In this document: piece by piece, positions 1 through 64,000 of the stretch
Position numbering within the stretch: the stretch's first letter is position 1
Layout of the letters: each line of letters starts with the position of its first letter
Source of the DNA: Bacilli bacterium
Lineage (GTDB): Bacteria > Bacillota_I > Bacilli_A > RF39 > UBA660
Length of the DNA stretch: 64,000 bases
Assembly (NCBI GenBank): GCA_017622175.1
Contig: JAGARQ010000038.1
Coordinates: forward strand, 4,510-68,509
Direction: 5' to 3'
Program-made: the position numbers and the translations under genes
Notes under the pieces: generated by a model
Told to the model about the DNA's origin: nothing
Database searches by the model: none
Seen by the model: only the letters and a program-made list of their open reading frames with translations

Positions 1-1
1 T

Positions 2-937
2 TTAAAACATATCTTTTTTCTTTAATAGTATTGCGACTAATAAAGATGTTATTAATGAAATAATAATTACTAATGGAAAAGCATTATCCATTTCAGTTAT
101 TCTTCCTAAATCAATGTTCATTCCTAAGAATGATGAAATCATTGTTGGAATTGATAAAACAATTGTTGCTGCAGCTAAAAATTTCATTGCAATATTTAAG
201 TTATTTGAAACTACAGTTGAATATGTATCTTTAATAGATAATAATATTCCTTTATAAATTGTAGTCATTTCCATTGCTTGTTTATATTCAATAATTGCAT
301 CTTCTAATAATTCACCATCATTTTCATATAGAGGTAGAATATTTCCTTTTGATAGTTTACCTAAAACAACATCATTTGATTTTAATGATGTCATGAAATA
401 TACAAGTGTTTTTTCTATTTCAAGCATATCTACTAAATCTTTATTTTTAGTTGATTTTTTTAGTTCTTCTTCTTTTTGATCAATATCTCTGCTTACTTGT
501 TTTAATACTCGTAAGTATGTTGCGGCTGTGTGAAGAAGGATTTGAATTAAAAATCTTGTTTTTTTAGCAGTTCTAAAATCTTTTACTTTGTCTTGTTTAA
601 AAGCATTAAGAATCGTTGTTTTCTTTGGAGACACTGTAATAACGTAATTATTATCAGTAATTATTATACCAAGTGGTATAGTTGTGTATTGATGATCTTC
701 ATCTAGATATGGTGTATCGACAACTATTAAAGTAGCATTCCCACTACGTTCAATACGTGGTAATTCTTCTACGTCTAACATTTTTGTAATTAGATCTTTG
801 TCTACTAATGTTTTTGCTACAACTTTATCTATTTCATCATTCGTAGGAGTGGTCAGTTCCATCCAGCAGTCCATTGTTATTTTCTTAATTTTTTTAATTT
901 TTTTGTCTACTGAGTTAGTTTTAAATACTTTTAACAT
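2..937 (-). CDS. corA: CorA-family Mg2+/Co2+ transporter
   Basis: C-terminal TM pair with GMN signature (FLGMNIDLG). ATG at 937 lies 8 nt after AGGAG; the upstream GTG/ATG are too close to the RBS. Confidence 0.85.
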   Translation of the reverse strand: MLKVFKTNSVDKKIKKIKKITMDCWMELTTPTNDEIDKVVAKTLVDKDLITKMLDVEELPRIERSGNATLIVVDTPYLDEDHQYTTIPLGIIITDNNYVITVSPKKTTILNAFKQDKVKDFRTAKKTRFLIQILLHTAATYLRVLKQVSRDIDQKEEELKKSTKNKDLVDMLEIEKTLVYFMTSLKSNDVVLGKLSKGNILPLYENDGELLEDAIIEYKQAMEMTTIYKGILLSIKDTYSTVVSNNLNIAMKFLAAATIVLSIPTMISSFLGMNIDLGRITEMDNAFPLVIIISLITSLLVAILLKKKDMF

Positions 938-984
938 TTTCATCACTCCTTTTTATAATTTTTCATATTATAACACAATATTAT

Positions 985-1022
985 TGATAAATAAAGAAAA
1001 AAGTTCTGTTATTCAGAACTTT
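985..1022 (-). terminator. Intrinsic terminator after htrA
   Basis: Inverted repeat aaaagttctg/cagaactttt (998-1007/1013-1022) followed by a U-run on the minus-strand RNA. The htrA stop codon sits in the loop. Confidence 0.7.
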
Positions 1023-2130
1023 TTCCTAGTTTTACTTTTACAGTTTTTTCCTTTGAGTCTCTTATAAATGTAATTTCTACTACATCACCAGCTTGATGTT
1101 GATATAATTCATATCTTAAGTATGCATAATCTTTTACTTCTTTTCCAGCTAGTTTAGTAATAACATCACCTTTTTTAAGTCCTGCTTCTTTGGCACCAGA
1201 GCCATCTACTGCATTTATTACAACTACACCTTGTGTAATTTTTTCATCTAAAATTATTCTGTTTCTATATAGTAATGACGTATCTGTTACGTTGGCCATT
1301 TCGATTCCTAAAAGTGGCCATTCTATTGTTTTTCCAGCTTCTAATGTTTTAACATGACTCATGGCATATTCAATTGGAATTGCGAATCCCATTCCTTCTA
1401 TTTGGTCATCAACTAGTTTTAATGAGCAAATTCCGATAACTTCACCATTTACATTTAGTAATGGTCCACCACTGTTTCCAGGATTAATTGATGCATCTAA
1501 TTGTAATACTCTCATAACCCAGTCATTACTTGAGGTATTTGATACACTTACTGATACCATTCTATCTTTTCCAGATAGTATACCAGATGTAACACTTCCT
1601 CTATAGTCATACCCCATTGGTGCACCAACAGTAAATACTGTATCACCTAAGCGCATATCTTCACTTTTTCCAATATTAGAAATTAAAGTTACTTTTTCTC
1701 TAGCTATTTGGATTACTGCTAGGTCTAGATATTCATCTCCACCTAGTACTTTTCCATCTATTTCTTCATCATTTGACATAACTAAAGTTATTTTATCTCC
1801 ACCTGATACAACATGATTATTTGTTAATAAATAACCATATTTGTCATCAGCTCTATAAACAAAGGCTGTACCTGTTGAAATAACTTGATCTTGTTTATAT
1901 GTTCTTACTAAGGCAGTTGCATCATATATTTTTTCTACTGATGCAGCTAAAGAACCTTTTTCATATACTTGTGTTTCGTTTTTTGTTACTATTGTTCCTC
2001 CACCTGTTGTACCAATAACTTCACTTATAATTGGTGTCCATTTAAGTAATGCAAACATTACTACTCCACCTATTACAAAGGAGAAAGTAACAATAAATAT
2101 CATTTTTAAAGTATCTTGTTTTTTTCTCAT
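1009..2130 (-). CDS. htrA: HtrA/DegP-family serine protease, N-terminal TM anchor and C-terminal PDZ domain
   Basis: Trypsin-like triad contexts TNNHVV, DLAV and GNSGGPL. PDZ-like tail GLKKGDVITKLAGKEV. RBS AAGGAG lies inside the upstream gene. Confidence 0.9.
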   Translation of the reverse strand: MRKKQDTLKMIFIVTFSFVIGGVVMFALLKWTPIISEVIGTTGGGTIVTKNETQVYEKGSLAASVEKIYDATALVRTYKQDQVISTGTAFVYRADDKYGYLLTNNHVVSGGDKITLVMSNDEEIDGKVLGGDEYLDLAVIQIAREKVTLISNIGKSEDMRLGDTVFTVGAPMGYDYRGSVTSGILSGKDRMVSVSVSNTSSNDWVMRVLQLDASINPGNSGGPLLNVNGEVIGICSLKLVDDQIEGMGFAIPIEYAMSHVKTLEAGKTIEWPLLGIEMANVTDTSLLYRNRIILDEKITQGVVVINAVDGSGAKEAGLKKGDVITKLAGKEVKDYAYLRYELYQHQAGDVVEITFIRDSKEKTVKVKLGKSSE

Positions 2131-3077
2131 TCGAGATCCGAACTCCTTTCAATTCTTGCTAGTTCTTTCCAGTTTGATGGGAACCCCATACGATTAAATA
2201 CTTTTTCTATCTTTATAGTATGTAAATTATAATTTAGTGTCTGAATGATATTTTCTAATTCCATTGTCATGTTTTTAAATTCTTCTGTTTGAAGCATTTG
2301 TTTCATAATAATTACTAATGCAAATAAATCATGTTTACCATAAATATATTCTCCTTCTTGTTTTGGAATATCTAATATTTTATGATAAATTGTATCATCA
2401 ATGGCTTTTTGAGTTTTATTTTCAAATAATATATCTTCATGAGCACATAAGTTACGATAGTTTGCTAATATAGGTAAGTATGTTTGGAAATCATCTGGTT
2501 CAATTCCGTATGTTCTAGCAATATCTCTTTGGTCTTCAGCTTTTAATACTGAGTACATTTCACTAACAATACCAAATGATAAGACTTTAACTAAGATCCA
2601 TAAAGGAATATATCCATAATTAGATACATAGTGTAGTGTCGCAGTATGTTGTGAACCATTAACACGAATTTGTCTTTTCATCTTTTTTAATAAATCATTT
2701 AGTTGGCGTTGCTTATCTGGATGTTGTGTAAAGTTTTTGGGTTTTAAGTAATCACGTTCACGATATCCATATTTTTTAGATAATTGATATGATGTTATTG
2801 ATTTTAAGTTATTTTCAATTACTAATAAATACTTAAATAAGACATTTCTAATTGATCTATCAAATAGGAAAAGACTATATAGTTCTTCAAATGTTGTTCC
2901 ATCTAGGTAGTCATTATCTTCTCTTCTTTTCATAAATAAATGACGATATCCATTTAAAAAGAAATAATTTTCACGTAAAAGTACTATTTTTGCGTACTCT
3001 TCATCATTGATAATCATACCTCTATGTTTTAAGATTTCGATTTGTTCATCTAAGTTTTTAAATTGTTTCCCTATCAT
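2127..3077 (-). CDS. Abi_2 (AbiD/AbiF-like) abortive-infection family protein
   Basis: Family pattern EQIEILKHRGMII..., NYFFLNGYRHLF, LFDRSIRN, IPLWILVKVLSFG, YRNLCAHED. ATG 3077 follows AGGTGAG. The TGA stop overlaps the htrA ATG (ATGA). Confidence 0.8.
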   Translation of the reverse strand: MIGKQFKNLDEQIEILKHRGMIINDEEYAKIVLLRENYFFLNGYRHLFMKRREDNDYLDGTTFEELYSLFLFDRSIRNVLFKYLLVIENNLKSITSYQLSKKYGYRERDYLKPKNFTQHPDKQRQLNDLLKKMKRQIRVNGSQHTATLHYVSNYGYIPLWILVKVLSFGIVSEMYSVLKAEDQRDIARTYGIEPDDFQTYLPILANYRNLCAHEDILFENKTQKAIDDTIYHKILDIPKQEGEYIYGKHDLFALVIIMKQMLQTEEFKNMTMELENIIQTLNYNLHTIKIEKVFNRMGFPSNWKELARIERSSDLE

Positions 3078-3214
3078 TATTCTCACCTAGTATAAATTAT
3101 ATCATACTATTTAGAGAAAAAGTATGAAAAATTATGTGTTTTTTATGGTATAATTTAATTACCTCTTTTTTGAGGTTATAATGAGTATTAATATGTTACG
3201 AGGGAGGTAGTTTA

Positions 3215-4186
3215 ATGCCCGCAACAATTACGCATGCTTATTTTGCAAAAGATGTTTTTGATATCTTACCAAGTAATATTAAAAATATAATAGATTGTAG
3301 TAGAATTAAGATGTTTGGACAAAGTATGGATTCATTAATGTTTTATAATCTTTTTTCTATTTTACCAGGTAAAAAGATTAGACAATTTAATTATGATTTC
3401 CATAGATGCAAATCACAAGAATACTTTGTTAATTTAATAAATTTTATTAAAGACAATAATTTAAACGAAGATATGGATGTTTGTTCTTATTTAGCAGGAA
3501 TGATATGTCATTATGTACTTGATTCAAATATACATCCATATATAGTTTATAAGACTGGTGTTTTTGATAAGAAAAAGAAAAATACGTATAAGTATAATCA
3601 TGTTCATGATTTTATGGAAGCTTTTATTGATAATGATATGGTTAAAAGACGAGAAAAAGCAAATCCATATAAGTTTAGACTTGATCAATTTTGTTTTAAT
3701 ACTAGAGAATTTTCTGATAATTTAAATGCTGCTATAGACTATAGTTTTAAAGAAACTTTTTATATTGACAATATGAGTAGTATTTATTACAAATCATTAA
3801 AACAAATGAAGAATTGTCTTTATTTATTTAGAAGAGATCCTTATGGAGTAAAAAAATTCTTTTATAAAGTATTAGACACTTTTACTACAAAAAGAATATT
3901 TAGATTTGAGACTGTGTCATATCACGTTGATTTAGAAGATAAACATAATTATTTAAATTCTAATCATAAGTTGTGGAGAAATCCTACTAGTTATAATATG
4001 ACAAGTACTGAATCGTTTGTTGATTTATATTTAAAATCAATAAAAACTGCTAAAGTATTGATTTGTGCTAGTTTTGATTATATTAATAATAAGGATATTG
4101 AGCTTGAAAAAATATTTACTAATATGAGTTATGTTACTGGAAGAGATTGTGATTTAGATGTAGAACTAAAATATTTTGAATTTTAG
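3215..4186 (+). CDS. Zinc-dependent phospholipase C-like family protein (function uncertain)
   Basis: N-terminal ITHAYFAKDVF and internal HYVLDSNIHPY His/Asp-rich motifs resemble the Zn-PLC/P1-nuclease-like fold. RBS GAGGGAGG. Confidence 0.45.
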   Translation: MPATITHAYFAKDVFDILPSNIKNIIDCSRIKMFGQSMDSLMFYNLFSILPGKKIRQFNYDFHRCKSQEYFVNLINFIKDNNLNEDMDVCSYLAGMICHYVLDSNIHPYIVYKTGVFDKKKKNTYKYNHVHDFMEAFIDNDMVKRREKANPYKFRLDQFCFNTREFSDNLNAAIDYSFKETFYIDNMSSIYYKSLKQMKNCLYLFRRDPYGVKKFFYKVLDTFTTKRIFRFETVSYHVDLEDKHNYLNSNHKLWRNPTSYNMTSTESFVDLYLKSIKTAKVLICASFDYINNKDIELEKIFTNMSYVTGRDCDLDVELKYFEF

Positions 4187-4241
4187 TTCTTTTTTTGTAT
4201 AGTTTATTTTTTATTATTCATACTATTATCAGGTGATACTT

Positions 4242-5312
4242 ATGTTTTATAAATATGAGATTAAAAATAATGGTGTTGAAGATATTTTATACTTATACTT
4301 ATCTATGAGTTTTGAGTTTTCTAGGGAATTAGTTCTTAATTCTAAGGATGATGATTTATGTAGAAGAACTAAGAATTTTATTAGAAATAATAATATTAAT
4401 TATAATGGTAGAAAAGTTTATTTAGTTATAGATGGTATTGTTGTTAAGACTTTGGATATTGCTAAAGAAAGCAATCCCATTGAGATTTTAAAAGATAGTC
4501 TTTATTATTCTAATGAACATTTTTTGGTTAATACTAAATTACAAGATGATAGTATTATTGAACTTCCATTAAAAGAATATTTACTTGGTGTTTTAGCTAA
4601 TAATACAATGATTGGTCTTGATATTGAGGTTATAAAAGCTGTTTGTATTTTATATAGAACTTATGCATTTCTTATGATGAAGAAAAATAAGGTTATTGAT
4701 ATTACTAATAGTTTTGCTTTATACAAGCCTATTTCATATTTTAAGTTAGTATGGACTACTGGATATGATGATATATTAGAATTACTTAATAAAGCAATCA
4801 AAGAGACTGATTGTCTCTTTGTAACTTATAACGAAGAGTATATTTTACCATTTATACATTATTCTAATACTGGTAGAACTTTTTATAATAGAGAGTATGA
4901 ATATCTAAGCTCTGTTAAAAGTTTATGGGATTTAGAATCTCCTTACTACGTTGATGTTAAAACTTATAATTATGATGATTTAAGTAATTTATTAGGGTTT
5001 AATATTTCTGTTAATTCTAAATTTAATATTATTGATGTTGATAGTAGAGATTATGTTAGAAAATTAAGTATTGATGATAAAATATTCTCTTCTGAAGAAT
5101 TTAAAAGTTTATTTGGATTAAAGTCTATGAATATTAATATTATTGTTAATAAAGATGAGTTAAAGATCATTAGCAAGGGTTATGGCAATGGTTATGGTCT
5201 TAGTTTATATGGAGCTAATGAAATGGCTATTAATGGCTGTAGTTTTGCTAATATTTTGAAGTATTACTTTCCTAAAATTAGTATTAATAAATATATAAAA
5301 GAACTTTCGTAA
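4242..5312 (+). CDS. SpoIID/LytB-domain protein (atypical)
   Basis: LKEYLLGVLANNTM...IKAVCILYRTYAF and C-terminal GYGNGYGLSLYGANEMA...ILKYYFP match the SpoIID domain pattern. ATG 4242 follows AGGTGAT. Confidence 0.7.
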   Translation: MFYKYEIKNNGVEDILYLYLSMSFEFSRELVLNSKDDDLCRRTKNFIRNNNINYNGRKVYLVIDGIVVKTLDIAKESNPIEILKDSLYYSNEHFLVNTKLQDDSIIELPLKEYLLGVLANNTMIGLDIEVIKAVCILYRTYAFLMMKKNKVIDITNSFALYKPISYFKLVWTTGYDDILELLNKAIKETDCLFVTYNEEYILPFIHYSNTGRTFYNREYEYLSSVKSLWDLESPYYVDVKTYNYDDLSNLLGFNISVNSKFNIIDVDSRDYVRKLSIDDKIFSSEEFKSLFGLKSMNINIIVNKDELKIISKGYGNGYGLSLYGANEMAINGCSFANILKYYFPKISINKYIKELS

Positions 5313-5335
5313 TGAAAGTTCTTTATTTATTTTAT
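5297..5335. terminator. Bidirectional terminator between the spoIID-like gene and the essC operon
   Basis: Perfect inverted repeat aaagaactttc/gaaagttcttt, with A-run and T-run flanks. Confidence 0.7.
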
Positions 5336-5545
5336 TTTTGATTTTAATGGTTTTAGTACGGCATCAGCATCTTTGTAAATATCTACTGTTGATTTTAAAA
5401 ATGTTGAATACCAATCTACGTTAGAGATAAATGTTTGTAGCATTCCAGCATCTTGCTTTTTAGCAAGTTTATCAACTACATCAGCATTTTCTGCTAATTC
5501 TTTAGCAAATTGAAGTATTTCTTCATATGTAAATTTTCCTATCAT
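5327..5545 (-). CDS. Small helical protein, last gene of essC operon (possible T7SS substrate or chaperone)
   Basis: 72 aa with no TM. Its start overlaps the upstream ORF stop (ATGA). No WXG motif is recognisable. Confidence 0.55.
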   Translation of the reverse strand: MIGKFTYEEILQFAKELAENADVVDKLAKKQDAGMLQTFISNVDWYSTFLKSTVDIYKDADAVLKPLKSKIK

Positions 5546-5802
5546 TCTTCAATTGCCCCCGTTTCCTCATCATCATCTTCTAAGGTAAGGTCTGCAGCAG
5601 GTGCTGGTGTTTGTGCAGGTGCTGGAGTAGATTTTGGAGCTTGTGTATTAAATAGTTTAGCTGCTTCTACAACGGTTGTTTTTGACTCTTCAATACTATC
5701 TGCTATGTTTATATTATCTTGGTCTTTCCAACCAGCTTTTATTTTGGCAGTTATTTCATATATTTTATTAACAGCCATAACAAATTGATTATAATCAGAC
5801 AT
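5542..5802 (-). CDS. Small protein with helical N-terminus, Pro/Ala-rich linker and acidic tail (possible T7SS substrate)
   Basis: 86 aa, begins 9 nt after yukD. KAGWKDQD is not a canonical WXG. C-terminus is PAPAQTPAPAADLTLEDDDEETGAIEE. Confidence 0.55.
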   Translation of the reverse strand: MSDYNQFVMAVNKIYEITAKIKAGWKDQDNINIADSIEESKTTVVEAAKLFNTQAPKSTPAPAQTPAPAADLTLEDDDEETGAIEE

Positions 5803-5811
5803 AGTTACCTC

Positions 5812-6069
5812 CTATATTAAGATTATTCTTGAACCATTTTTTAAATCAGTTTCTCTAACATTTTTATTTACATCATATATTTGACCTGTTTCCTTACTAT
5901 AGAAATTAGTGTCTAATTTCATTTCGTAAGCTCCTTCGGTTATTTCTACTAAAGCTTGTTCAATTAATTTTTTGATTGTTCCTATTCTTTTATTTATAGG
6001 AATATATAAATCATATGATTTTTCAATTAGTGGAATTTCTAGTTCTATTAATATTTTATTTTTATTCAT
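5812..6069 (-). CDS. esaB: YukD/EsaB ubiquitin-like type VII secretion protein
   Basis: 85 aa with a beta-grasp-like pattern ending LKNGSRIILI. It starts 11 nt downstream of the essC stop. Confidence 0.75.
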   Translation of the reverse strand: MNKNKILIELEIPLIEKSYDLYIPINKRIGTIKKLIEQALVEITEGAYEMKLDTNFYSKETGQIYDVNKNVRETDLKNGSRIILI

Positions 6070-6080
6070 ATTACTATCTC

Positions 6081-9000
6081 CTATTCATTTGAAATAAATT
6101 TAATTAAAGTAGCTTTACCTTTCTTAATAACATAACCGAATTTTGGATCAATCTCAGCACGAAGTGTTCTGGCATTTGTTGTAACTTTAAGAGTGAATTG
6201 GTTAGCAATACCATTTCCAATCCAGATTCCTGCTGATAGGTCAATACTTGCTTTGTACCAAGCTTCATAACTGATTGATTTAATTTGATCAATAGTTTCT
6301 ACCATAATAAAGCGAATTGTTCCTAATGAACTTGAATTTTGTATTGCTAAAGTAAAGTTTCCTTTTTCTAGAGCTGTCATTTTTTGGAATAATGAGTTTA
6401 GTCCAACAATCATACACACTACTTCGTCAGGAGTATTATTTGCTTTTTTAGCATTACATATATCAATTACTTTAGTTACTACATCTTTACATGTACCACT
6501 ACCATATGTAATTGTTTCTTCTGCAAATGTTGTTCCATTTAACGCATTTGCTGCATCCAAGATAATACATTGTGTATTTGGAACTTTAACAACTGCTCTA
6601 GCAATTCCATGTAGGAATCCAGGAAGAGATGTAACATCTTCTCCAGTAATGTTGTAAATGTAAGAGTCTTTTAAGTTGATTGTTGCAATCTCTAAAGATT
6701 CTTTTTCTACTCCTACTGGGATTGTTCTTAAGTTTCCAAGTACTTCTGCAACTTCTTCTTGACCAATTGTTTCTGGTAATATTGGTACTTTCTTAGCTTT
6801 GTAAGTACAAATTTCTGCTAATTTTGTACAGATTATTCTAATATAATCTGACATTTTTTCTTCCTTGTATGGATATGCTGTTTGGAATTCATAAATTGCG
6901 TCTAGTGCAATCATACCACGACCAAATACTTTTGAAGGTTCTTTCTTTCTAACTCCTGGAAGAACACTTGCATAGTCTGATGGGTCATTGAATTGTAATA
7001 CAACATTTTGACGGAAGTTTTGTCTAATACGATATCTTACTGTATTTGGACCATTTGTTGTGAACATAAATACTACTCCGTATTTTAAACAATCACGAGT
7101 AATTTGTCCTAAGATTTCTTCATAATCACCATAAGTTTCCATAAATGCTTCTACATTGTTGATTGCAACAATGATTAATGGAAGTTGTTTTCCTCCATGA
7201 TTAATATAGAAATCGAATGATCCATTGTAATCTACAAATAGACGTTTACGTTCTTCGATGATTTTTGTAATCATCTTAAATAAATTATCAATTTTTTCAT
7301 TATCTGCAGCAAGTAATACTTCTCCAACATGTGGTGCTTTTTTGAACATAGTCATTGTTTCTGCACCAAAGTCTAAGATGTAGAAGTTTACTTCTGATGA
7401 ATCATGAGTAGTTATTGTAGAATAAATAATACTTGTTAGCATTAATTCTTTTCCACTACCACCGGATCCAAAGATAATAGCATTTCCATCTCTTGAAAGC
7501 GGAAGTGTTAATAAGTGTTGTTGTTGGTTATCTGGGTCATCATATTCTCCGATAACTGGGTTAATATCATTTTTCTTAATTTGATAGTTATATTTTTTCT
7601 TTAATTCTTCAACATAAATTGTATCTGGAATCTTATCTAACCATAATTGTTCAATTTCAATGTTTTCAGCTTTTGCTTCATCAACTATGTATTGAATGAT
7701 ACTTGTGATTTCTTCTCCTTTTGCTTCTACAACAACATCATCTTGTTTTGTATCTAGGTTTTTAATTACGTTTCCAACATTATCAATAATGTTAATTGAT
7801 TGGTCAACTTTCTTTTTACGTTTTTCTGTTGGATAGTATTTAGCACCTGCCCATGCAGCTTGTCCCATTGCGAATAATTCGTTATAACCTACTTGTAAGT
7901 AGAAACGACCTGCTTCTTTTAAGTTGGCTGCGTCTGGTACTCTAATCATGTCGTTACTATCTGCTTTATCTTGAACTTTTAAACAAACACGGAATTTTGA
8001 GTTTGACCAAATTTGTTCATTAACTACTCCGGCTGGTTTTTGTGTTGCTAGGATTAAGTGAACTCCTAGGGAACGTCCGATACGGGCAGTTGAAATTAAT
8101 TGTTCCATGAATTCTGGTCTTTGCGCCTTTAATTCGGCGAACTCATCACTTATGATAAATAAATGTGAAATTGGTTTATCTACTAAACCTTTACGATATA
8201 ATCCTTGATATTTATAAATATCAATAGTACTTTCATTTAATTTATCTCTTGCTTCATTAAACATTCTTTGACGTTTACGAAGTTCTGATTGAATTGATGC
8301 TAAGGAACGGTTCATTTCATTTGTATCTAAGTTGGTAATTGTTCCTGCTAAGTGAGGAAGTTTCATTCCTGTTTCTCTGTTTTCAAAAGCTCCTGTTAAA
8401 CCTCCACCTTTATAGTCGATAAGTACGAATGATACTTCGTATGGATGGTAGTTAAGAGCCATTGACATAATGTAACTAATGATAAACTCTGATTTACCTG
8501 AACCTGTCATACCAGCGATAAGTCCGTGAGGTCCGTGGAATTTTTCATGTAAATCTAGTTTAAATAGTTCTCTTGTCTTATCTACTCCAACTGGTGCTTG
8601 TAATGACTTAGTTGGATCATTTTGTTTCCATCTATTTAAGATATTTAATTGTTCTACCATACCTACATTGTACATTTCTAGGAATGTAAGTGCATTTGGT
8701 AGAGATTGATTTTCTTTTGCAATATCAATAGGAATATTTGCTAAGATTTTACAACATTCAAACATATTTAGTGTTGGATCAAAATCTGCTAAGAATTCTT
8801 TTTGTTTATTTGAAACTAATTCGTTTTCAAATACCCCTGATTTCTTATCTCCAATACTTACGAATGTTTTACATTCATTTGGAATGTTAATTAATCTTGG
8901 ACTTACTACGATTAAACTGAAACCATAGTTAACATTTGATTCAGCAACGTCTTTAATAATTTCAATATCTCTAATACCTTTATAGTCGTCTGTAAAAATT

Positions 9001-10664
9001 ACGTAATATGGTTGATGATGTCTGTAGTCTAAACCACTTTGTTCCATCTTACCATTATTATCTTTAAACTTTCTTGCTTGGAAAGATTTTTCTAAAGTAA
9101 GTGATATTTCTTTTGCCTCGTCTAAGTTAGTGGCGAAGTATCTTGTACTCCTATCATTACTCCAAATATGTGGGGCTACTTTTAGATATTCCCAATATGG
9201 AGCATTCTTTTCATTTGTAAATACTACTAATTTTAAATCTTCATAACTATGGTAAGCTAACATTTGAAGAACTAAACCTTCAATAAATTGACGTTTGTTA
9301 GCAGATGTACCAATAATTGCTGAAATATTTTTTTGAACAAATGATAGTGATACAGGAACATTTTCAAGCATTCTTGATTCTGCTCCTAATTTGTATACTT
9401 CTTTTAATAATTCATCTGTTTCAAGTGAGAATCTTTCTTCTGGGAAACTTACATTACCAAATAATGGTGTTGTACCAATACCTAGTCTTAAGTCTAAGAA
9501 ATCTTCTTGGTCAATTTCTCTTTCCCATAGGTTTCTCTTTTTACCGTAAATAATATCTTTTGTCGCTGATAAAGGAAGATAGTTATCAATTAAAATTTGA
9601 CGTTGAATCTTCATTTCAGCTTGAATTTTTTCACGTTTTTGTTCTACGTATTCATTATATTTTTTCAAACGTTCTTTTTCACGTTTTTTACGTTGTCTTT
9701 TTTGATAGTTTTGAGACATTATTGGCCAAACTATCATTGTACACATCATTGCTCCTGATGTTAATAATGTTGATGCTACATCTTTAATATCAACGGAACC
9801 ATTGATTACGCTCATAAAAGCACTTAATCCAGTTGATAAAGACATCATAGCCATAGTCATCATTGGCCCCAAAGTATAAATTAGTGGAGTCTTATCTTCT
9901 GCTTCTTTTCCTGGAGGTGGATCAATTCCAATATTTACTTCTTCAATTCTTGTTTTGAATCTTGGTGCACGATAGAAGTAATCTTCTTCTTTAAAGAATT
10001 CTATACTTTCTTCATCTGGATTATCTTCAACAGTTTGTGTTTGTACAAGTGGTCTTTCAATATCAAATAATCCTCTATTAAAGTTAACATAGTTTCCAAT
10101 TGTATTAATTACAAGTGATTGGTCCATTACAATAATCTTTAGACCCATTATAAATATAATATCTCCATATTCAAGAGTTTGTGTTGTTACTGCTACGTTA
10201 TTTACGTATGTTCCATATTTACTATTTAAATCTTGAATAACCCATGTACCACCACTATATATTAATCTTGCTTGTTGTTGTGATACAAGTGGATATGCAT
10301 AGCTAATATGAGCATTAGCATCATTACCTATTATAATTTCACCTTGGGCTTTTAATCTAAGTTTAAGTGTTGTCTTCTCTGTACTTGGTGAACAATATAA
10401 AATAACGTATTCATTATCTGTATTAATTTTTAAAAAATATAAGCTATATTCTTGTAAAATGGCAGAATCAATTTCGTGATCTCCATTCATAATTTTTGTT
10501 TCGAAGTCACTTTTGATTTTCCATTGTCCATTATCTTCTTCTACGTTAATTAAGTTTCTTACATTACCGAGATAATCGTTGTCTGTGATCCAATAGTTTC
10601 CGGCAACTTTTGTTGGTAATGTAAAATTATATATTTTGCTTTTTTTAATCAATCTTACGATCAC
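6081..10664 (-). CDS. essC: EssC/YukB FtsK-SpoIIIE family type VII secretion ATPase
   Basis: N-terminal FHA-like region (GTWVIQDLNSKYGTYVNN), two TM helices, then P-loop domains (GMTGSGKSEF with SDEFAEL; GSGGSGKE). GTG start lies 6 nt after GGGGTGA. Confidence 0.92.
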   Translation of the reverse strand: MIVRLIKKSKIYNFTLPTKVAGNYWITDNDYLGNVRNLINVEEDNGQWKIKSDFETKIMNGDHEIDSAILQEYSLYFLKINTDNEYVILYCSPSTEKTTLKLRLKAQGEIIIGNDANAHISYAYPLVSQQQARLIYSGGTWVIQDLNSKYGTYVNNVAVTTQTLEYGDIIFIMGLKIIVMDQSLVINTIGNYVNFNRGLFDIERPLVQTQTVEDNPDEESIEFFKEEDYFYRAPRFKTRIEEVNIGIDPPPGKEAEDKTPLIYTLGPMMTMAMMSLSTGLSAFMSVINGSVDIKDVASTLLTSGAMMCTMIVWPIMSQNYQKRQRKKREKERLKKYNEYVEQKREKIQAEMKIQRQILIDNYLPLSATKDIIYGKKRNLWEREIDQEDFLDLRLGIGTTPLFGNVSFPEERFSLETDELLKEVYKLGAESRMLENVPVSLSFVQKNISAIIGTSANKRQFIEGLVLQMLAYHSYEDLKLVVFTNEKNAPYWEYLKVAPHIWSNDRSTRYFATNLDEAKEISLTLEKSFQARKFKDNNGKMEQSGLDYRHHQPYYVIFTDDYKGIRDIEIIKDVAESNVNYGFSLIVVSPRLINIPNECKTFVSIGDKKSGVFENELVSNKQKEFLADFDPTLNMFECCKILANIPIDIAKENQSLPNALTFLEMYNVGMVEQLNILNRWKQNDPTKSLQAPVGVDKTRELFKLDLHEKFHGPHGLIAGMTGSGKSEFIISYIMSMALNYHPYEVSFVLIDYKGGGLTGAFENRETGMKLPHLAGTITNLDTNEMNRSLASIQSELRKRQRMFNEARDKLNESTIDIYKYQGLYRKGLVDKPISHLFIISDEFAELKAQRPEFMEQLISTARIGRSLGVHLILATQKPAGVVNEQIWSNSKFRVCLKVQDKADSNDMIRVPDAANLKEAGRFYLQVGYNELFAMGQAAWAGAKYYPTEKRKKKVDQSINIIDNVGNVIKNLDTKQDDVVVEAKGEEITSIIQYIVDEAKAENIEIEQLWLDKIPDTIYVEELKKKYNYQIKKNDINPVIGEYDDPDNQQQHLLTLPLSRDGNAIIFGSGGSGKELMLTSIIYSTITTHDSSEVNFYILDFGAETMTMFKKAPHVGEVLLAADNEKIDNLFKMITKIIEERKRLFVDYNGSFDFYINHGGKQLPLIIVAINNVEAFMETYGDYEEILGQITRDCLKYGVVFMFTTNGPNTVRYRIRQNFRQNVVLQFNDPSDYASVLPGVRKKEPSKVFGRGMIALDAIYEFQTAYPYKEEKMSDYIRIICTKLAEICTYKAKKVPILPETIGQEEVAEVLGNLRTIPVGVEKESLEIATINLKDSYIYNITGEDVTSLPGFLHGIARAVVKVPNTQCIILDAANALNGTTFAEETITYGSGTCKDVVTKVIDICNAKKANNTPDEVVCMIVGLNSLFQKMTALEKGNFTLAIQNSSSLGTIRFIMVETIDQIKSISYEAWYKASIDLSAGIWIGNGIANQFTLKVTTNARTLRAEIDPKFGYVIKKGKATLIKFISNE

Positions 10665-10702
10665 TTAAGATCACCCCAGTTATTATTCCTATTCTATATG
10701 TA

Positions 10703-10731
10703 ATTATATATGTTTTTCAATTTTTTTACAA
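10703..10731 (-). promoter_or_regulatory. Sigma-A type promoter of essC operon (TTGTAA-17 nt-TATAAT)
   Basis: Hexamers read on the minus strand at 10726-10731 and 10703-10708. Confidence 0.6.
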
Positions 10732-10770
10732 CATTATTTTACTTAATTTGCTAAAAGAATTTTTTGTAAT

Positions 10771-11433
10771 TTATCTTTCAAGATATAATTTGTCTTGAGC
10801 CTCTAAATAAATACCATATAAATCCTTCTTAGGGCATATAAATATTAGTTTTTTATTATCTACTGGTATGTCCTGCTCTTGTTTTTCAGGATTATCTGGT
10901 TGTAGTGGTTCTTCTATATCTTTTTCTATTTTTTTAAAATTTATATTTGCTGAGTCAATTATAGTTATGGAATCATCTATCCATAGACATTCTTCTGGTT
11001 TCTTTTTATTATTAATTGAAAAAGAACCACCATTATTTTTGTACCATCCAGTTCCAGTAAATTTTCCTTTTCCACATTCTATATGGCAGTGATTTCCTGT
11101 TGTTTGTCCTTTTGTACCTTCTGTATAGAAAGGTTCATTCTGATTTATTCTTTTACCAACAAATAAATCACTTACATCGTTAGAGTGTGCAAACATTATA
11201 GTCATATAATCAATTGTTCCATCTGGATATTCTACTGGTTCAGTACTTTCAAGCCATACTTCGTTAGCGTCTTGAGGATATATTTTTTTAATTATACCAG
11301 TAAAAGGAGCGTTAATTGTAGAAATAGATGAATCAATGCTTGCCTCATCTATTGCATAACTATCTATGTGAGAACCTATATTGTATCCTTGAGTAATTCT
11401 CATATATTTACTGGGATATATTGGTTTTTCCAT
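10771..11433 (-). CDS. M23/LytM-family peptidoglycan peptidase, signal-less (endolysin-like)
   Basis: INAPFTGIIKKIY, MFAHSNDVS..VGKRINQNEPF and GQTTGNHCHIE match the M23 strand/HxH pattern. No signal peptide. RBS AGGAGG. The start lies inside the holin 3' end. Confidence 0.65.
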   Translation of the reverse strand: MEKPIYPSKYMRITQGYNIGSHIDSYAIDEASIDSSISTINAPFTGIIKKIYPQDANEVWLESTEPVEYPDGTIDYMTIMFAHSNDVSDLFVGKRINQNEPFYTEGTKGQTTGNHCHIECGKGKFTGTGWYKNNGGSFSINNKKKPEECLWIDDSITIIDSANINFKKIEKDIEEPLQPDNPEKQEQDIPVDNKKLIFICPKKDLYGIYLEAQDKLYLER

Positions 11434-11770
11434 TATTATCCTCCTTATTTATTATGTTTTCTTTGGAGATAGTGACTTTATTTCTATTTATTATTTCACC
11501 ATATGATTGAAGTTTTCCTTCTAATGTTTTGTATAGTGTATCTGCTCCTAGAAAAGAAAATAATCCCACCCATAAACTTGTTGGGAATGTAACGTTAGTA
11601 AATGACATACAAAATACAATGCCTATGGATAAATTTACTATTAATGAATATATTGGAATTAATTTTTGTGTTGGTAAATGTCTTTTTGTTTTTTGAATAA
11701 ACGTACACGTAAAAACACTTAGAGCTATGGAAACGACTAATAATTCTTGTAAATATTCTATTTTTAACAT
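11408..11770 (-). CDS. Phage holin, Listeria A118 Hol118-like family
   Basis: 120 aa with 3 hydrophobic segments and a charged tail. Aligns by eye with Hol118 (ELLV..F[VI]Q..KKT..P..S.LI..G...W.G...G..L[FY]...K.YGE). Overlaps the lysin gene by 26 nt. Confidence 0.7.
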   Translation of the reverse strand: MLKIEYLQELLVVSIALSVFTCTFIQKTKRHLPTQKLIPIYSLIVNLSIGIVFCMSFTNVTFPTSLWVGLFSFLGADTLYKTLEGKLQSYGEIINRNKVTISKENIINKEDNNGKTNISQ

Positions 11771-11794
11771 ATATTACCTCCTTATAGTAATATA

Positions 11795-11818
11795 TGAAAA
11801 AAAGGACTTTTAGTCCTT
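11795..11818 (-). terminator. Intrinsic terminator after the 145-aa gene
   Basis: aaggac/gtcctt stem followed by a U-run on the minus RNA. It overlaps the stop codon. Confidence 0.6.
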
Positions 11819-12254
11819 ATTTTTTTGATATTGATAAAATGGTTATGACATTTATAATTGCAAATAATTTATCTGATGTTGAGATATTAATAGTCCATTT
11901 TTCAGGGTCATCTAATAAGTCATTTTTCATACTTACAATTATTTCTTCTTTTTCATTTTTTACAGCAAAGTCAGAATATGTAATATCTGATGAAATATGC
12001 CAATTCTTATTAATAAGAGTATATCCTTTTGGGGTTTTATTATCAGATGTTATTTCATCTACTAATGTTCCATTCATATATAACTTATATTTTTTCTTAG
12101 AGAATAAATTATATTTAACTTCTGCTAATTGTAACTCATTTTCATCATATATGTAATAATTAAATCCCTTGTGTTTACATATGTATAGAACTTTTTCATT
12201 TTTGTCTTTTATGATATATTTTCCTAATCCATCTTGAATTAATATTAAATCCAT
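11817..12254 (-). CDS. Hypothetical protein; weak resemblance to LURP-one/tubby-C-like (YxjI-type) fold
   Basis: 145 aa with an alternating beta-strand-like pattern. Own promoter TTGATT-18-TATACT and RBS AGGTGAT. Confidence 0.5.
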   Translation of the reverse strand: MDLILIQDGLGKYIIKDKNEKVLYICKHKGFNYYIYDENELQLAEVKYNLFSKKKYKLYMNGTLVDEITSDNKTPKGYTLINKNWHISSDITYSDFAVKNEKEEIIVSMKNDLLDDPEKWTINISTSDKLFAIINVITILSISKK

Positions 12255-12328
12255 ATAATCACCTACTATATTGAGTATAGCACTTGTTTTCTAGTGCAAT
12301 CAAATAAAAATAACATTGTTTATGTAAA

Positions 12329-12898
12329 CTAATTGTCTTGCTTTTTTCTAAATATAGATTTAATAAATTTCTTAACCCCTGTTTCTTTTTTAGGATTTTC
12401 TTTTATTTCCACAAGTTCTTCCGAACTTTCAGTAGTTGGACTTAGGACTAATTCAACTCCTTTAGGAAGTGGAAATGATAATTGTCCTCTTTTTAACATA
12501 ATTATGTCTCTAATCGTAAATATTTTAAAATCCATTAATTCTAAGTCCATTGTTACTTGTTCATATTGTTGTCTTCTATTTTCTACAGGCATAATATTAA
12601 ATTTATATATTTTTTCATTTTTAGCATCTCCAATACTTTGCCCTAATTCTATTAGTTGTTCTTCTGTTAGATCTTTAACTTCATTATAATCAACAATCCA
12701 GTCAATTCCTTTAAAAAACTCTATGTCTTCTGGCTTCGAAAATTCTATAAACTCATATCTATTACTATCATCTATTATTGTAATTCCTTTTCCAAAAACT
12801 TGCATAAAAATAGATGCAGGGATAGATAGTCCCGAACTATTTAAATATGCCATATCATTTTTTTGAACGTACATTTTATTATCCTTTAATATTTTCAT
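12329..12898 (-). CDS. Hypothetical protein
   Basis: 189 aa. RBS GAGGAGG and an extended -10 (TGATATAAT) upstream. No motif recognised. Confidence 0.6.
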   Translation of the reverse strand: MKILKDNKMYVQKNDMAYLNSSGLSIPASIFMQVFGKGITIIDDSNRYEFIEFSKPEDIEFFKGIDWIVDYNEVKDLTEEQLIELGQSIGDAKNEKIYKFNIMPVENRRQQYEQVTMDLELMDFKIFTIRDIIMLKRGQLSFPLPKGVELVLSPTTESSEELVEIKENPKKETGVKKFIKSIFRKKQDN

Positions 12899-12942
12899 AA
12901 TGAACCTCCTCTTTTATGTTCTATATTATATCATACTTTGTT

Positions 12943-14709
12943 TTATTTCTTATATATTTTCACAAGTTCCTGTTGAAATTCTTCTTTTGCTCTTGGATCT
13001 TGGGTATCCGATAGAAATGAATCTATAGTTCCATCTGTAAATAATGTGATATACCAGTCTTTATTACATATGGTTTGTTGTTCTTGATGTTTTGCCATTT
13101 CTTGATAAAATGTGAACCCTTCACTTGTTTGACTTCTTTGAAAGCGTAACGAGATTATTCTTTTTTCTATATCAGGATTAAAAGAGAATTTATTTGTTGC
13201 TAATACTAGTTCTCTTTTATCAAAATATCTTTTTTCTGGTATATATAATTTTATATCTGAAATGTTTTTTTCAGGAGCAGTATCTAACAAGCATTGATAA
13301 TTGGAAATACCATTGTAATAATTATTTCCATTTTCTAATATAGGGCTTACTAAAAATGGCAATATGTTGCTGTTATAGTTAGATACATTAGAGTTTGTTG
13401 CTCCTATGATTGTTGCTACTATTTCATCACCGTTTTTATTCATATAATCCATAATTTGTTTTAATATTGATTTTGTTAAATCATATAATTTTTTCCCTGT
13501 CAGTTCTGGTGGAACCCATTTACTCGTTTCTATTCCTTGAGCAATTATTGTGTTTCCATTTCTCATAAGTAGAACCATTGCATAATCTTTATATTCTTTA
13601 GTTGAAAAGCTTAATATGCGCATATGTTCGCTATCAAGAAATTGTGAGAAAAGAATTGATGCATCACCATTTATTCTAAAGCAGTTACCGGAACGGTATC
13701 CATGTGTTAGATTTCTTGGCTCACTTAATGATAGTAATTCCGGTATTATTTCATTTTGAGTTTTTAGTTCAATTTGTGGGATAGATGATTTATACTTATT
13801 TCTTAATTTTTTTGTATATGCTTTTGTATTTATTGCAATGACTTCATCTTCTTCTGTTTGTTGTGCAGCATATTTATGATAATAAGACGACAACATGTCT
13901 TCTCTTATTTCTCCTGTAATTTCAGGTGTTGTTGGATCTTGTGTTAAAAATCTTTCTTTTAATAATTGTTGTAGCGATTCTTGTTTGAACTTTGTACCAA
14001 TTTTATGAATAAAATATGGTAGATTATTATAAAAATAGTCAAAATTTATAAATAGTTCTATAAATTTTCCAGCTAGCATTTGTCTAATTGGATTATTAAA
14101 GTCTGTTTTGTTTCCAAATAAATAGTTTTTTAAAATGTCTTGTTCTGTCTCTGACATGTTGTTTAATTCTATTTTTTTTACAAAATAATGAAGTTGTTCA
14201 TAACTAACATTTCCATATTTTTGATTAATTAGTTCCAATGTATTTTCATAACCTAAACATGTATATAGTTTATATGCAACTTCTTGATATTCTTGTTCCT
14301 GGTATGTAGGTCTTCTTCTTAATTTCCATTGCAATTCTTCTTCTATTTTGATATCTAAAATATTTTTATCTTGTGGTAGATTATGTAATAGTTTAACTAT
14401 TTTATTAATTCTTTTCTTGGGAATCTGAAAGTATGTTTGTGGTGAAAGATATTGTTCTATTTCTGTTGTTGATTCGTTATTATTTTTTAAAGCACTTATT
14501 AATTTGTATATATTACCTTTCATTATTGTTTTCAATATACTTTTTTTGTTTAATTTTTGTAAAACTAATTCATAAAATTCTATTGGCATATTATTTATTC
14601 CGTAAAATGACTCAATAAAATTCTCCATTCTCTTAGTTGATGGACTTTTCTTTATCTGTAATAGTTCTTTTAAACATTTTAGTTTTTCTATTATTGTTTT
14701 TTCTTTCAT
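12943..14709 (-). CDS. Hypothetical protein (588 aa, soluble)
   Basis: Long uninterrupted ORF. Promoter TTGAAA-17-TATTAT and RBS GGGGAA. No motif recognised. Confidence 0.65.
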   Translation of the reverse strand: MKEKTIIEKLKCLKELLQIKKSPSTKRMENFIESFYGINNMPIEFYELVLQKLNKKSILKTIMKGNIYKLISALKNNNESTTEIEQYLSPQTYFQIPKKRINKIVKLLHNLPQDKNILDIKIEEELQWKLRRRPTYQEQEYQEVAYKLYTCLGYENTLELINQKYGNVSYEQLHYFVKKIELNNMSETEQDILKNYLFGNKTDFNNPIRQMLAGKFIELFINFDYFYNNLPYFIHKIGTKFKQESLQQLLKERFLTQDPTTPEITGEIREDMLSSYYHKYAAQQTEEDEVIAINTKAYTKKLRNKYKSSIPQIELKTQNEIIPELLSLSEPRNLTHGYRSGNCFRINGDASILFSQFLDSEHMRILSFSTKEYKDYAMVLLMRNGNTIIAQGIETSKWVPPELTGKKLYDLTKSILKQIMDYMNKNGDEIVATIIGATNSNVSNYNSNILPFLVSPILENGNNYYNGISNYQCLLDTAPEKNISDIKLYIPEKRYFDKRELVLATNKFSFNPDIEKRIISLRFQRSQTSEGFTFYQEMAKHQEQQTICNKDWYITLFTDGTIDSFLSDTQDPRAKEEFQQELVKIYKK

Positions 14710-14773
14710 ATTATTCCCCGTTAATTTTCTTTATATAATAACAGATTTTCTTTGTATTTTCAATAAATTAGTG

Positions 14774-14807
14774 CAGCAAAAAAGCTTGGATATTTCTCCA
14801 AGCTTTT
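14774..14807 (-). terminator. Intrinsic terminator after rpsI
   Basis: aaaagcttgga/tccaagctttt inverted repeat followed by a U-run on the minus RNA. Confidence 0.75.
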
Positions 14808-14820
14808 GTAAAACTGTATA

Positions 14821-15246
14821 TTAACGTTTTGAGAATTGTGGAGCACGACGTGCTTTTTTAAGTCCTGGTTTTTTACGTTCTTTCTTACGAGAATCTCTTG
14901 TAATAAATCCAGCAACTTTTAATGTTTTTCTGAAACTATTTTCTGAATCAGCTGGTGTTGTTTTATCATAGTCTAATAATGCTTTAGTAATTCCGTGACG
15001 GATAGCTCCAGTTTGTCCAGAGAATCCTCCACCTTTTACTTGTGCATCTACGTCAAACATTTCTCTTGTGTTTGTAACATCAAGTGGTTGACATAAGTCC
15101 ATTACTAATACTTCGAAAGGTAAGTAGTCATGAACATCTTTACCATTAACAGTAATTTTTCCTGTTCCTGGAGTTAATGTAACGCGAGCTACACTAGTTT
15201 TTCTGTGTCCAGTACCAGTATAAACATTTTTCTTTTCTTTTGCCAT
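14821..15246 (-). CDS. rpsI: 30S ribosomal protein S9
   Basis: [12 protein letters not shown] ... [10 protein letters not shown]-terminus. Downstream of rplM. Confidence 0.97.
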
Positions 15247-15258
15247 ACTTAAACCCTC

Positions 15259-15690
15259 CTACTTAACTTCAAGCACTTCTGGTTTTTGTGCTTCATGTTT
15301 ATGTTCATTTCCAGCGTATACGAATAATTTCTTATACATTTGTCTTCCTAATCTGTTATGTGGAAGCATACCTTTTACAGCTCTTTCCATCATTTCAGTT
15401 GGATATTGTTCTCTCATTACTTTAGCAGTTCTTTCTCTTAATCCACCTTGATACATAGAATGGTCATAGTACATTTTGTTTTCTAATTTGTTACCAGTTA
15501 GATTAACTTTTTCTGCATTTACAATAATGATGTTATCTCCGCAATCGATATGTGGAGTATAAGTTGGTTTGTGTTTTCCACGTAGGTATTTTGCAGCTAA
15601 GCTTGCAACACGACCTAAAGATTGTCCTTCAGCATCGATTACATACCATTTACGTTCTACAGTTTCTTTTTTTTGCATATAACTTGTCAT
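15259..15690 (-). CDS. rplM: 50S ribosomal protein L13
   Basis: Conserved L13 N-terminus [17 protein letters not shown] and GMLP motif. Confidence 0.97.
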
Positions 15691-15710
15691 ATTTTTTTCT
15701 CCTTTTACTT

Positions 15711-15737
15711 AAATCAGACTTTCCCAGGGTCTAATTT
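15711..15737 (-). promoter_or_regulatory. Hairpin in rplM 5' leader (candidate r-protein autoregulatory element)
   Basis: Minus RNA AAAUUAGAC-CCUGGGAAA-GUCUGAUUU forms a 9-bp stem just upstream of the RBS. Confidence 0.35.
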
Positions 15738-15767
15738 ATGTGGGGATATTCGAATGTACCGATTATG

Positions 15768-15796
15768 ATTATACTAAAAAAAGTATTAAATTGCAA
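15768..15796 (-). promoter_or_regulatory. Sigma-A promoter of rplM-rpsI (TTGCAA-17 nt-TATAAT)
   Basis: Hexamers at 15791-15796 and 15768-15773 on the minus strand. Confidence 0.7.
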
Positions 15797-15845
15797 TAGT
15801 TTTTATTACGATTTATATTGTTTTTCGGTACTTTTCACATAAATT

Positions 15846-16214
15846 TTACTTTTTTGTATATGGTTGTTTTGCGTCTCCTAATTCTGGATATTCGCTAGTT
15901 TCAAAATCAACTTGTTTTTCATCTAACATTGCAGATAATTCTGCTAATTTGTCATCACTTAATGATTCAACATAAGCTTGTGCATTATGAACATTTTTTA
16001 AGGTATTATTTAAACTTTGTTGTTGAAATCCATAAGTTGCTGTTGTAGCAGATGAACAAATTGTTGTTCCTAATGTCGATCTCTTTTTATCTACTAGAAT
16101 TGCTGTTTTATTTCCTTTTTCATCTGTCTCATATCTTACTGCTGTTTTTGCTGTTAATCCTGTTGCTCCTACAACTGTTGCTGTTTCACATAAAATTGTT
16201 GTTGATTGTATCAT
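15846..16214 (-). CDS. Small protein with two TTI-x-C motifs and a conserved acidic helical C-terminus (paralog of 17052-17393)
   Basis: ATG 16214 lies about 10 nt after GGGAGGG and 1 nt after the upstream gene stop. STTILCETATVVG and GTTICSSATTATYG, then AQAYVESLSDDKLAELSAMLDEK. Confidence 0.65.
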   Translation of the reverse strand: MIQSTTILCETATVVGATGLTAKTAVRYETDEKGNKTAILVDKKRSTLGTTICSSATTATYGFQQQSLNNTLKNVHNAQAYVESLSDDKLAELSAMLDEKQVDFETSEYPELGDAKQPYTKK

Positions 16215-16215
16215 A

Positions 16216-16986
16216 TTATTTTTTCCCTCCCGAACCTTTTGTATCAGTATCTTGTACTGACGATTGTCTATTTGCACCTAGTGTTACTTGAACTAGTTTT
16301 CTTAATTGTTCTAACTCTTCTTTGGTTTGTATGCTATCGATTACTTGCGTTAATGTTGGTATATCTTCTGTTTTTTCCATACTTCTACTTATTACTGCAC
16401 CAGCTTCAGAATATTGTTCAACATTTTTCTTGGTTCTTCTTTCTTCCAATTTTTTCATTGTTTCTTCTCGCATTTTATAACGATAGATATTACAGTTTTG
16501 AATGTTTACACATTGAAAGTTTATAAACGATGAACCTACTTCTAAAGCAAGGAATGGTATAACTACTGTTGGCCATATACCAAAGGCCGCAGCTATAGTT
16601 AATCCAGTAATCGCAATTGCATTCTTTATTAAGCCCTTCATATGTATATCTTTATTCCAATTTAAATAGTGTAATATTTCTGTTGGCTTATTTGGATCTA
16701 TATGATAATTTCGATTTTCTTCTCTATTAAATTCTTTTCTCATTAACATTTTTTGTCTACGATAGTGATCTATTATATGTTTTCTTTCTTCTGGTGTCTT
16801 TGCATTTTTCAGTTCTTTTTTTCTTTTTCGATCACAAATTTTATCATACCACTCAATGTATTTTGGAATAAATTTTTTTATAAATTTGTACTTTAACTCT
16901 TCTACTTTAAAAACTACTTTTTGGAACTTATTAGCTCCTAGTTTTTCGCAGAGTTTAATTTTCTTTTTATAATCAACTGCTTCCAT
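16216..16986 (-). CDS. Membrane protein with central 2-TM hairpin; weak resemblance to CrtO-like acyltransferase family
   Basis: Basic N-terminal region and a hydrophobic core GLIKNAIAITGLTIAAAFGIWPTVVIPFLALEVG. INFQCVNIQNCNIYRYK faintly resembles the QRYNR motif. Confidence 0.55.
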   Translation of the reverse strand: MEAVDYKKKIKLCEKLGANKFQKVVFKVEELKYKFIKKFIPKYIEWYDKICDRKRKKELKNAKTPEERKHIIDHYRRQKMLMRKEFNREENRNYHIDPNKPTEILHYLNWNKDIHMKGLIKNAIAITGLTIAAAFGIWPTVVIPFLALEVGSSFINFQCVNIQNCNIYRYKMREETMKKLEERRTKKNVEQYSEAGAVISRSMEKTEDIPTLTQVIDSIQTKEELEQLRKLVQVTLGANRQSSVQDTDTKGSGGKK

Positions 16987-17032
16987 AACCGATTCCCCTA
17001 TTCTCTTTGAACGGCTATTATTATACCATATA

Positions 17033-17061
17033 ACACAAAAAAAAGCAACTATTACTGTTGC
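17033..17061 (-). terminator. Intrinsic terminator after the 113-aa gene
   Basis: gcaac/gttgc stem followed by a run of 8 U on the minus RNA. The stop codon sits in the loop. Confidence 0.55.
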
Positions 17062-17393
17062 TTAGGTCCTTCTTTTATGTAGACTTTGACAGGAGATTCA
17101 ATTGATTTTTTTGCTGATTCTTCTGTAAATGTAAACTCTTTTTCTTCAAGTAAATTTTCTAAAGTAATAAGTTCTTCTGTTGACATTGATTCAACATAAC
17201 TTTGTGCATCTCTTACTAACATGACATTGTCTGGTACTTGAATGTTATTTAAGGCCGTTGTTACAGAACATACAATTGTAGTGCTTTTCATGTCATCATC
17301 GACACTGTCAAGACATGTAGTAGTACTATATAATTCTGTTCCTAATGTAGCTAAATCTATTGAATTATATATAAGTGTTTCTAATGCTGTCAT
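17052..17393 (-). CDS. Small protein with two STT-x-C motifs and a conserved acidic helical C-terminus (paralog of 15846-16214)
   Basis: STTTCLDSV and STTIVCSVTTALNN, then AQSYVESMSTEELITLENLLEEK. RBS AAGGGGGAA. Extended -10 TGTTATAAT upstream. Confidence 0.65.
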   Translation of the reverse strand: MTALETLIYNSIDLATLGTELYSTTTCLDSVDDDMKSTTIVCSVTTALNNIQVPDNVMLVRDAQSYVESMSTEELITLENLLEEKEFTFTEESAKKSIESPVKVYIKEGPKQQ

Positions 17394-17450
17394 TTACATT
17401 CCCCCTTACTGACTTTTATATTATAACATTTTCTTTTATTATTTTAAATA

Positions 17451-18182
17451 TTAATATGTTACGTCTGTTAAATATAATCCTTCTGCTGGTGCAGTTTTTC
17501 CTGTTGTTGTTCTATCTTTACTTAATAATATTTTTTCCACATCTTTTGTGGATATTTTATTTTCTCCTACTCTGATTAGTAATCCAACCATATTACGGAC
17601 TTGATACCTTAAGAAGCCATCTCCTCTAAAGGTTATTATAAGTTTGTTATCTTCTTGTTCTACATTAACAAAGCTGATGGTTCTAACACAATTTTCCTTT
17701 TCTTTACTTTCTGTAACAAAGGCTCTAAAATCATGTGTTCCTAAAAATACTTTAATCGCCTCTTCCATCGCTTCTTTATTTAAAATATAGTTATATTGAA
17801 AAACATAATTTCTTTCTAATGGATTATACTCACCTAAGTTAATATAGTATTTATATTCTTTACTTTTAACATTATATCTGGCATGAAAATCTTCTGATAC
17901 TATTTTTGTTTCAATAACATGAATATCATTAGGAAGATTACTATTCATAGCTCTTTTTAATTTATATTCATTGATATCAACATCAATATCTGCATGAGCA
18001 TATTGACATAATGCATGTACTCCTTTATCTGTTCTACCTGTTGCTACAAGATTAGTCTTTTTTCCATTATTGATAATTTTTAAAGCATTTTCCATTCTTT
18101 CTTGAATAGTATCTAAATTTGGCTGTGTTTGAAAACCATTATATGCGGTACCATCATATGCAAATTTTATTAAAAATCTCAT
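17451..18182 (-). CDS. truA: tRNA pseudouridine(38-40) synthase TruA
   Basis: YDGTAYNGFQTQP and GRTDKGVHA catalytic Asp motif. Confidence 0.93.
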   Translation of the reverse strand: MRFLIKFAYDGTAYNGFQTQPNLDTIQERMENALKIINNGKKTNLVATGRTDKGVHALCQYAHADIDVDINEYKLKRAMNSNLPNDIHVIETKIVSEDFHARYNVKSKEYKYYINLGEYNPLERNYVFQYNYILNKEAMEEAIKVFLGTHDFRAFVTESKEKENCVRTISFVNVEQEDNKLIITFRGDGFLRYQVRNMVGLLIRVGENKISTKDVEKILLSKDRTTTGKTAPAEGLYLTDVTY

Positions 18183-18198
18183 AGAATCTTCCTTTCTA

Positions 18199-18981
18199 TT
18201 ATATGTGTTTATAAATATCTTTAATTATATCTCTAACATCTTTGTGATAATCTATTTTTACTTCTTTTTTCTTTTTAGCAAGATGTGTAAACTCTACTAT
18301 TTCTGGTATATCAAATCTATTCTTTTTTAAATATTCTACTTTTAAGTATAATTCTTCTGTTTTACCAGTTATTAATATTTCATTATTTTTAACGAATATC
18401 ATTTCATTAGTATACTTATATAGTATATTACTGTCTTCTGAAATAATAATTATTGTCTTTTTAAATTGTTCTTTTAACCTTTGAAGTAACATTATAATTT
18501 TTTTCTCATTCTGCTTATCTAAGCATTTAAATGGTTCTTCTATAATTAATACTTCTGGATTACTTAATAAATAAATAGCAAATGATAATAGTTTCTTTTC
18601 AGAAGTTGATGTTTCATAAATATTTTTATTTAATATATTATCTTCTAATCCAACAATTTTTAATGAATCTTTTATCTTTTTGATTGGATCTTTAATTATA
18701 AGATTATTTCTTTTGATATATTCAACCATTATATTATAGATATTAATCTGTGCTGATTTTATTGCAGTTACAAACGATACTTTTCTTTGATGTTCTTTTA
18801 TATTATCTTTTGTAATTTTATTCTCATCTACAATAATTTGACCTTTACAAATTTCTCTAAGTGATATTATAGGAATTAATTCTTCTATGTTTTTACCTGT
18901 AATTCCATAAATCTTAGATGGTTCAAATGTTAAAGATACGATTTTTTCTTTATACTCGCAGTTAATGAATTTTATTTCCAT
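18199..18981 (-). CDS. EcfA2-like ABC ATPase homolog with degenerate nucleotide-binding motifs
   Basis: Syntenic position. Walker A is reduced to GITGKN, signature is TSTSE, Walker B is LIIEEP, and the H-loop His is absent (ISEDS). Confidence 0.6.
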   Translation of the reverse strand: MEIKFINCEYKEKIVSLTFEPSKIYGITGKNIEELIPIISLREICKGQIIVDENKITKDNIKEHQRKVSFVTAIKSAQINIYNIMVEYIKRNNLIIKDPIKKIKDSLKIVGLEDNILNKNIYETSTSEKKLLSFAIYLLSNPEVLIIEEPFKCLDKQNEKKIIMLLQRLKEQFKKTIIIISEDSNILYKYTNEMIFVKNNEILITGKTEELYLKVEYLKKNRFDIPEIVEFTHLAKKKKEVKIDYHKDVRDIIKDIYKHI

Positions 18982-19766
18982 AATATATCCACCAACCTAT
19001 CCATATCTAATTCTACATTTTTAATCAAATCATAATCTTTTAATTTAACAGAAAGGTCTATCATAAAAGGTAAGTTTAAGCCAGCTTTATTTAAAATATT
19101 ATCTCTTTCTAGTACTTCCTTAGGATTACCCTCTAGAACAATTTTTCCTTGATCTAAAATATATGAATAATCACTGTATAAATTACAATCTAATAAACTT
19201 GTTACCATGATAATGGTTGTTTTGTTATTTTGATTATATTCCTTAAGCATTTCTGTAATCATGATTAACTCTTGTTTATTAAAATATGGTGACAAATCAT
19301 CAATCACTATTATTTTGGGATTTTTTATTAGGGCTAAAGCAATCTGAAAATATATTTTCTCTTTGTTTTTTAAATTATCCACAGTTTTTGTTAATAACTT
19401 TGTTATTTTGAATTGTTTTGCTATTGTTTTTATCAATTTATTTTTTTCACTTTTAGAAGCAGTCTCATTCATTTGATATAACATTTCATCTTCTAAAGTA
19501 TTTTGAAAGGCAGTTATTTCTAGTGGGATAATAGTTTGTATAATACTTGAAATATCTGTAACTTTATATGACTCATATGGTCTTCCATATAGTGTTATTG
19601 TATTATTTATTGGTACTTGTCCATCAATTATTCTAATTAATGTAGTTTTTCCACAATTATTTGAACCTGAGACAGTTATAAACTTTTCATTTTCTATAGC
19701 AATACTAAAGTTATTAAAAATATTTAGGTAATTTAGGCCTAATATCTCTATACAATTCTTATTCAT
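18972..19766 (-). CDS. EcfA1-like ABC ATPase homolog with degenerate signature, Walker B and H-loop
   Basis: Walker A GSNNCGKTT is intact, but LSGGQ reads LKNKE, Walker B is IVIDD (no Glu), and the H-loop is TSLLD. EcfA-type C-terminus LNLPFMIDL. Confidence 0.6.
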   Translation of the reverse strand: MNKNCIEILGLNYLNIFNNFSIAIENEKFITVSGSNNCGKTTLIRIIDGQVPINNTITLYGRPYESYKVTDISSIIQTIIPLEITAFQNTLEDEMLYQMNETASKSEKNKLIKTIAKQFKITKLLTKTVDNLKNKEKIYFQIALALIKNPKIIVIDDLSPYFNKQELIMITEMLKEYNQNNKTTIIMVTSLLDCNLYSDYSYILDQGKIVLEGNPKEVLERDNILNKAGLNLPFMIDLSVKLKDYDLIKNVELDMDRLVDILWK

Positions 19767-19802
19767 AACCTTACCTCCCTGATATTAATTAAAAATCAAC
19801 CT

Positions 19803-20555
19803 TTAGTTGATTTTCTTTTTTTGTATTTTATATGCCATACTCAACATTAATTTTGTTGGTACAAATCTTCCAAAGAATTTAGCACATTTCATAGTAAATC
19901 CTGGAATAATTAGCATTTTATTTTTGAACATCTTATCTATTGCATATTTTGCAACATATGTACTTTTTAATGGTTTTACACCAAACTTTACTCCAGCTAC
20001 ATTGTTGAAGTTTGTATCAACTGGTCCTGGGCATAACACTGATACATGAACGTTTGTTTTTTTCTTTTTTTGTTCATAATATAATGCGGCGCTAAGCTGA
20101 TATACATATGATTTTGTGGCATAATATGTAGCCATTAGTGGTCCTGGTTGGAAGGCTGCTGATGAGGCAACATTTAAAATATATCCAAAGTTATTCTTTT
20201 CCATATCTTTTACAAAGAATTTCGTTAGCAAATGAACTGCTTTAATGTTGGTATCAATCATTTCTAATTCTTTATTTATATCTGTTTCTGTAAAGTTACC
20301 AAAAACACCAAATCCTGCGTTGTTAATTAGTATGTCTATTTTTTCGTTTTTAGTAAGTACGTATAGTTCTTTTACCTTTTGTTCATTGGATAAATCAGCT
20401 ACTATAATTGTAACTTTTGTAGGTAAAGACTCTTGAATACGCTCTAATTTTTCTTTGTCTCTTGCTACTAAAATTAATTCGCATTTCATAGTTGCAAGAT
20501 ATTTTGCCATATCTAAACCAATTCCAGATGATGCACCAGTTATTAATGCTTTCAT
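19803..20555 (-). CDS. Short-chain dehydrogenase/reductase (classical SDR)
   Basis: TGASSGIG cofactor motif, NNAG, and YxxxK (YYATKSY). Confidence 0.88.
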   Translation of the reverse strand: MKALITGASSGIGLDMAKYLATMKCELILVARDKEKLERIQESLPTKVTIIVADLSNEQKVKELYVLTKNEKIDILINNAGFGVFGNFTETDINKELEMIDTNIKAVHLLTKFFVKDMEKNNFGYILNVASSAAFQPGPLMATYYATKSYVYQLSAALYYEQKKKKTNVHVSVLCPGPVDTNFNNVAGVKFGVKPLKSTYVAKYAIDKMFKNKMLIIPGFTMKCAKFFGRFVPTKLMLSMAYKIQKKKIN

Positions 20556-20624
20556 ACAACCACCTCATTTACTAATTTTATTATAACAAATAATGTTGTT
20601 TTTTTCTATTTATTTATCAATTAA

Positions 20625-20656
20625 TAAAAATAAAAAAGACAGAGAACTCTGTCTTA
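20625..20656 (-). terminator. Intrinsic terminator after rplQ
   Basis: aagacagag/ctctgtctt stem followed by a U-run on the minus RNA. Confidence 0.75.
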
Positions 20657-20663
20657 ATTACTA

Positions 20664-21065
20664 TTATTTAGCTTCTTCTTTATCTTTCTTTGAAGTTTTC
20701 TTTTCTTCTACTGGTTTAGCTTCATCAACTAATTTTAAAATAACCATTAATGCGTCATCTCCGCGTCTTTCAGCTACTTTTAAAATTTGTGTATATCCAC
20801 CATTACGGTTTTCATAACGTTTAGCTAAGTCATTAAAGATTTTTTCAACGGCAGCTGTATCGTTATGTAAGAATGCTAATGCTTTACGACGAGAAACTAG
20901 ATCTCCTTTTTTTCCATAAGTAATCATTTTTTCAACGAACTTACGAACTTCTTTAGCTCTAGTATCAGTAGTTGTAATACTTTCGTTTTCAACTACTTGT
21001 TTTGTTAATGTAGCAAGCATACTTCTTCTATGTTTATTATCTCTTCCTAATTTTCTATATGCCAT
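20664..21065 (-). CDS. rplQ: 50S ribosomal protein L17
   Basis: [16 protein letters not shown]-terminus, downstream of rpoA. Lys/Glu-rich C-terminal tail. Confidence 0.96.
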
Positions 21066-21084
21066 AGTTTTGCCTCCTTATATT

Positions 21085-22035
21085 TTAGTCATCATCACGT
21101 AAGATTAGACCCATATCTCTAATTTTGTCTAAAACTTCTTTTAGAGATTTTTTACCTAAATTACGTATTTTCATCATATCTGATTCACTCTTGTTAACAA
21201 GGTCTTGTAAAGTATGAATTCCAGCTCTCTTTAAGCAGTTATATGCTCTTACAGAGAAATCTAAATCTTCAATTGAAGTTTCTAAAGCTTTTACTTTTGG
21301 ATCTTCAGTCTTTTCAATCATCATACCACTTACATCAGCGATTGATGATAAATCTGTAAGGATATCAAAATGTTCAATTAAGATTCTTGATGCTAGTGCA
21401 ATTGCTTCTTCTGGTTTAATTGAACCATTTGTCCATACATCTAAGATTAATTTATCATAGCTTTCATCTTGTCCAACACGAGCATTTCCTACTTCGTAAG
21501 ATACTCTTTCAATTGGAGAATATAATGAGTCAATAGCTATAACTCCTGCTTTTTTGATATCATGAATTCTCTTGTTGTCTTCGCTTCTAACATATCCACG
21601 ACCATTTGTAACAGTCATTTCCATATTTAATGAAGCTCCTTTTGATAATGTAGCGATAACTTTGTCTTTGTTAATAACTTCAACATCTGCATCACATTCG
21701 ATATCTCCAGCAGTTATTTCTCCTTCTCTTGAAACATTGATACGTACTGTTTTTGTTTCATTTGAATGATTTTTAAATACTATACCTTTTAAATTTAAGA
21801 TGATAGTAGTTACATCTTCATATACTCCATCAATTGTTTGGAATTCATGAAGAACACCTTCGATTTTAACACTACTAATAGCGCTTCCTGGTAAAGATGA
21901 TAACATAACTCTTCTTAAAGCGTTACCAATAGTAGTACCAAATCCTCTTTCTAATGGTTCTAATTCAAATCTTCCATAGAAATTGCTTTCTATTGAATCA
22001 GTTATTTTATAAATTGGTTTTTCAAATTGTAACAT
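21085..22035 (-). CDS. rpoA: DNA-directed RNA polymerase alpha subunit
   Basis: MLQFEKP...GRFELEPLERGFGTTIGNALRRV. ATG 22035 follows AGGGAGG. The longer ORF extension overlaps rpsK. Confidence 0.96.
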   Translation of the reverse strand: MLQFEKPIYKITDSIESNFYGRFELEPLERGFGTTIGNALRRVMLSSLPGSAISSVKIEGVLHEFQTIDGVYEDVTTIILNLKGIVFKNHSNETKTVRINVSREGEITAGDIECDADVEVINKDKVIATLSKGASLNMEMTVTNGRGYVRSEDNKRIHDIKKAGVIAIDSLYSPIERVSYEVGNARVGQDESYDKLILDVWTNGSIKPEEAIALASRILIEHFDILTDLSSIADVSGMMIEKTEDPKVKALETSIEDLDFSVRAYNCLKRAGIHTLQDLVNKSESDMMKIRNLGKKSLKEVLDKIRDMGLILRDDD

Positions 22036-22082
22036 GAAACTAACCTCCCTTTGTTTTTTGCCACTATAATTATTCCCTTTAA

Positions 22083-22466
22083 TTATCCACGTGGACGTTT
22101 TGGTGGACGACATCCATTATGTGGAATTGGTGTAACATCTGAAATTGCTGTTACTTCTAATCCTGCTGTTTGTAATGAACGAATAGCAGTTTCACGTCCT
22201 GGTCCTAAACCTTTAACGCGTACTTCTAATTTTCTCATTCCAGCATCGAATGCAACTTTTCCTGCAGCTTCAGCAGCCATTCCAGCAGCGAATGGAGTTG
22301 ATTTTTTACTTCCTTTGAAACCGATAGCACCAGATGATGCCCAGCTAATTACGTTACCATCTTTATCTGTGATAGTAGTAATTGTATTGTTAAATGTTGA
22401 ATGAATATGAGCTATTCCTTCAGGTACATTCTTTTTAACTTTTTTCTTTCTAGTTTTATAAGCCAT
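22083..22466 (-). CDS. rpsK: 30S ribosomal protein S11
   Basis: Conserved S11 sequence ([13 protein letters not shown]...[13 protein letters not shown]). Confidence 0.97.
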
Positions 22467-22504
22467 AAGTCTTACCTCCTTTTTTTAATTAACTAAGTTT
22501 TAAA

Positions 22505-22873
22505 CTAAACTTTCTTCTTGTTTGCTACAACTTTTCCTTTACCCTTACGAGTACGAGCATTACGATTAGTTCTTTGTCCTCTTACAGGTAATCCTTTTTT
22601 ATGACGTGTTCCTTCGTATGAATTAATTTCCATCTTAGTTTTGATGTTCATACTAACTTCACGACGTAAATCTCCTTCAGTTAAATGTTTGTTGATTTCG
22701 TCACGAATTAAGATTAAGTCATCTTGAGATAAATCTTTAGTCTTAGTTGTTGGATCAATATTTACTTCCTTTAAAATTTGTTTTGCTAGACTTCTTCCAA
22801 TTCCGTAGATATATGTTAATGAAATACAAATATGCTTGTCATTTGGAATGTCTACACCTTTAATACGTGCCAT
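22505..22873 (-). CDS. rpsM: 30S ribosomal protein S13
   Basis: [10 protein letters not shown]...YIYGIG conserved S13. Confidence 0.97.
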
Positions 22874-22889
22874 TTAAGTACACCTCCTA

Positions 22890-23003
22890 TTAACCTTGAA
22901 CTTGTTTGTGCTTTGGATTTTCACAAATTACTCTTATTTTTCCTTTGCGTTTAACGATTTTACATTTTTCGCAAATTGGTTTTACTGATGCTTTTACTTT
23001 CAT
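22890..23003 (-). CDS. rpmJ: 50S ribosomal protein L36
   Basis: Not in the ORF track. Hand translation gives [46 protein letters not shown]. Confidence 0.95.
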
Positions 23004-23017
23004 TTTATTCCCTCCTA

Positions 23018-23233
23018 TTATTTACGATAGGTAATACGCCCACGTGTTAAGTCATAAGGCGATAGTTCTATCATTACGGTATCTCCTGCTAAGATGCGAA
23101 TATAGTTCATTCGTATTTTACCAGAAACGTGAGCTTCCACAATGTGTCCATTTTCTAGTTGAACTTTGAATTTCCCACCTGGGATTATTTCAAGAACTTT
23201 ACCTTCTATTTCGATTGTATCTTCTTTAGCCAT
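23018..23233 (-). CDS. infA: Translation initiation factor IF-1
   Basis: [13 protein letters not shown]...[15 protein letters not shown] conserved S1-like IF-1. Confidence 0.97.
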
Positions 23234-23237
23234 CTTT

Positions 23238-23990
23238 TCACTCTCCTGTCCCTGTCAAGATTTTATATCCATCGGCAGTTACTACAACTGTATGTTCAAA
23301 ATGAGCTGATGGACGACCGTCTGCAGTATCTATTGTCCAATCATTATCATGAATGAAAATTCTCGGACTTCCTAAAGTTAACATTGGTTCTACTGCAATA
23401 ACCATTCCTTCTTTTAGTCTAGGACCTGTATTTGGAATACCATAATTTGGTACTTCTGGATCTTCATGAACTGAAGTTCCAACTCCATGACCACATAATT
23501 CTTTGACTACTCCAAGTTTATGTTCTTTTGCATATTGTTCTATGGCGTATCCAATGTCACCTACTCTATTTCCTGGTTTGATTTGTTCTAAACCAATAAA
23601 TAAAGATTTCTCTGTGTGTTCTAATAAGAACTCAACTTCTTTATCAACTTCACCTACTTTGTAAGTCCAAGCTGAATCTCCATGATATCCTTTATAGCAT
23701 GCGCCAATATCAATAGATACGATATCACCATTTTTTAATACATAATCACTAGGAAAACCATGAACTACTTCAGAGTTAACGCTAATGCATAATGTATAAG
23801 GGAAACCTGAGTATCCCTTAAAAGAAGGTGTAGCATCTTTACTTCTAATGAAATCTTCTGCTAACTTATCTAATTCAATAGTTTTTATACCTTCTTTTAT
23901 GTATGGTTGTAGATACTTATGTGTTTGATAGACAATATTACCAGCAATTGCTAAGAGTTCAATTTCGCGTTTACTTTTTAATGTAATCAT
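23238..23990 (-). CDS. map: Type I methionine aminopeptidase
   Basis: Pita-bread fold metal-ligand contexts ([16 protein letters not shown]). Confidence 0.95.
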
Positions 23991-24006
23991 CTAATCATTC
24001 CCCTCA

Positions 24007-24663
24007 TTAATTCTTGCTAATAATTTCATCTATTTGTTTAAATACTTCATCAAATTCGCAATTGCTATTGATTTCGTGTAAAACATTTTGTTTTCTGTAA
24101 TGTTCAATAATTGGTTCTGTCTTTTCTTGATACATTGCAAATCTAGTTTGGAATGATTCAAGATTGTCATCTTTTCGTTGATATAACTTTCCACCACATT
24201 TATCACATACAGATTCACTTTTTGGAGCTTTTGCAATGTCATTTATATTATAAATAGCATTACAATCCTCACAAACTCTTCTTCCTGTTATTCTTTTTTC
24301 AAGTGTTTTTGTTTCTATATTTAGTAAGAATACGTTACCAATATCATATCCTAATTTTGCAAGGATTTTATCATATTCAATTGCTTGATCAAGGTTTCTT
24401 GGAAACCCATCAATGATAAATCCATTTTTGCAATCTTCTCTTGATAGTCTTTCTTCTATCAATTGATATGTTATTTCGTCTTTTACTAATTTACCACTTG
24501 CCATTGTTTCAGCAACATAATTTCCTATTTCACTATCTTCTTTAGCGATTTCTCTTAAGATATCACCAGTTGAGATATGTGGAATATTATATTTAGCAGT
24601 AATTATTTCTGCTTGTGTTCCTTTACCTGCAGCAGGTGGCGCTATAAACATTATATTCTTCAT
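24007..24663 (-). CDS. adk: Adenylate kinase (Zn-lid type)
   Basis: P-loop APPAAGKGTQ and Cys4 lid CEDC...CDKCGG. Confidence 0.96.
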   Translation of the reverse strand: MKNIMFIAPPAAGKGTQAEIITAKYNIPHISTGDILREIAKEDSEIGNYVAETMASGKLVKDEITYQLIEERLSREDCKNGFIIDGFPRNLDQAIEYDKILAKLGYDIGNVFLLNIETKTLEKRITGRRVCEDCNAIYNINDIAKAPKSESVCDKCGGKLYQRKDDNLESFQTRFAMYQEKTEPIIEHYRKQNVLHEINSNCEFDEVFKQIDEIISKN

Positions 24664-24666
24664 AAA

Positions 24667-25938
24667 TTACCTTCTATATCCTCTTTTATAACTTCTAGAA
24701 AGAAGACTTCCTTCTAGTTGTTTGTAAGTTTCTAATGCAACTCCTACAACGATTAATAATCCTGTACCACCAATTGATACTGATGTAGGTAAGCTAGTAA
24801 CTTTCGAAAATAGGATTGGCAATCCAGCGATTATTACTAAGAAAGTTGCTCCTAAGACTGTAAGTCTTGATAACACTTTACTTATGTATTTTTTTGTTTC
24901 ATCTCCAGGTCTAATTCCAGGAATATATCCACCATTTTCTTGTAAGTTCTTTGAAAATTCTTCTGGTTTTACTTGTATAAAAGTATAGAAGTATGCAAAG
25001 AAGAAAATGAATATTACATATAGTAGGAATCCTACTGGAGTTGTATAGTCTAAATATTTTTGTGCAAATAAAGTAAATGAATCATTTTTAATAACTTGTG
25101 CAAGAATACTTGGTATTGATAATAAACTTGATGCAAAGATTACTGGCACTACTCCTGCTGTATTAATTTTGATTGGCATAAAACTTTGTGCTGCACTACC
25201 AAATGCATTTGTTGATTTGTTTGCATATTGGATTGGAATTCGTCTTTCAGATTCTTGAATGAAAACCATTCCAATTACTATTGCAAAGTATATTACAACG
25301 AATATTAAGAATTTAATAATTCCAAGAGTTATTATTTGTGCTGTTCCATCTAAGGCAATTAAACCGTTAAATGCATCTACAAACATTTGAGGTAATGTTG
25401 CAATGATACCAGCCATAATTATTAAACTCATACCATTTCCAATACCTTTTTGTGTAATTTGATCTCCTAACCATAATAGGAATGCTGTACCTGCAGTTAA
25501 AACTGTTGCAATGTACATATATTCTAATGGATTTCCAGCTTTTCCGATAAAGGCAAATGCAAATGCATAACCTTCAACGAATGCAAAGAAGATTCCTAGA
25601 TATCTAGTTATTTGATTGATTTTTTGACGACCTGTTGGTCCTTGTTTACTTAACTCTGTGAAATATGGAATTATATCCATTTGTAATAATTGCATTATAA
25701 TTGATGCCGTAATATATGGCATAACTCCAAGGGCAAATATTGAGAAGTTTTTAAGTGCTCCTCCACCCATTGTGTTGATTAATTCTAAAAATCCTAGGTT
25801 GCTAGTTAAATCCTCTGTTCCTGGAACTCTAATTGAGATTCCTAATATGAAGATCATTAATGCTCCAAGAGTAAAGTAAATTCTATGTCTTAAGTCTTTA
25901 TTCGTTGAAGTAAATAATTGCTTCATAGTTTTAAACAT
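24667..25938 (-). CDS. secY: Preprotein translocase subunit SecY
   Basis: 10-TM profile and operon position between rplO and adk. Confidence 0.96.
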   Translation of the reverse strand: MFKTMKQLFTSTNKDLRHRIYFTLGALMIFILGISIRVPGTEDLTSNLGFLELINTMGGGALKNFSIFALGVMPYITASIIMQLLQMDIIPYFTELSKQGPTGRQKINQITRYLGIFFAFVEGYAFAFAFIGKAGNPLEYMYIATVLTAGTAFLLWLGDQITQKGIGNGMSLIIMAGIIATLPQMFVDAFNGLIALDGTAQIITLGIIKFLIFVVIYFAIVIGMVFIQESERRIPIQYANKSTNAFGSAAQSFMPIKINTAGVVPVIFASSLLSIPSILAQVIKNDSFTLFAQKYLDYTTPVGFLLYVIFIFFFAYFYTFIQVKPEEFSKNLQENGGYIPGIRPGDETKKYISKVLSRLTVLGATFLVIIAGLPILFSKVTSLPTSVSIGGTGLLIVVGVALETYKQLEGSLLSRSYKRGYRR

Positions 25939-25939
25939 A

Positions 25940-26383
25940 CTAGATCACCTCAGCTTTGCTACCTGACTCTTTAATCTTTTCTAAGGCACTAGTTGAAAAT
26001 TTATTAGCTTGGATAGTTAATGATTTTTCTAACTTTCCGTTTCCTAATACTTTAATTCCATCTAATTGATTTTTAACAATTCCTGCGTCTTTTAATAATG
26101 CAGGTGTTACAACTGTTCCGTTTTCAAAAACGTTAAGTTGATCTAAATTTACAACTGCGTAAGTTGTTTTAAACATATGATTTGAGAATCCTCTTTTTGG
26201 AATTCTTCTATATAATGGTAATTGTCCACCTTCAAATACTGGGTTGATACTACCACCACTACGTGCTTTTTGTCCTTTTTGTCCGCGACCACTTGTTTTA
26301 CCAAGACCACTACCTGATCCACGTCCTACACGTTTTTTAGCATGAGTAGCTCCGATATTTTTTTCTAATTCATGTAACTTCAT
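25940..26383 (-). CDS. rplO: 50S ribosomal protein L15
   Basis: Gly/Arg-rich N-terminus [25 protein letters not shown]. Confidence 0.97.
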
Positions 26384-26892
26384 TATCCTAATATCTCCTC
26401 TACTGATTTTCCACGAAGTGCTGCAACTTGTTCAGCTGTCTTAATTGATTTAAGTGCATTTAATGCAGCGTTCGCCATATTTAATTTTGTTCTTGCTCCT
26501 AGTGATTTAGAGACAACATCACGAATTCCTGCTAATTCTAAGATTGCACGAACTGATCCACCAGCGATTACACCAGTACCAGCAGCAGCTGGTTTAATGA
26601 TTACTCTAGCAGCTCCAGCGTGTCCAGTTGCTTCATGAGCAACTGTTCTTCCGTCGATTAGAGGTATTGTGATTAATTTCTTATTAGCATCTTGAATTGC
26701 TTTTTTGATTGCATCAGGTACTTCATTAGCTTTACCAATACCTAATCCAACTTTACCTTTACGGTCACCTACTACAACTATAGCAGAATATCTTCTTTGA
26801 CGTCCACCTTTGTTAACTTTAACAACGCTTTTTACGTCAATTACTAATTCTTCTAAAAGTTTTTCTTTAGGTTCTTGAGTTCTCTTTTGCAT
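26383..26892 (-). CDS. rpsE: 30S ribosomal protein S5
   Basis: Conserved S5 sequence. Its stop overlaps the rplO ATG by 1 nt, leaving no room for rpmD. Confidence 0.97.
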
Positions 26893-26904
26893 AATACCCT
26901 CCTA

Positions 26905-27267
26905 TTAGAATTCTAATCCGTTTTCACGTGCAGCTTCAGCTAAAGCTTTTACACGTCCGTGATAAAGGTATCCACCTCTATCGAATACTACTTTTGTAAT
27001 TTTTGCTTTTGTTGCTTTTTCAGCGATTGCTTTACCAACAACTTTAGCTGCTTCTACATTACTACCATTTGCTAGTTTTAATTCTTTGTCTAATGAGGAA
27101 GCAGATACAAGAGTAGTTCTAGTTTCGTCATCAATGATTTGTGCATAGATTCCTGTATTTGAACGGAATACACATAATCTTGGAGTTGCGCATGTTCCCA
27201 TGATTGTCTTACGAATTCTTTCATGACGTACTTTACGCATACTATTACGAGATTCTTTTTTTATCAT
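26905..27267 (-). CDS. rplR: 50S ribosomal protein L18
   Basis: Conserved L18 (PRLCVFRSN...[26 protein letters not shown]). Confidence 0.97.
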
Positions 27268-27289
27268 TTTAATTCTCCCTTCCTACTGA

Positions 27290-27820
27290 CTAAGCAGCTT
27301 TCTTTCCTTCTTTACGAACAATATGTTCATCTTTGTAACGAATTCCTTTACCTTTGTATGGTTCAGGTTGTCTTACTTCTCTAACTTTTGCAGCGAATTC
27401 TCCAACTAATACTTTATCAATACCTTTGATAGTGATTTCAGTATTTCCGTTAGCTTCTACTGTTAATCCTGCTGGAATTTCCATATTAACTGGGTGTGAG
27501 TATCCAGCACTAACTACTAATTTTTGACCTTGAACATTGAAACGATATCCAACACCGATAATTTCAAGTGTTTTAGCATATCCTTCTTTAACACCTTTGA
27601 TCATGTTAGCGATTAAAGCGTTCATTGTTCCATGCATTGCTTTTGCATTTTCATTTTTACGTTCTAAAATAATTGTATTTTCTTCTTGTTTCATAGTAAT
27701 ATCTTTTAACATTACTTGACTTAATTGTCCTTTAGGTCCTTTTACTGTTACAACGTTATCAACTAATTCAACAGTAACACCTTCAGGAATTGTAATAATA
27801 CGATTTCCAATACGGCTCAT
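27290..27820 (-). CDS. rplF: 50S ribosomal protein L6
   Basis: MSRIGNRIITIPEGV conserved L6. Confidence 0.97.
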   Translation of the reverse strand: MSRIGNRIITIPEGVTVELVDNVVTVKGPKGQLSQVMLKDITMKQEENTIILERKNENAKAMHGTMNALIANMIKGVKEGYAKTLEIIGVGYRFNVQGQKLVVSAGYSHPVNMEIPAGLTVEANGNTEITIKGIDKVLVGEFAAKVREVRQPEPYKGKGIRYKDEHIVRKEGKKAA

Positions 27821-27889
27821 ATCGACACCTCCTATATCTCATTTTAAATTTACCATGTTACCATGGGTTTCAAACTATCTTTGTCTTTA

Positions 27890-28288
27890 TTACCAAATAT
27901 AAGCTAGAACTTCTCCACCTATATTTTCTTTACGAGCTTCTTTATCTGTCATAATTCCTTTTGATGTAGAAATGATTGCAATTCCTAAACCATTTAATAC
28001 TTTAGGGATTTCATCATTTTTAGCATATACACGAAGTCCTGGTTTGGAAATTCTTTTAAGACCAGTGATAACTCTTTCTTTCTTGTTATATTTTAAAGTT
28101 AGAACGATAGTTCCTTGAGCGTCATCACTTTCGATTTTGTAATCTTTAATAAATCCTTCTTCTTTAAGAATTCTTGCGATTTCTTTTTTGATGTTTGAAG
28201 CAGGAACTGTTACTTCTTCATAACGCATTTGGTTAGCATTACGAATACGTGTTAACATATCTGCAATTGTATCTGTTACTACTGCCAT
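27890..28288 (-). CDS. rpsH: 30S ribosomal protein S8
   Basis: [13 protein letters not shown] motif. ATG 28288 follows AGGAGGAAAA; the longer extension would abut rpsN. Confidence 0.96.
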
Positions 28289-28309
28289 TTTAATTTTCCT
28301 CCTTTCCAA

Positions 28310-28495
28310 TTACCAACTTGATTTTTTAATTCCTGGTATTTGTCCTTTATAAGCTAATTCACGGAAGCAAATACGGCAGATTCCGAATTTACTCATAACT
28401 GCGTGTGGACGACCACATCTTGTACATCTTGTATATTCACGTACTTTGAATTTTTGTGGTCTATTAGCTTTTATTATCATACTTTTCTTTGCCAT
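28310..28495 (-). CDS. rpsN: 30S ribosomal protein S14, type Z (zinc-binding)
   Basis: 61 aa with CTRCGRP...CRICFRE. Confidence 0.97.
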
Positions 28496-28511
28496 AATTT
28501 TCCTCCATTAT

Positions 28512-29051
28512 TTACTTTCTAAAAGGAATTCCAAGTCCATTTAATAAGTCGAATGATTCTTCATTTGATTTTGCTGTTGTTACGAATACGATATCCATAC
28601 CACGAACTTTTACAACATCATCATAATTAATTTCTGAAAAGATTAATTGTTCTTTTAATCCCATAGTGTAGTTTCCTCTACCATCGAATGCTTTTGGGCT
28701 AACACCACGGAAGTCTCTTACTTGAGGTAGAGAGATAGATATTAACTTATCTAAGAAGTTATACATATTATCTCCTCTTAAAGTAACTTTGCAACCAATT
28801 GCTTGATTTTCTCTAACTTTAAATCCAGCAATTGACTTTTTAGCTCTTGTTACTACTGGTTTTTGTCCAGAGATTTTAGCTAAATCAGCTACTGCAGCAT
28901 CTAATAATTTAGAATTTCCAGTTGCATCTCCAACTCCCATATTGATAACAATCTTTTCTAATTTTGGTACTTCCATTACTGACTTATAATTGTATTTATT
29001 CATTAAACTTGAAACAACTTCATTTAAGTATTTCTCTTTTAGGCGGTTCAT
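28512..29051 (-). CDS. rplE: 50S ribosomal protein L5
   Basis: Conserved L5 sequence and operon position. Confidence 0.97.
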
Positions 29052-29068
29052 AGTTACCCTCCTTCCAA

Positions 29069-29380
29069 TTAATCAATCTTCTCGTTTGATTTTTTTGCGA
29101 TTCTTATTTTTTTACCTGTTTTTTCATCAGTTGTATGTCCTACTCTAGTTCTTTTTTTAGTTTTAGGATCAACGATCATAACATTTGATGCATGAATTGG
29201 TGCAGCCATTTCAACGATTCCACCAGTTTCTTGAGCTGTAGCTTTTTGATGTTTTTTAACGATATTAACACCTTCAACTACTACTTTATTTTCATCTCTT
29301 AATGTTCTAACGATTTTTCCTGTTTTACCTTTATCAGAACCAGCGATAACTACAACTTCATCTCCTACTTTAAAGTTCAT
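29069..29380 (-). CDS. rplX: 50S ribosomal protein L24
   Basis: [23 protein letters not shown] motif. Confidence 0.97.
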
Positions 29381-29393
29381 ATTTATCCTCCTC

Positions 29394-29762
29394 TTATAAA
29401 ACTTCTTTTGCTAAAGAAACAATTTTCATGTAATCTTTATCACGAAGTTCTCTTGCTACTGGTCCAAAAATACGAGTTCCTACTGGACTCTTGTCATCAC
29501 GAATGATAACACAAGCATTGTCATCGAACTTAATGTAACTTCCATCTTCACGACGAACGCCTTGACGACTACGAACGATAACTGCTTTTACAACTTTTCC
29601 TTTTTTAACTGGTGAGTTAGGAATTGCACTCTTAACTGTTCCAACTACTACGTCACCAATGTTACCTGTTTTTACTTTACTTCCACCTAATACACGGATT
29701 ACTAATAATTCACGTGCACCAGAGTTGTCAGCAACCTTCATACGGCTTTCTTGTTGTAACAT
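29394..29762 (-). CDS. rplN: 50S ribosomal protein L14
   Basis: [18 protein letters not shown] conserved L14. Confidence 0.98.
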
Positions 29763-29790
29763 AGATTATTCCTCCTTCTTCATCTAAGCG

Positions 29791-30051
29791 TTAAATAATA
29801 ACTGCTTCTTTTACTACTTCTTTTAAATAGAAGTGTTTTGTTTTTGATATTGGTCTAGTTTCTACTATACGTACTGTATCTCCAACTTTAGCGATATTTT
29901 TTTCATCATGTACACTATATTTCTTAGAGCTTTTAACTCTTTTGTGATATAACGGATGGTTTTTATAAGTTTCAACTAAAACAGTGATTGTTTTATCATT
30001 AGCTGCGCTAACAACTTTACCAACTAATTCTTTGCTTAATTTCTTTTCCAC
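29791..30051 (-). CDS. rpsQ: 30S ribosomal protein S17
   Basis: Conserved S17 sequence and operon position. Confidence 0.96.
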
Positions 30052-30062
30052 TTAAATCCCTC

Positions 30063-30257
30063 CTACTCGCTTAATTCACGTTCTCTTAGAACGGTTTTTA
30101 ATCTTGCAACTGTGTGTCTTAAATCTTTGATTCTAGATGGTTTTTCTAGGTTTCCTGTTGCTTGTTGGAAACGTAAGTTAAATAATTCTTCTTTTGCTTC
30201 AACTAATTTTTTGTTGATTTCTTCTGTTGTTAATTCTCTAATTTCTTTAACCTTCAT
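30063..30257 (-). CDS. rpmC: 50S ribosomal protein L29
   Basis: ELRELTTEE..EL.NLRFQ pattern. Overlaps the rplP 3' end. Confidence 0.96.
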
Positions 30258-30678
30258 TTACTTCACCACCATTTTCTTTTTTAACAAATTTAGTTGCGAT
30301 AGGTAATTTGTGAGATGCAAGTCTTAATGCTTCACGAGCAACTTCTTCAGTAACTCCAGCGATTTCGAACATGATCTTTCCTTCTTTAACTACTGCAACC
30401 CATCCTTCAACGTTACCTTTACCTTTACCTTGTCTTGTTCCGATAGGTTTTTTAGTTAATGGTAAGTGAGGGAAGATGTTTATCCAAACTTTTCCACCAC
30501 GTTTCATATAACGAGTCATAGCGATACGAGCAGCTTCGATTTGATTTGCTGTAATCCAAGCTCCTTCTTTTGCTTGAAGACCGTATTCTCCGAATGATAA
30601 TTCTCTATTTCCACGTGATCTTCCTTCGTAAGGTAATCTATGAACACGACGATATTTAGTTCTTGACGGTATTAACAT
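30247..30678 (-). CDS. rplP: 50S ribosomal protein L16
   Basis: [14 protein letters not shown] conserved L16. Confidence 0.97.
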
Positions 30679-30679
30679 A

Positions 30680-31330
30680 TTAATTACCTCCTTTTGCCTT
30701 TTTATTTAAGATTTCACCTTTGTAAATCCAAACTTTTACACCAATCTTACCGAATGTTGTATCAGCTTCAGCTGTTGCATAATCAACATCTGCTCTTAAT
30801 GTATGTAGAGGAATTGTTCCTTCAGTGTATCCTTCACTACGTGCCATATCAGCTCCACCTAAACGTCCAGAAACTGATGTTTTAATTCCTTTAGCTCCTG
30901 CTTTCATAGCATTTCTAATTGCACGTTTTTGAGCCATACGGAATGAAGCTCTGTTAGTAATTTGATTAGCGATTGAATCAGCTACTAATTGAGCATCTAA
31001 ATCTACTTTTTTAATATCAACGATTGAGATTTGAACGTTTTCATCAGCAATCTTTGATAATTGTGTTTTTAATTTTTCAATTTCTTCTCCACCGTGTCCA
31101 ATCATAACACCTGGTTTAGAAGTATGAATTACAACTTCACATCTCTTAGCATTTCTTTCAATTTCAACTTTTGCAATTCCGGCATTCTTTAAGTTTTCTG
31201 TTAAATATTCACGAATTTTAACATCTTTTTCTAAGTTCTTAGAAAAATCTTTACCTTTAGCATACCATTTAGCTTGCCAGTCTTTATTGATTCCAAGTCT
31301 AAGTCCATTAGGATTAACCTTTTGTCCCAT
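30680..31330 (-). CDS. rpsC: 30S ribosomal protein S3
   Basis: [14 protein letters not shown] conserved S3. Confidence 0.98.
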
Positions 31331-31345
31331 TTTGTAACCTCCTTA

Positions 31346-31681
31346 TTAGTTTTTTGTAGCCACTGCTATAACTATGTGACTAGTTCTGTGATCTTTGTGT
31401 CCAATATGAGAACGTGAATCAAACATATGACGTTTCATAACAGGACCAGCATCTACTCTTGCTTCTTTAACATAAAGTGTTGCAGCATCTGCACCATTGT
31501 TGTTAACAGCGTTAGCAATAGCAGAATCTAAAACTTTTTTAGTAAGTCTTGCTGACTTATTATTTACATTACTTAATATGGTTAATGCTTCTTGTACACT
31601 TTTACCACGGATTAGGTCAGCTACTAAACGAGCTCTAATAGGTGATATTCTAAGTCCCTTAGCAATTGCTTTTGCTTCCAT
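31346..31681 (-). CDS. rplV: 50S ribosomal protein L22
   Basis: Conserved L22 sequence and position. Confidence 0.97.
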   Translation of the reverse strand: MEAKAIAKGLRISPIRARLVADLIRGKSVQEALTILSNVNNKSARLTKKVLDSAIANAVNNNGADAATLYVKEARVDAGPVMKRHMFDSRSHIGHKDHRTSHIVIAVATKN

Positions 31682-31705
31682 ATATTTCCCTCCTAGTCAT
31701 TATTT

Positions 31706-31972
31706 TTATTTTTTGTCTGAACCATGTCCACCGAATTTACGTGTTAATGCGAATTCACCTAATTTATGTCCAACCATGTCTTCTGTAACATATACTGGAA
31801 TAAATTCTTTACCATTGTGAACTGCAAATGTGTGTCCTATAAAATCAGGAAAAATAGTGGAACGGCGTGACCATGTTTTAATGACTTCTTTTTTTCCAGA
31901 CTTATTTAATTCTTGAACTCTTTTTAGTAATCTCTCGAATACATAAGGTCCTTTTTTTAAACTTCTTGCCAT
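31706..31972 (-). CDS. rpsS: 30S ribosomal protein S19
   Basis: [11 protein letters not shown]...[16 protein letters not shown]. Confidence 0.98.
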
Positions 31973-31992
31973 TTTTTAATCATCCTTTCCTA

Positions 31993-32820
31993 TTATTTAC
32001 TACGACGACGTACTATGAACTTGTCAGATTGTTTTTTCTTACGTGTCTTTAATCCAAGTGCAGGTTTACCCCAAGGTGTCATTGGTGCTTTACGTCCTAC
32101 TGGAGCGCGTCCTTCACCTCCACCATGTGGGTGGTCATTAGGGTTCATAACTGAACCACGAACTGTTGGTCTAATTCCCATGTGACGGCTACGTCCTGCT
32201 TTTCCAACTTTAACTAGTGAAGAGTCTTCATTTCCAACTTCTCCAACTGTAGCCATACAAGTTCCAAGAACTTTTCTTTGTTCACCACTTGATAAACGAA
32301 TCATAACATAGTTATCTTCACGACCAAGGATTTGTGCAGATGCTCCAGCACTTCTTGCTAGTTCTCCACCTTTTCCTGGACGAAGTTCAATATTATGAAC
32401 CATTGTACCAACTGGAATGTTCATGATTGGTAATGCATTACCAACTTTAATATCAGCATTTTCTCCAGCTTCAACTGTCATACCAACTGTTAAACCTTTT
32501 GGAGCGATGATATATCTTTTTTCTCCATCTGCGTAATTGATTAATGCAATATTAGCAGTTCTGTTTGGATCGTATTCGATTGATGCTACTGATCCAGGTA
32601 CGTTTAATTTATTTCTTTTGAAATCAATGATACGATATTTTCTTTTTTCTCCACCACCGTGGTGACGAACTGTTATCTTACCTTGATTATTACGTCCACC
32701 ATTTTTCTTAATAGTAACTGTAAGAGATTTTTCTGGTACGTTAGTAGTGATTTCTTCATTTACTAATGTACTCATTTTTCTACGTCCTGGTGTAGTAGGT
32801 TTATAATTTCTGATTGCCAT
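31993..32820 (-). CDS. rplB: 50S ribosomal protein L2
   Basis: Conserved L2 ([13 protein letters not shown]). Confidence 0.98.
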
Positions 32821-32837
32821 AATTTATTTTCCTCCTT

Positions 32838-33122
32838 CTAACCAAGATCAATTGTTTGTCCTTCAGCAAGGCTAACAATTGCTTTCTTATAACGAGTAGT
32901 TAATCCTGTATAACGACCAACTCTTCTTTTCTTAGGTTTTACATTTATTGTTCTAATTGCTGAAACTTTTACATTAAAGATTTTTTCAATAGCTTCTTTA
33001 ATTTCAGTTTTTGTTGCTTTAGGAGCTACTTTAAAAGTATATTTTCCTTCGCTTTTAGCAATTTGTGATTTTTCAGTAATAACTGGTGCTTTAAGTATTT
33101 CTAAATATTTAGTGTCTTTCAT
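32838..33122 (-). CDS. rplW: 50S ribosomal protein L23
   Basis: Conserved L23 sequence and position. Confidence 0.96.
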   Translation of the reverse strand: MKDTKYLEILKAPVITEKSQIAKSEGKYTFKVAPKATKTEIKEAIEKIFNVKVSAIRTINVKPKKRRVGRYTGLTTRYKKAIVSLAEGQTIDLG

Positions 33123-33748
33123 TATTTAAGCACCTCCTCAATATTTTTTAATGCAGCTTCTGTAACTAACATTACATCAGTTCCAACTACATCTAATACA
33201 TTAATTTCTTCTGCTAAGATTAATACTAAGTTTTGGATGTTTCTTGAAGCTAAGATCATGTTGTCATCAAATGCATCTACAACTAATAATACTTTCTTAT
33301 CAGCAACTTTTAATGTTTCAAGAATATTCATCATTTCTTTAGTCTTTGGTGTTTCAACTTTGAAGTTATCTAAAACGATGATTGCTTTTTCATTAGCTTT
33401 ATCTGCTAAAGCTGATTTTAAAGCTAATCTTCTTTCTTTTCTATTTTGTTTAATGCTATAGTCTCTAGGTACTGGAGTTCCATAGTTTCCTCCACCTACC
33501 CATTGTACAGATCTAATAGATCCTTGACGAGCACGTCCAGTTCCCTTTTGTCTCCATGGCTTTCTTCCTCCACCACTTACTTCTGAACGATTTTTTGTTT
33601 TATGAGTTCCTTGTCTTAATGATGCCATTGTTAAAATGATTGCATCGTGTAAAACAGCATTGTTTGGGGTAATTCCAAAAATTTCTTCGTTTAAATTAAT
33701 GTCCTTTACTTTTTCACCTTTAAGATTTAAAAGTTCTACTTTTTTCAT
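33122..33748 (-). CDS. rplD: 50S ribosomal protein L4
   Basis: GGGRKPWRQKGTGRARQGSIR motif. Confidence 0.97.
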   Translation of the reverse strand: MKKVELLNLKGEKVKDINLNEEIFGITPNNAVLHDAIILTMASLRQGTHKTKNRSEVSGGGRKPWRQKGTGRARQGSIRSVQWVGGGNYGTPVPRDYSIKQNRKERRLALKSALADKANEKAIIVLDNFKVETPKTKEMMNILETLKVADKKVLLVVDAFDDNMILASRNIQNLVLILAEEINVLDVVGTDVMLVTEAALKNIEEVLK

Positions 33749-33813
33749 TTACGATTCCTCCTTTCATCACATTTAAATTAATAATTTTCTTTCTTTATTA
33801 TATATTGTGATGA

Positions 33814-34536
33814 TTATTCAACTGTTGTTTCTTCAGTAGCTGTTTCTTCAACAACTTCTTCGATTGATGGTTCTACATAACTAACTAAGTTTGCAGCTTC
33901 TTTCTTTACATCAGGTTTTTTAACCGCAGTACGAATCATAACTAATGATTTCTTTGGACCTGGAACATTACCTTTAACTAAGATTACACTGTTTTCTGTA
34001 TCTACTGATACGATTTCAAGATTTTGAACTGTTCTTTGAACATTACCCATTTGTCCTGGCATCTTTTTACCTTTAAGAACGTGCATTGGTAAAAGAGTAC
34101 CTAATGAACCAACACCTCTGTGGTATTGAGAACCATGTCCTTTTGGACCGATTGATTGATTGTGACGTTTAATAACACCTTGGAAACCTTTACCTTTACT
34201 AGTTCCAGTAACATCAACCATTTCCCCTTCGCTGAAAATGTCTACTCCAATAGTTTGCCCTAATGAGTATTCATTAACGTTAACTCCTCTAATTTCTCTT
34301 AAGAAGCGCTTAGGTGCTGTATTAGCTTTGTTTGTATGACCCATAGCTGGTTTGTTGCTTAACTTTTCTCTGATTGTTTCAGTAGCAAGTTGTACTGCTT
34401 CATAACCATCTTTTTCTACTGTTTTGATTTGAGTAACCACATTTGGTTCAACTTCAATAACAGTAACCGGAATTAATTTACCTTCTGTAGTAAATACTTG
34501 AGTCATTCCGATTTTCTTACCTAAGATTCCTTTCAT
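33814..34536 (-). CDS. rplC: 50S ribosomal protein L3 (with acidic C-terminal extension)
   Basis: [15 protein letters not shown] conserved L3. About 30 extra C-terminal residues rich in Glu/Thr/Val. Confidence 0.97.
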
Positions 34537-34553
34537 TATTGTTTCCTCCTAAA

Positions 34554-34865
34554 TTATTTTGTTTTGATTTCGATGTCTACACCACTTGGTAAGTCTAAGT
34601 GAGCTAAAGCTTCAACTGTTTCCTTACTTGGATTTTTGATATCGATTAATCTTTTGTGTGTACGCATTTCGAATTGTTCACGTGAATCTTTGTATTTGTG
34701 TACAGCTCTTAAAATTGTGAATTTTTCAATTTCAGTTGGAAGTGGTACTGGACCAGAGATTACTCCACCAGATCTTCTTACTGTTTCAACAATTTTCTTA
34801 GCAGCATTATCAAGTACTCTGTGATCGTACGCTTTAATTCTGATACGAATTTTTTCTGTTGACAT
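34554..34865 (-). CDS. rpsJ: 30S ribosomal protein S10
   Basis: [15 protein letters not shown] conserved S10. Confidence 0.98.
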
Positions 34866-34988
34866 TTTGTATTCTCCCTTCGCCTATATCTTGTATAGAC
34901 TTGCTCCGTGCGAATAACCCAATAACGAATTAACAACTTAACCCGGTGTATCGACAACCTCGCACATCTAAGCAGTCACACGGTTATA

Positions 34989-35017
34989 ATTATATCAGCC
35001 CCGGCAAGTATTTGCAA
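34989..35017 (-). promoter_or_regulatory. Sigma-A promoter of S10 operon (TTGCAA-17 nt-TATAAT)
   Basis: Hexamers at 35012-35017 and 34989-34994 on the minus strand, leaving a leader of about 120 nt. Confidence 0.75.
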
Positions 35018-35086
35018 GCATTTTTTTCGATTTTTTTCTTATTTAACAACATATTTTAAGTTTTTGACATTTTTTATTATCGATTT

Positions 35087-36322
35087 TTAACTTTTGTTTA
35101 GTTTTTTTCTACCTGGATTACTATTATTAATAAATTTTAGAGAGGCTGGACTTACTATTGACTTACCAAATTTATTATTTATTTTGTCAATTGTTCTTTG
35201 AAATTCATCATTTTCCACAGTTTCTGTGGATTGTTCTTCTGAAAACAAAGATATTTGCTCTTCTTTTTTATTTGTAAAGCCGGACAGTCTTATTCCAATT
35301 AACCTGATTGGATCTTTTTTATAATTTTCATCAAATATTTTAATAGCTAACATATATATATCTTTTGTATTGTTACTTGGTAATGGCAGTTTTGCTTGCG
35401 CCGAATAATTAATGAACTGATTATTTTTAAATATTACTGCTACAGTACTAGCATATTCGCCCTGATTTCTTAATTGCCTAGATACTTCATCTGCTTGTCT
35501 AAATAGAATTTCTTTTAATTTTGTTTCATCTGTATAATCATGGTTCAATGTTTCTGTTGTACTAATGCTATCTCTTTTATTACTTCTTGGTTCTACTTTT
35601 GAATTATCTATTCCCCAGGCTGCTTCTTTTAAATGTTTTGCTTGATTTTTAAAATGTTTTTCTAGCAAATTATCACTAGCTAATGCCAAATCCTTAATGG
35701 TATATATATTTATTTTATTAAGCTGCTCTTTTGTTTTCTTCCCCACCATGAAAAGGTCTCCTACGTCTAGCGGCCATAACTTTGTTTCTATTTCATTTTT
35801 AAATAATGTGTGAATCTTATCTGGCTTTTCAAAATCAGAGGCCATCTTTGCACATAATTTGTTATTAGCTATACCTATGTTTACTGTAAAACCAAACTTT
35901 TCCTTTACCTCTTCTTTGATTTTGTAAGCTAATTCTTGATAATCCTTATATAAATATGATGTTCCTGTCATTTCCATAAAACATTCATCAATTGAGAATT
36001 GTTCAAGATTAGGAGAATATTGCGATAAATATTTAAATAATGCTTTTGAGTTTTTACTGTACCATTCATAATTAGGTGGAAATGTTTGTAATGAAGGGCA
36101 TTTCTTTTTAGCACTATATATTGTTTCTGCTGTAACAATTCCAAATTTTTTGGCAATTGGGGATTTTGCTAAAACAATCCCTCTTCTTTCTTTTTCGTCT
36201 CCACATATAATTGATGGTATTTTTCTAATGTCTTGTTTATATCCTTGTTTTAAAAGTAAAGTAGCAGTCCACGAAAGAAATGCATTGTTAACATCAATAT
36301 GAAATACGATTCTTTCTTTCAT
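35087..36322 (-). CDS. Y-family DNA polymerase (UmuC/YqjW-UvrX-like)
   Basis: HIDVNNAFLS (UmuC-type DVNxF), SIDECFMEMTG catalytic motif, little-finger-length C-terminus. Confidence 0.85.
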   Translation of the reverse strand: MKERIVFHIDVNNAFLSWTATLLLKQGYKQDIRKIPSIICGDEKERRGIVLAKSPIAKKFGIVTAETIYSAKKKCPSLQTFPPNYEWYSKNSKALFKYLSQYSPNLEQFSIDECFMEMTGTSYLYKDYQELAYKIKEEVKEKFGFTVNIGIANNKLCAKMASDFEKPDKIHTLFKNEIETKLWPLDVGDLFMVGKKTKEQLNKINIYTIKDLALASDNLLEKHFKNQAKHLKEAAWGIDNSKVEPRSNKRDSISTTETLNHDYTDETKLKEILFRQADEVSRQLRNQGEYASTVAVIFKNNQFINYSAQAKLPLPSNNTKDIYMLAIKIFDENYKKDPIRLIGIRLSGFTNKKEEQISLFSEEQSTETVENDEFQRTIDKINNKFGKSIVSPASLKFINNSNPGRKKLNKS

Positions 36323-36340
36323 AAAACCACCTCTTTCTTT

Positions 36341-36369
36341 ATTATAAAATATTTTATAAAGCTGTTCAA
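36341..36369 (-). promoter_or_regulatory. Sigma-A promoter of Y-family polymerase gene (TTGAAC-17 nt-TATAAT)
   Basis: The -35 hexamer (36364-36369) is embedded in the inverted repeat TGTTC-N4-GAACA (36363-36376). Confidence 0.6.
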
Positions 36370-36453
36370 TCGAACATGGCTAATTATTTGTACACTTGTA
36401 ATTTACATATATTTTGGTATTTTTAGTACATAATATTGGTAGTAGGTGATTTT

Positions 36454-36705
36454 ATGAATAAATACGAAATTAATATATATGAACAAATTGCAAGAAATAT
36501 TAGAAAATACAGAAAAGTTGCTGGTATTACTCAAGCCGTTCTTGCAGAAAGAGTTGGTGTATCTCACGAATTTATTAGAAGAATCGAATCAAAGAAAGGT
36601 GCTAAGACATTTTCTGTTGATACTATTTGGAAAATATCTTTAGCATTAGATATAGATCCTGGTAAATTATTTGAAATTGATATGGATGAACTAGTTAGAC
36701 AATAA
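36454..36705 (+). CDS. XRE-family helix-turn-helix transcriptional regulator
   Basis: ITQAVLAERVGVSHEFIRRIE HTH. ATG 36454 follows AGGTGAT. Divergent from the polymerase gene. Confidence 0.85.
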   Translation: MNKYEINIYEQIARNIRKYRKVAGITQAVLAERVGVSHEFIRRIESKKGAKTFSVDTIWKISLALDIDPGKLFEIDMDELVRQ

Positions 36706-36735
36706 AAAAAATAACAGATATCTGTTATTTTTTTA
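36704..36735. terminator. Bidirectional terminator between XRE gene and gpmI
   Basis: Palindrome ataacagata/tctgttat flanked by an A-run and a T-run. Confidence 0.75.
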
Positions 36736-38227
36736 TTAATGAAACACCTGTCATTTCAACTGGTTTTTCTATATTCATTAATTCTAATATAGTTGGTGCA
36801 ATATCTCCTAGTTTTCCTGGAACTAGTGAGATATTTTTATTTGTAACAATAAATGGCACTGGGTTTGTTGTGTGAGCTGTTAAAACATTATTGTTATCAT
36901 CTAGCATTTCTTCACAATTACCGTGGTCTGCAGTAATTATCATTGTTCCACCTAGTTCTTGAACTTTTTGATATATTTTACCTATACATTCATCAACACT
37001 TTCAACAGCTTTTATCGCAGCTTCAAGAACCCCAGTATGGCCTACCATATCTCCATTAGCAAAGTTTAATATCACTAAATCAAAGTTTCCAAGTTCATTT
37101 AATAACTCATCTGTTACTTCATATACGCTCATTTCTGGTTTTAAGTCATATGTTGCTACTTTTGGTGATGGTATTAATATTTTCTTTTCATTTTGATAAT
37201 CAACTTCTTTTCCACCATCAAAGAAGAATGTAACATGGGCATATTTTTCAGTTTCAGCAATTCTTAATTGTGACTTTCCTTGTTTTTCTATGTATTCTCC
37301 TAAAATATTTGTTAACTTAGGATCATCAAAAGCATGTTCTGCAATTACTGATTCTACTACTGGCATCATTGTTACAGTTTGTACGTTTGTAAATTTTGTA
37401 ACTTCCATATCATTAAAATCAGGATTTGTTATAGCTGTTAAAATTTCTCTTAAACGGTCTTTTCTAAAGTTAAAAGCGATTATACCATCATTTTCTCTTA
37501 ACATGCCTGTATTATCGAATACTGCCGGAACAAAAAATTCATCAATTATTTCTTTTGAATAACTGTCTTCTATATATTCTTTAATAGAAAGTGTTGTTTC
37601 TCCTATACCGTTTACTATAGCGTCATATCCTTTTTTTAATCTATCATAGTTATTATCTCTATCCATTCCATAGTATCTTCCACCTATTGTTGCGATAGAA
37701 CCAATTCCTATTTCTACCAATTTATCTTCTACTTGTTTTATATATGTATAAGCACTTTGTGGAAGTACATCTCTTCCATCAGTGAATAAATGTAAGTATA
37801 AATTTTCTACATTTTGTTCTTTACACATATCAAGTAAAGCTATTAAGTGGTCAATATGTGAATGGACTCCTCCATCGCTGATTAATCCCATTAAGTGTAA
37901 TTTAGATTTGTTTTCTTTTACGTGATTTATTACTTTTAATAGTTCTTCATTTTGGAAGAAATCTTTATCTTCAATACTTTTGTTTATTAATTCTAATGGT
38001 TGGTAAACTATTCTTCCGGCACCAATATTCATGTGTCCTACTTCACTATTACCCATTTGTCCTTTTGGAAGACCAACAAGTTGTCCTGATGCTTCTAGCT
38101 CTGTATGTGGATAATTATCCCATAACAAATTAAATATTTCATTGTTTGCTAGTTTAACAGCATTTCCATGAGTTTCTTCTCTTAGTCCATATCCATCTAA
38201 TATTGTTAAAACTATTGGTTTAGTCAT
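36725..38227 (-). CDS. gpmI: 2,3-bisphosphoglycerate-independent phosphoglycerate mutase
   Basis: ILDGYG, MGNSEVGHMNIGAGR, ADHGN motifs. RBS AGGAGGAAC lies 9 nt after the upstream gene stop. Confidence 0.95.
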   Translation of the reverse strand: MTKPIVLTILDGYGLREETHGNAVKLANNEIFNLLWDNYPHTELEASGQLVGLPKGQMGNSEVGHMNIGAGRIVYQPLELINKSIEDKDFFQNEELLKVINHVKENKSKLHLMGLISDGGVHSHIDHLIALLDMCKEQNVENLYLHLFTDGRDVLPQSAYTYIKQVEDKLVEIGIGSIATIGGRYYGMDRDNNYDRLKKGYDAIVNGIGETTLSIKEYIEDSYSKEIIDEFFVPAVFDNTGMLRENDGIIAFNFRKDRLREILTAITNPDFNDMEVTKFTNVQTVTMMPVVESVIAEHAFDDPKLTNILGEYIEKQGKSQLRIAETEKYAHVTFFFDGGKEVDYQNEKKILIPSPKVATYDLKPEMSVYEVTDELLNELGNFDLVILNFANGDMVGHTGVLEAAIKAVESVDECIGKIYQKVQELGGTMIITADHGNCEEMLDDNNNVLTAHTTNPVPFIVTNKNISLVPGKLGDIAPTILELMNIEKPVEMTGVSLIKK

Positions 38228-38236
38228 ATGTTCCTC

Positions 38237-39532
38237 CTATATTTTTGTTTCATTTAAACAGAATACTGCATATATTGGAATGTATCTGATATCTTTTTTA
38301 GTCGAAAAGTTATTTTCTGTAATTCTATATGCTTGTGGTACTGTGAATTTTTTCATAAATACTGATAATGATTTTGCTTTAGACATTGACTTTGTTGCAA
38401 TTTCAATTGGAATTATTTGTCCCATTCTATTTTGAACAACAAAGTTTACTTCAGCTTTTCCTTCTGATTGATAGTAATATAATGCATATCCAGCTTCAAC
38501 TAGTGTTTTAGCTATGTGATTTTCATATAATGTTTCTTTTATTTTTTCATCTGTTATAAATTGTTTGTAGTTAAGATGAAGCATCGAGAATAATAATCCA
38601 TCATCTGGTATATATAATTTAAAACTATCTTTTTCGCGGCAACTACTTAAAGGAGATTTTACAGTTTTTATTTTGTAACTTCTATATACAAGTTGGTTGT
38701 TTATTAAGAAATTAATTGTACTTTCATATTCTTTGGCTCTTTTTCCAGTTCCCATTAGTCCATATTGGAACTTTTTATTTTCTTTCTTTAATTGTTCTGG
38801 GATTGAGTTAATTACTTCTATTCCTCTAGGAATATCAATTAGTGTTTTATTTAATGCTATTTCTTTTTTATAAACATCTAATATTTTTTGTTGGATTGCA
38901 TCAAGTTCATAATTTGTTTTTCCCTCAATATGAGCAATTACTGCCTCTGGAAAACCACCAGTCATTAAATAATCTTGAAATAATTCTAAAGCTACTTTGT
39001 GGAATGGGCATGTTTTATGTTTAGAGTACGATTCCTTGATTAACTCAGCTAATGACTTTTCATCTTTAGCCCATAAGTATTCTTCGAAATCCATTTCATT
39101 CATAGCTTTGAATTGTAATTCTTCACCCTTGAACTCTGTAAGTTTTTCTCTATTAGAAGTGATTCCGATTAAATGGTATTTACTTGATTCACTACCAAAT
39201 AGTTTCATTCCTTTTACTATTTCATTTGATGTTAGGTTATCTAGAATAATTAATGTATCTTCTGGAAGAATTGTTTCTCCAGATATTAAAGACATATTGA
39301 TTATTAATTTCTCTGTTGATTTTTCTTTTATAAATAACTCTTCTAGTTGTTTATTGTTCTCCGTATTAAAATAAATTACATTTTTATATTCTTTACTACC
39401 ATATGATAATGTAGAGAATGTTTTACCAACTTGCTTTGGTCCATATAGTATTAAAGGTTTTCTTATGATATCTTTTTGCCATTTTTTAAAAAAACTTTCT
39501 ATTTTACGTTCCATAAATTGTATTCTCCTCAC
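38237..39532 (-). CDS. AAA+ ATPase with C-terminal DUF4143 (PD-(D/E)xK-like) domain
   Basis: Walker A YGPKQVGKTF, Walker B LIILDN, YLMTGGFPEAV, and C-terminal EVNFVV...IPIEIA pattern. Confidence 0.8.
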   Translation of the reverse strand: MRRIQFMERKIESFFKKWQKDIIRKPLILYGPKQVGKTFSTLSYGSKEYKNVIYFNTENNKQLEELFIKEKSTEKLIINMSLISGETILPEDTLIILDNLTSNEIVKGMKLFGSESSKYHLIGITSNREKLTEFKGEELQFKAMNEMDFEEYLWAKDEKSLAELIKESYSKHKTCPFHKVALELFQDYLMTGGFPEAVIAHIEGKTNYELDAIQQKILDVYKKEIALNKTLIDIPRGIEVINSIPEQLKKENKKFQYGLMGTGKRAKEYESTINFLINNQLVYRSYKIKTVKSPLSSCREKDSFKLYIPDDGLLFSMLHLNYKQFITDEKIKETLYENHIAKTLVEAGYALYYYQSEGKAEVNFVVQNRMGQIIPIEIATKSMSKAKSLSVFMKKFTVPQAYRITENNFSTKKDIRYIPIYAVFCLNETKI

Positions 39533-39547
39533 ATATTTTATAAATTA

Positions 39548-39576
39548 AGTATACTTTTTTATTTTAATAAAGTCAA
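39548..39576 (-). promoter_or_regulatory. Sigma-A promoter of the ATPase-gpmI unit (TTGACT-17 nt-TATACT)
   Basis: Hexamers at 39571-39576 and 39548-39553 on the minus strand. Confidence 0.65.
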
Positions 39577-39584
39577 TAAATGAA

Positions 39585-39606
39585 CATAAAAAAAGACCGA
39601 AGTCTT
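39585..39606 (-). terminator. Intrinsic terminator after spo0A
   Basis: Minus RNA AAGAC-UUCG-GUCUU followed by UUUUUU. It overlaps the stop codon. Confidence 0.55.
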
Positions 39607-40381
39607 AATTTGTTATTAATGGTTTATTGAACTCTAGTCTAAGCTTATCTGCTACTGTTACTATAAACTCTGAGTTTGTTGGCTTGGCTTTATCTATATC
39701 AACACTATGACCAAAGATATCTTCCATTAGTTGCCAATTACCACGATTCCAACTTATTTCAATTGCATGTCGTATAGCTCTTTCTACTCTTGAAACTGTT
39801 GTATTAAATTTTTTTGATATTTCAGGATATAGTTCTTTGGTAATACCACCAACTATTTCTGGTCTTTCATAAACGATTGATATTCCTTCTCTTATATATT
39901 GATATCCTTTGATATGCGATGGAACACCTAATTCGTGAAGTGTTTTTGTAATCGATACTTGTAAATTATTGTGATACAAGTCAATGGATTCTCCACCATA
40001 TTTTACTCCTGTTGATACTTCTTTTATTCTTTTTTCTAAATCCTTTAATTCAAATGGTTTTAACATAAAGTAACTTACTCCAAGTTCTGATACTTTTCGA
40101 ATCATTTCTTGAGTATTGTAAGATGTTAAAACAATCGTTTTCTTATCTATATTTTTCTTTTGCATATGTTCTAAAACACAGATACCGTCTTTATTAGGCA
40201 TTATTAAATCAAGTAGCACTATATCTACTTCTTCGGCTTTAGAATCTAAAAGTCTTATAGCTTCACAGCCATCATATGCTTCGTGGGATATTTTAATTTC
40301 AGCGTTATCATTAAAATATTCCTTAATCATTTCAACTAGACTTCTATTGTCATCTACTACTAATAAATTTATTTTTGTCAT
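39605..40381 (-). CDS. spo0A: Sporulation master response regulator Spo0A
   Basis: Receiver domain (LVVDDN...LDLIMP) plus the diagnostic Spo0A C-domain ([19 protein letters not shown]...[19 protein letters not shown]). ATG 40381 follows AGGAGAG. Confidence 0.93.
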
Positions 40382-40462
40382 TTTTCTCTCCTTATCATAC
40401 TGCACGCATTTTAATTATATAATAATTCGGCAATTTACGATAGAGAAAAAAAGAACAAGTTC

Positions 40463-40469
40463 TGTCGAA
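40463..40469 (+). promoter_or_regulatory. Consensus 0A box (TGTCGAA) upstream of spo0A
   Basis: Exact match to TGNCGAA about 80 nt upstream of the spo0A start. Related CTGTC repeat 5 nt downstream. Confidence 0.35.
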
Positions 40470-40484
40470 CCTGTCTTTTTGTGT

Positions 40485-41186
40485 CTAGTTTTCTAGTTTT
40501 TCTATAAATACTTTTAAATTTTCTGGTTTTAGACTTAATCCACCTAATAAATACCCTTCAATTAGTGAACATTTTTTTAGTTCATCAATATTTTTATCAT
40601 TAGCACTTCCACCATATAATACTTTTGTTGTTGGTAACAGACTATTGATTAGTTTAAATACTTCTTCAATTTCATCGTTTGTTGGAATTAGTCCTGTTCC
40701 AATTGACCAAATTGGTTCATAAGCGACTATTAAGTTGTCTTTTTCTTCTGAAGTTAGGTTTTCTGTTGCTACTAAAATTTCTTCTTTAATAATGGCATTT
40801 AGTTTACCAGATTCTCTTTCTTCTTTTGTTTCACCTACACATAGAATTGGTGTAATACCTTCTGCATATAAATTTTTTATTTTCTTTGCAATATCTTCAT
40901 TTGTTTCTTTTTGGTCTTGACGTCTTTCTGAATGTCCTACGATACAATATTTAACACCATATGATTTTAATTGAGAAGCTGCTATTTCTCCAGTATGTGC
41001 TCCTACTGACTCTGTACTAACATTTTGTGCTCCCCAGTAACAATTTGTTAAATTGTAATTAGCAATATTTAGTGGACTAGCACATAAAATCATTGTTGAA
41101 TTGCAATTAACTGTTGCTAGTTCTTCTTGATATTTTAAGAATTCCTCTTTATTTAAATTACTTTTATTGTTTAATGCTATTATCAT
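40485..41186 (-). CDS. tpiA: Triosephosphate isomerase
   Basis: GHSERR, AYEPIWSIGTG, and Asn/Lys at the NNK position corresponding to NWK. Confidence 0.93.
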   Translation of the reverse strand: MIIALNNKSNLNKEEFLKYQEELATVNCNSTMILCASPLNIANYNLTNCYWGAQNVSTESVGAHTGEIAASQLKSYGVKYCIVGHSERRQDQKETNEDIAKKIKNLYAEGITPILCVGETKEERESGKLNAIIKEEILVATENLTSEEKDNLIVAYEPIWSIGTGLIPTNDEIEEVFKLINSLLPTTKVLYGGSANDKNIDELKKCSLIEGYLLGGLSLKPENLKVFIEKLEN

Positions 41187-41225
41187 AATTAATCTCCTTT
41201 ATAGAAAAAAAGAAAAGACTGTCAG

Positions 41226-41738
41226 CTATGCTGCCATTGCATTTCCTTTTTCTTGTTCATTTACGAATTGTTTTTCTTTTAGGTACATTACATTACCTTC
41301 ATTTTCTCCTAGGTTTTCAAACCCATTTAATTCTAGATTTTCCATTAATTCATGGTCTGTTGACCCTGATGATATTGTTACAAACACATCTTCCATACCT
41401 AATACGTCAAAAGCATAATCTGTTGCTAGTGGTATTAGTTTTCTGCTTCTTCCTGTAGAAATTGGCGCGAAAAAGATTCTGCATGATTTCATATCTTTTT
41501 CTGCTTGAATGTGACATGAATCAGTAATTGCTTCTTCATCTTGAAGAAATAAACTTTGATGAATTTCATTACTATCTTTTACCTCTTCTTTATACTTTTC
41601 TTCTGTTCGTGTTTGACGAATGTTTCTTAGTAATGTTGAGGTAACAGTAGTTATTTCATGTGCTTCTTCAAAAGCGGCAATCAGCCTTATGTGTTCATCA
41701 TTATACGGATCAGCTATGAAAAATCTTTCTGTACTCAA
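41226..41738 (-). CDS. Hypothetical protein, possibly GNAT-fold
   Basis: 170 aa wedged between pgk and tpiA. LATDYAFDVLGMEDVFVTI...LELNGFENLGE resembles a GNAT C-terminal half. Confidence 0.4.
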   Translation of the reverse strand: MSTERFFIADPYNDEHIRLIAAFEEAHEITTVTSTLLRNIRQTRTEEKYKEEVKDSNEIHQSLFLQDEEAITDSCHIQAEKDMKSCRIFFAPISTGRSRKLIPLATDYAFDVLGMEDVFVTISSGSTDHELMENLELNGFENLGENEGNVMYLKEKQFVNEQEKGNAMAA

Positions 41739-41753
41739 TTAGGTCACCTACTT

Positions 41754-42926
41754 TTATTTTATTGCTTCAATACCTGGAAGTGTTTTCCCTTCTAGATATT
41801 CTAGTGTTGCTCCTCCTCCAGTTGAGGCATGATATACCTTATCTTTGTATCCAGCAGTTGATGCTGCAGCTACGATATCTCCTCCACCTAGGATAGCTCT
41901 TATATTATTTTCTACAATATATTCTAATAATTCATCTGTATGTTTTTTATATTTTGAAAATTCATATACACCTAATGGACCATTCCATACGGCAACAGAT
42001 GCCTCTTTTAAATAACTAGCAAATAATTCTTTTGTTTCTGGACCAATGTCTAACCCCATTTCATCTTCAGAAATTTCATTTACTGATTTAACTCTATATT
42101 CTTCGTCATTTGTATATTCGTTGGTTACAGCAGTATCTACTGGTAAAATAATTTTATCTCTATGAGATGCTAAAACATTTTTACAGAATTCAACGTTTTC
42201 TTCATCTAATAATGATTTACCAATTTCTATTCCTTCTGCTTTTAGGAATGTAAATGCCATTCCTCCACCGATAAGAATCTTATCTGCTTTAGTAACTAAG
42301 TTTTCAATAACACCGATTTTATCAGCTACTTTTGCTCCACCTAATACAACAACAAATGGATGTGGTGGGTTATCTAATAAACTTAGTGCTGTTAATTCTT
42401 TTTCAATTAAGAATCCAAATGCTGATGGTAAATGAGCTGCCACTCCACAGTTTGATGCATGTGCTCTATGGATTGTACCGAAAGCATCGTTTACAAATAC
42501 ATCACCTAAAGATGCCCAATATGCGCCTAGTTCTGGATCGTTTTTGCTTTCTTTTTTACCATCTAAATCTTCGTAACGAGTATTTTGAACTAGAACTACA
42601 TCTTGTGGTTGCATTGATGCTACAGCATTTTCTAATTCTTCTCCTCTTGTTTTATTTATAAATGTTACTTTTTTTTCTAATAATTCTTCTAATCTTACAG
42701 CAACTGGTGCAAGATCATTTTTTGCAAGGTCTGCTTCTTCTTTTACACGTCCTAAGTGTGATAATAGAATTACCTTAGCATTTTGCTCTAAACAATGTTT
42801 TATTGTTGGTAAAGCTCCTACTATTCTAGTGTCGTCTACAATCTTTCCTTCTTTTATTGGAACATTGAAATCAACACGAATTATAACTTTTTTGTTTTCG
42901 ACATTTAAATCTTTTAGCGTTTTCAT
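41754..42926 (-). CDS. pgk: Phosphoglycerate kinase
   Basis: RVDFNVP, HLGR, and GGGDIVAA-type C-terminal motifs. Confidence 0.96.
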   Translation of the reverse strand: MKTLKDLNVENKKVIIRVDFNVPIKEGKIVDDTRIVGALPTIKHCLEQNAKVILLSHLGRVKEEADLAKNDLAPVAVRLEELLEKKVTFINKTRGEELENAVASMQPQDVVLVQNTRYEDLDGKKESKNDPELGAYWASLGDVFVNDAFGTIHRAHASNCGVAAHLPSAFGFLIEKELTALSLLDNPPHPFVVVLGGAKVADKIGVIENLVTKADKILIGGGMAFTFLKAEGIEIGKSLLDEENVEFCKNVLASHRDKIILPVDTAVTNEYTNDEEYRVKSVNEISEDEMGLDIGPETKELFASYLKEASVAVWNGPLGVYEFSKYKKHTDELLEYIVENNIRAILGGGDIVAAASTAGYKDKVYHASTGGGATLEYLEGKTLPGIEAIK

Positions 42927-43014
42927 TGGCTAATCCTCCTGTCCTATCTAAAGTATAGCATTTCTTTATATAAAAAAAAAGGAATTAATCCTTTTTTGTC
43001 AGTAACTTTACTTA

Positions 43015-44016
43015 TTATTTCATTAAGTATTTAGCAGTTCTTACCATTTGGGCTGTATAACTCATTTCATTGTCATACCAAGAAACAACTTTTACTAATT
43101 GATGTCCATCAACATCAAGTACTGTTGTTGATAAACCGTCTACTAATGAACCACATCTTCTTCCAATTACGTCACTTGATACAATTGGATCTTCTGTATA
43201 TTGAAGTGTTTCATTTTGAGCAGCTTTTAATGCAGCATTAATTTCTTCAGCAGTTACACATCTACCTAATTCTAGTGTTAAATCTACTACTGAACCAGTT
43301 GGTACTGGAACACGCATAGCTGTACCATCTAATTTACCAGCTAAGTTTGGACATACAAGTCCGATTGCTGATGCAGCACCTGTTGATGCTGGAATAATAT
43401 TTGCAGCACATGCTCTACCGCGACGAGCTTTAATACCTTTTTTATGAGCGATATCAAGTGAAGCTTGGTCATTTGTATAGGCATGAACAGTAGTCATAAA
43501 TCCTTTATTAATTCCAAATGTTTTATCTAAAACATCAACTACTGGAGCTAAACAGTTTGTAGTACATGAAGCTGCACTAATAATTCTTTCATCTCCTGTT
43601 AATGTTTCATGGTTTACGTTGTAAACGATTGTTTTGATATTACCTTTTGCTGGTGCAGAGATAATAACTTTTTTAGCTCCAGCATTGATATGTGCCATAG
43701 CTTTTTCTTCTGAAGTAAATAATCCAGTACATTCAAATACTACATCTACTCCTAGTTCTCCCCAAGGTAACATTGCTGGGTCTTTTTCAGCATAAACTTT
43801 AACACGTCTATTACCGATAATAATTTCATCTTCATCATTTGAGATTTCATCAATACGATAATTTCTGTGATTTGTGTCGTATTTTAATAAATATGCTAAT
43901 TGTTCAGCATCTGTTAAGTCGTTAATAGCAACAACTTCAAATTCTTCATTTTCTTCCATTAAACGGAAACATAATCTACCGATTCTTCCGAATCCATTGA
44001 TTGCAACTTTAATCAT
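43015..44016 (-). CDS. gap: Glyceraldehyde-3-phosphate dehydrogenase
   Basis: INGFGRIGR and ASCTTNCLAP active site. Confidence 0.97.
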   Translation of the reverse strand: MIKVAINGFGRIGRLCFRLMEENEEFEVVAINDLTDAEQLAYLLKYDTNHRNYRIDEISNDEDEIIIGNRRVKVYAEKDPAMLPWGELGVDVVFECTGLFTSEEKAMAHINAGAKKVIISAPAKGNIKTIVYNVNHETLTGDERIISAASCTTNCLAPVVDVLDKTFGINKGFMTTVHAYTNDQASLDIAHKKGIKARRGRACAANIIPASTGAASAIGLVCPNLAGKLDGTAMRVPVPTGSVVDLTLELGRCVTAEEINAALKAAQNETLQYTEDPIVSSDVIGRRCGSLVDGLSTTVLDVDGHQLVKVVSWYDNEMSYTAQMVRTAKYLMK

Positions 44017-44042
44017 TTTATAAATCCTCTCCTTATAATTTC

Positions 44043-44071
44043 ATTATATATTGTTATTTTTTTAGTTTCAA
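44043..44071 (-). promoter_or_regulatory. Sigma-A promoter of gap (TTGAAA-17 nt-TATAAT)
   Basis: Hexamers at 44066-44071 and 44043-44048 on the minus strand. Confidence 0.65.
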
Positions 44072-44124
44072 CAAATTAGAGTTTTTTTGACATTATTTGA
44101 TGTAAAAAACTTTCCACAGATTAT

Positions 44125-44163
44125 TTTTAAAAAATAAAAATATCCACAGATATTGTGGATATT
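44125..44163 (-). terminator. Intrinsic terminator after the nucleoside kinase gene
   Basis: aatatccaca/tgtggatatt stem followed by a U-run on the minus RNA. Confidence 0.75.
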
Positions 44164-44165
44164 TA

Positions 44166-45830
44166 TTAATCGTGGAAGTATCCTCCACCAATGAATTCTC
44201 TTACTACTGCATCTTCTGGAATTGCATCTGCAGGTATTGGTAAGAATAAACGTAAGAAGTTAATTAAACGTTTTGCTTCTTCATAATATGGAGATTCAGG
44301 TGGAACTGAATATAGTAATGGTTCTGCATAAGTCTTAATTACACCAAGTTCATAAATTGACGCTGAGTTAATTGTTGCATCAGCTTCTGTTTGGTATGGG
44401 AAGATATATTTTTCTTCACCACGACGTACACTATCCCATAATTGTAGTGTATATTCTACTCTATAATCACGAGTTCTATTATCTCTAATAATTCTTCTTA
44501 ATAGACGATTGTCACTTGTACAAATTCTATTATGAGTATCCATATTTAATTCAGTTAAGGCTGAAATATAAATTTTATATTTATTTTCGCGTTTAATATT
44601 AGTTAAAATTCTATCATCTAGAGCATGAATACCTTCAATTAGTAAAATGTCTTTTTCACCAATTTGTACTTCTTCTTTAAATTCTTTTTCACCTAAAGCG
44701 AAGTTATATGTAGGCATTAATACTTTTTCACCTTTCATTAAGGCAGCCATTTGTGTGTCGAATAATTTAGTGTCCATGGCTTCTAAGCATTCATAGTCTG
44801 GTTTTCCAAATTCATCTAATGGAGTTTCTTTTTTTTCAACAAAGTAATCATCCATTGAAATAACACGTGGTGTTAGACCAAAGCTTTGTAAATACATACA
44901 TAATTTTCTTGTAGTTGTTGTCTTTCCAGATGATGATGGTCCTGCTATTAAAACAATTTTTACTTTGTTTTTCTTATCATTAATATCTTTTGCAATATTT
45001 AATAATCTATAGCTTTGTAGCGTTTCATCAATTTTAATTAAATCACTAATTTTGCCTGTTGAAACGAATTTATTTAAATCAACTGTATTTTGAACATTAA
45101 TTAATTTAGCCCAATCTCTGTGTTCTTTAAACACTTTAAACATATTTGGTTGGTGTTCATATTTTTTAATTTTATCTGGCATGTAAATAGTTGGGAATCT
45201 TAAAACAAATCCATTATCTTTAACATAAGTTAAATCAAATTCTTTTAGTTTTCCTGTTGATGATGCCATTTTGCTATAGAAATAGTTATATGAATTTCCT
45301 AATCTGTATAAAGTAATATAACTATTTGTGTTATATGTCATTACTCCTGCTTTTGCAAAGTCATTTATACTTTCAAAATATTTAATTGCTTCTAATCTAT
45401 CAATTATTACTTTTGTAATTGGAATATCTGCTTCAACTAATGCTTTCATGCATTCTTTAATACTTGCTAATTTTGTTTCTGTTAAACGGAATGTTGTTTC
45501 AATATAAATTCCTTTATCTAATGAGTGTTGAACAATAATATCTTCTTTTTGTCCATATAGTTTTTTTACAGCATAAACTAGCATGTAAATAAGTCCATTT
45601 ACATGACAACGGTTACCGTCTCTTGTTGTTAAATCAATAAATTCTATTTCACAATCTTCTGTTACAGTTGAAGATAGTTCTTTAAAACGATTATTGATTT
45701 TTGCAAGTAATATTGGATGTTTACTTCCTTTTTCTACTTCATTAGCAATTTCTAAAAGAGTTATTCCTTTACTATATTTATATGTCTTTCCTTTTACTGT
45801 TACTGAAACCGTTTCTATCACAAATTTCAC
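44166..45830 (-). CDS. Uridine kinase/phosphoribulokinase-family nucleoside kinase with N-terminal TGS-like domain
   Basis: P-loop GPSSSGKTTTTRKL in the C-terminal half. N-terminal beta-grasp-like region VTVKGKTYKYSKGITLLEIA. Confidence 0.75.
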   Translation of the reverse strand: MKFVIETVSVTVKGKTYKYSKGITLLEIANEVEKGSKHPILLAKINNRFKELSSTVTEDCEIEFIDLTTRDGNRCHVNGLIYMLVYAVKKLYGQKEDIIVQHSLDKGIYIETTFRLTETKLASIKECMKALVEADIPITKVIIDRLEAIKYFESINDFAKAGVMTYNTNSYITLYRLGNSYNYFYSKMASSTGKLKEFDLTYVKDNGFVLRFPTIYMPDKIKKYEHQPNMFKVFKEHRDWAKLINVQNTVDLNKFVSTGKISDLIKIDETLQSYRLLNIAKDINDKKNKVKIVLIAGPSSSGKTTTTRKLCMYLQSFGLTPRVISMDDYFVEKKETPLDEFGKPDYECLEAMDTKLFDTQMAALMKGEKVLMPTYNFALGEKEFKEEVQIGEKDILLIEGIHALDDRILTNIKRENKYKIYISALTELNMDTHNRICTSDNRLLRRIIRDNRTRDYRVEYTLQLWDSVRRGEEKYIFPYQTEADATINSASIYELGVIKTYAEPLLYSVPPESPYYEEAKRLINFLRLFLPIPADAIPEDAVVREFIGGGYFHD

Positions 45831-45929
45831 CCCTCATATTTTATCATTTTAAGTATATCATATATTTTTATTTTATCTAGGAATAATTTTTGAGACTTTA
45901 CACTATACTATGTATAGGTAGGTGATTTT

Positions 45930-46505
45930 ATGAATTTAGTACCAGTTGTAGTTGATAAAGATATTAGTGGAGAACGAAGTTATGATATATTTTCTAGACT
46001 TTTAAAAGAACGTATTATTTTTATTAGTGGTGAAATTAATGATAGCCTTGCTAATAGTGTAATTGCTGAACTTCTTTATTTAGATTCAATAAATCACAAT
46101 GATATTTCTTTATATATTAATTCTCCTGGTGGAGTTATTACTTCTGGGATGGCAATCTATGACACTATGAATTTTATAAAAAGTGATGTTGCCACGATTT
46201 GTTTAGGAATAGCTGCTAGCATGGCTGCTTTCTTACTATCTAGTGGTACTAAAGGGAAAAGATATATTCTGCCTAATGCAGATGTCATGATTCATCAACC
46301 ACTTGGTGGAGCTGAAGGTCAAGCTACCGATATTAAGATTGCTTCGGATAGAATTGTTAATTTAAGGGAACGATTAAATAAAATTCTTTCTAAAAATACC
46401 GGTAAATCTTTAACTAAGATTGAAAAGGATACTGAAAGAGATAATTATTTAAGCGCAGAAGAAGCTTTAAAATATGGAATTGTTGATGAAATAATAAAAA
46501 AATAG
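45930..46505 (+). CDS. clpP: ATP-dependent Clp protease proteolytic subunit
   Basis: [24 protein letters not shown] (catalytic Ser), MIHQP (His). Confidence 0.97.
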
Positions 46506-46524
46506 AGAAATCTCTATTTTTTTT
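46502..46524 (+). terminator. Intrinsic terminator after clpP
   Basis: atagag/ctctat stem followed by a run of 7 T (46518-46524). It overlaps the convergent whiA 3' end. Confidence 0.55.
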
Positions 46525-47455
46525 CGTTTGATTTAGCTAATCTTTCGGCTAGTTCTTTTATTTTTCTTAGTCTATGATTTAATCCAGATTTAGTTATTGG
46601 TTTACCTGTTTCTAATGAAATTATTTCAGATAATTCTTTTAAGGATGCTTCTGGATATTTTTTTCTATATTCAAGTGTTTCTCTTGTTTTATCTTCTAGT
46701 AAATCTACACTTGATGTTTCTTCAATTATTCTAATTTGTTCTAATTGAACTGTTGCGGTTGCTACTACTTTATCAATGTTTGCTTGTTCACAGTTATTAA
46801 GTCTATTTGTTTTATTTTTTTGCTCACGATAAATTCTTACATTTTCAAAATACATTACCGCATTATTAGCACCTAATATTTTAATGTAATCGCTTATCTT
46901 TTCGGCTTCTTTTAGATATATCATATATCCTTTATCTCTATTTAAGATTTTAGCATTTAAATCAAATATGTTTAATAATTTTTGAACAAATACAGCTTCT
47001 TCTGGAGATGATATTAATAGTTCCATGTGATATCTTGATGTTTTTGGATCATTGATACTTCCGCAACATAAAAATACCCCACGTAAATATGCTCTTATTT
47101 CTTCATTAGCACCAACTATGTATGTTGGTGGTGTCATTAGAAAGTTGCCCTTTTCATCTACAAAGCCAATGTCTTTTAAAATAACATCAACGTTTGTATC
47201 TATATTCATTACAACTAATTCTTTTTTACTAAAGTTTGCATTATCTTTTGTTTCAATTTTCAAGTCTGTATTATAGACTGTTTTTATAAATGTTTTTATT
47301 CTTTCTACAGTTTTTTTGTTTTCTGTAGTTAGTGCAATTGTATCATTTACTATTGTTCCATTATTTCTAATGAATCCTGCTAGTTCAGCAATCATTTCTG
47401 ATTTTGTATTTTCAATACTAGCAATTTCTTCTTTTATTTTTGTTGTATATGACAT
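46514..47455 (-). CDS. whiA: DNA-binding protein WhiA
   Basis: MSYTTKIKEEI, LAGLIDADG-like region, and C-terminal HTH (KSGLNHRLRKI). Confidence 0.92.
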   Translation of the reverse strand: MSYTTKIKEEIASIENTKSEMIAELAGFIRNNGTIVNDTIALTTENKKTVERIKTFIKTVYNTDLKIETKDNANFSKKELVVMNIDTNVDVILKDIGFVDEKGNFLMTPPTYIVGANEEIRAYLRGVFLCCGSINDPKTSRYHMELLISSPEEAVFVQKLLNIFDLNAKILNRDKGYMIYLKEAEKISDYIKILGANNAVMYFENVRIYREQKNKTNRLNNCEQANIDKVVATATVQLEQIRIIEETSSVDLLEDKTRETLEYRKKYPEASLKELSEIISLETGKPITKSGLNHRLRKIKELAERLAKSNEKK

Positions 47456-48405
47456 TAACGCATTAAATATGAGAATATAAGAGAACTTAATTTTAAACTA
47501 TTATGTCTTAAGATATTATCTTCAATAATTATTAAGTCATCTTCTATTAACTCTACTCCTAATTCTTTTAAGCGTTTATGATCAATTGGCACTGGATCTT
47601 TTTGTTCTTCTGTATAATACTTTTTAGCTATCTTTTTATCAATTTTTGTATTACTTGCGATTACTACATCTAATTTATTTTTCTCTAAATATCTATTTAG
47701 AAGTTCAACATGATCTCCAACTGTAAATTTATCTGTTTCTCCTGGTTGTGTTACTACATTACATAAATACATTGTTGGAGCAGATGATTCAACAATTGCA
47801 TCTTGTACTTCTTTACAAATAATATTTGGTAATACACTTGTATATAGGCTTCCCATACTAAAAATAATTAGGTCTGCTTCTTTTATTGCAGTAATTACTT
47901 CTGGTACTACTTCCGGTTCTTCTTTGTAATATATTTTTTCAAATTGACGATTGGCGCTTGTAATTTGATGCTCACCTTCAATTATATTTCCATCGAAATC
48001 TCTACCCATAAGTGTCAATTTTGAATCTTCCGAAATTGGTAGTACTGTATGTCTAACATCTAGTAGTTTACTTAAATATGCAATAGAGTCTTTTAAAGAT
48101 CCATTCATGTCTAACATAGCTGTTAAAATTAAATTACCTAATGCATGTCCATCTAAGTCACTTGATGTGTTAAATCTATATTCCATCATTTTCTTAATTG
48201 GTTCATCAATTCCTGATAATGATGTTATAACTTTTCTAATATCTCCAACTGCTGGAGTATGAAATTCTTCTCTTAATCTTCCTGTGGAACGTCCGTTATC
48301 AGACACAGCTATTACAGCTGTTATATCTACAGGAAAGTTTTTTAGTCCTTTTAGCAAGTATGAAATACCTGTTCCACCACCAAAGACTACTATTTTCTTA
48401 TTCAT
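47455..48405 (-). CDS. yvcK: YvcK/GlmR (CofD-like, UPF0052) gluconeogenesis factor
   Basis: VVFGGGTG N-terminus and GSLYTS motif. 1-nt overlap with the whiA start. Confidence 0.92.
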   Translation of the reverse strand: MNKKIVVFGGGTGISYLLKGLKNFPVDITAVIAVSDNGRSTGRLREEFHTPAVGDIRKVITSLSGIDEPIKKMMEYRFNTSSDLDGHALGNLILTAMLDMNGSLKDSIAYLSKLLDVRHTVLPISEDSKLTLMGRDFDGNIIEGEHQITSANRQFEKIYYKEEPEVVPEVITAIKEADLIIFSMGSLYTSVLPNIICKEVQDAIVESSAPTMYLCNVVTQPGETDKFTVGDHVELLNRYLEKNKLDVVIASNTKIDKKIAKKYYTEEQKDPVPIDHKRLKELGVELIEDDLIIIEDNILRHNSLKLSSLIFSYLMR

Positions 48406-48415
48406 AAAATCACCT

Positions 48416-49249
48416 CTAATTGAAATATACCATTTTGTCTATCATTACTTTATTAGGGTCTTTTCTATATAAATATTCGTCTCCTTTAGATCTTTTTAAA
48501 TTTATTATAAATATAATTATTCCTATTAGTACAAATAGAAGAGATACTGCTTGTGCCATTTTTATTGGTCCTAGCATTAGTGAATCCGTTCTTAGTCCTT
48601 CGACTAAAAATCTTAAAATTCCGTACCATACTAAATAAAATGCCGTAAGATTTCCTCTTTTTAAATATTTTCCACATCTTATTATTAGCATAGCTAAGAA
48701 TCCGAATACACATCCAACTGATTCATAAAAGAAAGTAGGTTGACGATATTCTCCTAAAATGTACATTCCATCAATTATAAATTGTGGTATTCCTTGAGAT
48801 TGTAGTTTTTCTAGTGTAGTTATAGCTCCATATGCTTCACTATTGAAGAAATTTCCCCAACGTCCTATAGCTTGTCCTATAATAAGTCCAACTACGATTA
48901 TATCTAACATTCTCATTACATTCATTTTGCGTTTTTTACAGAAAACTATAATTGATAATAACCCAAATATAATTCCTCCGTGAATTGCTAAGCCACCATT
49001 CCATATTTCAAAAATTTCTACGATGTTTTTTGAATAGTATGGAAGATTAAATAATACATAGTAAAGTCTGGCTCCAATAATTCCAAAGATTACAGTTCCA
49101 AATGTCATATTAATTAATGTATCTTCATCTATTTCTCTTTTTTTTGCTTCTTTGTAAATTACTGTACATGCTACTAGTAATGCAACGAATATAAATATTG
49201 AATACCAATAAATTTGTATAAAACCTAAATCAAGTGCTACTCTATCCAT
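48416..49249 (-). CDS. lgt: Prolipoprotein diacylglyceryl transferase
   Basis: Polytopic membrane protein with IGRWGNFFNSEAYG signature. Confidence 0.93.
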   Translation of the reverse strand: MDRVALDLGFIQIYWYSIFIFVALLVACTVIYKEAKKREIDEDTLINMTFGTVIFGIIGARLYYVLFNLPYYSKNIVEIFEIWNGGLAIHGGIIFGLLSIIVFCKKRKMNVMRMLDIIVVGLIIGQAIGRWGNFFNSEAYGAITTLEKLQSQGIPQFIIDGMYILGEYRQPTFFYESVGCVFGFLAMLIIRCGKYLKRGNLTAFYLVWYGILRFLVEGLRTDSLMLGPIKMAQAVSLLFVLIGIIIFIINLKRSKGDEYLYRKDPNKVMIDKMVYFN

Positions 49250-49261
49250 ATAAATCCCTCT

Positions 49262-52078
49262 TTATTTTAAAATTTTCTTTAAGAATTGACCTGTATATGA
49301 TTCTTTTACTTTGGCTACTTCTTCTGGAGTTCCTGTTGCTACAATTGTTCCTCCGCCATCTCCACCTTCAGGTCCTAAGTCAATTATGTGGTCTGCCACT
49401 TTAATAACATCTAGGTTGTGTTCTATTACCACTACTGTATCTTTATTATCTACTATTTTCTGTAAAATTGCAAGTAAACGCTTGATATCATCAACGTGTA
49501 ATCCTGTAGTTGGTTCATCAAGAACAAAAAGTGTTTTTCCTGTTGCTTTTCTTTGTAATTCTTTAGCTAGTTTTACACGTTCTGCTTCTCCACCAGATAG
49601 TGTTGGAGCACTTTGTCCTAATTTAATATATCCTAATCCAACATCTTCTAGTACTTGAAGTTTATGTTTTATTTTTGGAACATTTTCAAAGAACTTTAAT
49701 GCCTCTGTTACTCGCATATCTAAAACTTCAGCAATATTCTTATCTTTATATTTTATGCTAAGGGTTTCTCTATTATATCTTGTTCCGTGACATACTTCGC
49801 AAGGTACATAAACATCTGGTAAGAAGTGCATTTCAATTTTCTTTACCCCGTCTCCGCGACAAGCTTCACATCTTCCACCTTTGACATTGAATGAAAATCT
49901 GTTCTTTTCAAATCCGTACATTTTAGCTTCTTTTGTTGTTGTAAATAAAGTTCTAATATCATCAAAAACACCTGTATATGTTGCTGGATTAGAACGTGGT
50001 GTTCTTCCTATTGGATTTTGTGATATAGCTACTATCTTATCAAGATTTTCAATTCCAAGTATTTTTTCATGCTTTCCTGGTTTATCTTTTGTTTTGTATA
50101 TTTTTTGTGAAACAGCTTTACAAAGTATTTCATTAATTAAACTACTCTTACCACTACCAGATACTCCAGTTACACAAGTTAGAGTTCCTAAAGGAATATC
50201 AACATCTATATTTTTTAGATTATTTTCTGATGCTCCTTTAATTTTTAAATATTTTTTATTACCTTTTCTTCTTTCTTTTGGTATTTCTATACATTTTTTA
50301 CCACTTAAGTATTGTCCAGTAATACTTTTTTCATTTTGCATTACTTCTTCTGGGGTTCCTTGAGCAATTATCTTTCCTCCGGCATCTCCAGCTCCTGGTC
50401 CAATGTCTACTAGGTAATCGCATGCCATCATTGTATCTGTATCATGTTCTACAACAATTAACGTATTTCCTAAGTCACGCATTTCTTTCATTGAGTTAAT
50501 TAATTTTTCGTTATCTCTTTGGTGTAGACCAATACTTGGTTCATCTAATACATATAATACACCTGTAAGATGGGACCCTATTTGAGTTGCAAGTCTAATA
50601 CGTTGAGCTTCTCCTCCAGATAATGTACCAGCATTTCTACTTAATGTTAAATATTCAAGTCCTACATTTGATAGGAAACTTAATCTTTCATTAATTTCCT
50701 TTAAAACTAAGTTAGCTATTTGTTTTTGTTCTTCTGTCAGTTTTAATGTTTCATATGATTTAAGAAGTTCTTTAATACTCATACATGTCACTTCGTAAAT
50801 ATTTCTTCCATCTACTTTTACTGATAAAACTTCATCCTTTAATCTTGCTCCGTGACAAGCATCACATTCATATTCAATCATATAATTTTCTAACCAGTCC
50901 CTAATCCAAGTTGAACTAGTTTCCATGTAACGACGTTCTAGGTTATTAATAATTCCTTCATAAAAGTCTTTTGAATTATAAGAGTTACCACTTTTGGATT
51001 TATATTGAAAATGAATTATTTCATCAGAACCATATAACACTAGGTCTTGATGTCTTTCAGATAGACTCTTCCATGGTTTAGTCATACTGATCTTGTAATG
51101 TTTACACATACATTCTAATTTTTTGTAATCAAGTCCTTCTGGATCATCAGTTAATGTTTTGATGCATCCATCTGCGATTGATAGTGTTTGGTCAGGAATA
51201 AGTAAATCTCTATCTATTTGTAATTTTACTCCTAACCCTTTACATTCTGGACATGCTCCATATGGGGCATTAAAACTAAATATTCTTGGTTCTAGTTCTG
51301 TTAATGAAAAATCACAGTGAGGACATGCAAATTGTTCTGAGAAAACTATCTCTTTAGCATCTTCTCCTAATATTTGAATAACTACTTTACCGTTTGCTAG
51401 TTTGGTAGCTGCTTCGATTGCTTCAAATATTCTACTGCGCGAATCTTCTTTTATTACAATTCTATCTATTACTACATCGATATTATCTTTTTTATTTTTA
51501 TCAAGGTCAATATCTTCACTTAAATCTAACATTTCTCCATTAACACGTACTCTTACATATCCTTCTTTACGAAGTTTTTCAAGTAAATCTTTATGGGTTC
51601 CTTTTTCTCCATGTACAACTGGAGCCATGATTATTATTTTTGTACCTTCACCATATTCTAATACTTTGTCTGTCATTTCTTCTACACTTTGTGATGAAAT
51701 AGGAATATTGTGAGTTGGACAATATGGTACTCCTACTCTTGAGAATAAAAGTCTTAAGTAATCGTAAATTTCTGTAACTGTACCAACTGTTGAACGTGGA
51801 TTATTATGTGTTGTTTTTTGATCGATACTTATTGCTGGAGATAATCCTTCAATACTATCAACGTCTGGCTTTTCAGAACCTCCTAAGAATTGTCTAGCGT
51901 AAGCAGATAAACTCTCTACATAACGACGTTGTCCTTCGGCATAAATTGTGTCAAAAGCAAGTGAACTTTTCCCACTTCCAGAAAGACCTGTCATAACAAT
52001 CATCTTATTTTTTGGTAATTCAATATTTATATTTTTTAAGTTATTTTCTCTTGCACCTTTAATAATAATTTTATCCAT
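49262..52078 (-). CDS. uvrA: Excinuclease ABC subunit A
   Basis: Two ABC modules (GLSGSGKSSLAF, GVSGSGKSSL) and zinc-finger Cys clusters. Confidence 0.98.
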   Translation of the reverse strand: MDKIIIKGARENNLKNINIELPKNKMIVMTGLSGSGKSSLAFDTIYAEGQRRYVESLSAYARQFLGGSEKPDVDSIEGLSPAISIDQKTTHNNPRSTVGTVTEIYDYLRLLFSRVGVPYCPTHNIPISSQSVEEMTDKVLEYGEGTKIIIMAPVVHGEKGTHKDLLEKLRKEGYVRVRVNGEMLDLSEDIDLDKNKKDNIDVVIDRIVIKEDSRSRIFEAIEAATKLANGKVVIQILGEDAKEIVFSEQFACPHCDFSLTELEPRIFSFNAPYGACPECKGLGVKLQIDRDLLIPDQTLSIADGCIKTLTDDPEGLDYKKLECMCKHYKISMTKPWKSLSERHQDLVLYGSDEIIHFQYKSKSGNSYNSKDFYEGIINNLERRYMETSSTWIRDWLENYMIEYECDACHGARLKDEVLSVKVDGRNIYEVTCMSIKELLKSYETLKLTEEQKQIANLVLKEINERLSFLSNVGLEYLTLSRNAGTLSGGEAQRIRLATQIGSHLTGVLYVLDEPSIGLHQRDNEKLINSMKEMRDLGNTLIVVEHDTDTMMACDYLVDIGPGAGDAGGKIIAQGTPEEVMQNEKSITGQYLSGKKCIEIPKERRKGNKKYLKIKGASENNLKNIDVDIPLGTLTCVTGVSGSGKSSLINEILCKAVSQKIYKTKDKPGKHEKILGIENLDKIVAISQNPIGRTPRSNPATYTGVFDDIRTLFTTTKEAKMYGFEKNRFSFNVKGGRCEACRGDGVKKIEMHFLPDVYVPCEVCHGTRYNRETLSIKYKDKNIAEVLDMRVTEALKFFENVPKIKHKLQVLEDVGLGYIKLGQSAPTLSGGEAERVKLAKELQRKATGKTLFVLDEPTTGLHVDDIKRLLAILQKIVDNKDTVVVIEHNLDVIKVADHIIDLGPEGGDGGGTIVATGTPEEVAKVKESYTGQFLKKILK

Positions 52079-52120
52079 AATATCACCTGGTTGATATTAT
52101 ACCACGAATGATTATTTTTA

Positions 52121-52158
52121 GACATAAAAAAGCAAATCTTTTTTATAGATTTGCTTTT
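52121..52158 (-). terminator. Intrinsic terminator after the 221-aa gene
   Basis: aaaagcaaatc/gatttgctttt stem followed by a U-run on the minus RNA. Confidence 0.7.
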
Positions 52159-52823
52159 TAGCAATCATTGTATTCCATGTATGTTTTTCCTTTATCGAAA
52201 GAATGGTTATACATAGAGTACATATTTAATGTATCTTCTTTTAAATATTCTTTTTTATTCTTTTTTAAATACTTCTTATATTCTGAATTAATAGTATTAG
52301 GATATGCTAAATAAACATATGTAATTTTTTTAGTATTTTGATTAATAAGTGCATATTCGTAGGTATGGCCAAATCCATCTATTGTTATATATGCTGGTAG
52401 GGAATAATCTTTTGTGTTGTATTTTACATAATTAGTATAACTTTTATTTTTGCAATCAGAAATTGTCATAGTAAGTTTACTTAATCTGTCTACTTCTTTT
52501 TTAAAATTATCTTCATTGTATGTTGTACTTAGTATGATGTATCCATCACTATCAAATAAATTAGTTTTAATTGACAAAGTGAATGTCGCATCAATCATAT
52601 TTGTAACTTTGTCTGGAAAAATAGATAAGTTTGAATCTAAATCTCCACTATATTTATTTAAATAATGATTTTTATTGTAATTATTAATACCGGAAACTTT
52701 TTCGGCAGGTATTAAAGAGTCTATTGTTATGATTGCAATAACTATTAGAGTATTAATTATAAATGCTGCTGTCATAGATAAAATAATCATAATAATATTT
52801 TTAGTATTTTCTTTTTTCTTCAT
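52158..52823 (-). CDS. Membrane-anchored extracytoplasmic protein, unknown function
   Basis: N-terminal TM (IIMIILSMTAAFIINTLIVIAIITI) followed by a Tyr/Asn/Lys-rich domain ending in Cys. Confidence 0.6.
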   Translation of the reverse strand: MKKKENTKNIIMIILSMTAAFIINTLIVIAIITIDSLIPAEKVSGINNYNKNHYLNKYSGDLDSNLSIFPDKVTNMIDATFTLSIKTNLFDSDGYIILSTTYNEDNFKKEVDRLSKLTMTISDCKNKSYTNYVKYNTKDYSLPAYITIDGFGHTYEYALINQNTKKITYVYLAYPNTINSEYKKYLKKNKKEYLKEDTLNMYSMYNHSFDKGKTYMEYNDC

Positions 52824-52849
52824 ATGCTAATTTCCTTAAATCAAGTGCT

Positions 52850-53683
52850 TTATTTAAAACGATTTTTATATGTGCAACTTAAACATAATTTTTCACAAGG
52901 TTTTCTGTCTTGAAATGATTTTTTTAAATCTTGACATCTTTTGCTATTAATTATTGATTCAAATGATTCTGTGTAAATATTTCCTAAATTAATTTTACCA
53001 TTACTATCTAGACAACATGGCACTACTGTTCCATCTACTAAAATAGCAATTTGTGTTTTTAGTGCCATACAGAAACCATTAGTGGTTTCGTTTTTATTAT
53101 CATCTGGCCATTCAAATTCATTATCTTTATCCACATATATTGTGGAAGTTATTTTAACATTATTTTCTTTATAAATTTTTTCCACTGTTTCTGGTGATAA
53201 CTTATAATATTCAATTATTTTTTCCACTGTTTTTGTGGATTTTTTATCAAACTTACCATCTTGTAACGTCCATAATCTGTAGATAACTGTTTGATTTTTT
53301 AATTTTTCAACAGATTTGAAGATATTTTCTAAATAATTTGGAACATTATTTTCTGAATGTAGTGAAAAGTTTATTTTTTGTAGTGAATTGCATTTTATAA
53401 GTTCATCTACTTTTTTTGGAAATAGTATTCCATTTGTAGTAATATTTACTTTTATATCATTTTTTTCTGCAATATTAAGAAAATCTATTAAGTTTGGATG
53501 TAGAAGGGGTTCTCCTTTAACATGAAGATAAATATTATCTGTAAATGGTTTAATCTCCGATAAAATATGAGAAAATTCCTCTTTTGTTATTATTCTTTTT
53601 GGTTTTTCTACTTTACTACAAAAACTACAATTAAGATTACAAGTATTTGTTATTTCAACATATATTTTTTTAAACTTCTTCAT
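52850..53683 (-). CDS. Radical SAM enzyme with C-terminal SPASM-type Cys cluster
   Basis: CNLNCSFC (CxxxCxxC) near the N-terminus. C-terminal GFC...PCC...C...CEKLCLSC. Confidence 0.85.
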   Translation of the reverse strand: MKKFKKIYVEITNTCNLNCSFCSKVEKPKRIITKEEFSHILSEIKPFTDNIYLHVKGEPLLHPNLIDFLNIAEKNDIKVNITTNGILFPKKVDELIKCNSLQKINFSLHSENNVPNYLENIFKSVEKLKNQTVIYRLWTLQDGKFDKKSTKTVEKIIEYYKLSPETVEKIYKENNVKITSTIYVDKDNEFEWPDDNKNETTNGFCMALKTQIAILVDGTVVPCCLDSNGKINLGNIYTESFESIINSKRCQDLKKSFQDRKPCEKLCLSCTYKNRFK

Positions 53684-54389
53684 TTGTATATACCACGCAT
53701 ACTAAATTTTTTCCTGGTTTATTTCCTAAATCAGAAAAATATTTTTCATCTTCTGTTGTATCAGTCGAATCAAAGTAAATGTTATTTGGATCTACTATTT
53801 CTTTTATTAGTGTATTAAATATTGCATATCTAATATCTAAATAATGATTCTTTTTCTTTTTTGTAATAGTATCTTTCCAAATATATGAGTTTGTTAATAG
53901 GTTTGGATTTACTATTAATTTTTCTTTTGATGGACATGCACCAATATAGAAAGTCATTTCAAATGGTGCTGCATTTGTTTCTTTTAATAAACATTCTATT
54001 ATTTCATGTAATAAATCATTATTTAAGTTATTAATTGTTCCTTGAGCTATTGCAGATACACTTTTTCCATCATCAGTATTTGCTGTTGCAATAATTACTG
54101 GATAATCACTTGTTTCTACAGCAACACACTTGTTAGAATTATCTTTTAAAATAAATATTGCTTCTTTTGATTTTTCATTAACGCTTGCTACGGAACGTGA
54201 TTTTATTACGTTATTTTTTTCTGTTAATACAAGTATATCTTCATATTTTATATTTCTTCTTTCGAAGAATTTAGTTAATGTTGTTTTATATAAAAGTTCT
54301 CTTTCTTCAGTAGAAAGATTAGGAAAATACTTTTTGTCTTTAGACATAATTCCATCTCTTTGAGATGAGACAAATACATTTAATTTCAT
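53670..54389 (-). CDS. Hypothetical protein; faint YfiH/PgeF (DUF152)-like layout without recognisable catalytic His/Cys/His
   Basis: 239 aa. RBS AGGAGGAG lies 9 nt after the uvrB stop. Overlaps the radical SAM start by 14 nt. Confidence 0.5.
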   Translation of the reverse strand: MKLNVFVSSQRDGIMSKDKKYFPNLSTEERELLYKTTLTKFFERRNIKYEDILVLTEKNNVIKSRSVASVNEKSKEAIFILKDNSNKCVAVETSDYPVIIATANTDDGKSVSAIAQGTINNLNNDLLHEIIECLLKETNAAPFEMTFYIGACPSKEKLIVNPNLLTNSYIWKDTITKKKKNHYLDIRYAIFNTLIKEIVDPNNIYFDSTDTTEDEKYFSDLGNKPGKNLVCVVYTNEEV

Positions 54390-54398
54390 ATACTCCTC

Positions 54399-56345
54399 CT
54401 ATGATGCTTTCATTTCGAATAAAATATCTCTTAATTCCATTGCTCTTTCGAAATCTAGGTTCTTTGCCGCTTCTCGCATTTCTTGTTCTAACATTTCCAT
54501 TGTCTTAGCAATTTCTTTCTTAGTTGGTTTCTTAGTTTTCTTTTCTGTTGTATCAACATTACTAATAACTTCTCTAATTGCTTTAGAAATTGTTTTTGGT
54601 ATAATACCATGTTTTTCATTGTAAGCTTCTTGAATTTTTCTACGACGGGCTGTTTCATCAATAGCTTGTTTCATGGAATCTGTTATTTTATCTCCATACA
54701 TAATTACATGCCCATTAGCATTTCTTGCACAACGTCCCGCTGTTTGGATTAAACTTCTATTACTACGTAAGAATCCTTCTTTATCAGCATCTAATATTGC
54801 TATTAGTGATACTTCTGGGATATCTATACCTTCTCGAAGTAAGTTAATTCCAACCACAACATCATATTTACCTGTACGTAAGTCGTGAATTATTTGTAAT
54901 CTTTCTAATGTTTTTACTTCAGAGTGAAGATAGGCTACTTTAATATCTAACTCTTTTAAGTAGTTTGTTAATTCTTCAGCCATTCTGATAGTTAATGTTG
55001 TAACTAAAACTCTTTCATCTTTTTCAATTCTTGTATTTATTTCTCCAACTAAATCGTCAATCTGACCTTCAGTTTTTCTAACTTCTATGGTTGGATCAAG
55101 TAGTCCTGTTGGACGTATGATTTGTTCTGCAACTACATTATTTACTCTTTCTAGTTCATAATCTCCTGGTGTTGCAGATACATATATCGCTTGATGAATC
55201 TTTTTATCAAATTCATCATATTGTAATGGTCTATTATCAAGAGCACTTGGTAGTCTAAATCCATATTCTACAAGATTCATTTTTCTTGCTCTATCTCCAT
55301 TATACATTCCTCTTACTTGTGGAAGAGTTACGTGAGATTCATCAACTACTAACAAATAATCATCCCCAAAGAAATCCATTAATGTTACTGGTGTTTCTCC
55401 TTTTTTACGTCCTGCCATTGGAGCTGAGTAGTTTTCAATACCAGAACAGAAACCAGTTTCTTGAAGCATTTCTAAATCATATCTAGTTCTTTGCTCTAAT
55501 CGTTCTGCTGCAAGAAGTTTGTTATTTTCTTTTAATTCAGTTAATCTTTCTTCTAATTCTTCTTTTATTCTTACAATTGCTGCTTGTAGTTTTTCATCAC
55601 TTACAACGAAGTGACTTGCTGGGAAAAGACTTATATTTTTTTTATTAGAAATAACAACACCTGTTAAAGTATCAATTTCACATATTCTATCAATTTCATT
55701 GTCAAAGAATTCAATTCTATATCCTATTGTCTTTTGATAAGCTGGGATTATTTCTAGAACATCTCCTCTTACACGGAATGTTCCTCTTTTAAAATCTAAG
55801 TCGTTTCTTTCATAAAGCATTTCCACAAGTTTTGTTAATACTTTATTTCTTTCAATAGTATCGCCTACTGAAAGAGTTAACATTTTATTTTTATATTCTT
55901 CTACTTCTCCAATACCATAAATGCATGATACACTGGCTACTACAATAACATCATCTCGTGATAAAAGAGCAGATGTTGCGGCATGACGAAGTTCATCAAT
56001 TTCATCGTTGATTGAAGAATCTTTTTCAATATATGTATCGGTCGAAGGTACATATGCTTCTGGTTGGTAGTAATCATAATAAGAAACAAAATATTCTACT
56101 CTATTATTTGGAAATAGCTCTTTTAGTTCAGAGTATAATTGTCCCGCTAATGTCTTATTGTGAGCAAGGACTAAAGTCTTTTTATTTACTTCTTTAATTA
56201 CATTGGCAATAGTAAATGTTTTTCCTGTACCTGTTGCACCTAATAATACTTGTTCTTTTTTTCCGGATTTTATTCCTTCAACCAATGTTTTAATAGCGTT
56301 CGGTTGATCTCCAGATGGTTGATATTTAGATACTAATTCAAACAT
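54399..56345 (-). CDS. uvrB: Excinuclease ABC subunit B
   Basis: [13 protein letters not shown] helicase motifs, and C-terminal UVR domain (FERAMELRD). Confidence 0.98.
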
Positions 56346-56389
56346 AAGTCACCTCCAATACAGGTTAATTTCAGTGTATATTTTAACAT

Positions 56390-56424
56390 TTCTTTAATAA
56401 GAAAACAAGGAACTTTCCTTGTTT
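56390..56424 (-). terminator. Intrinsic terminator after the 514-aa gene
   Basis: aaacaagga/tccttgttt stem followed by a U-rich tract on the minus RNA. Confidence 0.65.
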
Positions 56425-56425
56425 A

Positions 56426-57970
56426 TTATTTTGCTTGTGAATTTGAATTTGTATTCGTATAATTTCCATTTCCACTTGTATTTTGTTTTATTGCATAAGA
56501 ATCATATACCACAAGCGGTAAATTATTTTGCTTTGCTAGTTGTTCTGCTCTTGCTAAAATATCTTCTTCTAATATTTCTTTATCTTTTACAACTAGAATG
56601 TATCCTGGTTTTATTTGAGTCCAATCAACTAGGGTTTCGTTAGTATTGTTTTCTTCGCTACTATATTTCATCATTTCAGCAATTGAATATTTTCCTCTAG
56701 AAAATTCAATTCTGTCTTTTTCTGAATTAAATCTTTTACTTGTAGAAACAATTGCTTCTACTGGTATATCTTTGGGTAAGAATCCTATAGCTATTCTTCT
56801 ATCTAAGTGAGCGTTTATATTTTCAGGAGCAGAAATTGAAACAGATAACAGAGTAGTTGGTTTGGTAATAACCTGTGAGTATGTAAATCCTGCGCTTTTT
56901 CCTATATATTTACATCTTAGTGGAATCCTTGAGCCTAAGTCTGCTGGATTTTCTCTAGATGCTTGATATTGTTTTAATATTTCTTGAAGTATTTTATAGT
57001 CCGTTTCTTCGTTATAAGATTGGCCTTTTGCTTCACTTATAATTCTTTTTGCTGCTAAAAGTATTTCTTCTTGTAAAAATGAATTCATTTCTTTATCATA
57101 AACAATTTCGCTTCCATCTTGAATAAAGTGTAGCATCAAAAGTTCACTAGTTGGTTTATCAATTACTGGAGGAATACTTTCTGACATATTGTGTTTTAAA
57201 GTTAAAATATTAATTTTATCGTATGATGCATATACTTGTTCTAAAAGGTCTACGTCTATAGTCAGTGTTGATTGCGGGTCATTTTTTGCTTCTATTATTT
57301 TTGATACAGTTTCATATAGTGCTACTGCATCTTCTTGAACTTCAGGTGCTATTATATTAATCAATGAATCAATTCTTTTTTGAAGTAGTTCTAAGTTCTG
57401 AATATATGGTAAGGTGTCTTTTCCATACTTATCACCTAGACGCATTATTTCTTCAAAGTTTCTTTCAGAATGAGCATTTACTTCTGGCTTATCTTCCCTT
57501 TCTGATATAAGATTTCTATTTGGATCTGTTTTCATATAATAGATTCCATAATCAAGTTCTTTTTTTATAATTTCTTTGTTTGTTCTTAACTCTTCAAGTC
57601 CATATGTATTATACATATTCATTGCTTCTAATAGTAGTACATGTTGTGCTCGTTCTTCATAATCAGTTAATTCTTGATTTTCAAATAAAGATTGTAGTAC
57701 TTTATCAAAATTAACTTCGTCAGAAATGTTTAAGTCGTGACGATTAATTCTATCCTTTTGCATTATGACATCAACTAAATTTTGATTTGTAAGTATGTAT
57801 TCTTTAAGTTCTTGTCCATATGCTTTTATTATTTCAATTAGTTCTTCCTTGGTTCCTTGAAATTCACAAGCAGTTTCCACATAGTATTGATATCTCAATC
57901 CAAGGTCATCTTCATTGTAATTTGCATTTAACATTTTCATATTATGGTTAACAAGTTCTATTAATGTCAT
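56426..57970 (-). CDS. Hypothetical protein (514 aa) with Asn/Thr/Ser-rich tail
   Basis: ATG 57970 follows AGGTGAT. Promoter TTGTCA-17-TAGAAT (58010-58015 / 57987-57992) lies inside the longer TTG-start extension. Confidence 0.6.
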   Translation of the reverse strand: MTLIELVNHNMKMLNANYNEDDLGLRYQYYVETACEFQGTKEELIEIIKAYGQELKEYILTNQNLVDVIMQKDRINRHDLNISDEVNFDKVLQSLFENQELTDYEERAQHVLLLEAMNMYNTYGLEELRTNKEIIKKELDYGIYYMKTDPNRNLISEREDKPEVNAHSERNFEEIMRLGDKYGKDTLPYIQNLELLQKRIDSLINIIAPEVQEDAVALYETVSKIIEAKNDPQSTLTIDVDLLEQVYASYDKINILTLKHNMSESIPPVIDKPTSELLMLHFIQDGSEIVYDKEMNSFLQEEILLAAKRIISEAKGQSYNEETDYKILQEILKQYQASRENPADLGSRIPLRCKYIGKSAGFTYSQVITKPTTLLSVSISAPENINAHLDRRIAIGFLPKDIPVEAIVSTSKRFNSEKDRIEFSRGKYSIAEMMKYSSEENNTNETLVDWTQIKPGYILVVKDKEILEEDILARAEQLAKQNNLPLVVYDSYAIKQNTSGNGNYTNTNSNSQAK

Positions 57971-58037
57971 ATTATCACCTGTTTTAATTCTATCATTTAT
58001 AATTTCCAATGACAATGTGACTTTGTAAATGAGAATG

Positions 58038-58062
58038 TAAAAAAAAGACAGAATACTGTCTT
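58038..58062 (-). terminator. Intrinsic terminator after the acyltransferase gene
   Basis: aagacag/ctgtctt stem followed by a run of U on the minus RNA. Confidence 0.7.
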
Positions 58063-59341
58063 ATTTAATTACTTTATTTATATTATTGGTTTCAATTAAG
58101 TAATCAATTTTAAATTTGTCTAATAAGAACATAAATCTTCTTTCTATATTGGCATTTGATAAGTTTGTTCCAAAAGATACAACTAAATTGTCTTTGTAAC
58201 TTACAACTCCACATCTCATTTTTTCAGACCAGTCTGGAGACAGTACAAAATAATAGTCTTTTATATATTCTTTATATTTATCCTTAACATCTAATATACC
58301 TATATTTGAAAGAGTTGTTGAAAAATGTCTTTTAAATTCTAATGTACCTAACATGACCATTACTCTTTTTATTATTAATGGAACTATTCTTATAAATACA
58401 TTATTTAACATTTTTCCATTAGAAGACATTGTTTCTATAATTTTATCGTATTTAAGTTTTCTTTCAAATTCATTATTTACCTTAGATAGTATATCATTAA
58501 AATTATATTTTTGTTTTTTTCTTAGTTCTAAACTTACTACCATGTATGAAACAAAATTAGATATAGTGTTGGTTGAGAAATATTTTTTTAGGTCTATAGG
58601 TATGCATATATTTATTGGTTTTTTTCCTTTATACTTCTTATAGTTTTCTTCATAAATAGAATATGCAAGCATTGAAGCTAATAAAACTGACAAACTGCAT
58701 TTTTTTGTTTTGGCATATTTTTTTATTTTAGGTAATGATATTTTAAAATGTGTTATTGCGACTGTTCCTGATGATAGTTCTTTTCCTTTTAGCATGTAAG
58801 CCTTAGGGGGATTATATGCCTTTGTTATTTTTTTATCATAATTTTTAATATAGGCATTTTCACTATCTGATAAAACTTTTTCTTTTGATTTTTCATTTTT
58901 TAATATATTAGGATATCTTAAATCTAAATAGTTATATATAATTTCTTTAAAGAAAATGCTACCACTATTTCCATCAGTTAGAGTATGAAAAAATTCTATA
59001 TTTATTTTTTTATCAAAGTAAGTTACTTTAAATAGATAATTGTTATTTTCTGCAGTATTTATTTTTTTAAATGGTTGGTCATTTTCTTCTGTGATGACTG
59101 GTTTTTTATTATTTTCATCTAAGTAGTACCAGAAGAAACCTCCTTCCATTTTTACTTTATAGGCCTTATATTTTTCTAAGGTTTTTATTACTGCTGTTTC
59201 TAATATTTGCTTATTTATTTTATCTTTTAAAATAGCAGATAAGCGAAATATAGATGTGTCATAATCATTTCTTGATAGAGAATATATTTTAGCTTGATCA
59301 TCAAGTTTACGCCAATAATTTTTAGGATTAATAATTTTCAT
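58061..59341 (-). CDS. HxxxD-motif acyltransferase (condensation/alcohol acetyltransferase-like superfamily)
   Basis: FFHTLTDGNSG matches the HxxxDG catalytic motif at the expected position, about one third into a 426-aa protein. Confidence 0.65.
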   Translation of the reverse strand: MKIINPKNYWRKLDDQAKIYSLSRNDYDTSIFRLSAILKDKINKQILETAVIKTLEKYKAYKVKMEGGFFWYYLDENNKKPVITEENDQPFKKINTAENNNYLFKVTYFDKKINIEFFHTLTDGNSGSIFFKEIIYNYLDLRYPNILKNEKSKEKVLSDSENAYIKNYDKKITKAYNPPKAYMLKGKELSSGTVAITHFKISLPKIKKYAKTKKCSLSVLLASMLAYSIYEENYKKYKGKKPINICIPIDLKKYFSTNTISNFVSYMVVSLELRKKQKYNFNDILSKVNNEFERKLKYDKIIETMSSNGKMLNNVFIRIVPLIIKRVMVMLGTLEFKRHFSTTLSNIGILDVKDKYKEYIKDYYFVLSPDWSEKMRCGVVSYKDNLVVSFGTNLSNANIERRFMFLLDKFKIDYLIETNNINKVIK

Positions 59342-59362
59342 GATATATTCTCCTATCTATGT

Positions 59363-59725
59363 TTACTTATTAGTTTGTAGTGTTTTAATAAATTGCTTAA
59401 ACTTTGTTCCATCCTTATCTTGTTCTTTCAAAGTTTGTAACGATTCAAGTAAACCATTCTTTTCTATATAATATATTATATCAGCTTGCATTCTAGGATG
59501 GGAAGTATAATATCCAACAAGTAGTTTTTCATGTTCTTCTTCTGTTAAAAATATATTTTGTGTAATAGCTTCAATTACATTAGAAGAAGGTTTTCTATTT
59601 CCTTTTTCTAGATCAACAATATATGCAGGACTAAATTTTATTATTTCAGAAAAACTTCTTATTGTTAGTTCTCTATCTTCACGTACTTGTCTTAATGCTG
59701 TTCCAAATATATTTTGTCTTGTCAT
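59363..59725 (-). CDS. XRE-family HTH transcriptional regulator
   Basis: LTIRSFSEIIKFSPAYIVDLEKGNR HTH. ATG 59725 follows AGGAGAGG. Promoter TTGAAT-17-TATAAT overlaps the longer extension. Confidence 0.8.
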   Translation of the reverse strand: MTRQNIFGTALRQVREDRELTIRSFSEIIKFSPAYIVDLEKGNRKPSSNVIEAITQNIFLTEEEHEKLLVGYYTSHPRMQADIIYYIEKNGLLESLQTLKEQDKDGTKFKQFIKTLQTNK

Positions 59726-59825
59726 AGGCTTTCCTCTCCTTTTGCGGCATATTATAGCATATTTGTATTTAAAATTCAACTTATTAAATAATAATGTAAA
59801 CCAGTTTATTTTTTTACAAATATTA

Positions 59826-59854
59826 TTGACATTGCATTTAAATAATATTTAAAT
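59826..59854 (+). promoter_or_regulatory. Sigma-A promoter of the metK leader (TTGACA-17 nt-TTAAAT)
   Basis: Consensus -35 at 59826-59831 and a weak -10. Confidence 0.5.
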
Positions 59855-59861
59855 TAAAGTA

Positions 59862-59985
59862 GAACTTTTATCAAGAATGAGGGAGAGAGTTAGCTCAGTG
59901 AACTCATACCAACCTGCAGTAGTAAGGTGGTAATGCTAACAACGATGAAGGAGGCCACAACTCTTTCAAGAGTTTTTTATTTTGA
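59862..59985 (+). promoter_or_regulatory. SAM riboswitch (S-box / SAM-I clan) with terminator expression platform
   Basis: P1 CUUUUAUC/GAUGAAGG, conserved AUCAAGA, GGGAG, ACCAACC, AAGGUGGUAA elements, then AACUCUU-UC-AAGAGUU followed by a U-run. Upstream of metK. Confidence 0.7.
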
Positions 59986-60011
59986 TAAAATTTCTGAAGG
60001 AGGATAGAAAA

Positions 60012-61097
60012 ATGAAAAAATATTATTTTACAAGTGAAAGTGTCACAGAAGGTCATCCAGATAAGATATGTGACAAAATAAGTGATAAAATTTTGGATGA
60101 AGCATTAAGACAAGATGAAAATAGCCATATTGCAGTTGAGGCTACAATCAAGGATGATTTAGTTCTAATTTATGGGGAGGCAACGACTAAGGCAAAACTT
60201 AATTATGAAAAAATTGCAAAAGACGTGTTAAAAGACATTGGTTATACTGAAAAATTTAATGTTTTAGTTAAGGTATCTAAACAGTCTTGTGAAATTGATG
60301 CCGCTGTTAGTAAGGATAAAGTGTGTGCAGGTGATCAAGGAATTATGTTTGGTTATGCATGTAATGAAACAGCTGAACTTATGCCGCTTCCAATTATGCT
60401 AGCTAATAAATTGGCAAAAAGATTGGCAGAAGTTAGAAAAAATGATAAGAATAGTTTCTTACTTCCAGATGGAAAGACTCAAGTAACTGTTGAATATGTT
60501 GATGATAAGCCTCTTAGAGTAGATACTATTATTATTGCTTGTCAGCATAAAGCAAACATTTCAAGAAAAAAGTTAGAGAATTTTATAAGAAACGAGGTCA
60601 TTTCATACGTTATAAATGACAATTTGTGTGATGATAATACAAAAATATTAATTAATACAAGTGGTAGTTTTATTCTAGGAGGACCTTTTGCTGATAGTGG
60701 AACTACAGGTAGAAAGATTGTAGTTGATACATATGGTGGCATGGGAAGAATTGGCGGAGGCTGTTTTAGTAGTAAGGATCCAAGTAAAGTGGATAGATGT
60801 GCAGCATACTATGCTCGATATGTAGCTAGAAATATTGTTAGTAAAGGGTTGGCAGATAGAGCTGAAGTTGGTCTTTCTTATGCCATTGGCCAAGTTCAAC
60901 CGATTAGTATATTCATTGAAACTTTTGGTACTAACAAAACTTCTTTAATTGAAATTGATAGATATGTATATGATAACTTTGATTTTTCTGTTGATAATAT
61001 TATTAATGAGTTAGATTTAAAAAGACCTATTTATTATGATTTAGCTTGTTATGGACATTTTGGTAGAGATGGTTATTCATGGGAACAAGACAAATAA
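60012..61097 (+). CDS. metK: S-adenosylmethionine synthase
   Basis: ESVTEGHPDKICD and GDQGIMFGYA. ATG 60012 follows GAAGGAGGA; the longer TTG extension overlaps the terminator. Confidence 0.96.
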   Translation: MKKYYFTSESVTEGHPDKICDKISDKILDEALRQDENSHIAVEATIKDDLVLIYGEATTKAKLNYEKIAKDVLKDIGYTEKFNVLVKVSKQSCEIDAAVSKDKVCAGDQGIMFGYACNETAELMPLPIMLANKLAKRLAEVRKNDKNSFLLPDGKTQVTVEYVDDKPLRVDTIIIACQHKANISRKKLENFIRNEVISYVINDNLCDDNTKILINTSGSFILGGPFADSGTTGRKIVVDTYGGMGRIGGGCFSSKDPSKVDRCAAYYARYVARNIVSKGLADRAEVGLSYAIGQVQPISIFIETFGTNKTSLIEIDRYVYDNFDFSVDNIINELDLKRPIYYDLACYGHFGRDGYSWEQDK

Positions 61098-61128
61098 AAA
61101 AAACAGTTTTATAAACTGTTTTTTGTTT
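61095..61128. terminator. Bidirectional terminator between metK and the 272-aa gene
   Basis: aaacagttt/aaactgttt stem with an A-run and a T-run. Confidence 0.75.
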
Positions 61129-61927
61129 GTTCTGATTTTCTTTCAATAAATTTATATAGATAATTGTATCCTTCTTTTGGTTCAAAGATATATACTTCAG
61201 TTTTTGCCCCTGATTTTAGATGTAATTCAACTTTTTTATTTTTTCTTTCTGCTTTTACTATTACAGGTTTATCTGGAGTTATTTCTTCTTTGTTTTCTGA
61301 AATATATTTTATATATCCATTAGCAGATTCATGATACTTGTATATTACATTATCGCCGTCATGCATCAATACTGAGTAATCAAAGTCTGTTGATGAACCA
61401 AAAATTTCGGAATACATCATTGTTACTTCAAAACTTTTATATCTAATATTTGGAGTTGTGCTGTTATATGTTTTTCCATTAACTATTATTGTTTTTTCTT
61501 CAACATCTTCCACTGGTTGACTCAACAAACTACTTTTACTTTTTAGACTTGCTGCGACAAGTCGCATTTTTTCTTCTTTTGTTAAATCAGTTACTTTAAA
61601 GTTATCTTTTAGTCCCTCTATATATGGATATAGACTAACATAATTATATAATGATGTAACTGTTATTGAATCTAGTTCTAGCTCTCCATCAGGGAATTCA
61701 TCGTAATAGTCACTTTCATAATCGTCGTAATCATCGTAGTCGTTATAGTCATCATAATCATAATCATTATCATCATATAAGTTTTCATAATAAATATCTT
61801 CTAGTCTGTTTCCTACTAATTTATTATTTTCTTTAGTGATTGCAACATAGATTGTTGTACCTAAAAAAACTACTAATATTAGCCCTAGTATAATACTTCT
61901 TATTGACTTATTTGGAATATTATTCAT
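61109..61927 (-). CDS. Membrane-anchored protein with Asp/Tyr-rich acidic low-complexity segment
   Basis: N-terminal TM (IILGLILVVFLGTTIYVAI), then YDDNDYDYDDYNDYDDYDDYESDYYDEF, then a globular domain. Confidence 0.65.
   Translation of the reverse strand: MNNIPNKSIRSIILGLILVVFLGTTIYVAITKENNKLVGNRLEDIYYENLYDDNDYDYDDYNDYDDYDDYESDYYDEFPDGELELDSITVTSLYNYVSLYPYIEGLKDNFKVTDLTKEEKMRLVAASLKSKSSLLSQPVEDVEEKTIIVNGKTYNSTTPNIRYKSFEVTMMYSEIFGSSTDFDYSVLMHDGDNVIYKYHESANGYIKYISENKEEITPDKPVIVKAERKNKKVELHLKSGAKTEVYIFEPKEGYNYLYKFIERKSEQTKNSL
61694..61801 (-). repeat. Imperfect short tandem repeats encoding the (D/N/E)-Y acidic tract
   Basis: Reiterated gtaatc/gtagtc/ataatc units on the plus strand. Confidence 0.6.
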
Positions 61928-62038
61928 AGGTTACCTCCTACAGAATAAATAGTCTTTATTCTATGTTAATTATATATTATGATATTTTTTGTAGTCAACT
62001 TTATTCAATATAAAAAATAGGCTTTTACACCTATTTTA

Positions 62039-63769
62039 TTATGAATTTAAAGATTCTGTTTCATATAAATTTTTATAAATTTCATTTGTTTTTAATAGTT
62101 CATCATGTGTTCCAGATGCCACTATTTGTCCTTTATCAACTATGTGGATAATATCTGCATCCATAATTGTGGATAATCTGTGAGCTACAATTACAACTGT
62201 GTGGGATTTAGTTAAATTATCAATAGCTCTTTTTACATATTCTTGAGAAGCATTATCCAATGCAGATGTCGCTTCATCAAATAATATTACTTTACTTTCC
62301 TTAGCAAGTGTTCTAGCAATTGATAATCTTTGTTTTTGTCCTCCAGATAAGTTAACTCCACTTTCTCCTAAAAGTGTATCATACTTTTTAGGTAACGACA
62401 TTATGTAGTCATCTAGATATGCTAATTTTGTATATTTTCTTATAGTAACTAATGGTAATTTTGGATCGATTAACTTAAAGTTTTCTTTTATTGTTCTGTT
62501 GAAGATGAATGGTTCTTGTCTAATTATTGAAACATTTTTACGAAGTGACTTTTCTGATAAGTCTTTTATATTTACTCCGTCTAATAATACTTCCCCTTCT
62601 ATTGGATCAAATATTCTTGTAATTAAATTAAATAGTGTTGATTTTCCTTGTCCAGACTTTCCAACAATTGCAACTTTTTTATTAGGTTCAATTGTTAGAT
62701 TAAAATTCTTTAAAGTAATTTCTTCATTTGGATAACCGAATGTTACATTTTTAAATTCGATTAGACCTTTATTTTTATTTATTTCTTTTTGACCGAATTT
62801 TTCATCTTCGTATAATCTATTTTCTAATATTTCATTAACTCTTCCTAATGATACTACTAGTTTTTGATATGTTTGTGTTAAGTTATTGAAATTTTCTATT
62901 AACCACATATATCTATATACGTAGTATGTCATAGATATAAAGAATGTTAATGTTATTTGTTTATAATAGATTAAGATTACACATGTTATAAAAACGCCAA
63001 CCTCTAAAAATCCTTTAAGTATTCTTGTTAGTAAAGTGAAACCCTTACGTACATCAATTTCATTTTTTGACTTTTGGAATATTGTTTTAATTATTTCCGC
63101 CATGTCTGTTAATAAACTGTTTTTTATTCCTAATGTTTTTATCTCTCTTATACCTCTTATTGACTCTGTGACCAAAGAAGTAAACAAATCTTGCTTTTCT
63201 TTTCTTTCTTTATGAGCTTGTTTTAAAATAGGGTTATATTTTTTTATTATTAAGAATAATAAAAAGACAAATGTTACAATTTCTAAACCTACAATCCATG
63301 AATTCATGAATATGTATACAATTACTACTAATGATCCTATAAGTGAGGATATGGCACTTAGTAGATGACCAAAAGCAAAACTTAATGAGTCTGCATCTGT
63401 TGTAATTCTATTGATTACTTCTCCAGATGTTTTTTCTTCATATGCATATGATGGCATATCTAATGCTTTTTTATATGTATAATATCCTAATTTTCTTGTA
63501 AGTTTACTTTCTATTTTTTCTAACATTGCGCCAGCATAGTTTTCAATTATCGCATGTGATAGTATTTCAATTCCTAAATATATTAATAAGTATATAACCG
63601 CATTTTTTAAAGCTAAATTTGTAATTGACTCTACTGCCGCTCCATTAAGGTAACCTGTTGCTATTTCAGATATACCCGCTAAAAGTATTAAAGAACTTGC
63701 AATGATTAACTTTACTTTTTCTTCTTTAATTAGTTTCCATAGAGGTATGAATTCTTTTAAACTTTTCAT
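62039..63769 (-). CDS. ABC exporter, fused permease-ATPase (MsbA/type I exporter-like)
   Basis: Six-TM N-terminal half. GKSGQGKST, LSGGQKQRLSIAR, ILFDEATSALD. No C39 peptidase domain. Confidence 0.9.
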   Translation of the reverse strand: MKSLKEFIPLWKLIKEEKVKLIIASSLILLAGISEIATGYLNGAAVESITNLALKNAVIYLLIYLGIEILSHAIIENYAGAMLEKIESKLTRKLGYYTYKKALDMPSYAYEEKTSGEVINRITTDADSLSFAFGHLLSAISSLIGSLVVIVYIFMNSWIVGLEIVTFVFLLFLIIKKYNPILKQAHKERKEKQDLFTSLVTESIRGIREIKTLGIKNSLLTDMAEIIKTIFQKSKNEIDVRKGFTLLTRILKGFLEVGVFITCVILIYYKQITLTFFISMTYYVYRYMWLIENFNNLTQTYQKLVVSLGRVNEILENRLYEDEKFGQKEINKNKGLIEFKNVTFGYPNEEITLKNFNLTIEPNKKVAIVGKSGQGKSTLFNLITRIFDPIEGEVLLDGVNIKDLSEKSLRKNVSIIRQEPFIFNRTIKENFKLIDPKLPLVTIRKYTKLAYLDDYIMSLPKKYDTLLGESGVNLSGGQKQRLSIARTLAKESKVILFDEATSALDNASQEYVKRAIDNLTKSHTVVIVAHRLSTIMDADIIHIVDKGQIVASGTHDELLKTNEIYKNLYETESLNS

Positions 63770-63780
63770 ATATACCTCCT

Positions 63781-63812
63781 AAAATAAAAACCTACTATAT
63801 TCTTATAGTAGG
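63781..63812 (-). terminator. Intrinsic terminator/attenuator between the leader ORF and the ABC exporter
   Basis: Minus RNA CCUACUAUA-AGAA-UAUAGUAGG followed by UUUUUAUUUU, then immediately the exporter RBS AGGAGG. Confidence 0.7.
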
Positions 63813-63834
63813 TCTAACGTAAAGTTAATCGACT

Positions 63835-63927
63835 TTAATGAGTAGGAAAAAATCCGATTTTTCCACTCCAATCTTGTGCTACTATAAGTTTATTAAAATT
63901 ATTTTGTTTGAAATTTAAATTCTTCAT
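63835..63927 (-). CDS. 30-codon leader/small-peptide ORF (MKNLNFKQNNFNKLIVAQDWSGKIGFFPTH)
   Basis: Not in the ORF track. ATG lies 8 nt after AAGGAG, downstream of a consensus promoter. Contains the antiterminator segment. Confidence 0.55.
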   Translation of the reverse strand: MKNLNFKQNNFNKLIVAQDWSGKIGFFPTH

Positions 63928-63960
63928 TTTTCCCACTCCTTTCTCTTTAAATTCAAGTTG

Positions 63961-63989
63961 ATTGTAGCACTTGTTCTTTTGTCTGTCAA
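63961..63989 (-). promoter_or_regulatory. Near-consensus sigma-A promoter (TTGACA-17 nt-TGcTACAAT)
   Basis: Hexamers at 63984-63989 and 63961-63966 on the minus strand, with an extended -10 TG. Confidence 0.75.
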
Positions 63990-64000
63990 CCTTTTTTTGT

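What the first reader, a model, noticed from the sequence alone, without database searches (positions are those of the whole stretch)
5327..10731. Stripped-down type VIIb-like secretion operon: essC, yukD/esaB and two small ORFs, with no other core components nearby
A self-contained transcription unit runs from the promoter TTGTAA-17-TATAAT (10703-10731) to a bidirectional terminator (5297-5335). It encodes a full-length EssC/YukB ATPase (FHA-like N-terminus, 2 TM helices, FtsK/SpoIIIE P-loop domains), then a ubiquitin-like YukD/EsaB, then two translationally coupled small proteins. Canonical Firmicutes T7SSb loci (S. aureus ess, B. subtilis yuk) place EsaA/YueB, EssA, EssB/YukC and a WXG100 substrate next to essC. 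None of these is recognisable in either flank. Upstream lies a holin/lysin pair and orphan genes. Downstream lies a convergent spoIID-like gene. This is either a split apparatus or a reduced EssC-driven export system with different partners.
Basis: partly seen in the sequence, partly recalled or inferred. Interest (0 to 1): 0.7.

Follow-up and report, generated by a model that had tools for sequence, protein, structure and literature searches.

The report
Minimal four-gene type VII secretion operon
A small-genome gut bacterium (order RF39) carries a conserved four-gene operon with a type VII secretion motor, its ubiquitin-like helper and two tiny helical proteins, and none of the usual membrane partners lie nearby, so it may be the simplest natural version of this export machine.

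Summary
On the minus strand, 5327-10731 contains a promoter, essC (1527 aa), an 85-aa gene, translationally coupled 86-aa and 72-aa genes, and a hairpin terminator.

- **EssC:** it passes NCBI's EssC equivalog cut-off.
- **85-aa protein:** its model is a ubiquitin-like beta-grasp, but it matches no YukD sequence model.
- **72-aa protein:** its model is a confident helical hairpin, and its best fold matches are WXG100 proteins, at non-significant E-values.
- **86-aa protein:** it aligns weakly to Listeria EsxA at the WXG tryptophan and has a conserved acidic C-terminal tail.
- **Family membership:** neither small protein meets WXG100 criteria by sequence.

The four-gene unit is intact in all 67 complete related loci examined. 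Relatives occur in 309 species-level genomes. The -35 and -10 boxes are invariant in an 11-species alignment. The small genes are under purifying selection.

No EssB, EsaA or EssA was found in the window or within about 10 kb of essC in 34 related genomes. Whole genomes could not be searched, so a split apparatus is not excluded.

This is best read as a new, minimal variant beside the published T7SSb-j series.

The parts
10703..10731 (-). Dedicated sigma-70-type promoter, TTGTAA-17 nt-TATAAT
   Evidence: The consensus scan finds it. Both hexamers and the spacing are invariant in an 11-species alignment in which sequence further upstream is unalignable and the upstream gene differs.
10665..10702 (-). 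Conserved 5' leader with Shine-Dalgarno GGGGTGA, 7 nt before the GTG start
6081..10664 (-). essC: T7SSb-type membrane ATPase, 1527 aa
   Evidence: NCBIfam TIGR03928 scores 1020.7 bits, above the 778.4 cut-off, and Pfam finds FHA and FtsK_SpoIIIE. The best PDB sequence match is B. subtilis YukB, E 5e-120. The ORF is intact in all 67 complete related loci.
10095..10664 (-). EssC N-terminal tandem FHA-like region, residues 1-190
   Evidence: Pfam FHA covers residues 110-170. The phosphothreonine-binding residues are replaced (GN for GR, SxxQ for SxxH, SKYG for SxNG), and these replacements are conserved in the clade. FHA1 is 78-99% identical across RF39-clade relatives (23-41% in the distant L026/L029/L031 EssCs).
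9705..9899 (-). EssC membrane segment with two predicted TM helices, residues about 256-320
   Evidence: Read from the sequence. This region is 49-62% identical in the relatives with about 70% overall EssC identity.
7860..8684 (-). EssC ATPase domain D1, with canonical Walker A GMTGSGKS and Walker B LFIISDEF
   Evidence: It is 88-100% identical across RF39-clade relatives and still 75-77% in the distant L026/L029/L031 EssCs.
6084..6884 (-). EssC C-terminal domain D3, with a degenerate P-loop; the most divergent domain and the candidate substrate-recognition module
   Evidence: It is only 43-58% identical in the relatives with about 70% overall EssC identity. That parallels p86 and p72 at 33-57%.
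5812..6069 (-). p85: ubiquitin-like (YukD/EsaB-like) protein, 85 aa, with no C-terminal Gly-Gly
   Evidence: The AF2 model has pLDDT 77.6 and a beta-grasp topology. Foldseek matches include the bacterial Ubl 8tyx (E 6e-5) and the EccD5 Ubl domain 7npt_D8. hhalign places the YDLxIP motif in register with Listeria and B. mycoides EsaB. dN/dS is 0.05-0.2. It is present in 67 of 67 loci.
5542..5802 (-). p86: small helical protein with a conserved Trp at the predicted turn, a variable Pro/Thr/Ala linker and a conserved acidic C-terminal EE(L/V/T)G tail; proposed signal-bearing member of the pair
   Evidence: Alignments are. hhalign to Listeria EsxA aligns W25 with the W of WXG. The score is 18.4 against 9.7 +/- 2.0 for 100 shuffles. 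dN/dS is 0.06-0.14 in close pairs. It is present in 67 of 67 loci. No structure model was made.
5327..5545 (-). p72: helix-turn-helix hairpin protein with invariant N-terminal MI(G)xxxY and a C-terminal DAD-x-x-L motif conserved in nearly all members; translationally coupled to p86 (ATGA overlap)
   Evidence: The AF2 model has pLDDT 91.3 with helices 7-31 and 35-71. Top Foldseek matches are mostly WXG100 proteins (B. anthracis EsxB, TMq about 0.7), but at E 0.4-1. hhalign to the WXG100-like second gene of L029 scores 22.0 against 10.3 +/- 2.4 for shuffles. It is present in 63 of 67 loci by BLAST and in the other 4 by inspection.
5298..5324 (.). Bidirectional terminator hairpin with an 11-12 bp stem, shared with the convergent spoIID-like gene
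10771..11770 (-). Neighbours, not shown to belong to the system: holin-like p120 (11408-11770) and endolysin-like p220 (10771-11433)
   Evidence: PHROG holin E 1.2e-6 and endolysin E 2e-9. p120 is present near essC in 38 and p220 in 34 of 67 loci, and both are absent in the closest relative L021.

Best explanation
This is a functional, much-reduced type VII secretion module of an uncultured RF39-order gut bacterium. It is transcribed from its own promoter as essC-p85-p86-p72.

The proposed mechanism is inferred by analogy with T7SSb and T7SSa, not shown here:
- EssC oligomerises in the membrane through its two TM helices and stalk, and forms the channel and motor.
- The ubiquitin-like p85 is clamped between the EssC FHA region and the domain after the TM helices, as YukD is in B. 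subtilis YukB, and stabilises the assembly.
- p86 and p72 form a WXG100-like heterodimeric four-helix bundle.
- The conserved acidic C-terminal tail of p86 docks on the divergent C-terminal ATPase domain D3.
- The pair is exported, alone or as a co-factor for unlinked cargo.

No EssB, EsaA or EssA-type partner is encoded with the operon, so EssC may be the only dedicated membrane component.
For: **Shown here**
- EssC is a T7SSb-type EssC. It is above the TIGR03928 cut-off, B. subtilis YukB is the best PDB match, and it is about 32% identical to Listeria and B. mycoides EssC. D1 Walker A and B are invariant, and D2 and D3 are degenerate.
- The p85 model is a beta-grasp. Its Foldseek matches include the ESX-5 EccD Ubl domain, and it shares the YDLxIP motif in register with EsaB.
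- The p72 model is a high-confidence hairpin whose best structural neighbours are Esx proteins.
- p86 aligns to EsxA at the W turn above the shuffle control.
- In the distant relative L029 the order is yukD-like, then a WXG100 hit (E 0.0028), then a second WXG100 hit (E 7e-4), next to essC. That matches the p85-p86-p72 order.
- The four-gene unit is present in 67 of 67 complete loci, and relatives occur in 309 species-level genomes.
- The promoter is conserved, and the small genes are under purifying selection.
- D3 diverges in step with p86 and p72, whereas FHA1 and D1 stay conserved along with p85.
- No EssB, EsaA or EssA is found by Pfam or NCBIfam, tblastn, or HMM with filters off, in the window plus 34 loci.

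**From the literature**
- YukD sits between the YukB FHA and DUF domains (PMC12637312).
- WXG100 C-terminal tails contact EccC and EssC ATPase domains, and T7SS variants c to j are not reported with EsaA, EssA or EssB (PMC11217815).
Against: - p85, p86 and p72 match no Pfam, NCBIfam or PDB sequence profile at meaningful E-values.
- Neither small protein has a WXG motif.
- The Foldseek E-values for the p72 hairpin are 0.4-1, and short hairpins match many things.
- p86 was not modelled.
- No p86-p72 or p86-EssC interaction was computed.
- The correlation between D3 and the small proteins could be plain phylogeny.
- The rest of each genome (about 1.4-1.8 Mb) was not searched, so other components may exist elsewhere.
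- There are no expression or secretion data.
Confidence: 0.65

Rival explanations
1. Split apparatus. The operon is only the cytoplasmic and ATPase half of a fuller T7SS. Membrane and wall-spanning partners, either EssB/EsaA/EssA-like or lineage-specific ones like TsxD-L, are encoded elsewhere in the genome.
For: - In B. subtilis the EssC FHA2 domain and the adjoining linker are the EssB docking site (PMC12637312). This EssC keeps both FHA domains under constraint: FHA1 is 78-99% and FHA2 64-96% identical across RF39-clade relatives.
- Most RF39 species are predicted to have a peptidoglycan wall that must be crossed (PMC10868615).
- Only about 20 kb around essC per genome was inspected.
Against: - In all characterised T7SS variants the core genes cluster with essC (PMC11217815).
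- None is present within about 10 kb in 34 genomes, nor in three more distant lineages.
- FHA2 and the linker are less conserved than FHA1 and D1.
- Genome reduction in this lineage makes loss plausible.
Confidence: 0.3
2. p86 and p72 are not the cargo. They are cytoplasmic targeting adaptors, like the Lap proteins of LXG toxins, or an EsxA-like machine co-factor. The real effectors are encoded at unlinked loci.
For: - Small WXG100-related helical proteins often serve as co-secretion partners (PMC11217815).
- Two of 37 extended p72-family members weakly hit DUF5344 (E 0.036). My recollection that DUF5344 is a family of small helical proteins linked to LXG toxins was not checked here.
- No toxin, immunity or LXG gene lies in the locus.
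Against: - The pair is invariant in position and translationally coupled to the core genes, like tsxA genes rather than like variable Lap and toxin cassettes.
- No candidate effector was seen in about 100 loci.
Confidence: 0.25
3. Wall crossing is provided by neighbouring peptidoglycan hydrolases rather than by an EsaA-type conduit. Candidates are the holin/endolysin pair, Amidase_3 and the SpoIID-like gene. I recall that the hydrolase EssH supports secretion in S. aureus, but that point was not checked here.
For: A cell-wall hydrolase gene lies near essC in most lineages examined:
- p220 with a holin-like gene, or Amidase_3, immediately upstream in the RF39 clade.
- Two NlpC/P60 genes in L031.
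- A glucosaminidase-like gene in L029.
- A convergent SpoIID-like gene in most loci.
Against: - The association is not universal. L021, L007 and L022 lack the holin/lysin pair and Amidase_3 upstream.
- The hydrolase genes lie outside the conserved promoter-to-terminator unit.
- Synteny in one lineage is weak evidence.
Confidence: 0.15
4. The module is a relic, or has a non-secretory role such as a sporulation-linked function, and exports nothing.
For: - It sits next to a spoIID-like gene.
- RF39 is predicted to sporulate in an atypical way (PMC10868615).
- The canonical partners are absent.
Against: - A 4.6-kb ORF is intact in 67 of 67 loci, with invariant catalytic motifs and a conserved promoter.
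- The small genes have low dN/dS.
- The EssC architecture is specific to T7SS.
Confidence: 0.05

Closest known systems
T7SSb (S. aureus Ess, B. subtilis Yuk/Yue, Listeria)
   Same: - EssC has tandem FHA-like domains without phosphothreonine-binding residues, two TM helices and three P-loop domains.
- It is above the TIGR03928 cut-off, and YukB is the best PDB match.
- A free-standing ubiquitin-like protein without Gly-Gly is encoded beside essC.
- Small helical hairpin proteins are encoded in the operon.
   Different: - No EssB/YukC, EsaA/YueB or EssA is found in the locus in about 100 genomes.
- There is a non-identical pair of hairpin proteins instead of one homodimeric EsxA, and both lack the WXG motif and any Pfam WXG100 match.
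- The gene order is essC-B-A-A, not esxA-esaA-essA-esaB-essB-essC.
- There is no LXG toxin or immunity region.
T7SSg of Acetivibrio and Paenibacillus (Garrett, Higginson and Palmer 2024, PMC11217815), the simplest published variant
   Same: The core is reduced to two non-identical WXG100-type proteins, a ubiquitin-like TsxB and the ATPase TsxC.
   Different: - TsgC lacks FHA domains, whereas this EssC has them.
- T7SSg has a fifth component, TsgL (a DUF5050 beta-propeller), and always sits next to Tad pilus genes. Neither is present here.
- The host lineage differs: RF39 MAGs.
T7SSf and T7SSj of Clostridia (same paper)
   Same: The ATPase carries FHA domains and, according to the paper, clusters phylogenetically near T7SSb. 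TsxA and TsxB are present.
   Different: These variants carry a PPM phosphatase, a DUF6382-FHA protein, an AAA+ ATPase or a Ser/Thr kinase, and a large Ig-like wall protein. None was found among the neighbouring ORFs scanned here (not every ORF within 10 kb was scanned). The pThr-binding motif is not conserved here.
Mycobacterial EsxA/EsxB (ESAT-6/CFP-10) heterodimer
   Same: Two adjacent, co-translated, non-identical hairpin genes. One (p86) has a flexible C-terminal tail ending in a conserved motif, like the CFP-10 tail that binds EccC. In the window's own subgroup, p72 carries Y-x-x-x-D (YKDAD).
   Different: There is no detectable sequence homology. The Tyr of YxxxD is Asn or Ser in most relatives. 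The proteins are shorter, at 65-104 and 69-75 aa.

Membership tests
T7SSb core apparatus | EssC-type ATPase with FHA domains, two TM helices and three FtsK-like P-loop domains | tested here: met
   TIGR03928 scores 1020.7 bits against a 778.4 cut-off, and Pfam finds FHA and FtsK_SpoIIIE. YukB matches at E 5e-120.
T7SSb core apparatus | EssB/YukC pseudokinase membrane protein encoded with essC | tested here: not met
   There is no Pfam or NCBIfam hit among neighbours. There is no tblastn hit. A 13-sequence EssB HMM run with --max over six-frame translations of the window plus 34 loci gives a best E of 0.37. Whole genomes could not be tested.
T7SSb core apparatus | EsaA/YueB and EssA encoded with essC | tested here: not met
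   The same searches give a best E of 0.44 for EsaA and 1.3 for EssA. Whole genomes could not be tested.
T7SSb core apparatus | EsxA, a WXG100 protein above the Pfam threshold | tested here: not met
   PF06013 is not hit by p86 or p72. Per-member scans find it in 3 of 31 p72 members (best E 0.057), 0 of 28 p86 members, and not among the 25 most frequently matched families for the 37 extended p72-family members.
YukD/EsaB (PF08817) ubiquitin-like T7SS proteins | Beta-grasp fold of about 80 aa | tested here: met
   The AF2 model has strands, a helix and further strands in beta-grasp order, with pLDDT 77.6. Foldseek gives TM 0.6-0.7 to ubiquitin-likes and to the EccD5 Ubl domain.
YukD/EsaB (PF08817) ubiquitin-like T7SS proteins | No C-terminal Gly-Gly, and encoded beside essC | tested here: met
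   The protein ends ...GSRIILI. It starts 11 nt after essC, and this holds in 67 of 67 loci.
YukD/EsaB (PF08817) ubiquitin-like T7SS proteins | Sequence match to the family model | tested here: not met
   There is no Pfam or NCBIfam hit at E <= 0.1, and no PDB profile hit. The only signal is a short in-register YDLxIP match to EsaB, E 0.01-0.02.
WXG100 superfamily | Helix-turn-helix hairpin of about 100 aa | tested here: met
   This is met for p72, whose model has pLDDT 91.3 and two helices, although it is only 72 aa. p86 was not modelled.
WXG100 superfamily | W-x-G motif in the turn | tested here: not met
   p72 and its extended family have no Trp at the turn. p86 has a nearly invariant Trp, but it is followed by x-x-D-N and not x-G.
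WXG100 superfamily | Genetic linkage to an EssC/EccC ATPase | tested here: met
   Both genes are in the essC operon in every locus.
WXG100 superfamily | Dimerisation into a four-helix bundle and T7SS-dependent secretion | not testable with these tools
   No multimer prediction or experiment was available.
T7SSg (Garrett et al. 2024) | TsgC without FHA domains, TsgL DUF5050 beta-propeller, adjacent Tad pilus genes | tested here: not met
   FHA is present. No DUF5050 or Tad genes were found among the window ORFs and related-locus neighbours that were scanned.

The most novel reading that the evidence does not exclude
A naturally self-sufficient four-protein type VII secretion system. EssC would be the only dedicated membrane component, serving as channel and motor. 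A ubiquitin-like clamp (p85) would assist it, and a new family pair of WXG100-like hairpins (p86 and p72) would act as substrate or co-factor. The module is conserved in hundreds of gut RF39 species, including human-associated CAG-877-type organisms.
Probability: 0.4. Interest if true: 0.75.

Novelty: new variant of a known kind. Interest (0 to 1): 0.55.

Why it matters
Which proteins form the T7SS translocation channel, and which accessory proteins are really required, are still open questions. The B. subtilis core could not be captured as a hexamer (PMC12637312).

A conserved natural system reduced to EssC, a YukD-like protein and two hairpin proteins would be a compact test bed. Four genes, about 5.4 kb in total, could be moved into a heterologous host to ask whether EssC alone can export a WXG100-like pair.

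It would also extend the published T7SSb-j catalogue into uncultured, genome-reduced Bacilli that are common in human and animal guts. It defines two new small-protein families, p86 and p72, that current profile libraries miss, so T7SS substrates in these organisms go unannotated.

Tried and rejected
1. Sequence-level assignment of p85, p86 and p72 gave nothing meaningful. I tried Pfam, NCBIfam and PHROGs on single sequences, profile searches against PDB, and per-member Pfam scans of the families.
2. hhalign of p72 against Listeria EsxA, and of p86 against the first WXG-like gene of L029, did not beat shuffles (20 of 100 and 10 of 100 shuffles reached the real score). hhalign of p86 against p72 showed no similarity.
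3. An exhaustive HMM search of 1.84 billion representatives with the p72 profile found 91 clusters. All are the same MIG...Y...NKDAD-type family with longer loops, and none bridges to classical WXG100.
4. A genome-collection scan with an EssB alignment returned only Listeria, Bacillus, Terribacillus and Fictibacillus. It is uninformative for RF39 because it relies on near-exact conserved peptides.
5. I considered that the variable region between rpsI and essC might hold toxin and immunity genes or missing core genes. It holds a ZIP transporter, Amidase_3, PHP, GNAT, radical-SAM, metallo-beta-lactamase-fold and ATP-grasp genes. The p588-p189-p145 island has no family hits and occurs only in the closest relatives.
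6. I considered read-through from the holin/lysin genes as the only source of transcription. I rejected this because the essC promoter is conserved whatever gene lies upstream.
7. A literature search found no paper on T7SS in RF39 or Mycoplasmatota-like Bacilli.


Full report
**What is in the sequence**

On the minus strand the region holds four tightly packed ORFs:
- essC, 6081-10664, 1527 aa
- p85, 5812-6069
- p86, 5542-5802
- p72, 5327-5545

The gaps between them are 11 and 9 nt, and p86 and p72 share a 4-nt ATGA overlap. essC starts at a GTG that follows GGGGTGA. A 12-bp-stem hairpin at 5298-5324 lies between p72 and the convergent spoIID-like gene.

The promoter-like site TTGTAA-17-TATAAT at 10731-10703 is found by the scan. 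Such matches are not above chance in this AT-rich DNA: 41 were found against 47 expected. I therefore aligned the 150 nt upstream of essC from 11 species. Both hexamers, their spacing, the leader and the ribosome-binding site are invariant or nearly so. Everything further upstream is unalignable, and the upstream gene differs between species. The operon therefore has its own conserved promoter.

**Organism and distribution**

The window is about 29% G+C and otherwise holds ribosomal-protein and housekeeping genes. Identical EssC proteins occur on two metagenome contigs.

A genome-collection scan with EssC found 34 loci in uncultured 'Bacilli', 'Tenericutes' and 'Mycoplasmatota' gut MAGs, including Candidatus Faecimonas intestinavium. 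GTDB places that genus in order RF39, family CAG-611. It has a genome of about 1.4 Mb and 28% G+C (PMC8035907).

A second scan used the lineage-specific N-terminal domain. It found relatives in 309 species-level genomes, and the best 80 were fetched. Of these, 67 contain a complete essC ORF. All 67 have p85 and p86. p72 is found in 63 by BLAST, and the other four have a 70-aa ORF of the same architecture in the same place.

The proteins are abundant in metagenomes. The p85 family has 2950 clusters at 90% identity, the p72 family 627 and the p86 family 387.

**EssC**

- It scores 1020.7 bits on NCBIfam TIGR03928 (EssC, Firmicutes type; cut-off 778.4). It has Pfam FHA and FtsK_SpoIIIE domains.
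- Its best solved relative is B. subtilis YukB, E 5e-120. It is about 32% identical to Listeria and B. mycoides EssC.
- D1 has canonical Walker A (GMTGSGKS) and Walker B (LFIISDEF) motifs that are invariant across the clade.
- D2 keeps the P-loop lysine but has degenerate catalytic positions. D3 has no P-loop.
- The FHA phosphothreonine-binding residues are replaced (GN, SxxQ, SKYG), and the replacements are conserved. Canonical T7SSb EssC is like this too, unlike the kinase-associated variants (PMC11217815).

**p85**

No sequence model recognises it. An AF2 model built from 37 homologues (pLDDT 77.6) has beta-grasp topology. Foldseek finds ubiquitin-like proteins at E 6e-5 to 1e-3 with TM 0.6-0.7. 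These include a bacterial Ubl and the ubiquitin-like domain of EccD5 in the ESX-5 complex. Profile alignment to annotated EsaB of Listeria and B. mycoides matches a YDLxIP motif in the same register, though only at E 0.01-0.02. The protein ends in RIILI, with no Gly-Gly. It is the best-conserved small gene, at 62-100% identity in the RF39 clade (73-100% in the first 34 loci), with dN/dS 0.05-0.2.

**p86 and p72**

Both are real genes. dN/dS is 0.06-0.25 in close comparisons, and the architecture is conserved.

p72:
- Its model is a confident helix-turn-helix hairpin, pLDDT 91.3.
- Its top PDB neighbours are mostly WXG100 proteins: B. anthracis EsxB at TMq about 0.7, then S. aureus EsxA, GBS1074 and Geobacillus EsxA. 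The E-values are only 0.4-1.
- It has an N-terminal MI(G)xxxY motif that is invariant in the close family alignments, and a C-terminal DADxxL motif conserved in nearly all members. In the exhaustive search these motifs extend, with substitutions, to 91 clusters at 50% identity.

p86:
- It has a nearly invariant Trp at the predicted turn.
- It then has a linker of variable length rich in Pro, Thr and Ala.
- It ends in a conserved acidic tail, EE(L/V/T)G.
- hhalign aligns its Trp to the W of WXG in Listeria EsxA. The score is 18.4 against 9.7 +/- 2.0 for 100 shuffles.

The p72 family aligns to the second WXG100-like gene of the distant relative L029, scoring 22.0 against 10.3 +/- 2.4. In L029 the order is yukD-like, WXG100 (Pfam E 0.0028), WXG100 (E 7e-4), DUF4176, then essC. 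That is the same B-A-A order as here.

By sequence, however, neither protein is a WXG100 member. There is no WXG motif and no Pfam match, even across the families. I therefore call them WXG100-like in fold and context, and new families by sequence.

**What is missing**

No EssB, EsaA, EssA, LXG or DUF4176 gene is found in the 64-kb window.

Using annotated Listeria and B. mycoides T7SSb loci as references, I ran two further searches. One was tblastn. The other used HMMs with filters off, including a 13-sequence EssB model, over six-frame translations of the window plus 34 loci. Both found nothing better than E 0.37.

The segment between rpsI and essC varies between species. It holds a holin-like and an endolysin-like gene, Amidase_3, a ZIP transporter, PHP, GNAT, radical-SAM and other genes.

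More distant relatives, at 40-46% EssC identity, also lack the canonical partners within 10 kb. This includes a lineage with tandem essC genes, two yukD-like genes and eight small helical genes.

Whole genomes could not be searched with the tools available. The one attempt, a pattern-based EssB scan, could only find close relatives of Listeria and Bacillus EssB.

**Domain-wise conservation**

The table gives identity to the window's EssC or small protein in the relatives with about 70% overall EssC identity.

| Region or protein | Identity |
|---|---|
| EssC D1 | 88-91% |
| EssC FHA1 | 78-89% |
| EssC FHA2 | 64-73% |
| EssC TM region | 49-62% |
| EssC D3 | 43-58% |
| p85 | 73-84% |
| p86 | 33-57% |
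| p72 | 33-47% |

This fits what is known. YukD contacts the FHA, DUF and D1 hairpin regions of YukB (PMC12637312). The C-terminal ATPase domain recognises the substrate tail and varies with the substrate set (PMC11217815). Shared phylogeny alone could also produce this pattern, so it is consistent with the model but not proof.

**Most likely mechanism**

The steps below are inferred by analogy:
1. EssC oligomers form the membrane channel and motor.
2. p85 locks the FHA region against the post-TM domain.
3. p86 and p72 pair as a four-helix bundle.
4. The p86 tail engages D3 and triggers ATPase-driven export.

Most RF39 species are predicted to keep a peptidoglycan wall (PMC10868615). Something must therefore allow passage through it. 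Hydrolase genes recur near essC in most lineages examined, which is a lead, but the association is not universal.

**Comparison with what is known, and novelty**

Garrett, Higginson and Palmer (PMC11217815) showed that T7SS loci come in at least ten arrangements. All have TsxC, nearly all have TsxA and TsxB, and variants c to j are not reported with EsaA, EssA or EssB. Each of those variants still has at least one further conserved component. The simplest, T7SSg, has a beta-propeller protein, an FHA-less ATPase and adjacent Tad genes.

The locus here has a T7SSb-type, FHA-bearing EssC. Beyond the ubiquitin-like protein and a pair of divergent hairpin proteins, it has no further conserved component. 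It occurs in MAG lineages that were outside that RefSeq-based survey. I found no paper describing it.

It is therefore a new variant of a known kind. The claim that it is truly self-sufficient remains a hypothesis, which I put at about 40%.

Noticed in passing
window 15846-17393 (minus strand): Three unannotated genes sit between truA and rplM: p113, p256 (two TM helices) and p143. They are conserved in most relatives. p113 and p143 share a C-terminal motif AQxYVES(M/L)SxxEL...L(E/D)EK and have Thr/Ser/Cys-rich N-terminal halves. No Pfam, NCBIfam, PHROG or PADLOC hits.
   Followed up: partly
window 11817-14709 (minus strand): The p588-p189-p145 island lies between rpsI and the holin-like gene. 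It is found only in the closest relatives (L021, partly L005). It has no family hits in any library, and a terminator-like hairpin follows it at 11802-11818.
   Followed up: partly
window 10771-11770; L035 8134-8817; L031 5884-9274; L029 21599-22774: Cell-wall hydrolase genes recur next to essC in different lineages. They include a chromosomal holin-like plus endolysin-like pair with no prophage context, Amidase_3, two NlpC/P60 genes and a glucosaminidase-like gene, plus the convergent SpoIID-like gene. They may help export across the wall, but this was not tested statistically.
   Followed up: partly
window 2127-3086 (minus strand): An AbiD/Abi_2 abortive-infection-type gene (PADLOC AbiD, E 9.5e-63) overlaps the start of htrA. 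It is 72-97% identical in nearly all relatives (65% in the most divergent locus, L114) at the same position. That is unusually stable for a defence gene.
   Followed up: no
L029 7241-20658 and L026 440-11998: Distant relatives from rabbit-gut Bacilli MAGs carry tandem essC paralogues. L029 also has two yukD-like genes, a DUF4176 gene and eight genes of about 85-107 aa for helical proteins, four of which weakly hit WXG100. This is a richer T7SS locus that still lacks EssB, EsaA and EssA.
   Followed up: partly
window 10665-10702 and alignment A9: The essC 5' leader (ACATATAGAATAGGAATA...) is conserved beyond the promoter and the ribosome-binding site in the closer relatives. It might be a regulatory site. 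It was not searched against RNA families.
   Followed up: no
window 56426-59341 (minus strand): Two adjacent large ORFs of 529 and 426 aa have no family assignment. The 426-aa protein has only a faint Condensation-domain hit, E 0.0038.
   Followed up: no

Follow-up and report, generated by a model that had tools for sequence, protein, structure and literature searches.

A holin gene and an overlapping gene for a signal-less M23 peptidase, found side by side in the window (the whole stretch of 64,000 nt of DNA that was analysed), form a core chromosomal gene pair in a clade of uncultured gut Bacilli. This clade is probably the GTDB order RF39, in which CAG:877, CAG:417 and Ca. Onthousia are presumably placed; NCBI taxonomy places these organisms as Bacilli incertae sedis. 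The pair is best read as an anciently domesticated phage lysis cassette; motifs upstream of the holin gene resemble a promoter of late sporulation, and we see about an even chance that the cassette serves late mother-cell lysis, freeing the spore. Coordinates of the features are given in Table 1.

Table 1. Features of the cassette and its surroundings (window coordinates)
Feature	Position	Strand	Evidence
essC, 1527 aa	6081..10664	-	TIGR03928, 1020 bits (context only)
essC sigma-A-type promoter, TTGTAA-17-TATAAT	10703..10731	-	sequence; conserved in 42 species
Signal-less M23 (phi29 gp13-type) endopeptidase, 220 aa (predicted activity)	10771..11433	-	profile and fold matches
Translational-coupling region: 26-nt ORF overlap and GGAGG of the peptidase	11408..11444	-	read from sequence
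Holin gene, 120 aa, Hol118/Phage_holin_5_1 family	11408..11770	-	ORF, Pfam and PHROG profile matches
Candidate sigma-K-like promoter of the cassette	11788..11814	-	motif conservation and C. difficile sigma-K match
Terminator-like hairpin of upstream gene p145	11802..11818	-	terminator scan

The holin and the overlapping peptidase

On the Pfam model PF06946 (Hol118) the holin scored 22.2 bits (E 1.8e-4), just under the gathering cutoff of 22.4, the match being near full-length (residues 5-92, profile positions 2-90 of 93); it was also matched by the holin profile phrog_1299 (1.2e-6). Among 26 holin orthologues, 16 matched PF06946 at E <= 0.01, with the best E of 5.8e-7. Hydrophobicity is strong in two segments, centred at about residues 16 and 48, and weaker in a third (residues 62-80); the tail, residues 82-120, is charged (6 K/R and 5 D/E). 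The protein has the features that characterize the Hol118 type, being small, crossing the membrane three times and ending in a charged tail; it most probably belongs to the Hol118 family, in agreement with the original prediction of a 120-aa holin with three transmembrane segments. An exact-protein look-up of the holin returned near-identical contigs only. We saw no dual-start motif at the N-terminus, MLKIEYLQELLVV, with no second Met within the first 54 residues; in Hol118 itself a second in-frame Met reportedly gives rise to an inhibitor form, and the dual start is a trait of Hol118 itself rather than of the whole family.

The peptidase belongs to a divergent M23 subfamily visible only to PHROGs, a PDB profile and fold comparison. 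The Pfam search found no family up to E 0.1, the Peptidase_M23 model included, and neither the NCBIfam search nor the exact-protein look-up gave a match. The PHROG match was to phrog_9066 (2e-9); the peptidase family profile matched residues 170-328 of 3csq, the structure of phi29 gp13, with E 7.8e-7; and the AF2 model of the peptidase (pLDDT 75.8) matched the M23 domain of the same structure with E 1.6e-9 and TMq 0.65, and further structures, among them StM23, lysostaphin, EnpA and LytM, with E 1e-4 to 1e-3. The M23 domain of phi29 gp13 was therefore the best match by both structure and sequence, and it shares with the window protein the HxH motif and a first metal motif of the form H-x6-D instead of HxxxD (SHKGTLCID in gp13, by profile alignment). 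Residues H22, D29, H83, H115 and H117 (H115-C-H117 being HxH, within the motif GQTTGNHCHIE that begins at residue 109) were invariant in 26 orthologues. A catalytic domain (residues 1-170) is followed by a variable Pro/Glu-rich linker and a conserved C-terminal motif of ∼25 aa. The Kyte-Doolittle score nowhere exceeded 0.95, and its maximum within the N-terminal 35 aa was 0.39; as there is no hydrophobic segment anywhere in the protein, we consider it to be devoid of a signal peptide. With the fold match and the catalytic residues in place, the earlier designation as a signal-less peptidase of M23/LytM type is upheld, and the product is predicted to be a cytoplasmically made endopeptidase of the phi29 gp13 type. 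The phi29 protein differs in being a virion protein with an extra N-terminal lysozyme-like domain, acting from outside the cell during infection, whereas the M23 domain in the window stands alone and is proposed to act from inside.

The two ORFs share positions 11408-11433, i.e. the 26 nt predicted originally, and the ribosome-binding site of the peptidase (GGAGG, 11444..11440) lies inside the holin coding sequence; the codons for the C-terminal holin residues ENIINKE double as this site, and these residues are invariant across the family. Phage cassettes of the Listeria phage A118 Hol118 type are likewise composed of a small holin with three transmembrane segments located upstream of, and overlapping, a signal-less endolysin. 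In the window the neighbours of the cassette are rpsI/rplM and essC, and none of the flanking ORFs had a PHROG match below E 0.08. Thus, family matches together with non-phage neighbours bear out the view that a phage-type holin/endolysin pair is situated here outside any prophage, with no phage genes on either side.

Conservation of the pair and its phage relatives

The comparison set consisted of 80 to 81 species loci of the clade, with only this locus region read in each genome. In at least 80 species the pair occupied a single fixed site downstream of rplM-rpsI, the two genes being adjacent in essentially all of them; the holin ORF was intact in 80 of 81 loci and the peptidase ORF in 81 of 81. 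The dN/dS analysis suggested originally for both genes gave values of about 0.25-0.30 (medians 0.26 for the holin and 0.25 for the peptidase), similar to that of truA (0.21); the pair is under purifying selection. The flanking genes vary by species, with rpsI or lineage-specific ORFs upstream and zupT, essC or others downstream; no conserved signal-less cargo gene was found beside the pair among the flanking genes of the species loci.

Phage contigs of IMG/VR carry a holin gene followed by an M23 endolysin gene, located after tail genes. The phage endolysins showed 62% identity to the peptidase over residues 1-171 and 56% over residues 1-167, with the C-terminal motif in common; a phage-borne relative of the holin (on contig L090) showed 49% identity. 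The partner holin on the two gut phage contigs, L088 and L089, is of another type than the chromosomal holin. The endolysins of these contigs retain a middle SH3-like/coiled part that is missing from the chromosomal enzyme, in which the C-terminal motif is kept. The chromosomal pair also differs from phage cassettes in that it does not reside in a phage, is fixed at one site across the whole clade and, judging from the motif described below, appears to stand behind a sporulation-type host promoter.

The candidate cassette promoter and sporulation

The candidate promoter has -35 'AC' at 11814..11813, a 16-nt spacer and -10 CATATATTA at 11796..11788, followed by the holin ribosome-binding site (GGAGG, 11781..11777). 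The motif tGTnnCa-N16-gCATAtAnTA was present ahead of the holin gene in 75 of 80 species, and in 64 of these 75 its distance to the start codon was 24-26 nt. In the -10 element, CATAnnnTA, the CATA and TA were invariant in the 75 species while the middle bases varied. Mapped sigma-K promoters of C. difficile have the -35 element aGTAACA, to which the match is partial, with 'AC' in about a third of the sequences and only the C in the remainder (G at -21, 57%; T at -20, 79%; C at -17, 74%; A at -18, only 35%). The -10 of the sigma-K-dependent C. difficile amidase CD1898, GCATATATTA, is identical to that of the cassette. Sites CATAnAnTA correctly placed relative to a following ribosome-binding site and ORF occurred 93 times in the loci analysed (2.8 Mb), and 73 of the 93 belonged to the holin gene; these loci contained no second conserved gene with the motif that would point to a regulon.

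Sigma-E and sigma-K recognize similar -10 elements. A matrix test anchored on the -10 only, in which sigma-K scored above sigma-E in 62% of holin sequences, was blurred by the variable spacing of the C. difficile promoters and was replaced by separate -35 matrices. With these, the holin -35 region scored 2.09 for sigma-K versus -1.53 for shuffled sequences and showed no enrichment for sigma-E; the spoIID-like gene of these loci fitted the sigma-E matrix (3.34 versus 0.18). The cwlD-like gene has -10 CATATAcTT, but its -35 fits neither matrix. We infer that the late mother-cell factor sigma-K uses the cassette motif as its promoter. Reading by sigma-A was considered as well, as the cassette -10 contains TAnnnT, compatible with a weak sigma-A promoter; we ranked this option low because the TG extension and the TTGACA-like -35 of other genes are missing. 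Other genes in the window have sigma-A promoters of the form TGnTATAAT.

The -35 element falls within the terminator-like hairpin of p145, which would insulate the cassette against transcription from upstream; a hairpin with a T-run ahead of the promoter motif was seen by eye in many other species. The sequencing runs retrieved as possible RNA data were gut metagenomes; four candidate RNA runs, compared over positions 5000-16000, were taken as DNA because their contigs are long (82-116 kb) and their depth, although higher across rpsI/rplM and part of essC, does not track gene boundaries.

The window includes a gene for Spo0A (TIGR02875, 275.8 bits, cutoff 200), and the pair is near spoIID-like and cwlD-like genes, the former coding for a SpoIID/LytB protein. 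PMC10868615 predicts a cell wall and spore formation for RF39. Sporulation in these uncultured organisms is itself a prediction.

Proposed role and alternatives

With the promoter looking like one of late sporulation, the pair probably bursts the mother cell rather than assists T7 secretion. In the proposed sequence of events, sigma-K would read the cassette promoter late in the mother cell, and both proteins would therefore be made there as sporulation ends. The holin would then open the mother-cell membrane, the endopeptidase would reach the wall and cut peptide cross-links, and the sporangium would lyse and release the spore. In B. subtilis, CwlC and CwlH, both under sigma-K control, lyse the mother cell. 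The lysis reading is drawn from promoter motifs only. The same timing and purpose as those of CwlC/CwlH, and of CD1898/CD2184 of C. difficile, are proposed for the cassette, along with a sigma-K-type promoter; however, these enzymes are amidases without homology to the window peptidase, an M23 endopeptidase, and they have been described without a partner holin.

The original prediction linked the pair to T7-type export or substrate release. The wall hydrolase EssH of S. aureus, which serves a T7 secretion system, is a precedent, and in the window the pair adjoins essC in the same orientation, with no terminator-like site found by a scan of the interval between the peptidase and essC, so that read-through from the cassette into essC might occur in this lineage. 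The essC promoter is also where it had been placed (TTGTAA at 10731..10726, 17 nt, TATAAT), the peptidase stop being 39 nt upstream of the -35 hexamer. The unit that it precedes begins with essC; an 85-aa ORF, EsaB/YukD-like by eye though without a family match, and two small ORFs also belong to it, and a terminator at 5298-5324 closes it. Nevertheless, that the pair is co-expressed with essC and makes an opening in wall or membrane for EssC-dependent export or substrate release is very improbable. The anticipated conservation of the adjacency was not borne out: essC was found downstream of the pair in 41 loci, directly adjacent in just seven of them (median gap 970 bp), and in nine loci the pair was present with no essC between it and spoIID. 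A convergent zupT-like gene on the opposite strand lies 3′ of the peptidase in 70 loci, and unrelated genes, in places several, occupy some of the peptidase-essC gaps. Moreover, essC has its own promoter and leader, conserved in 42 species whatever the gene upstream, and the promoter classes differ, sigma-A-type for essC and apparently sigma-K-like for the cassette; even in some directly adjacent relatives (L006, L023 and L071) terminator-like hairpins, seen by eye, split the two units. We propose that the adjacency in the window is a lineage-specific by-product of the loss of intervening zupT/cwlD-type genes; adjacency to essC in one genome is no evidence of T7SS function. EssH, for its part, is a secreted CHAP-domain enzyme and not a holin-gated M23 peptidase. 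The other option raised originally, a functionless prophage remnant persisting by chance, could appeal to the phage relatives of both genes and to the non-phage nature of the flanking genes. It is scarcely credible and was rejected, given that both genes are intact at the same site in 80 to 81 species-level genomes rather than disrupted in most strains, dN/dS is ∼0.25, the catalytic residues are invariant, and conservation extends to the promoter and to the coupling ribosome-binding site.

A vegetative function, with the holin gating the endopeptidase for wall turnover or cell separation, regulated autolysis or non-lytic release of cargo, would suit a core syntenic pair under purifying selection and the TAnnnT within its -10; loss of the wall-binding domain could mean a tamed, local activity. 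The ancestor of RF39, RFN20 and ML615J-28 is predicted (PMC10868615) to have lost most canonical lyt/cwl hydrolases, and a replacement autolysin would therefore have been useful. We still regard such a function as rather unlikely: the cassette promoter has neither the TGnTATAAT nor the TTGTAA-N17-TATAAT form of other genes, an invariant CA precedes and an A follows the TAnnnT, and the -35 appears sigma-K-like. Holin/hydrolase pairs are used in 'type 10' secretion (ChiW/ChiX of Serratia) and in non-lytic release (TcdE/TcdL of C. difficile). These systems and EssH are, likewise, host-domesticated phage lysis parts or a wall hydrolase serving secretion; in contrast, the window pair has no conserved cargo gene adjoining it, as its neighbours vary, and no conserved linkage to essC. 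One could also imagine the mother-cell holin and M23 enzyme acting at another step of sporulation, in engulfment or in cortex/coat remodelling. The promoter appears to be of mother-cell type, the -10 elements of the two mother-cell factors are alike, spoIID-like and cwlD-like genes are close by, and SpoIIQ, an M23-fold protein acting in sporulation, has structures among the fold matches. This we consider improbable: the -35 fits the sigma-K matrix and not that of sigma-E, which the spoIID-like gene fits; SpoIIQ has a degenerate M23 domain, while all catalytic residues of the peptidase are intact; and in all phage contexts seen, a Hol118-type holin with a signal-less endolysin served for lysis.

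Late mother-cell lysis may be extended to a broader and more tentative claim, to which we assign somewhat less than even chances: a whole order of genome-reduced, uncultured spore-formers of the gut, in whose ancestry most lyt/cwl autolysins are predicted to have been lost, may have recruited a phage cassette, placed under sigma-K, as a dedicated device for spore release. We know of no earlier holin-gated system of mother-cell lysis; if true, this would be the first. To our knowledge, the breach of the mother-cell membrane by which CwlC and other signal-less hydrolases gain access to the wall is poorly understood, and a late-sporulation holin would, if confirmed, provide a direct mechanism for it in one lineage.

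With one shared location in at least 80 species and loss of the wall-binding domain, the pair is a well-dated example of host capture of phage lysis genes. If the mother-cell role is true, it would illustrate cleanly how a phage lysis module can be rewired to serve a developmental programme. It would also give sequence-level support, going beyond predictions from gene presence, for sporulation of RF39-type gut bacteria, a capacity that matters for host-to-host transmission of these abundant uncultured organisms.

Anatomy and conservation of the pair

On the minus strand of the window the order is truA, three small unknown ORFs, rplM, rpsI, three further unknown ORFs, the holin and peptidase genes and the type VII secretion (T7SS) gene essC. 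The original prediction of two overlapping ORFs, for a holin and a signal-less peptidase, held: they have 26 nt in common, the GGAGG ribosome-binding site of the peptidase lies inside the holin coding sequence, and family, fold and hydropathy results agree.

Features of the window and of the phage contigs discussed in the text
Feature	Position	Strand	Remark
Abi_2 gene	2127-3086	-	abortive-infection-like
SpoIID/LytB-domain gene	4233-5312	+	upstream region 4150-4232
Bidirectional terminator	5298-5324		after essC unit
T7SS locus	5327-10731	-	also in loci L006-L084 of relatives
85-aa ORF, two small ORFs	after essC	-	85-aa ORF EsaB/YukD-like by eye, no family match
essC	6081..10664	-
Peptidase ORF, 220 aa	10771..11433	-
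Peptidase C-terminal motif	10771-10845
Peptidase ribosome-binding site	11444..11440		GGAGG
Holin ORF, 120 aa	11408..11770	-
Unknown ORFs, 588, 189, 145 aa	11817-14709	-	between rpsI and holin
rpsI	14821..15246	-	ribosomal neighbour
rplM	15259..15690	-	ribosomal neighbour
143-aa ORF	15846-16277	-	between truA and rplM
113-aa ORF	17052-17393	-	between truA and rplM
Spo0A gene	39605-40405	-	TIGR02875
C-terminal motif, endolysin	L088 6925-7002; L089 6890-6975		IMG/VR contigs
Reverse-transcriptase-like ORFs	L090 3024-4160; L089 10298-11317		near tail/lysis genes

The 120-aa protein matched the Hol118 family (PF06946) nearly end to end with 22.2 bits, 0.2 short of the Pfam threshold of 22.4; 16 of 26 orthologues matched this family, and a PHROG holin family was matched at 1.2e-6. 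Its hydrophobicity profile has two strong segments and one weaker, followed by a charged tail.

Hydrophobic segments are lacking along the whole of the 220-aa protein, which thus has no signal peptide, and a Pfam search gave no match. Its predicted structure best matched the M23 domain of phi29 gp13 (E 1.6e-9), followed by a long series of LytM/lysostaphin-type enzymes; the family profile aligns along all of gp13's M23 domain (E 7.8e-7), and the H-x6-D and HxH residues are common to both and invariant among orthologues. After a variable Pro/Glu-rich linker the last ∼25 aa carry the motif KLIFxCPKxDLYGIYLxxxxKLYLE, kept in all chromosomal orthologues and assigned no secondary structure in the AF2 model; one possible role is docking to the holin or the wall.

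We found 977 close peptidase relatives in the protein collection and an encoded relative in 153 species genomes. All listed species are uncultured gut Bacilli, labelled Bacilli, Tenericutes, Mollicutes, ‘Mycoplasma sp. CAG:877’, ‘Clostridium sp. CAG:417’ or Ca. Onthousia, a clade that we take to be the GTDB order RF39. In essentially all 80 loci fetched the holin adjoins the peptidase, and the pair keeps a constant place between rplM-rpsI and a spoIID-like/phospholipase C/Abi_2/htrA block. ORFs were intact in 80 of 81 loci (holin) and 81 of 81 (peptidase), with median pairwise dN/dS of 0.26 and 0.25, respectively (truA 0.21, rpsI 0.18, rplM 0.10). Given this fixed synteny, the intact ORFs and the low dN/dS, the cassette is a conserved host gene pair and not a decaying prophage.

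Several neighbours deserve mention. The 588-, 189- and 145-aa ORFs have no family match, each has a separate TGnTATAAT promoter, and their placement between rpsI and holin is seen only in the window lineage; the holin lies ≤400 bp from rpsI in 32 of 67 other species. Wherever the Abi_2 gene was detected (50 loci), with one exception, it is syntenic and its product 65-95% identical, unusually core-like for a defence-type gene. The 113- and 143-aa ORFs, paralogues without family match flanking a 256-aa ORF, have the motif AQxYVESxSxxEL in common (39% identity over 56 aa, E 6e-9); they are present in close relatives, and the 256-aa ORF was detected more widely in the clade.

Phage ancestry and relation to essC

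Among curated phage records, relatives of the catalytic domain were found in a faecal microvirus and a C. innocuum phage endolysin (33-38%) and in Enterococcus phage tail lysins (26% identity); IMG/VR phage contigs held closer ones. On two of these, L088 and L089, tail genes are followed by a holin, of a different type from the chromosomal one, and an endolysin of 324-333 aa, whose first 170 residues have 62% and 56% identity with the chromosomal peptidase. The last ∼25 residues of these endolysins also carry KLIF...K.D.Y.I.L....KL(Y/F) (segment E 3e-5); however, an SH3-like/coiled region separates this motif from the catalytic domain, and the chromosomal peptidase lacks it. On contig L090 a holin 49% identical to that of the window adjoins an amidase endolysin. 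These phage relatives, the common C-terminal motif and the missing middle region indicate that the cassette descended from phage lysis genes, lost the wall-binding part and was fixed in the host. The reverse-transcriptase-like ORFs of L090 and L089 might belong to a diversity-generating retroelement.

The pair had been proposed to serve T7-type export or substrate release. In the window the adjacency is as described, the peptidase stop lying 39 nt from the essC -35 hexamer with no terminator seen between them; conserved linkage did not hold. Of 41 loci with essC downstream of the pair, only seven have it directly adjacent (gap under 400 bp; median gap 970 bp), wider gaps containing a cwlD-like amidase, dCMP deaminase, regulators and other unrelated genes, and in nine loci the spoIID block follows the pair without intervening essC. 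Upstream of essC, TTGTAA-N17-TATAAT and a conserved leader were present in 42 of 42 distinct sequences, regardless of the preceding gene. With synteny broken and this promoter conserved, essC is probably an independent unit with a predicted sigma-A-type promoter, and the tight adjacency in the window represents a derived condition in one lineage without intervening genes. Some directly adjacent relatives (L006, L023, L071) have, by eye, a terminator-like hairpin between the units; as none was seen in the window, read-through into essC may occur in its lineage.

The leader (…TAGAATAGGAATAATAACTGGGGTGAT) is roughly 40 nt long, kept in 42 species. The T7SS locus is minimal: essC, the 85-aa ORF and ORFs of 86 and 72 aa, the latter with a faint ESAT-6 match only; no EssA, EssB or EsaA was seen near essC. 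In 70 loci (within L008-L085) the next gene after the peptidase encodes a ZIP/ZupT-like transporter on the opposite strand; it is absent from that position in the window lineage, and in a few species CATAnAnTA also precedes it.

Putative promoter of the cassette and its possible role

A hairpin with T-run that ends the upstream gene precedes the holin in the window and, judged by eye, in many other species. Closer to the holin, 75 of 80 species have CATAnnnTA, placed 24-26 nt ahead of the start codon in 64 of them. Its CATA and TA never vary; T predominates at the fifth base and A is nearly universal at the sixth, the seventh being free. G-T-n-n-C lies 16 nt upstream, its G being present in 57% of sequences, its T in 79% and its C in 74%. 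Correctly placed before a ribosome-binding site and ORF, CATAnAnTA occurred 93 times in the 2.8 Mb fetched, 73 times at the holin gene. Other window genes have TGnTATAAT extended -10 promoters. Several other genes (e.g. abi and p145, the 145-aa ORF directly upstream of the holin) likewise have short leaders in which only a few bases separate the -10 from the ribosome-binding site, so the geometry of the holin promoter is no objection.

At mapped C. difficile sigma-K promoters the -35 reads aGTAACA and the -10 cATAtnnTA. CD1898, a sigma-K-dependent amidase with a proposed function in mother-cell lysis, has the -10 GCATATATTA, identical to that of the holin in the window. We applied sigma-K and sigma-E -35 matrices, built from the mapped promoters, with shuffled controls. 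The holin scored 2.09 for sigma-K (shuffled -1.53) and -0.15 for sigma-E (0.03); the spoIID-like gene of the same loci, which has a conserved GTATA-N17-CATACTA, scored -2.03 (-3.00) and 3.34 (0.18). Since the former fits the sigma-K and the latter the sigma-E matrix, one can recognise two classes of sporulation-type promoter in these genomes, the holin having the putative late, sigma-K-like one. The spoIID-like promoter is conserved in about 30 species; in the window the best match of this gene is spore_II_D (E 5e-41, under the equivalog cutoff).

The window also encodes Spo0A (275.8 bits versus a cutoff of 200); thus an organism labelled Bacilli, ‘Mycoplasma’ or ‘Tenericutes’ has the master sporulation regulator. 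In a published survey (PMC10868615) RF39 was predicted to be walled (m-DAP type) and spore-forming, and the ancestor of RF39, RFN20 and ML615J-28 to have lost most lyt/cwl hydrolases. B. subtilis relies on CwlC and CwlH, both under sigma-K control, to lyse its mother cell.

The main rival to a mother-cell lysis role, a vegetative one in autolysis, wall remodelling or holin-dependent release, we regard as unlikely, and action in another sporulation step as improbable. A T7SS accessory, which the window adjacency would suit, is very improbable in view of the seven adjacent loci and the separate essC promoter, while a functionless remnant is scarcely credible with ORFs so intact and constrained.

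We give about an even chance to mother-cell lysis by a sigma-K-driven holin/endopeptidase pair. Sigma-K RNA polymerase would transcribe the pair late in sporulation, and the overlapping ribosome-binding site would allow both proteins to be co-produced; the holin would permeabilise the mother-cell membrane, and the cytoplasmic M23 endopeptidase could then reach the wall and cut its peptide cross-links, thereby freeing the spore.
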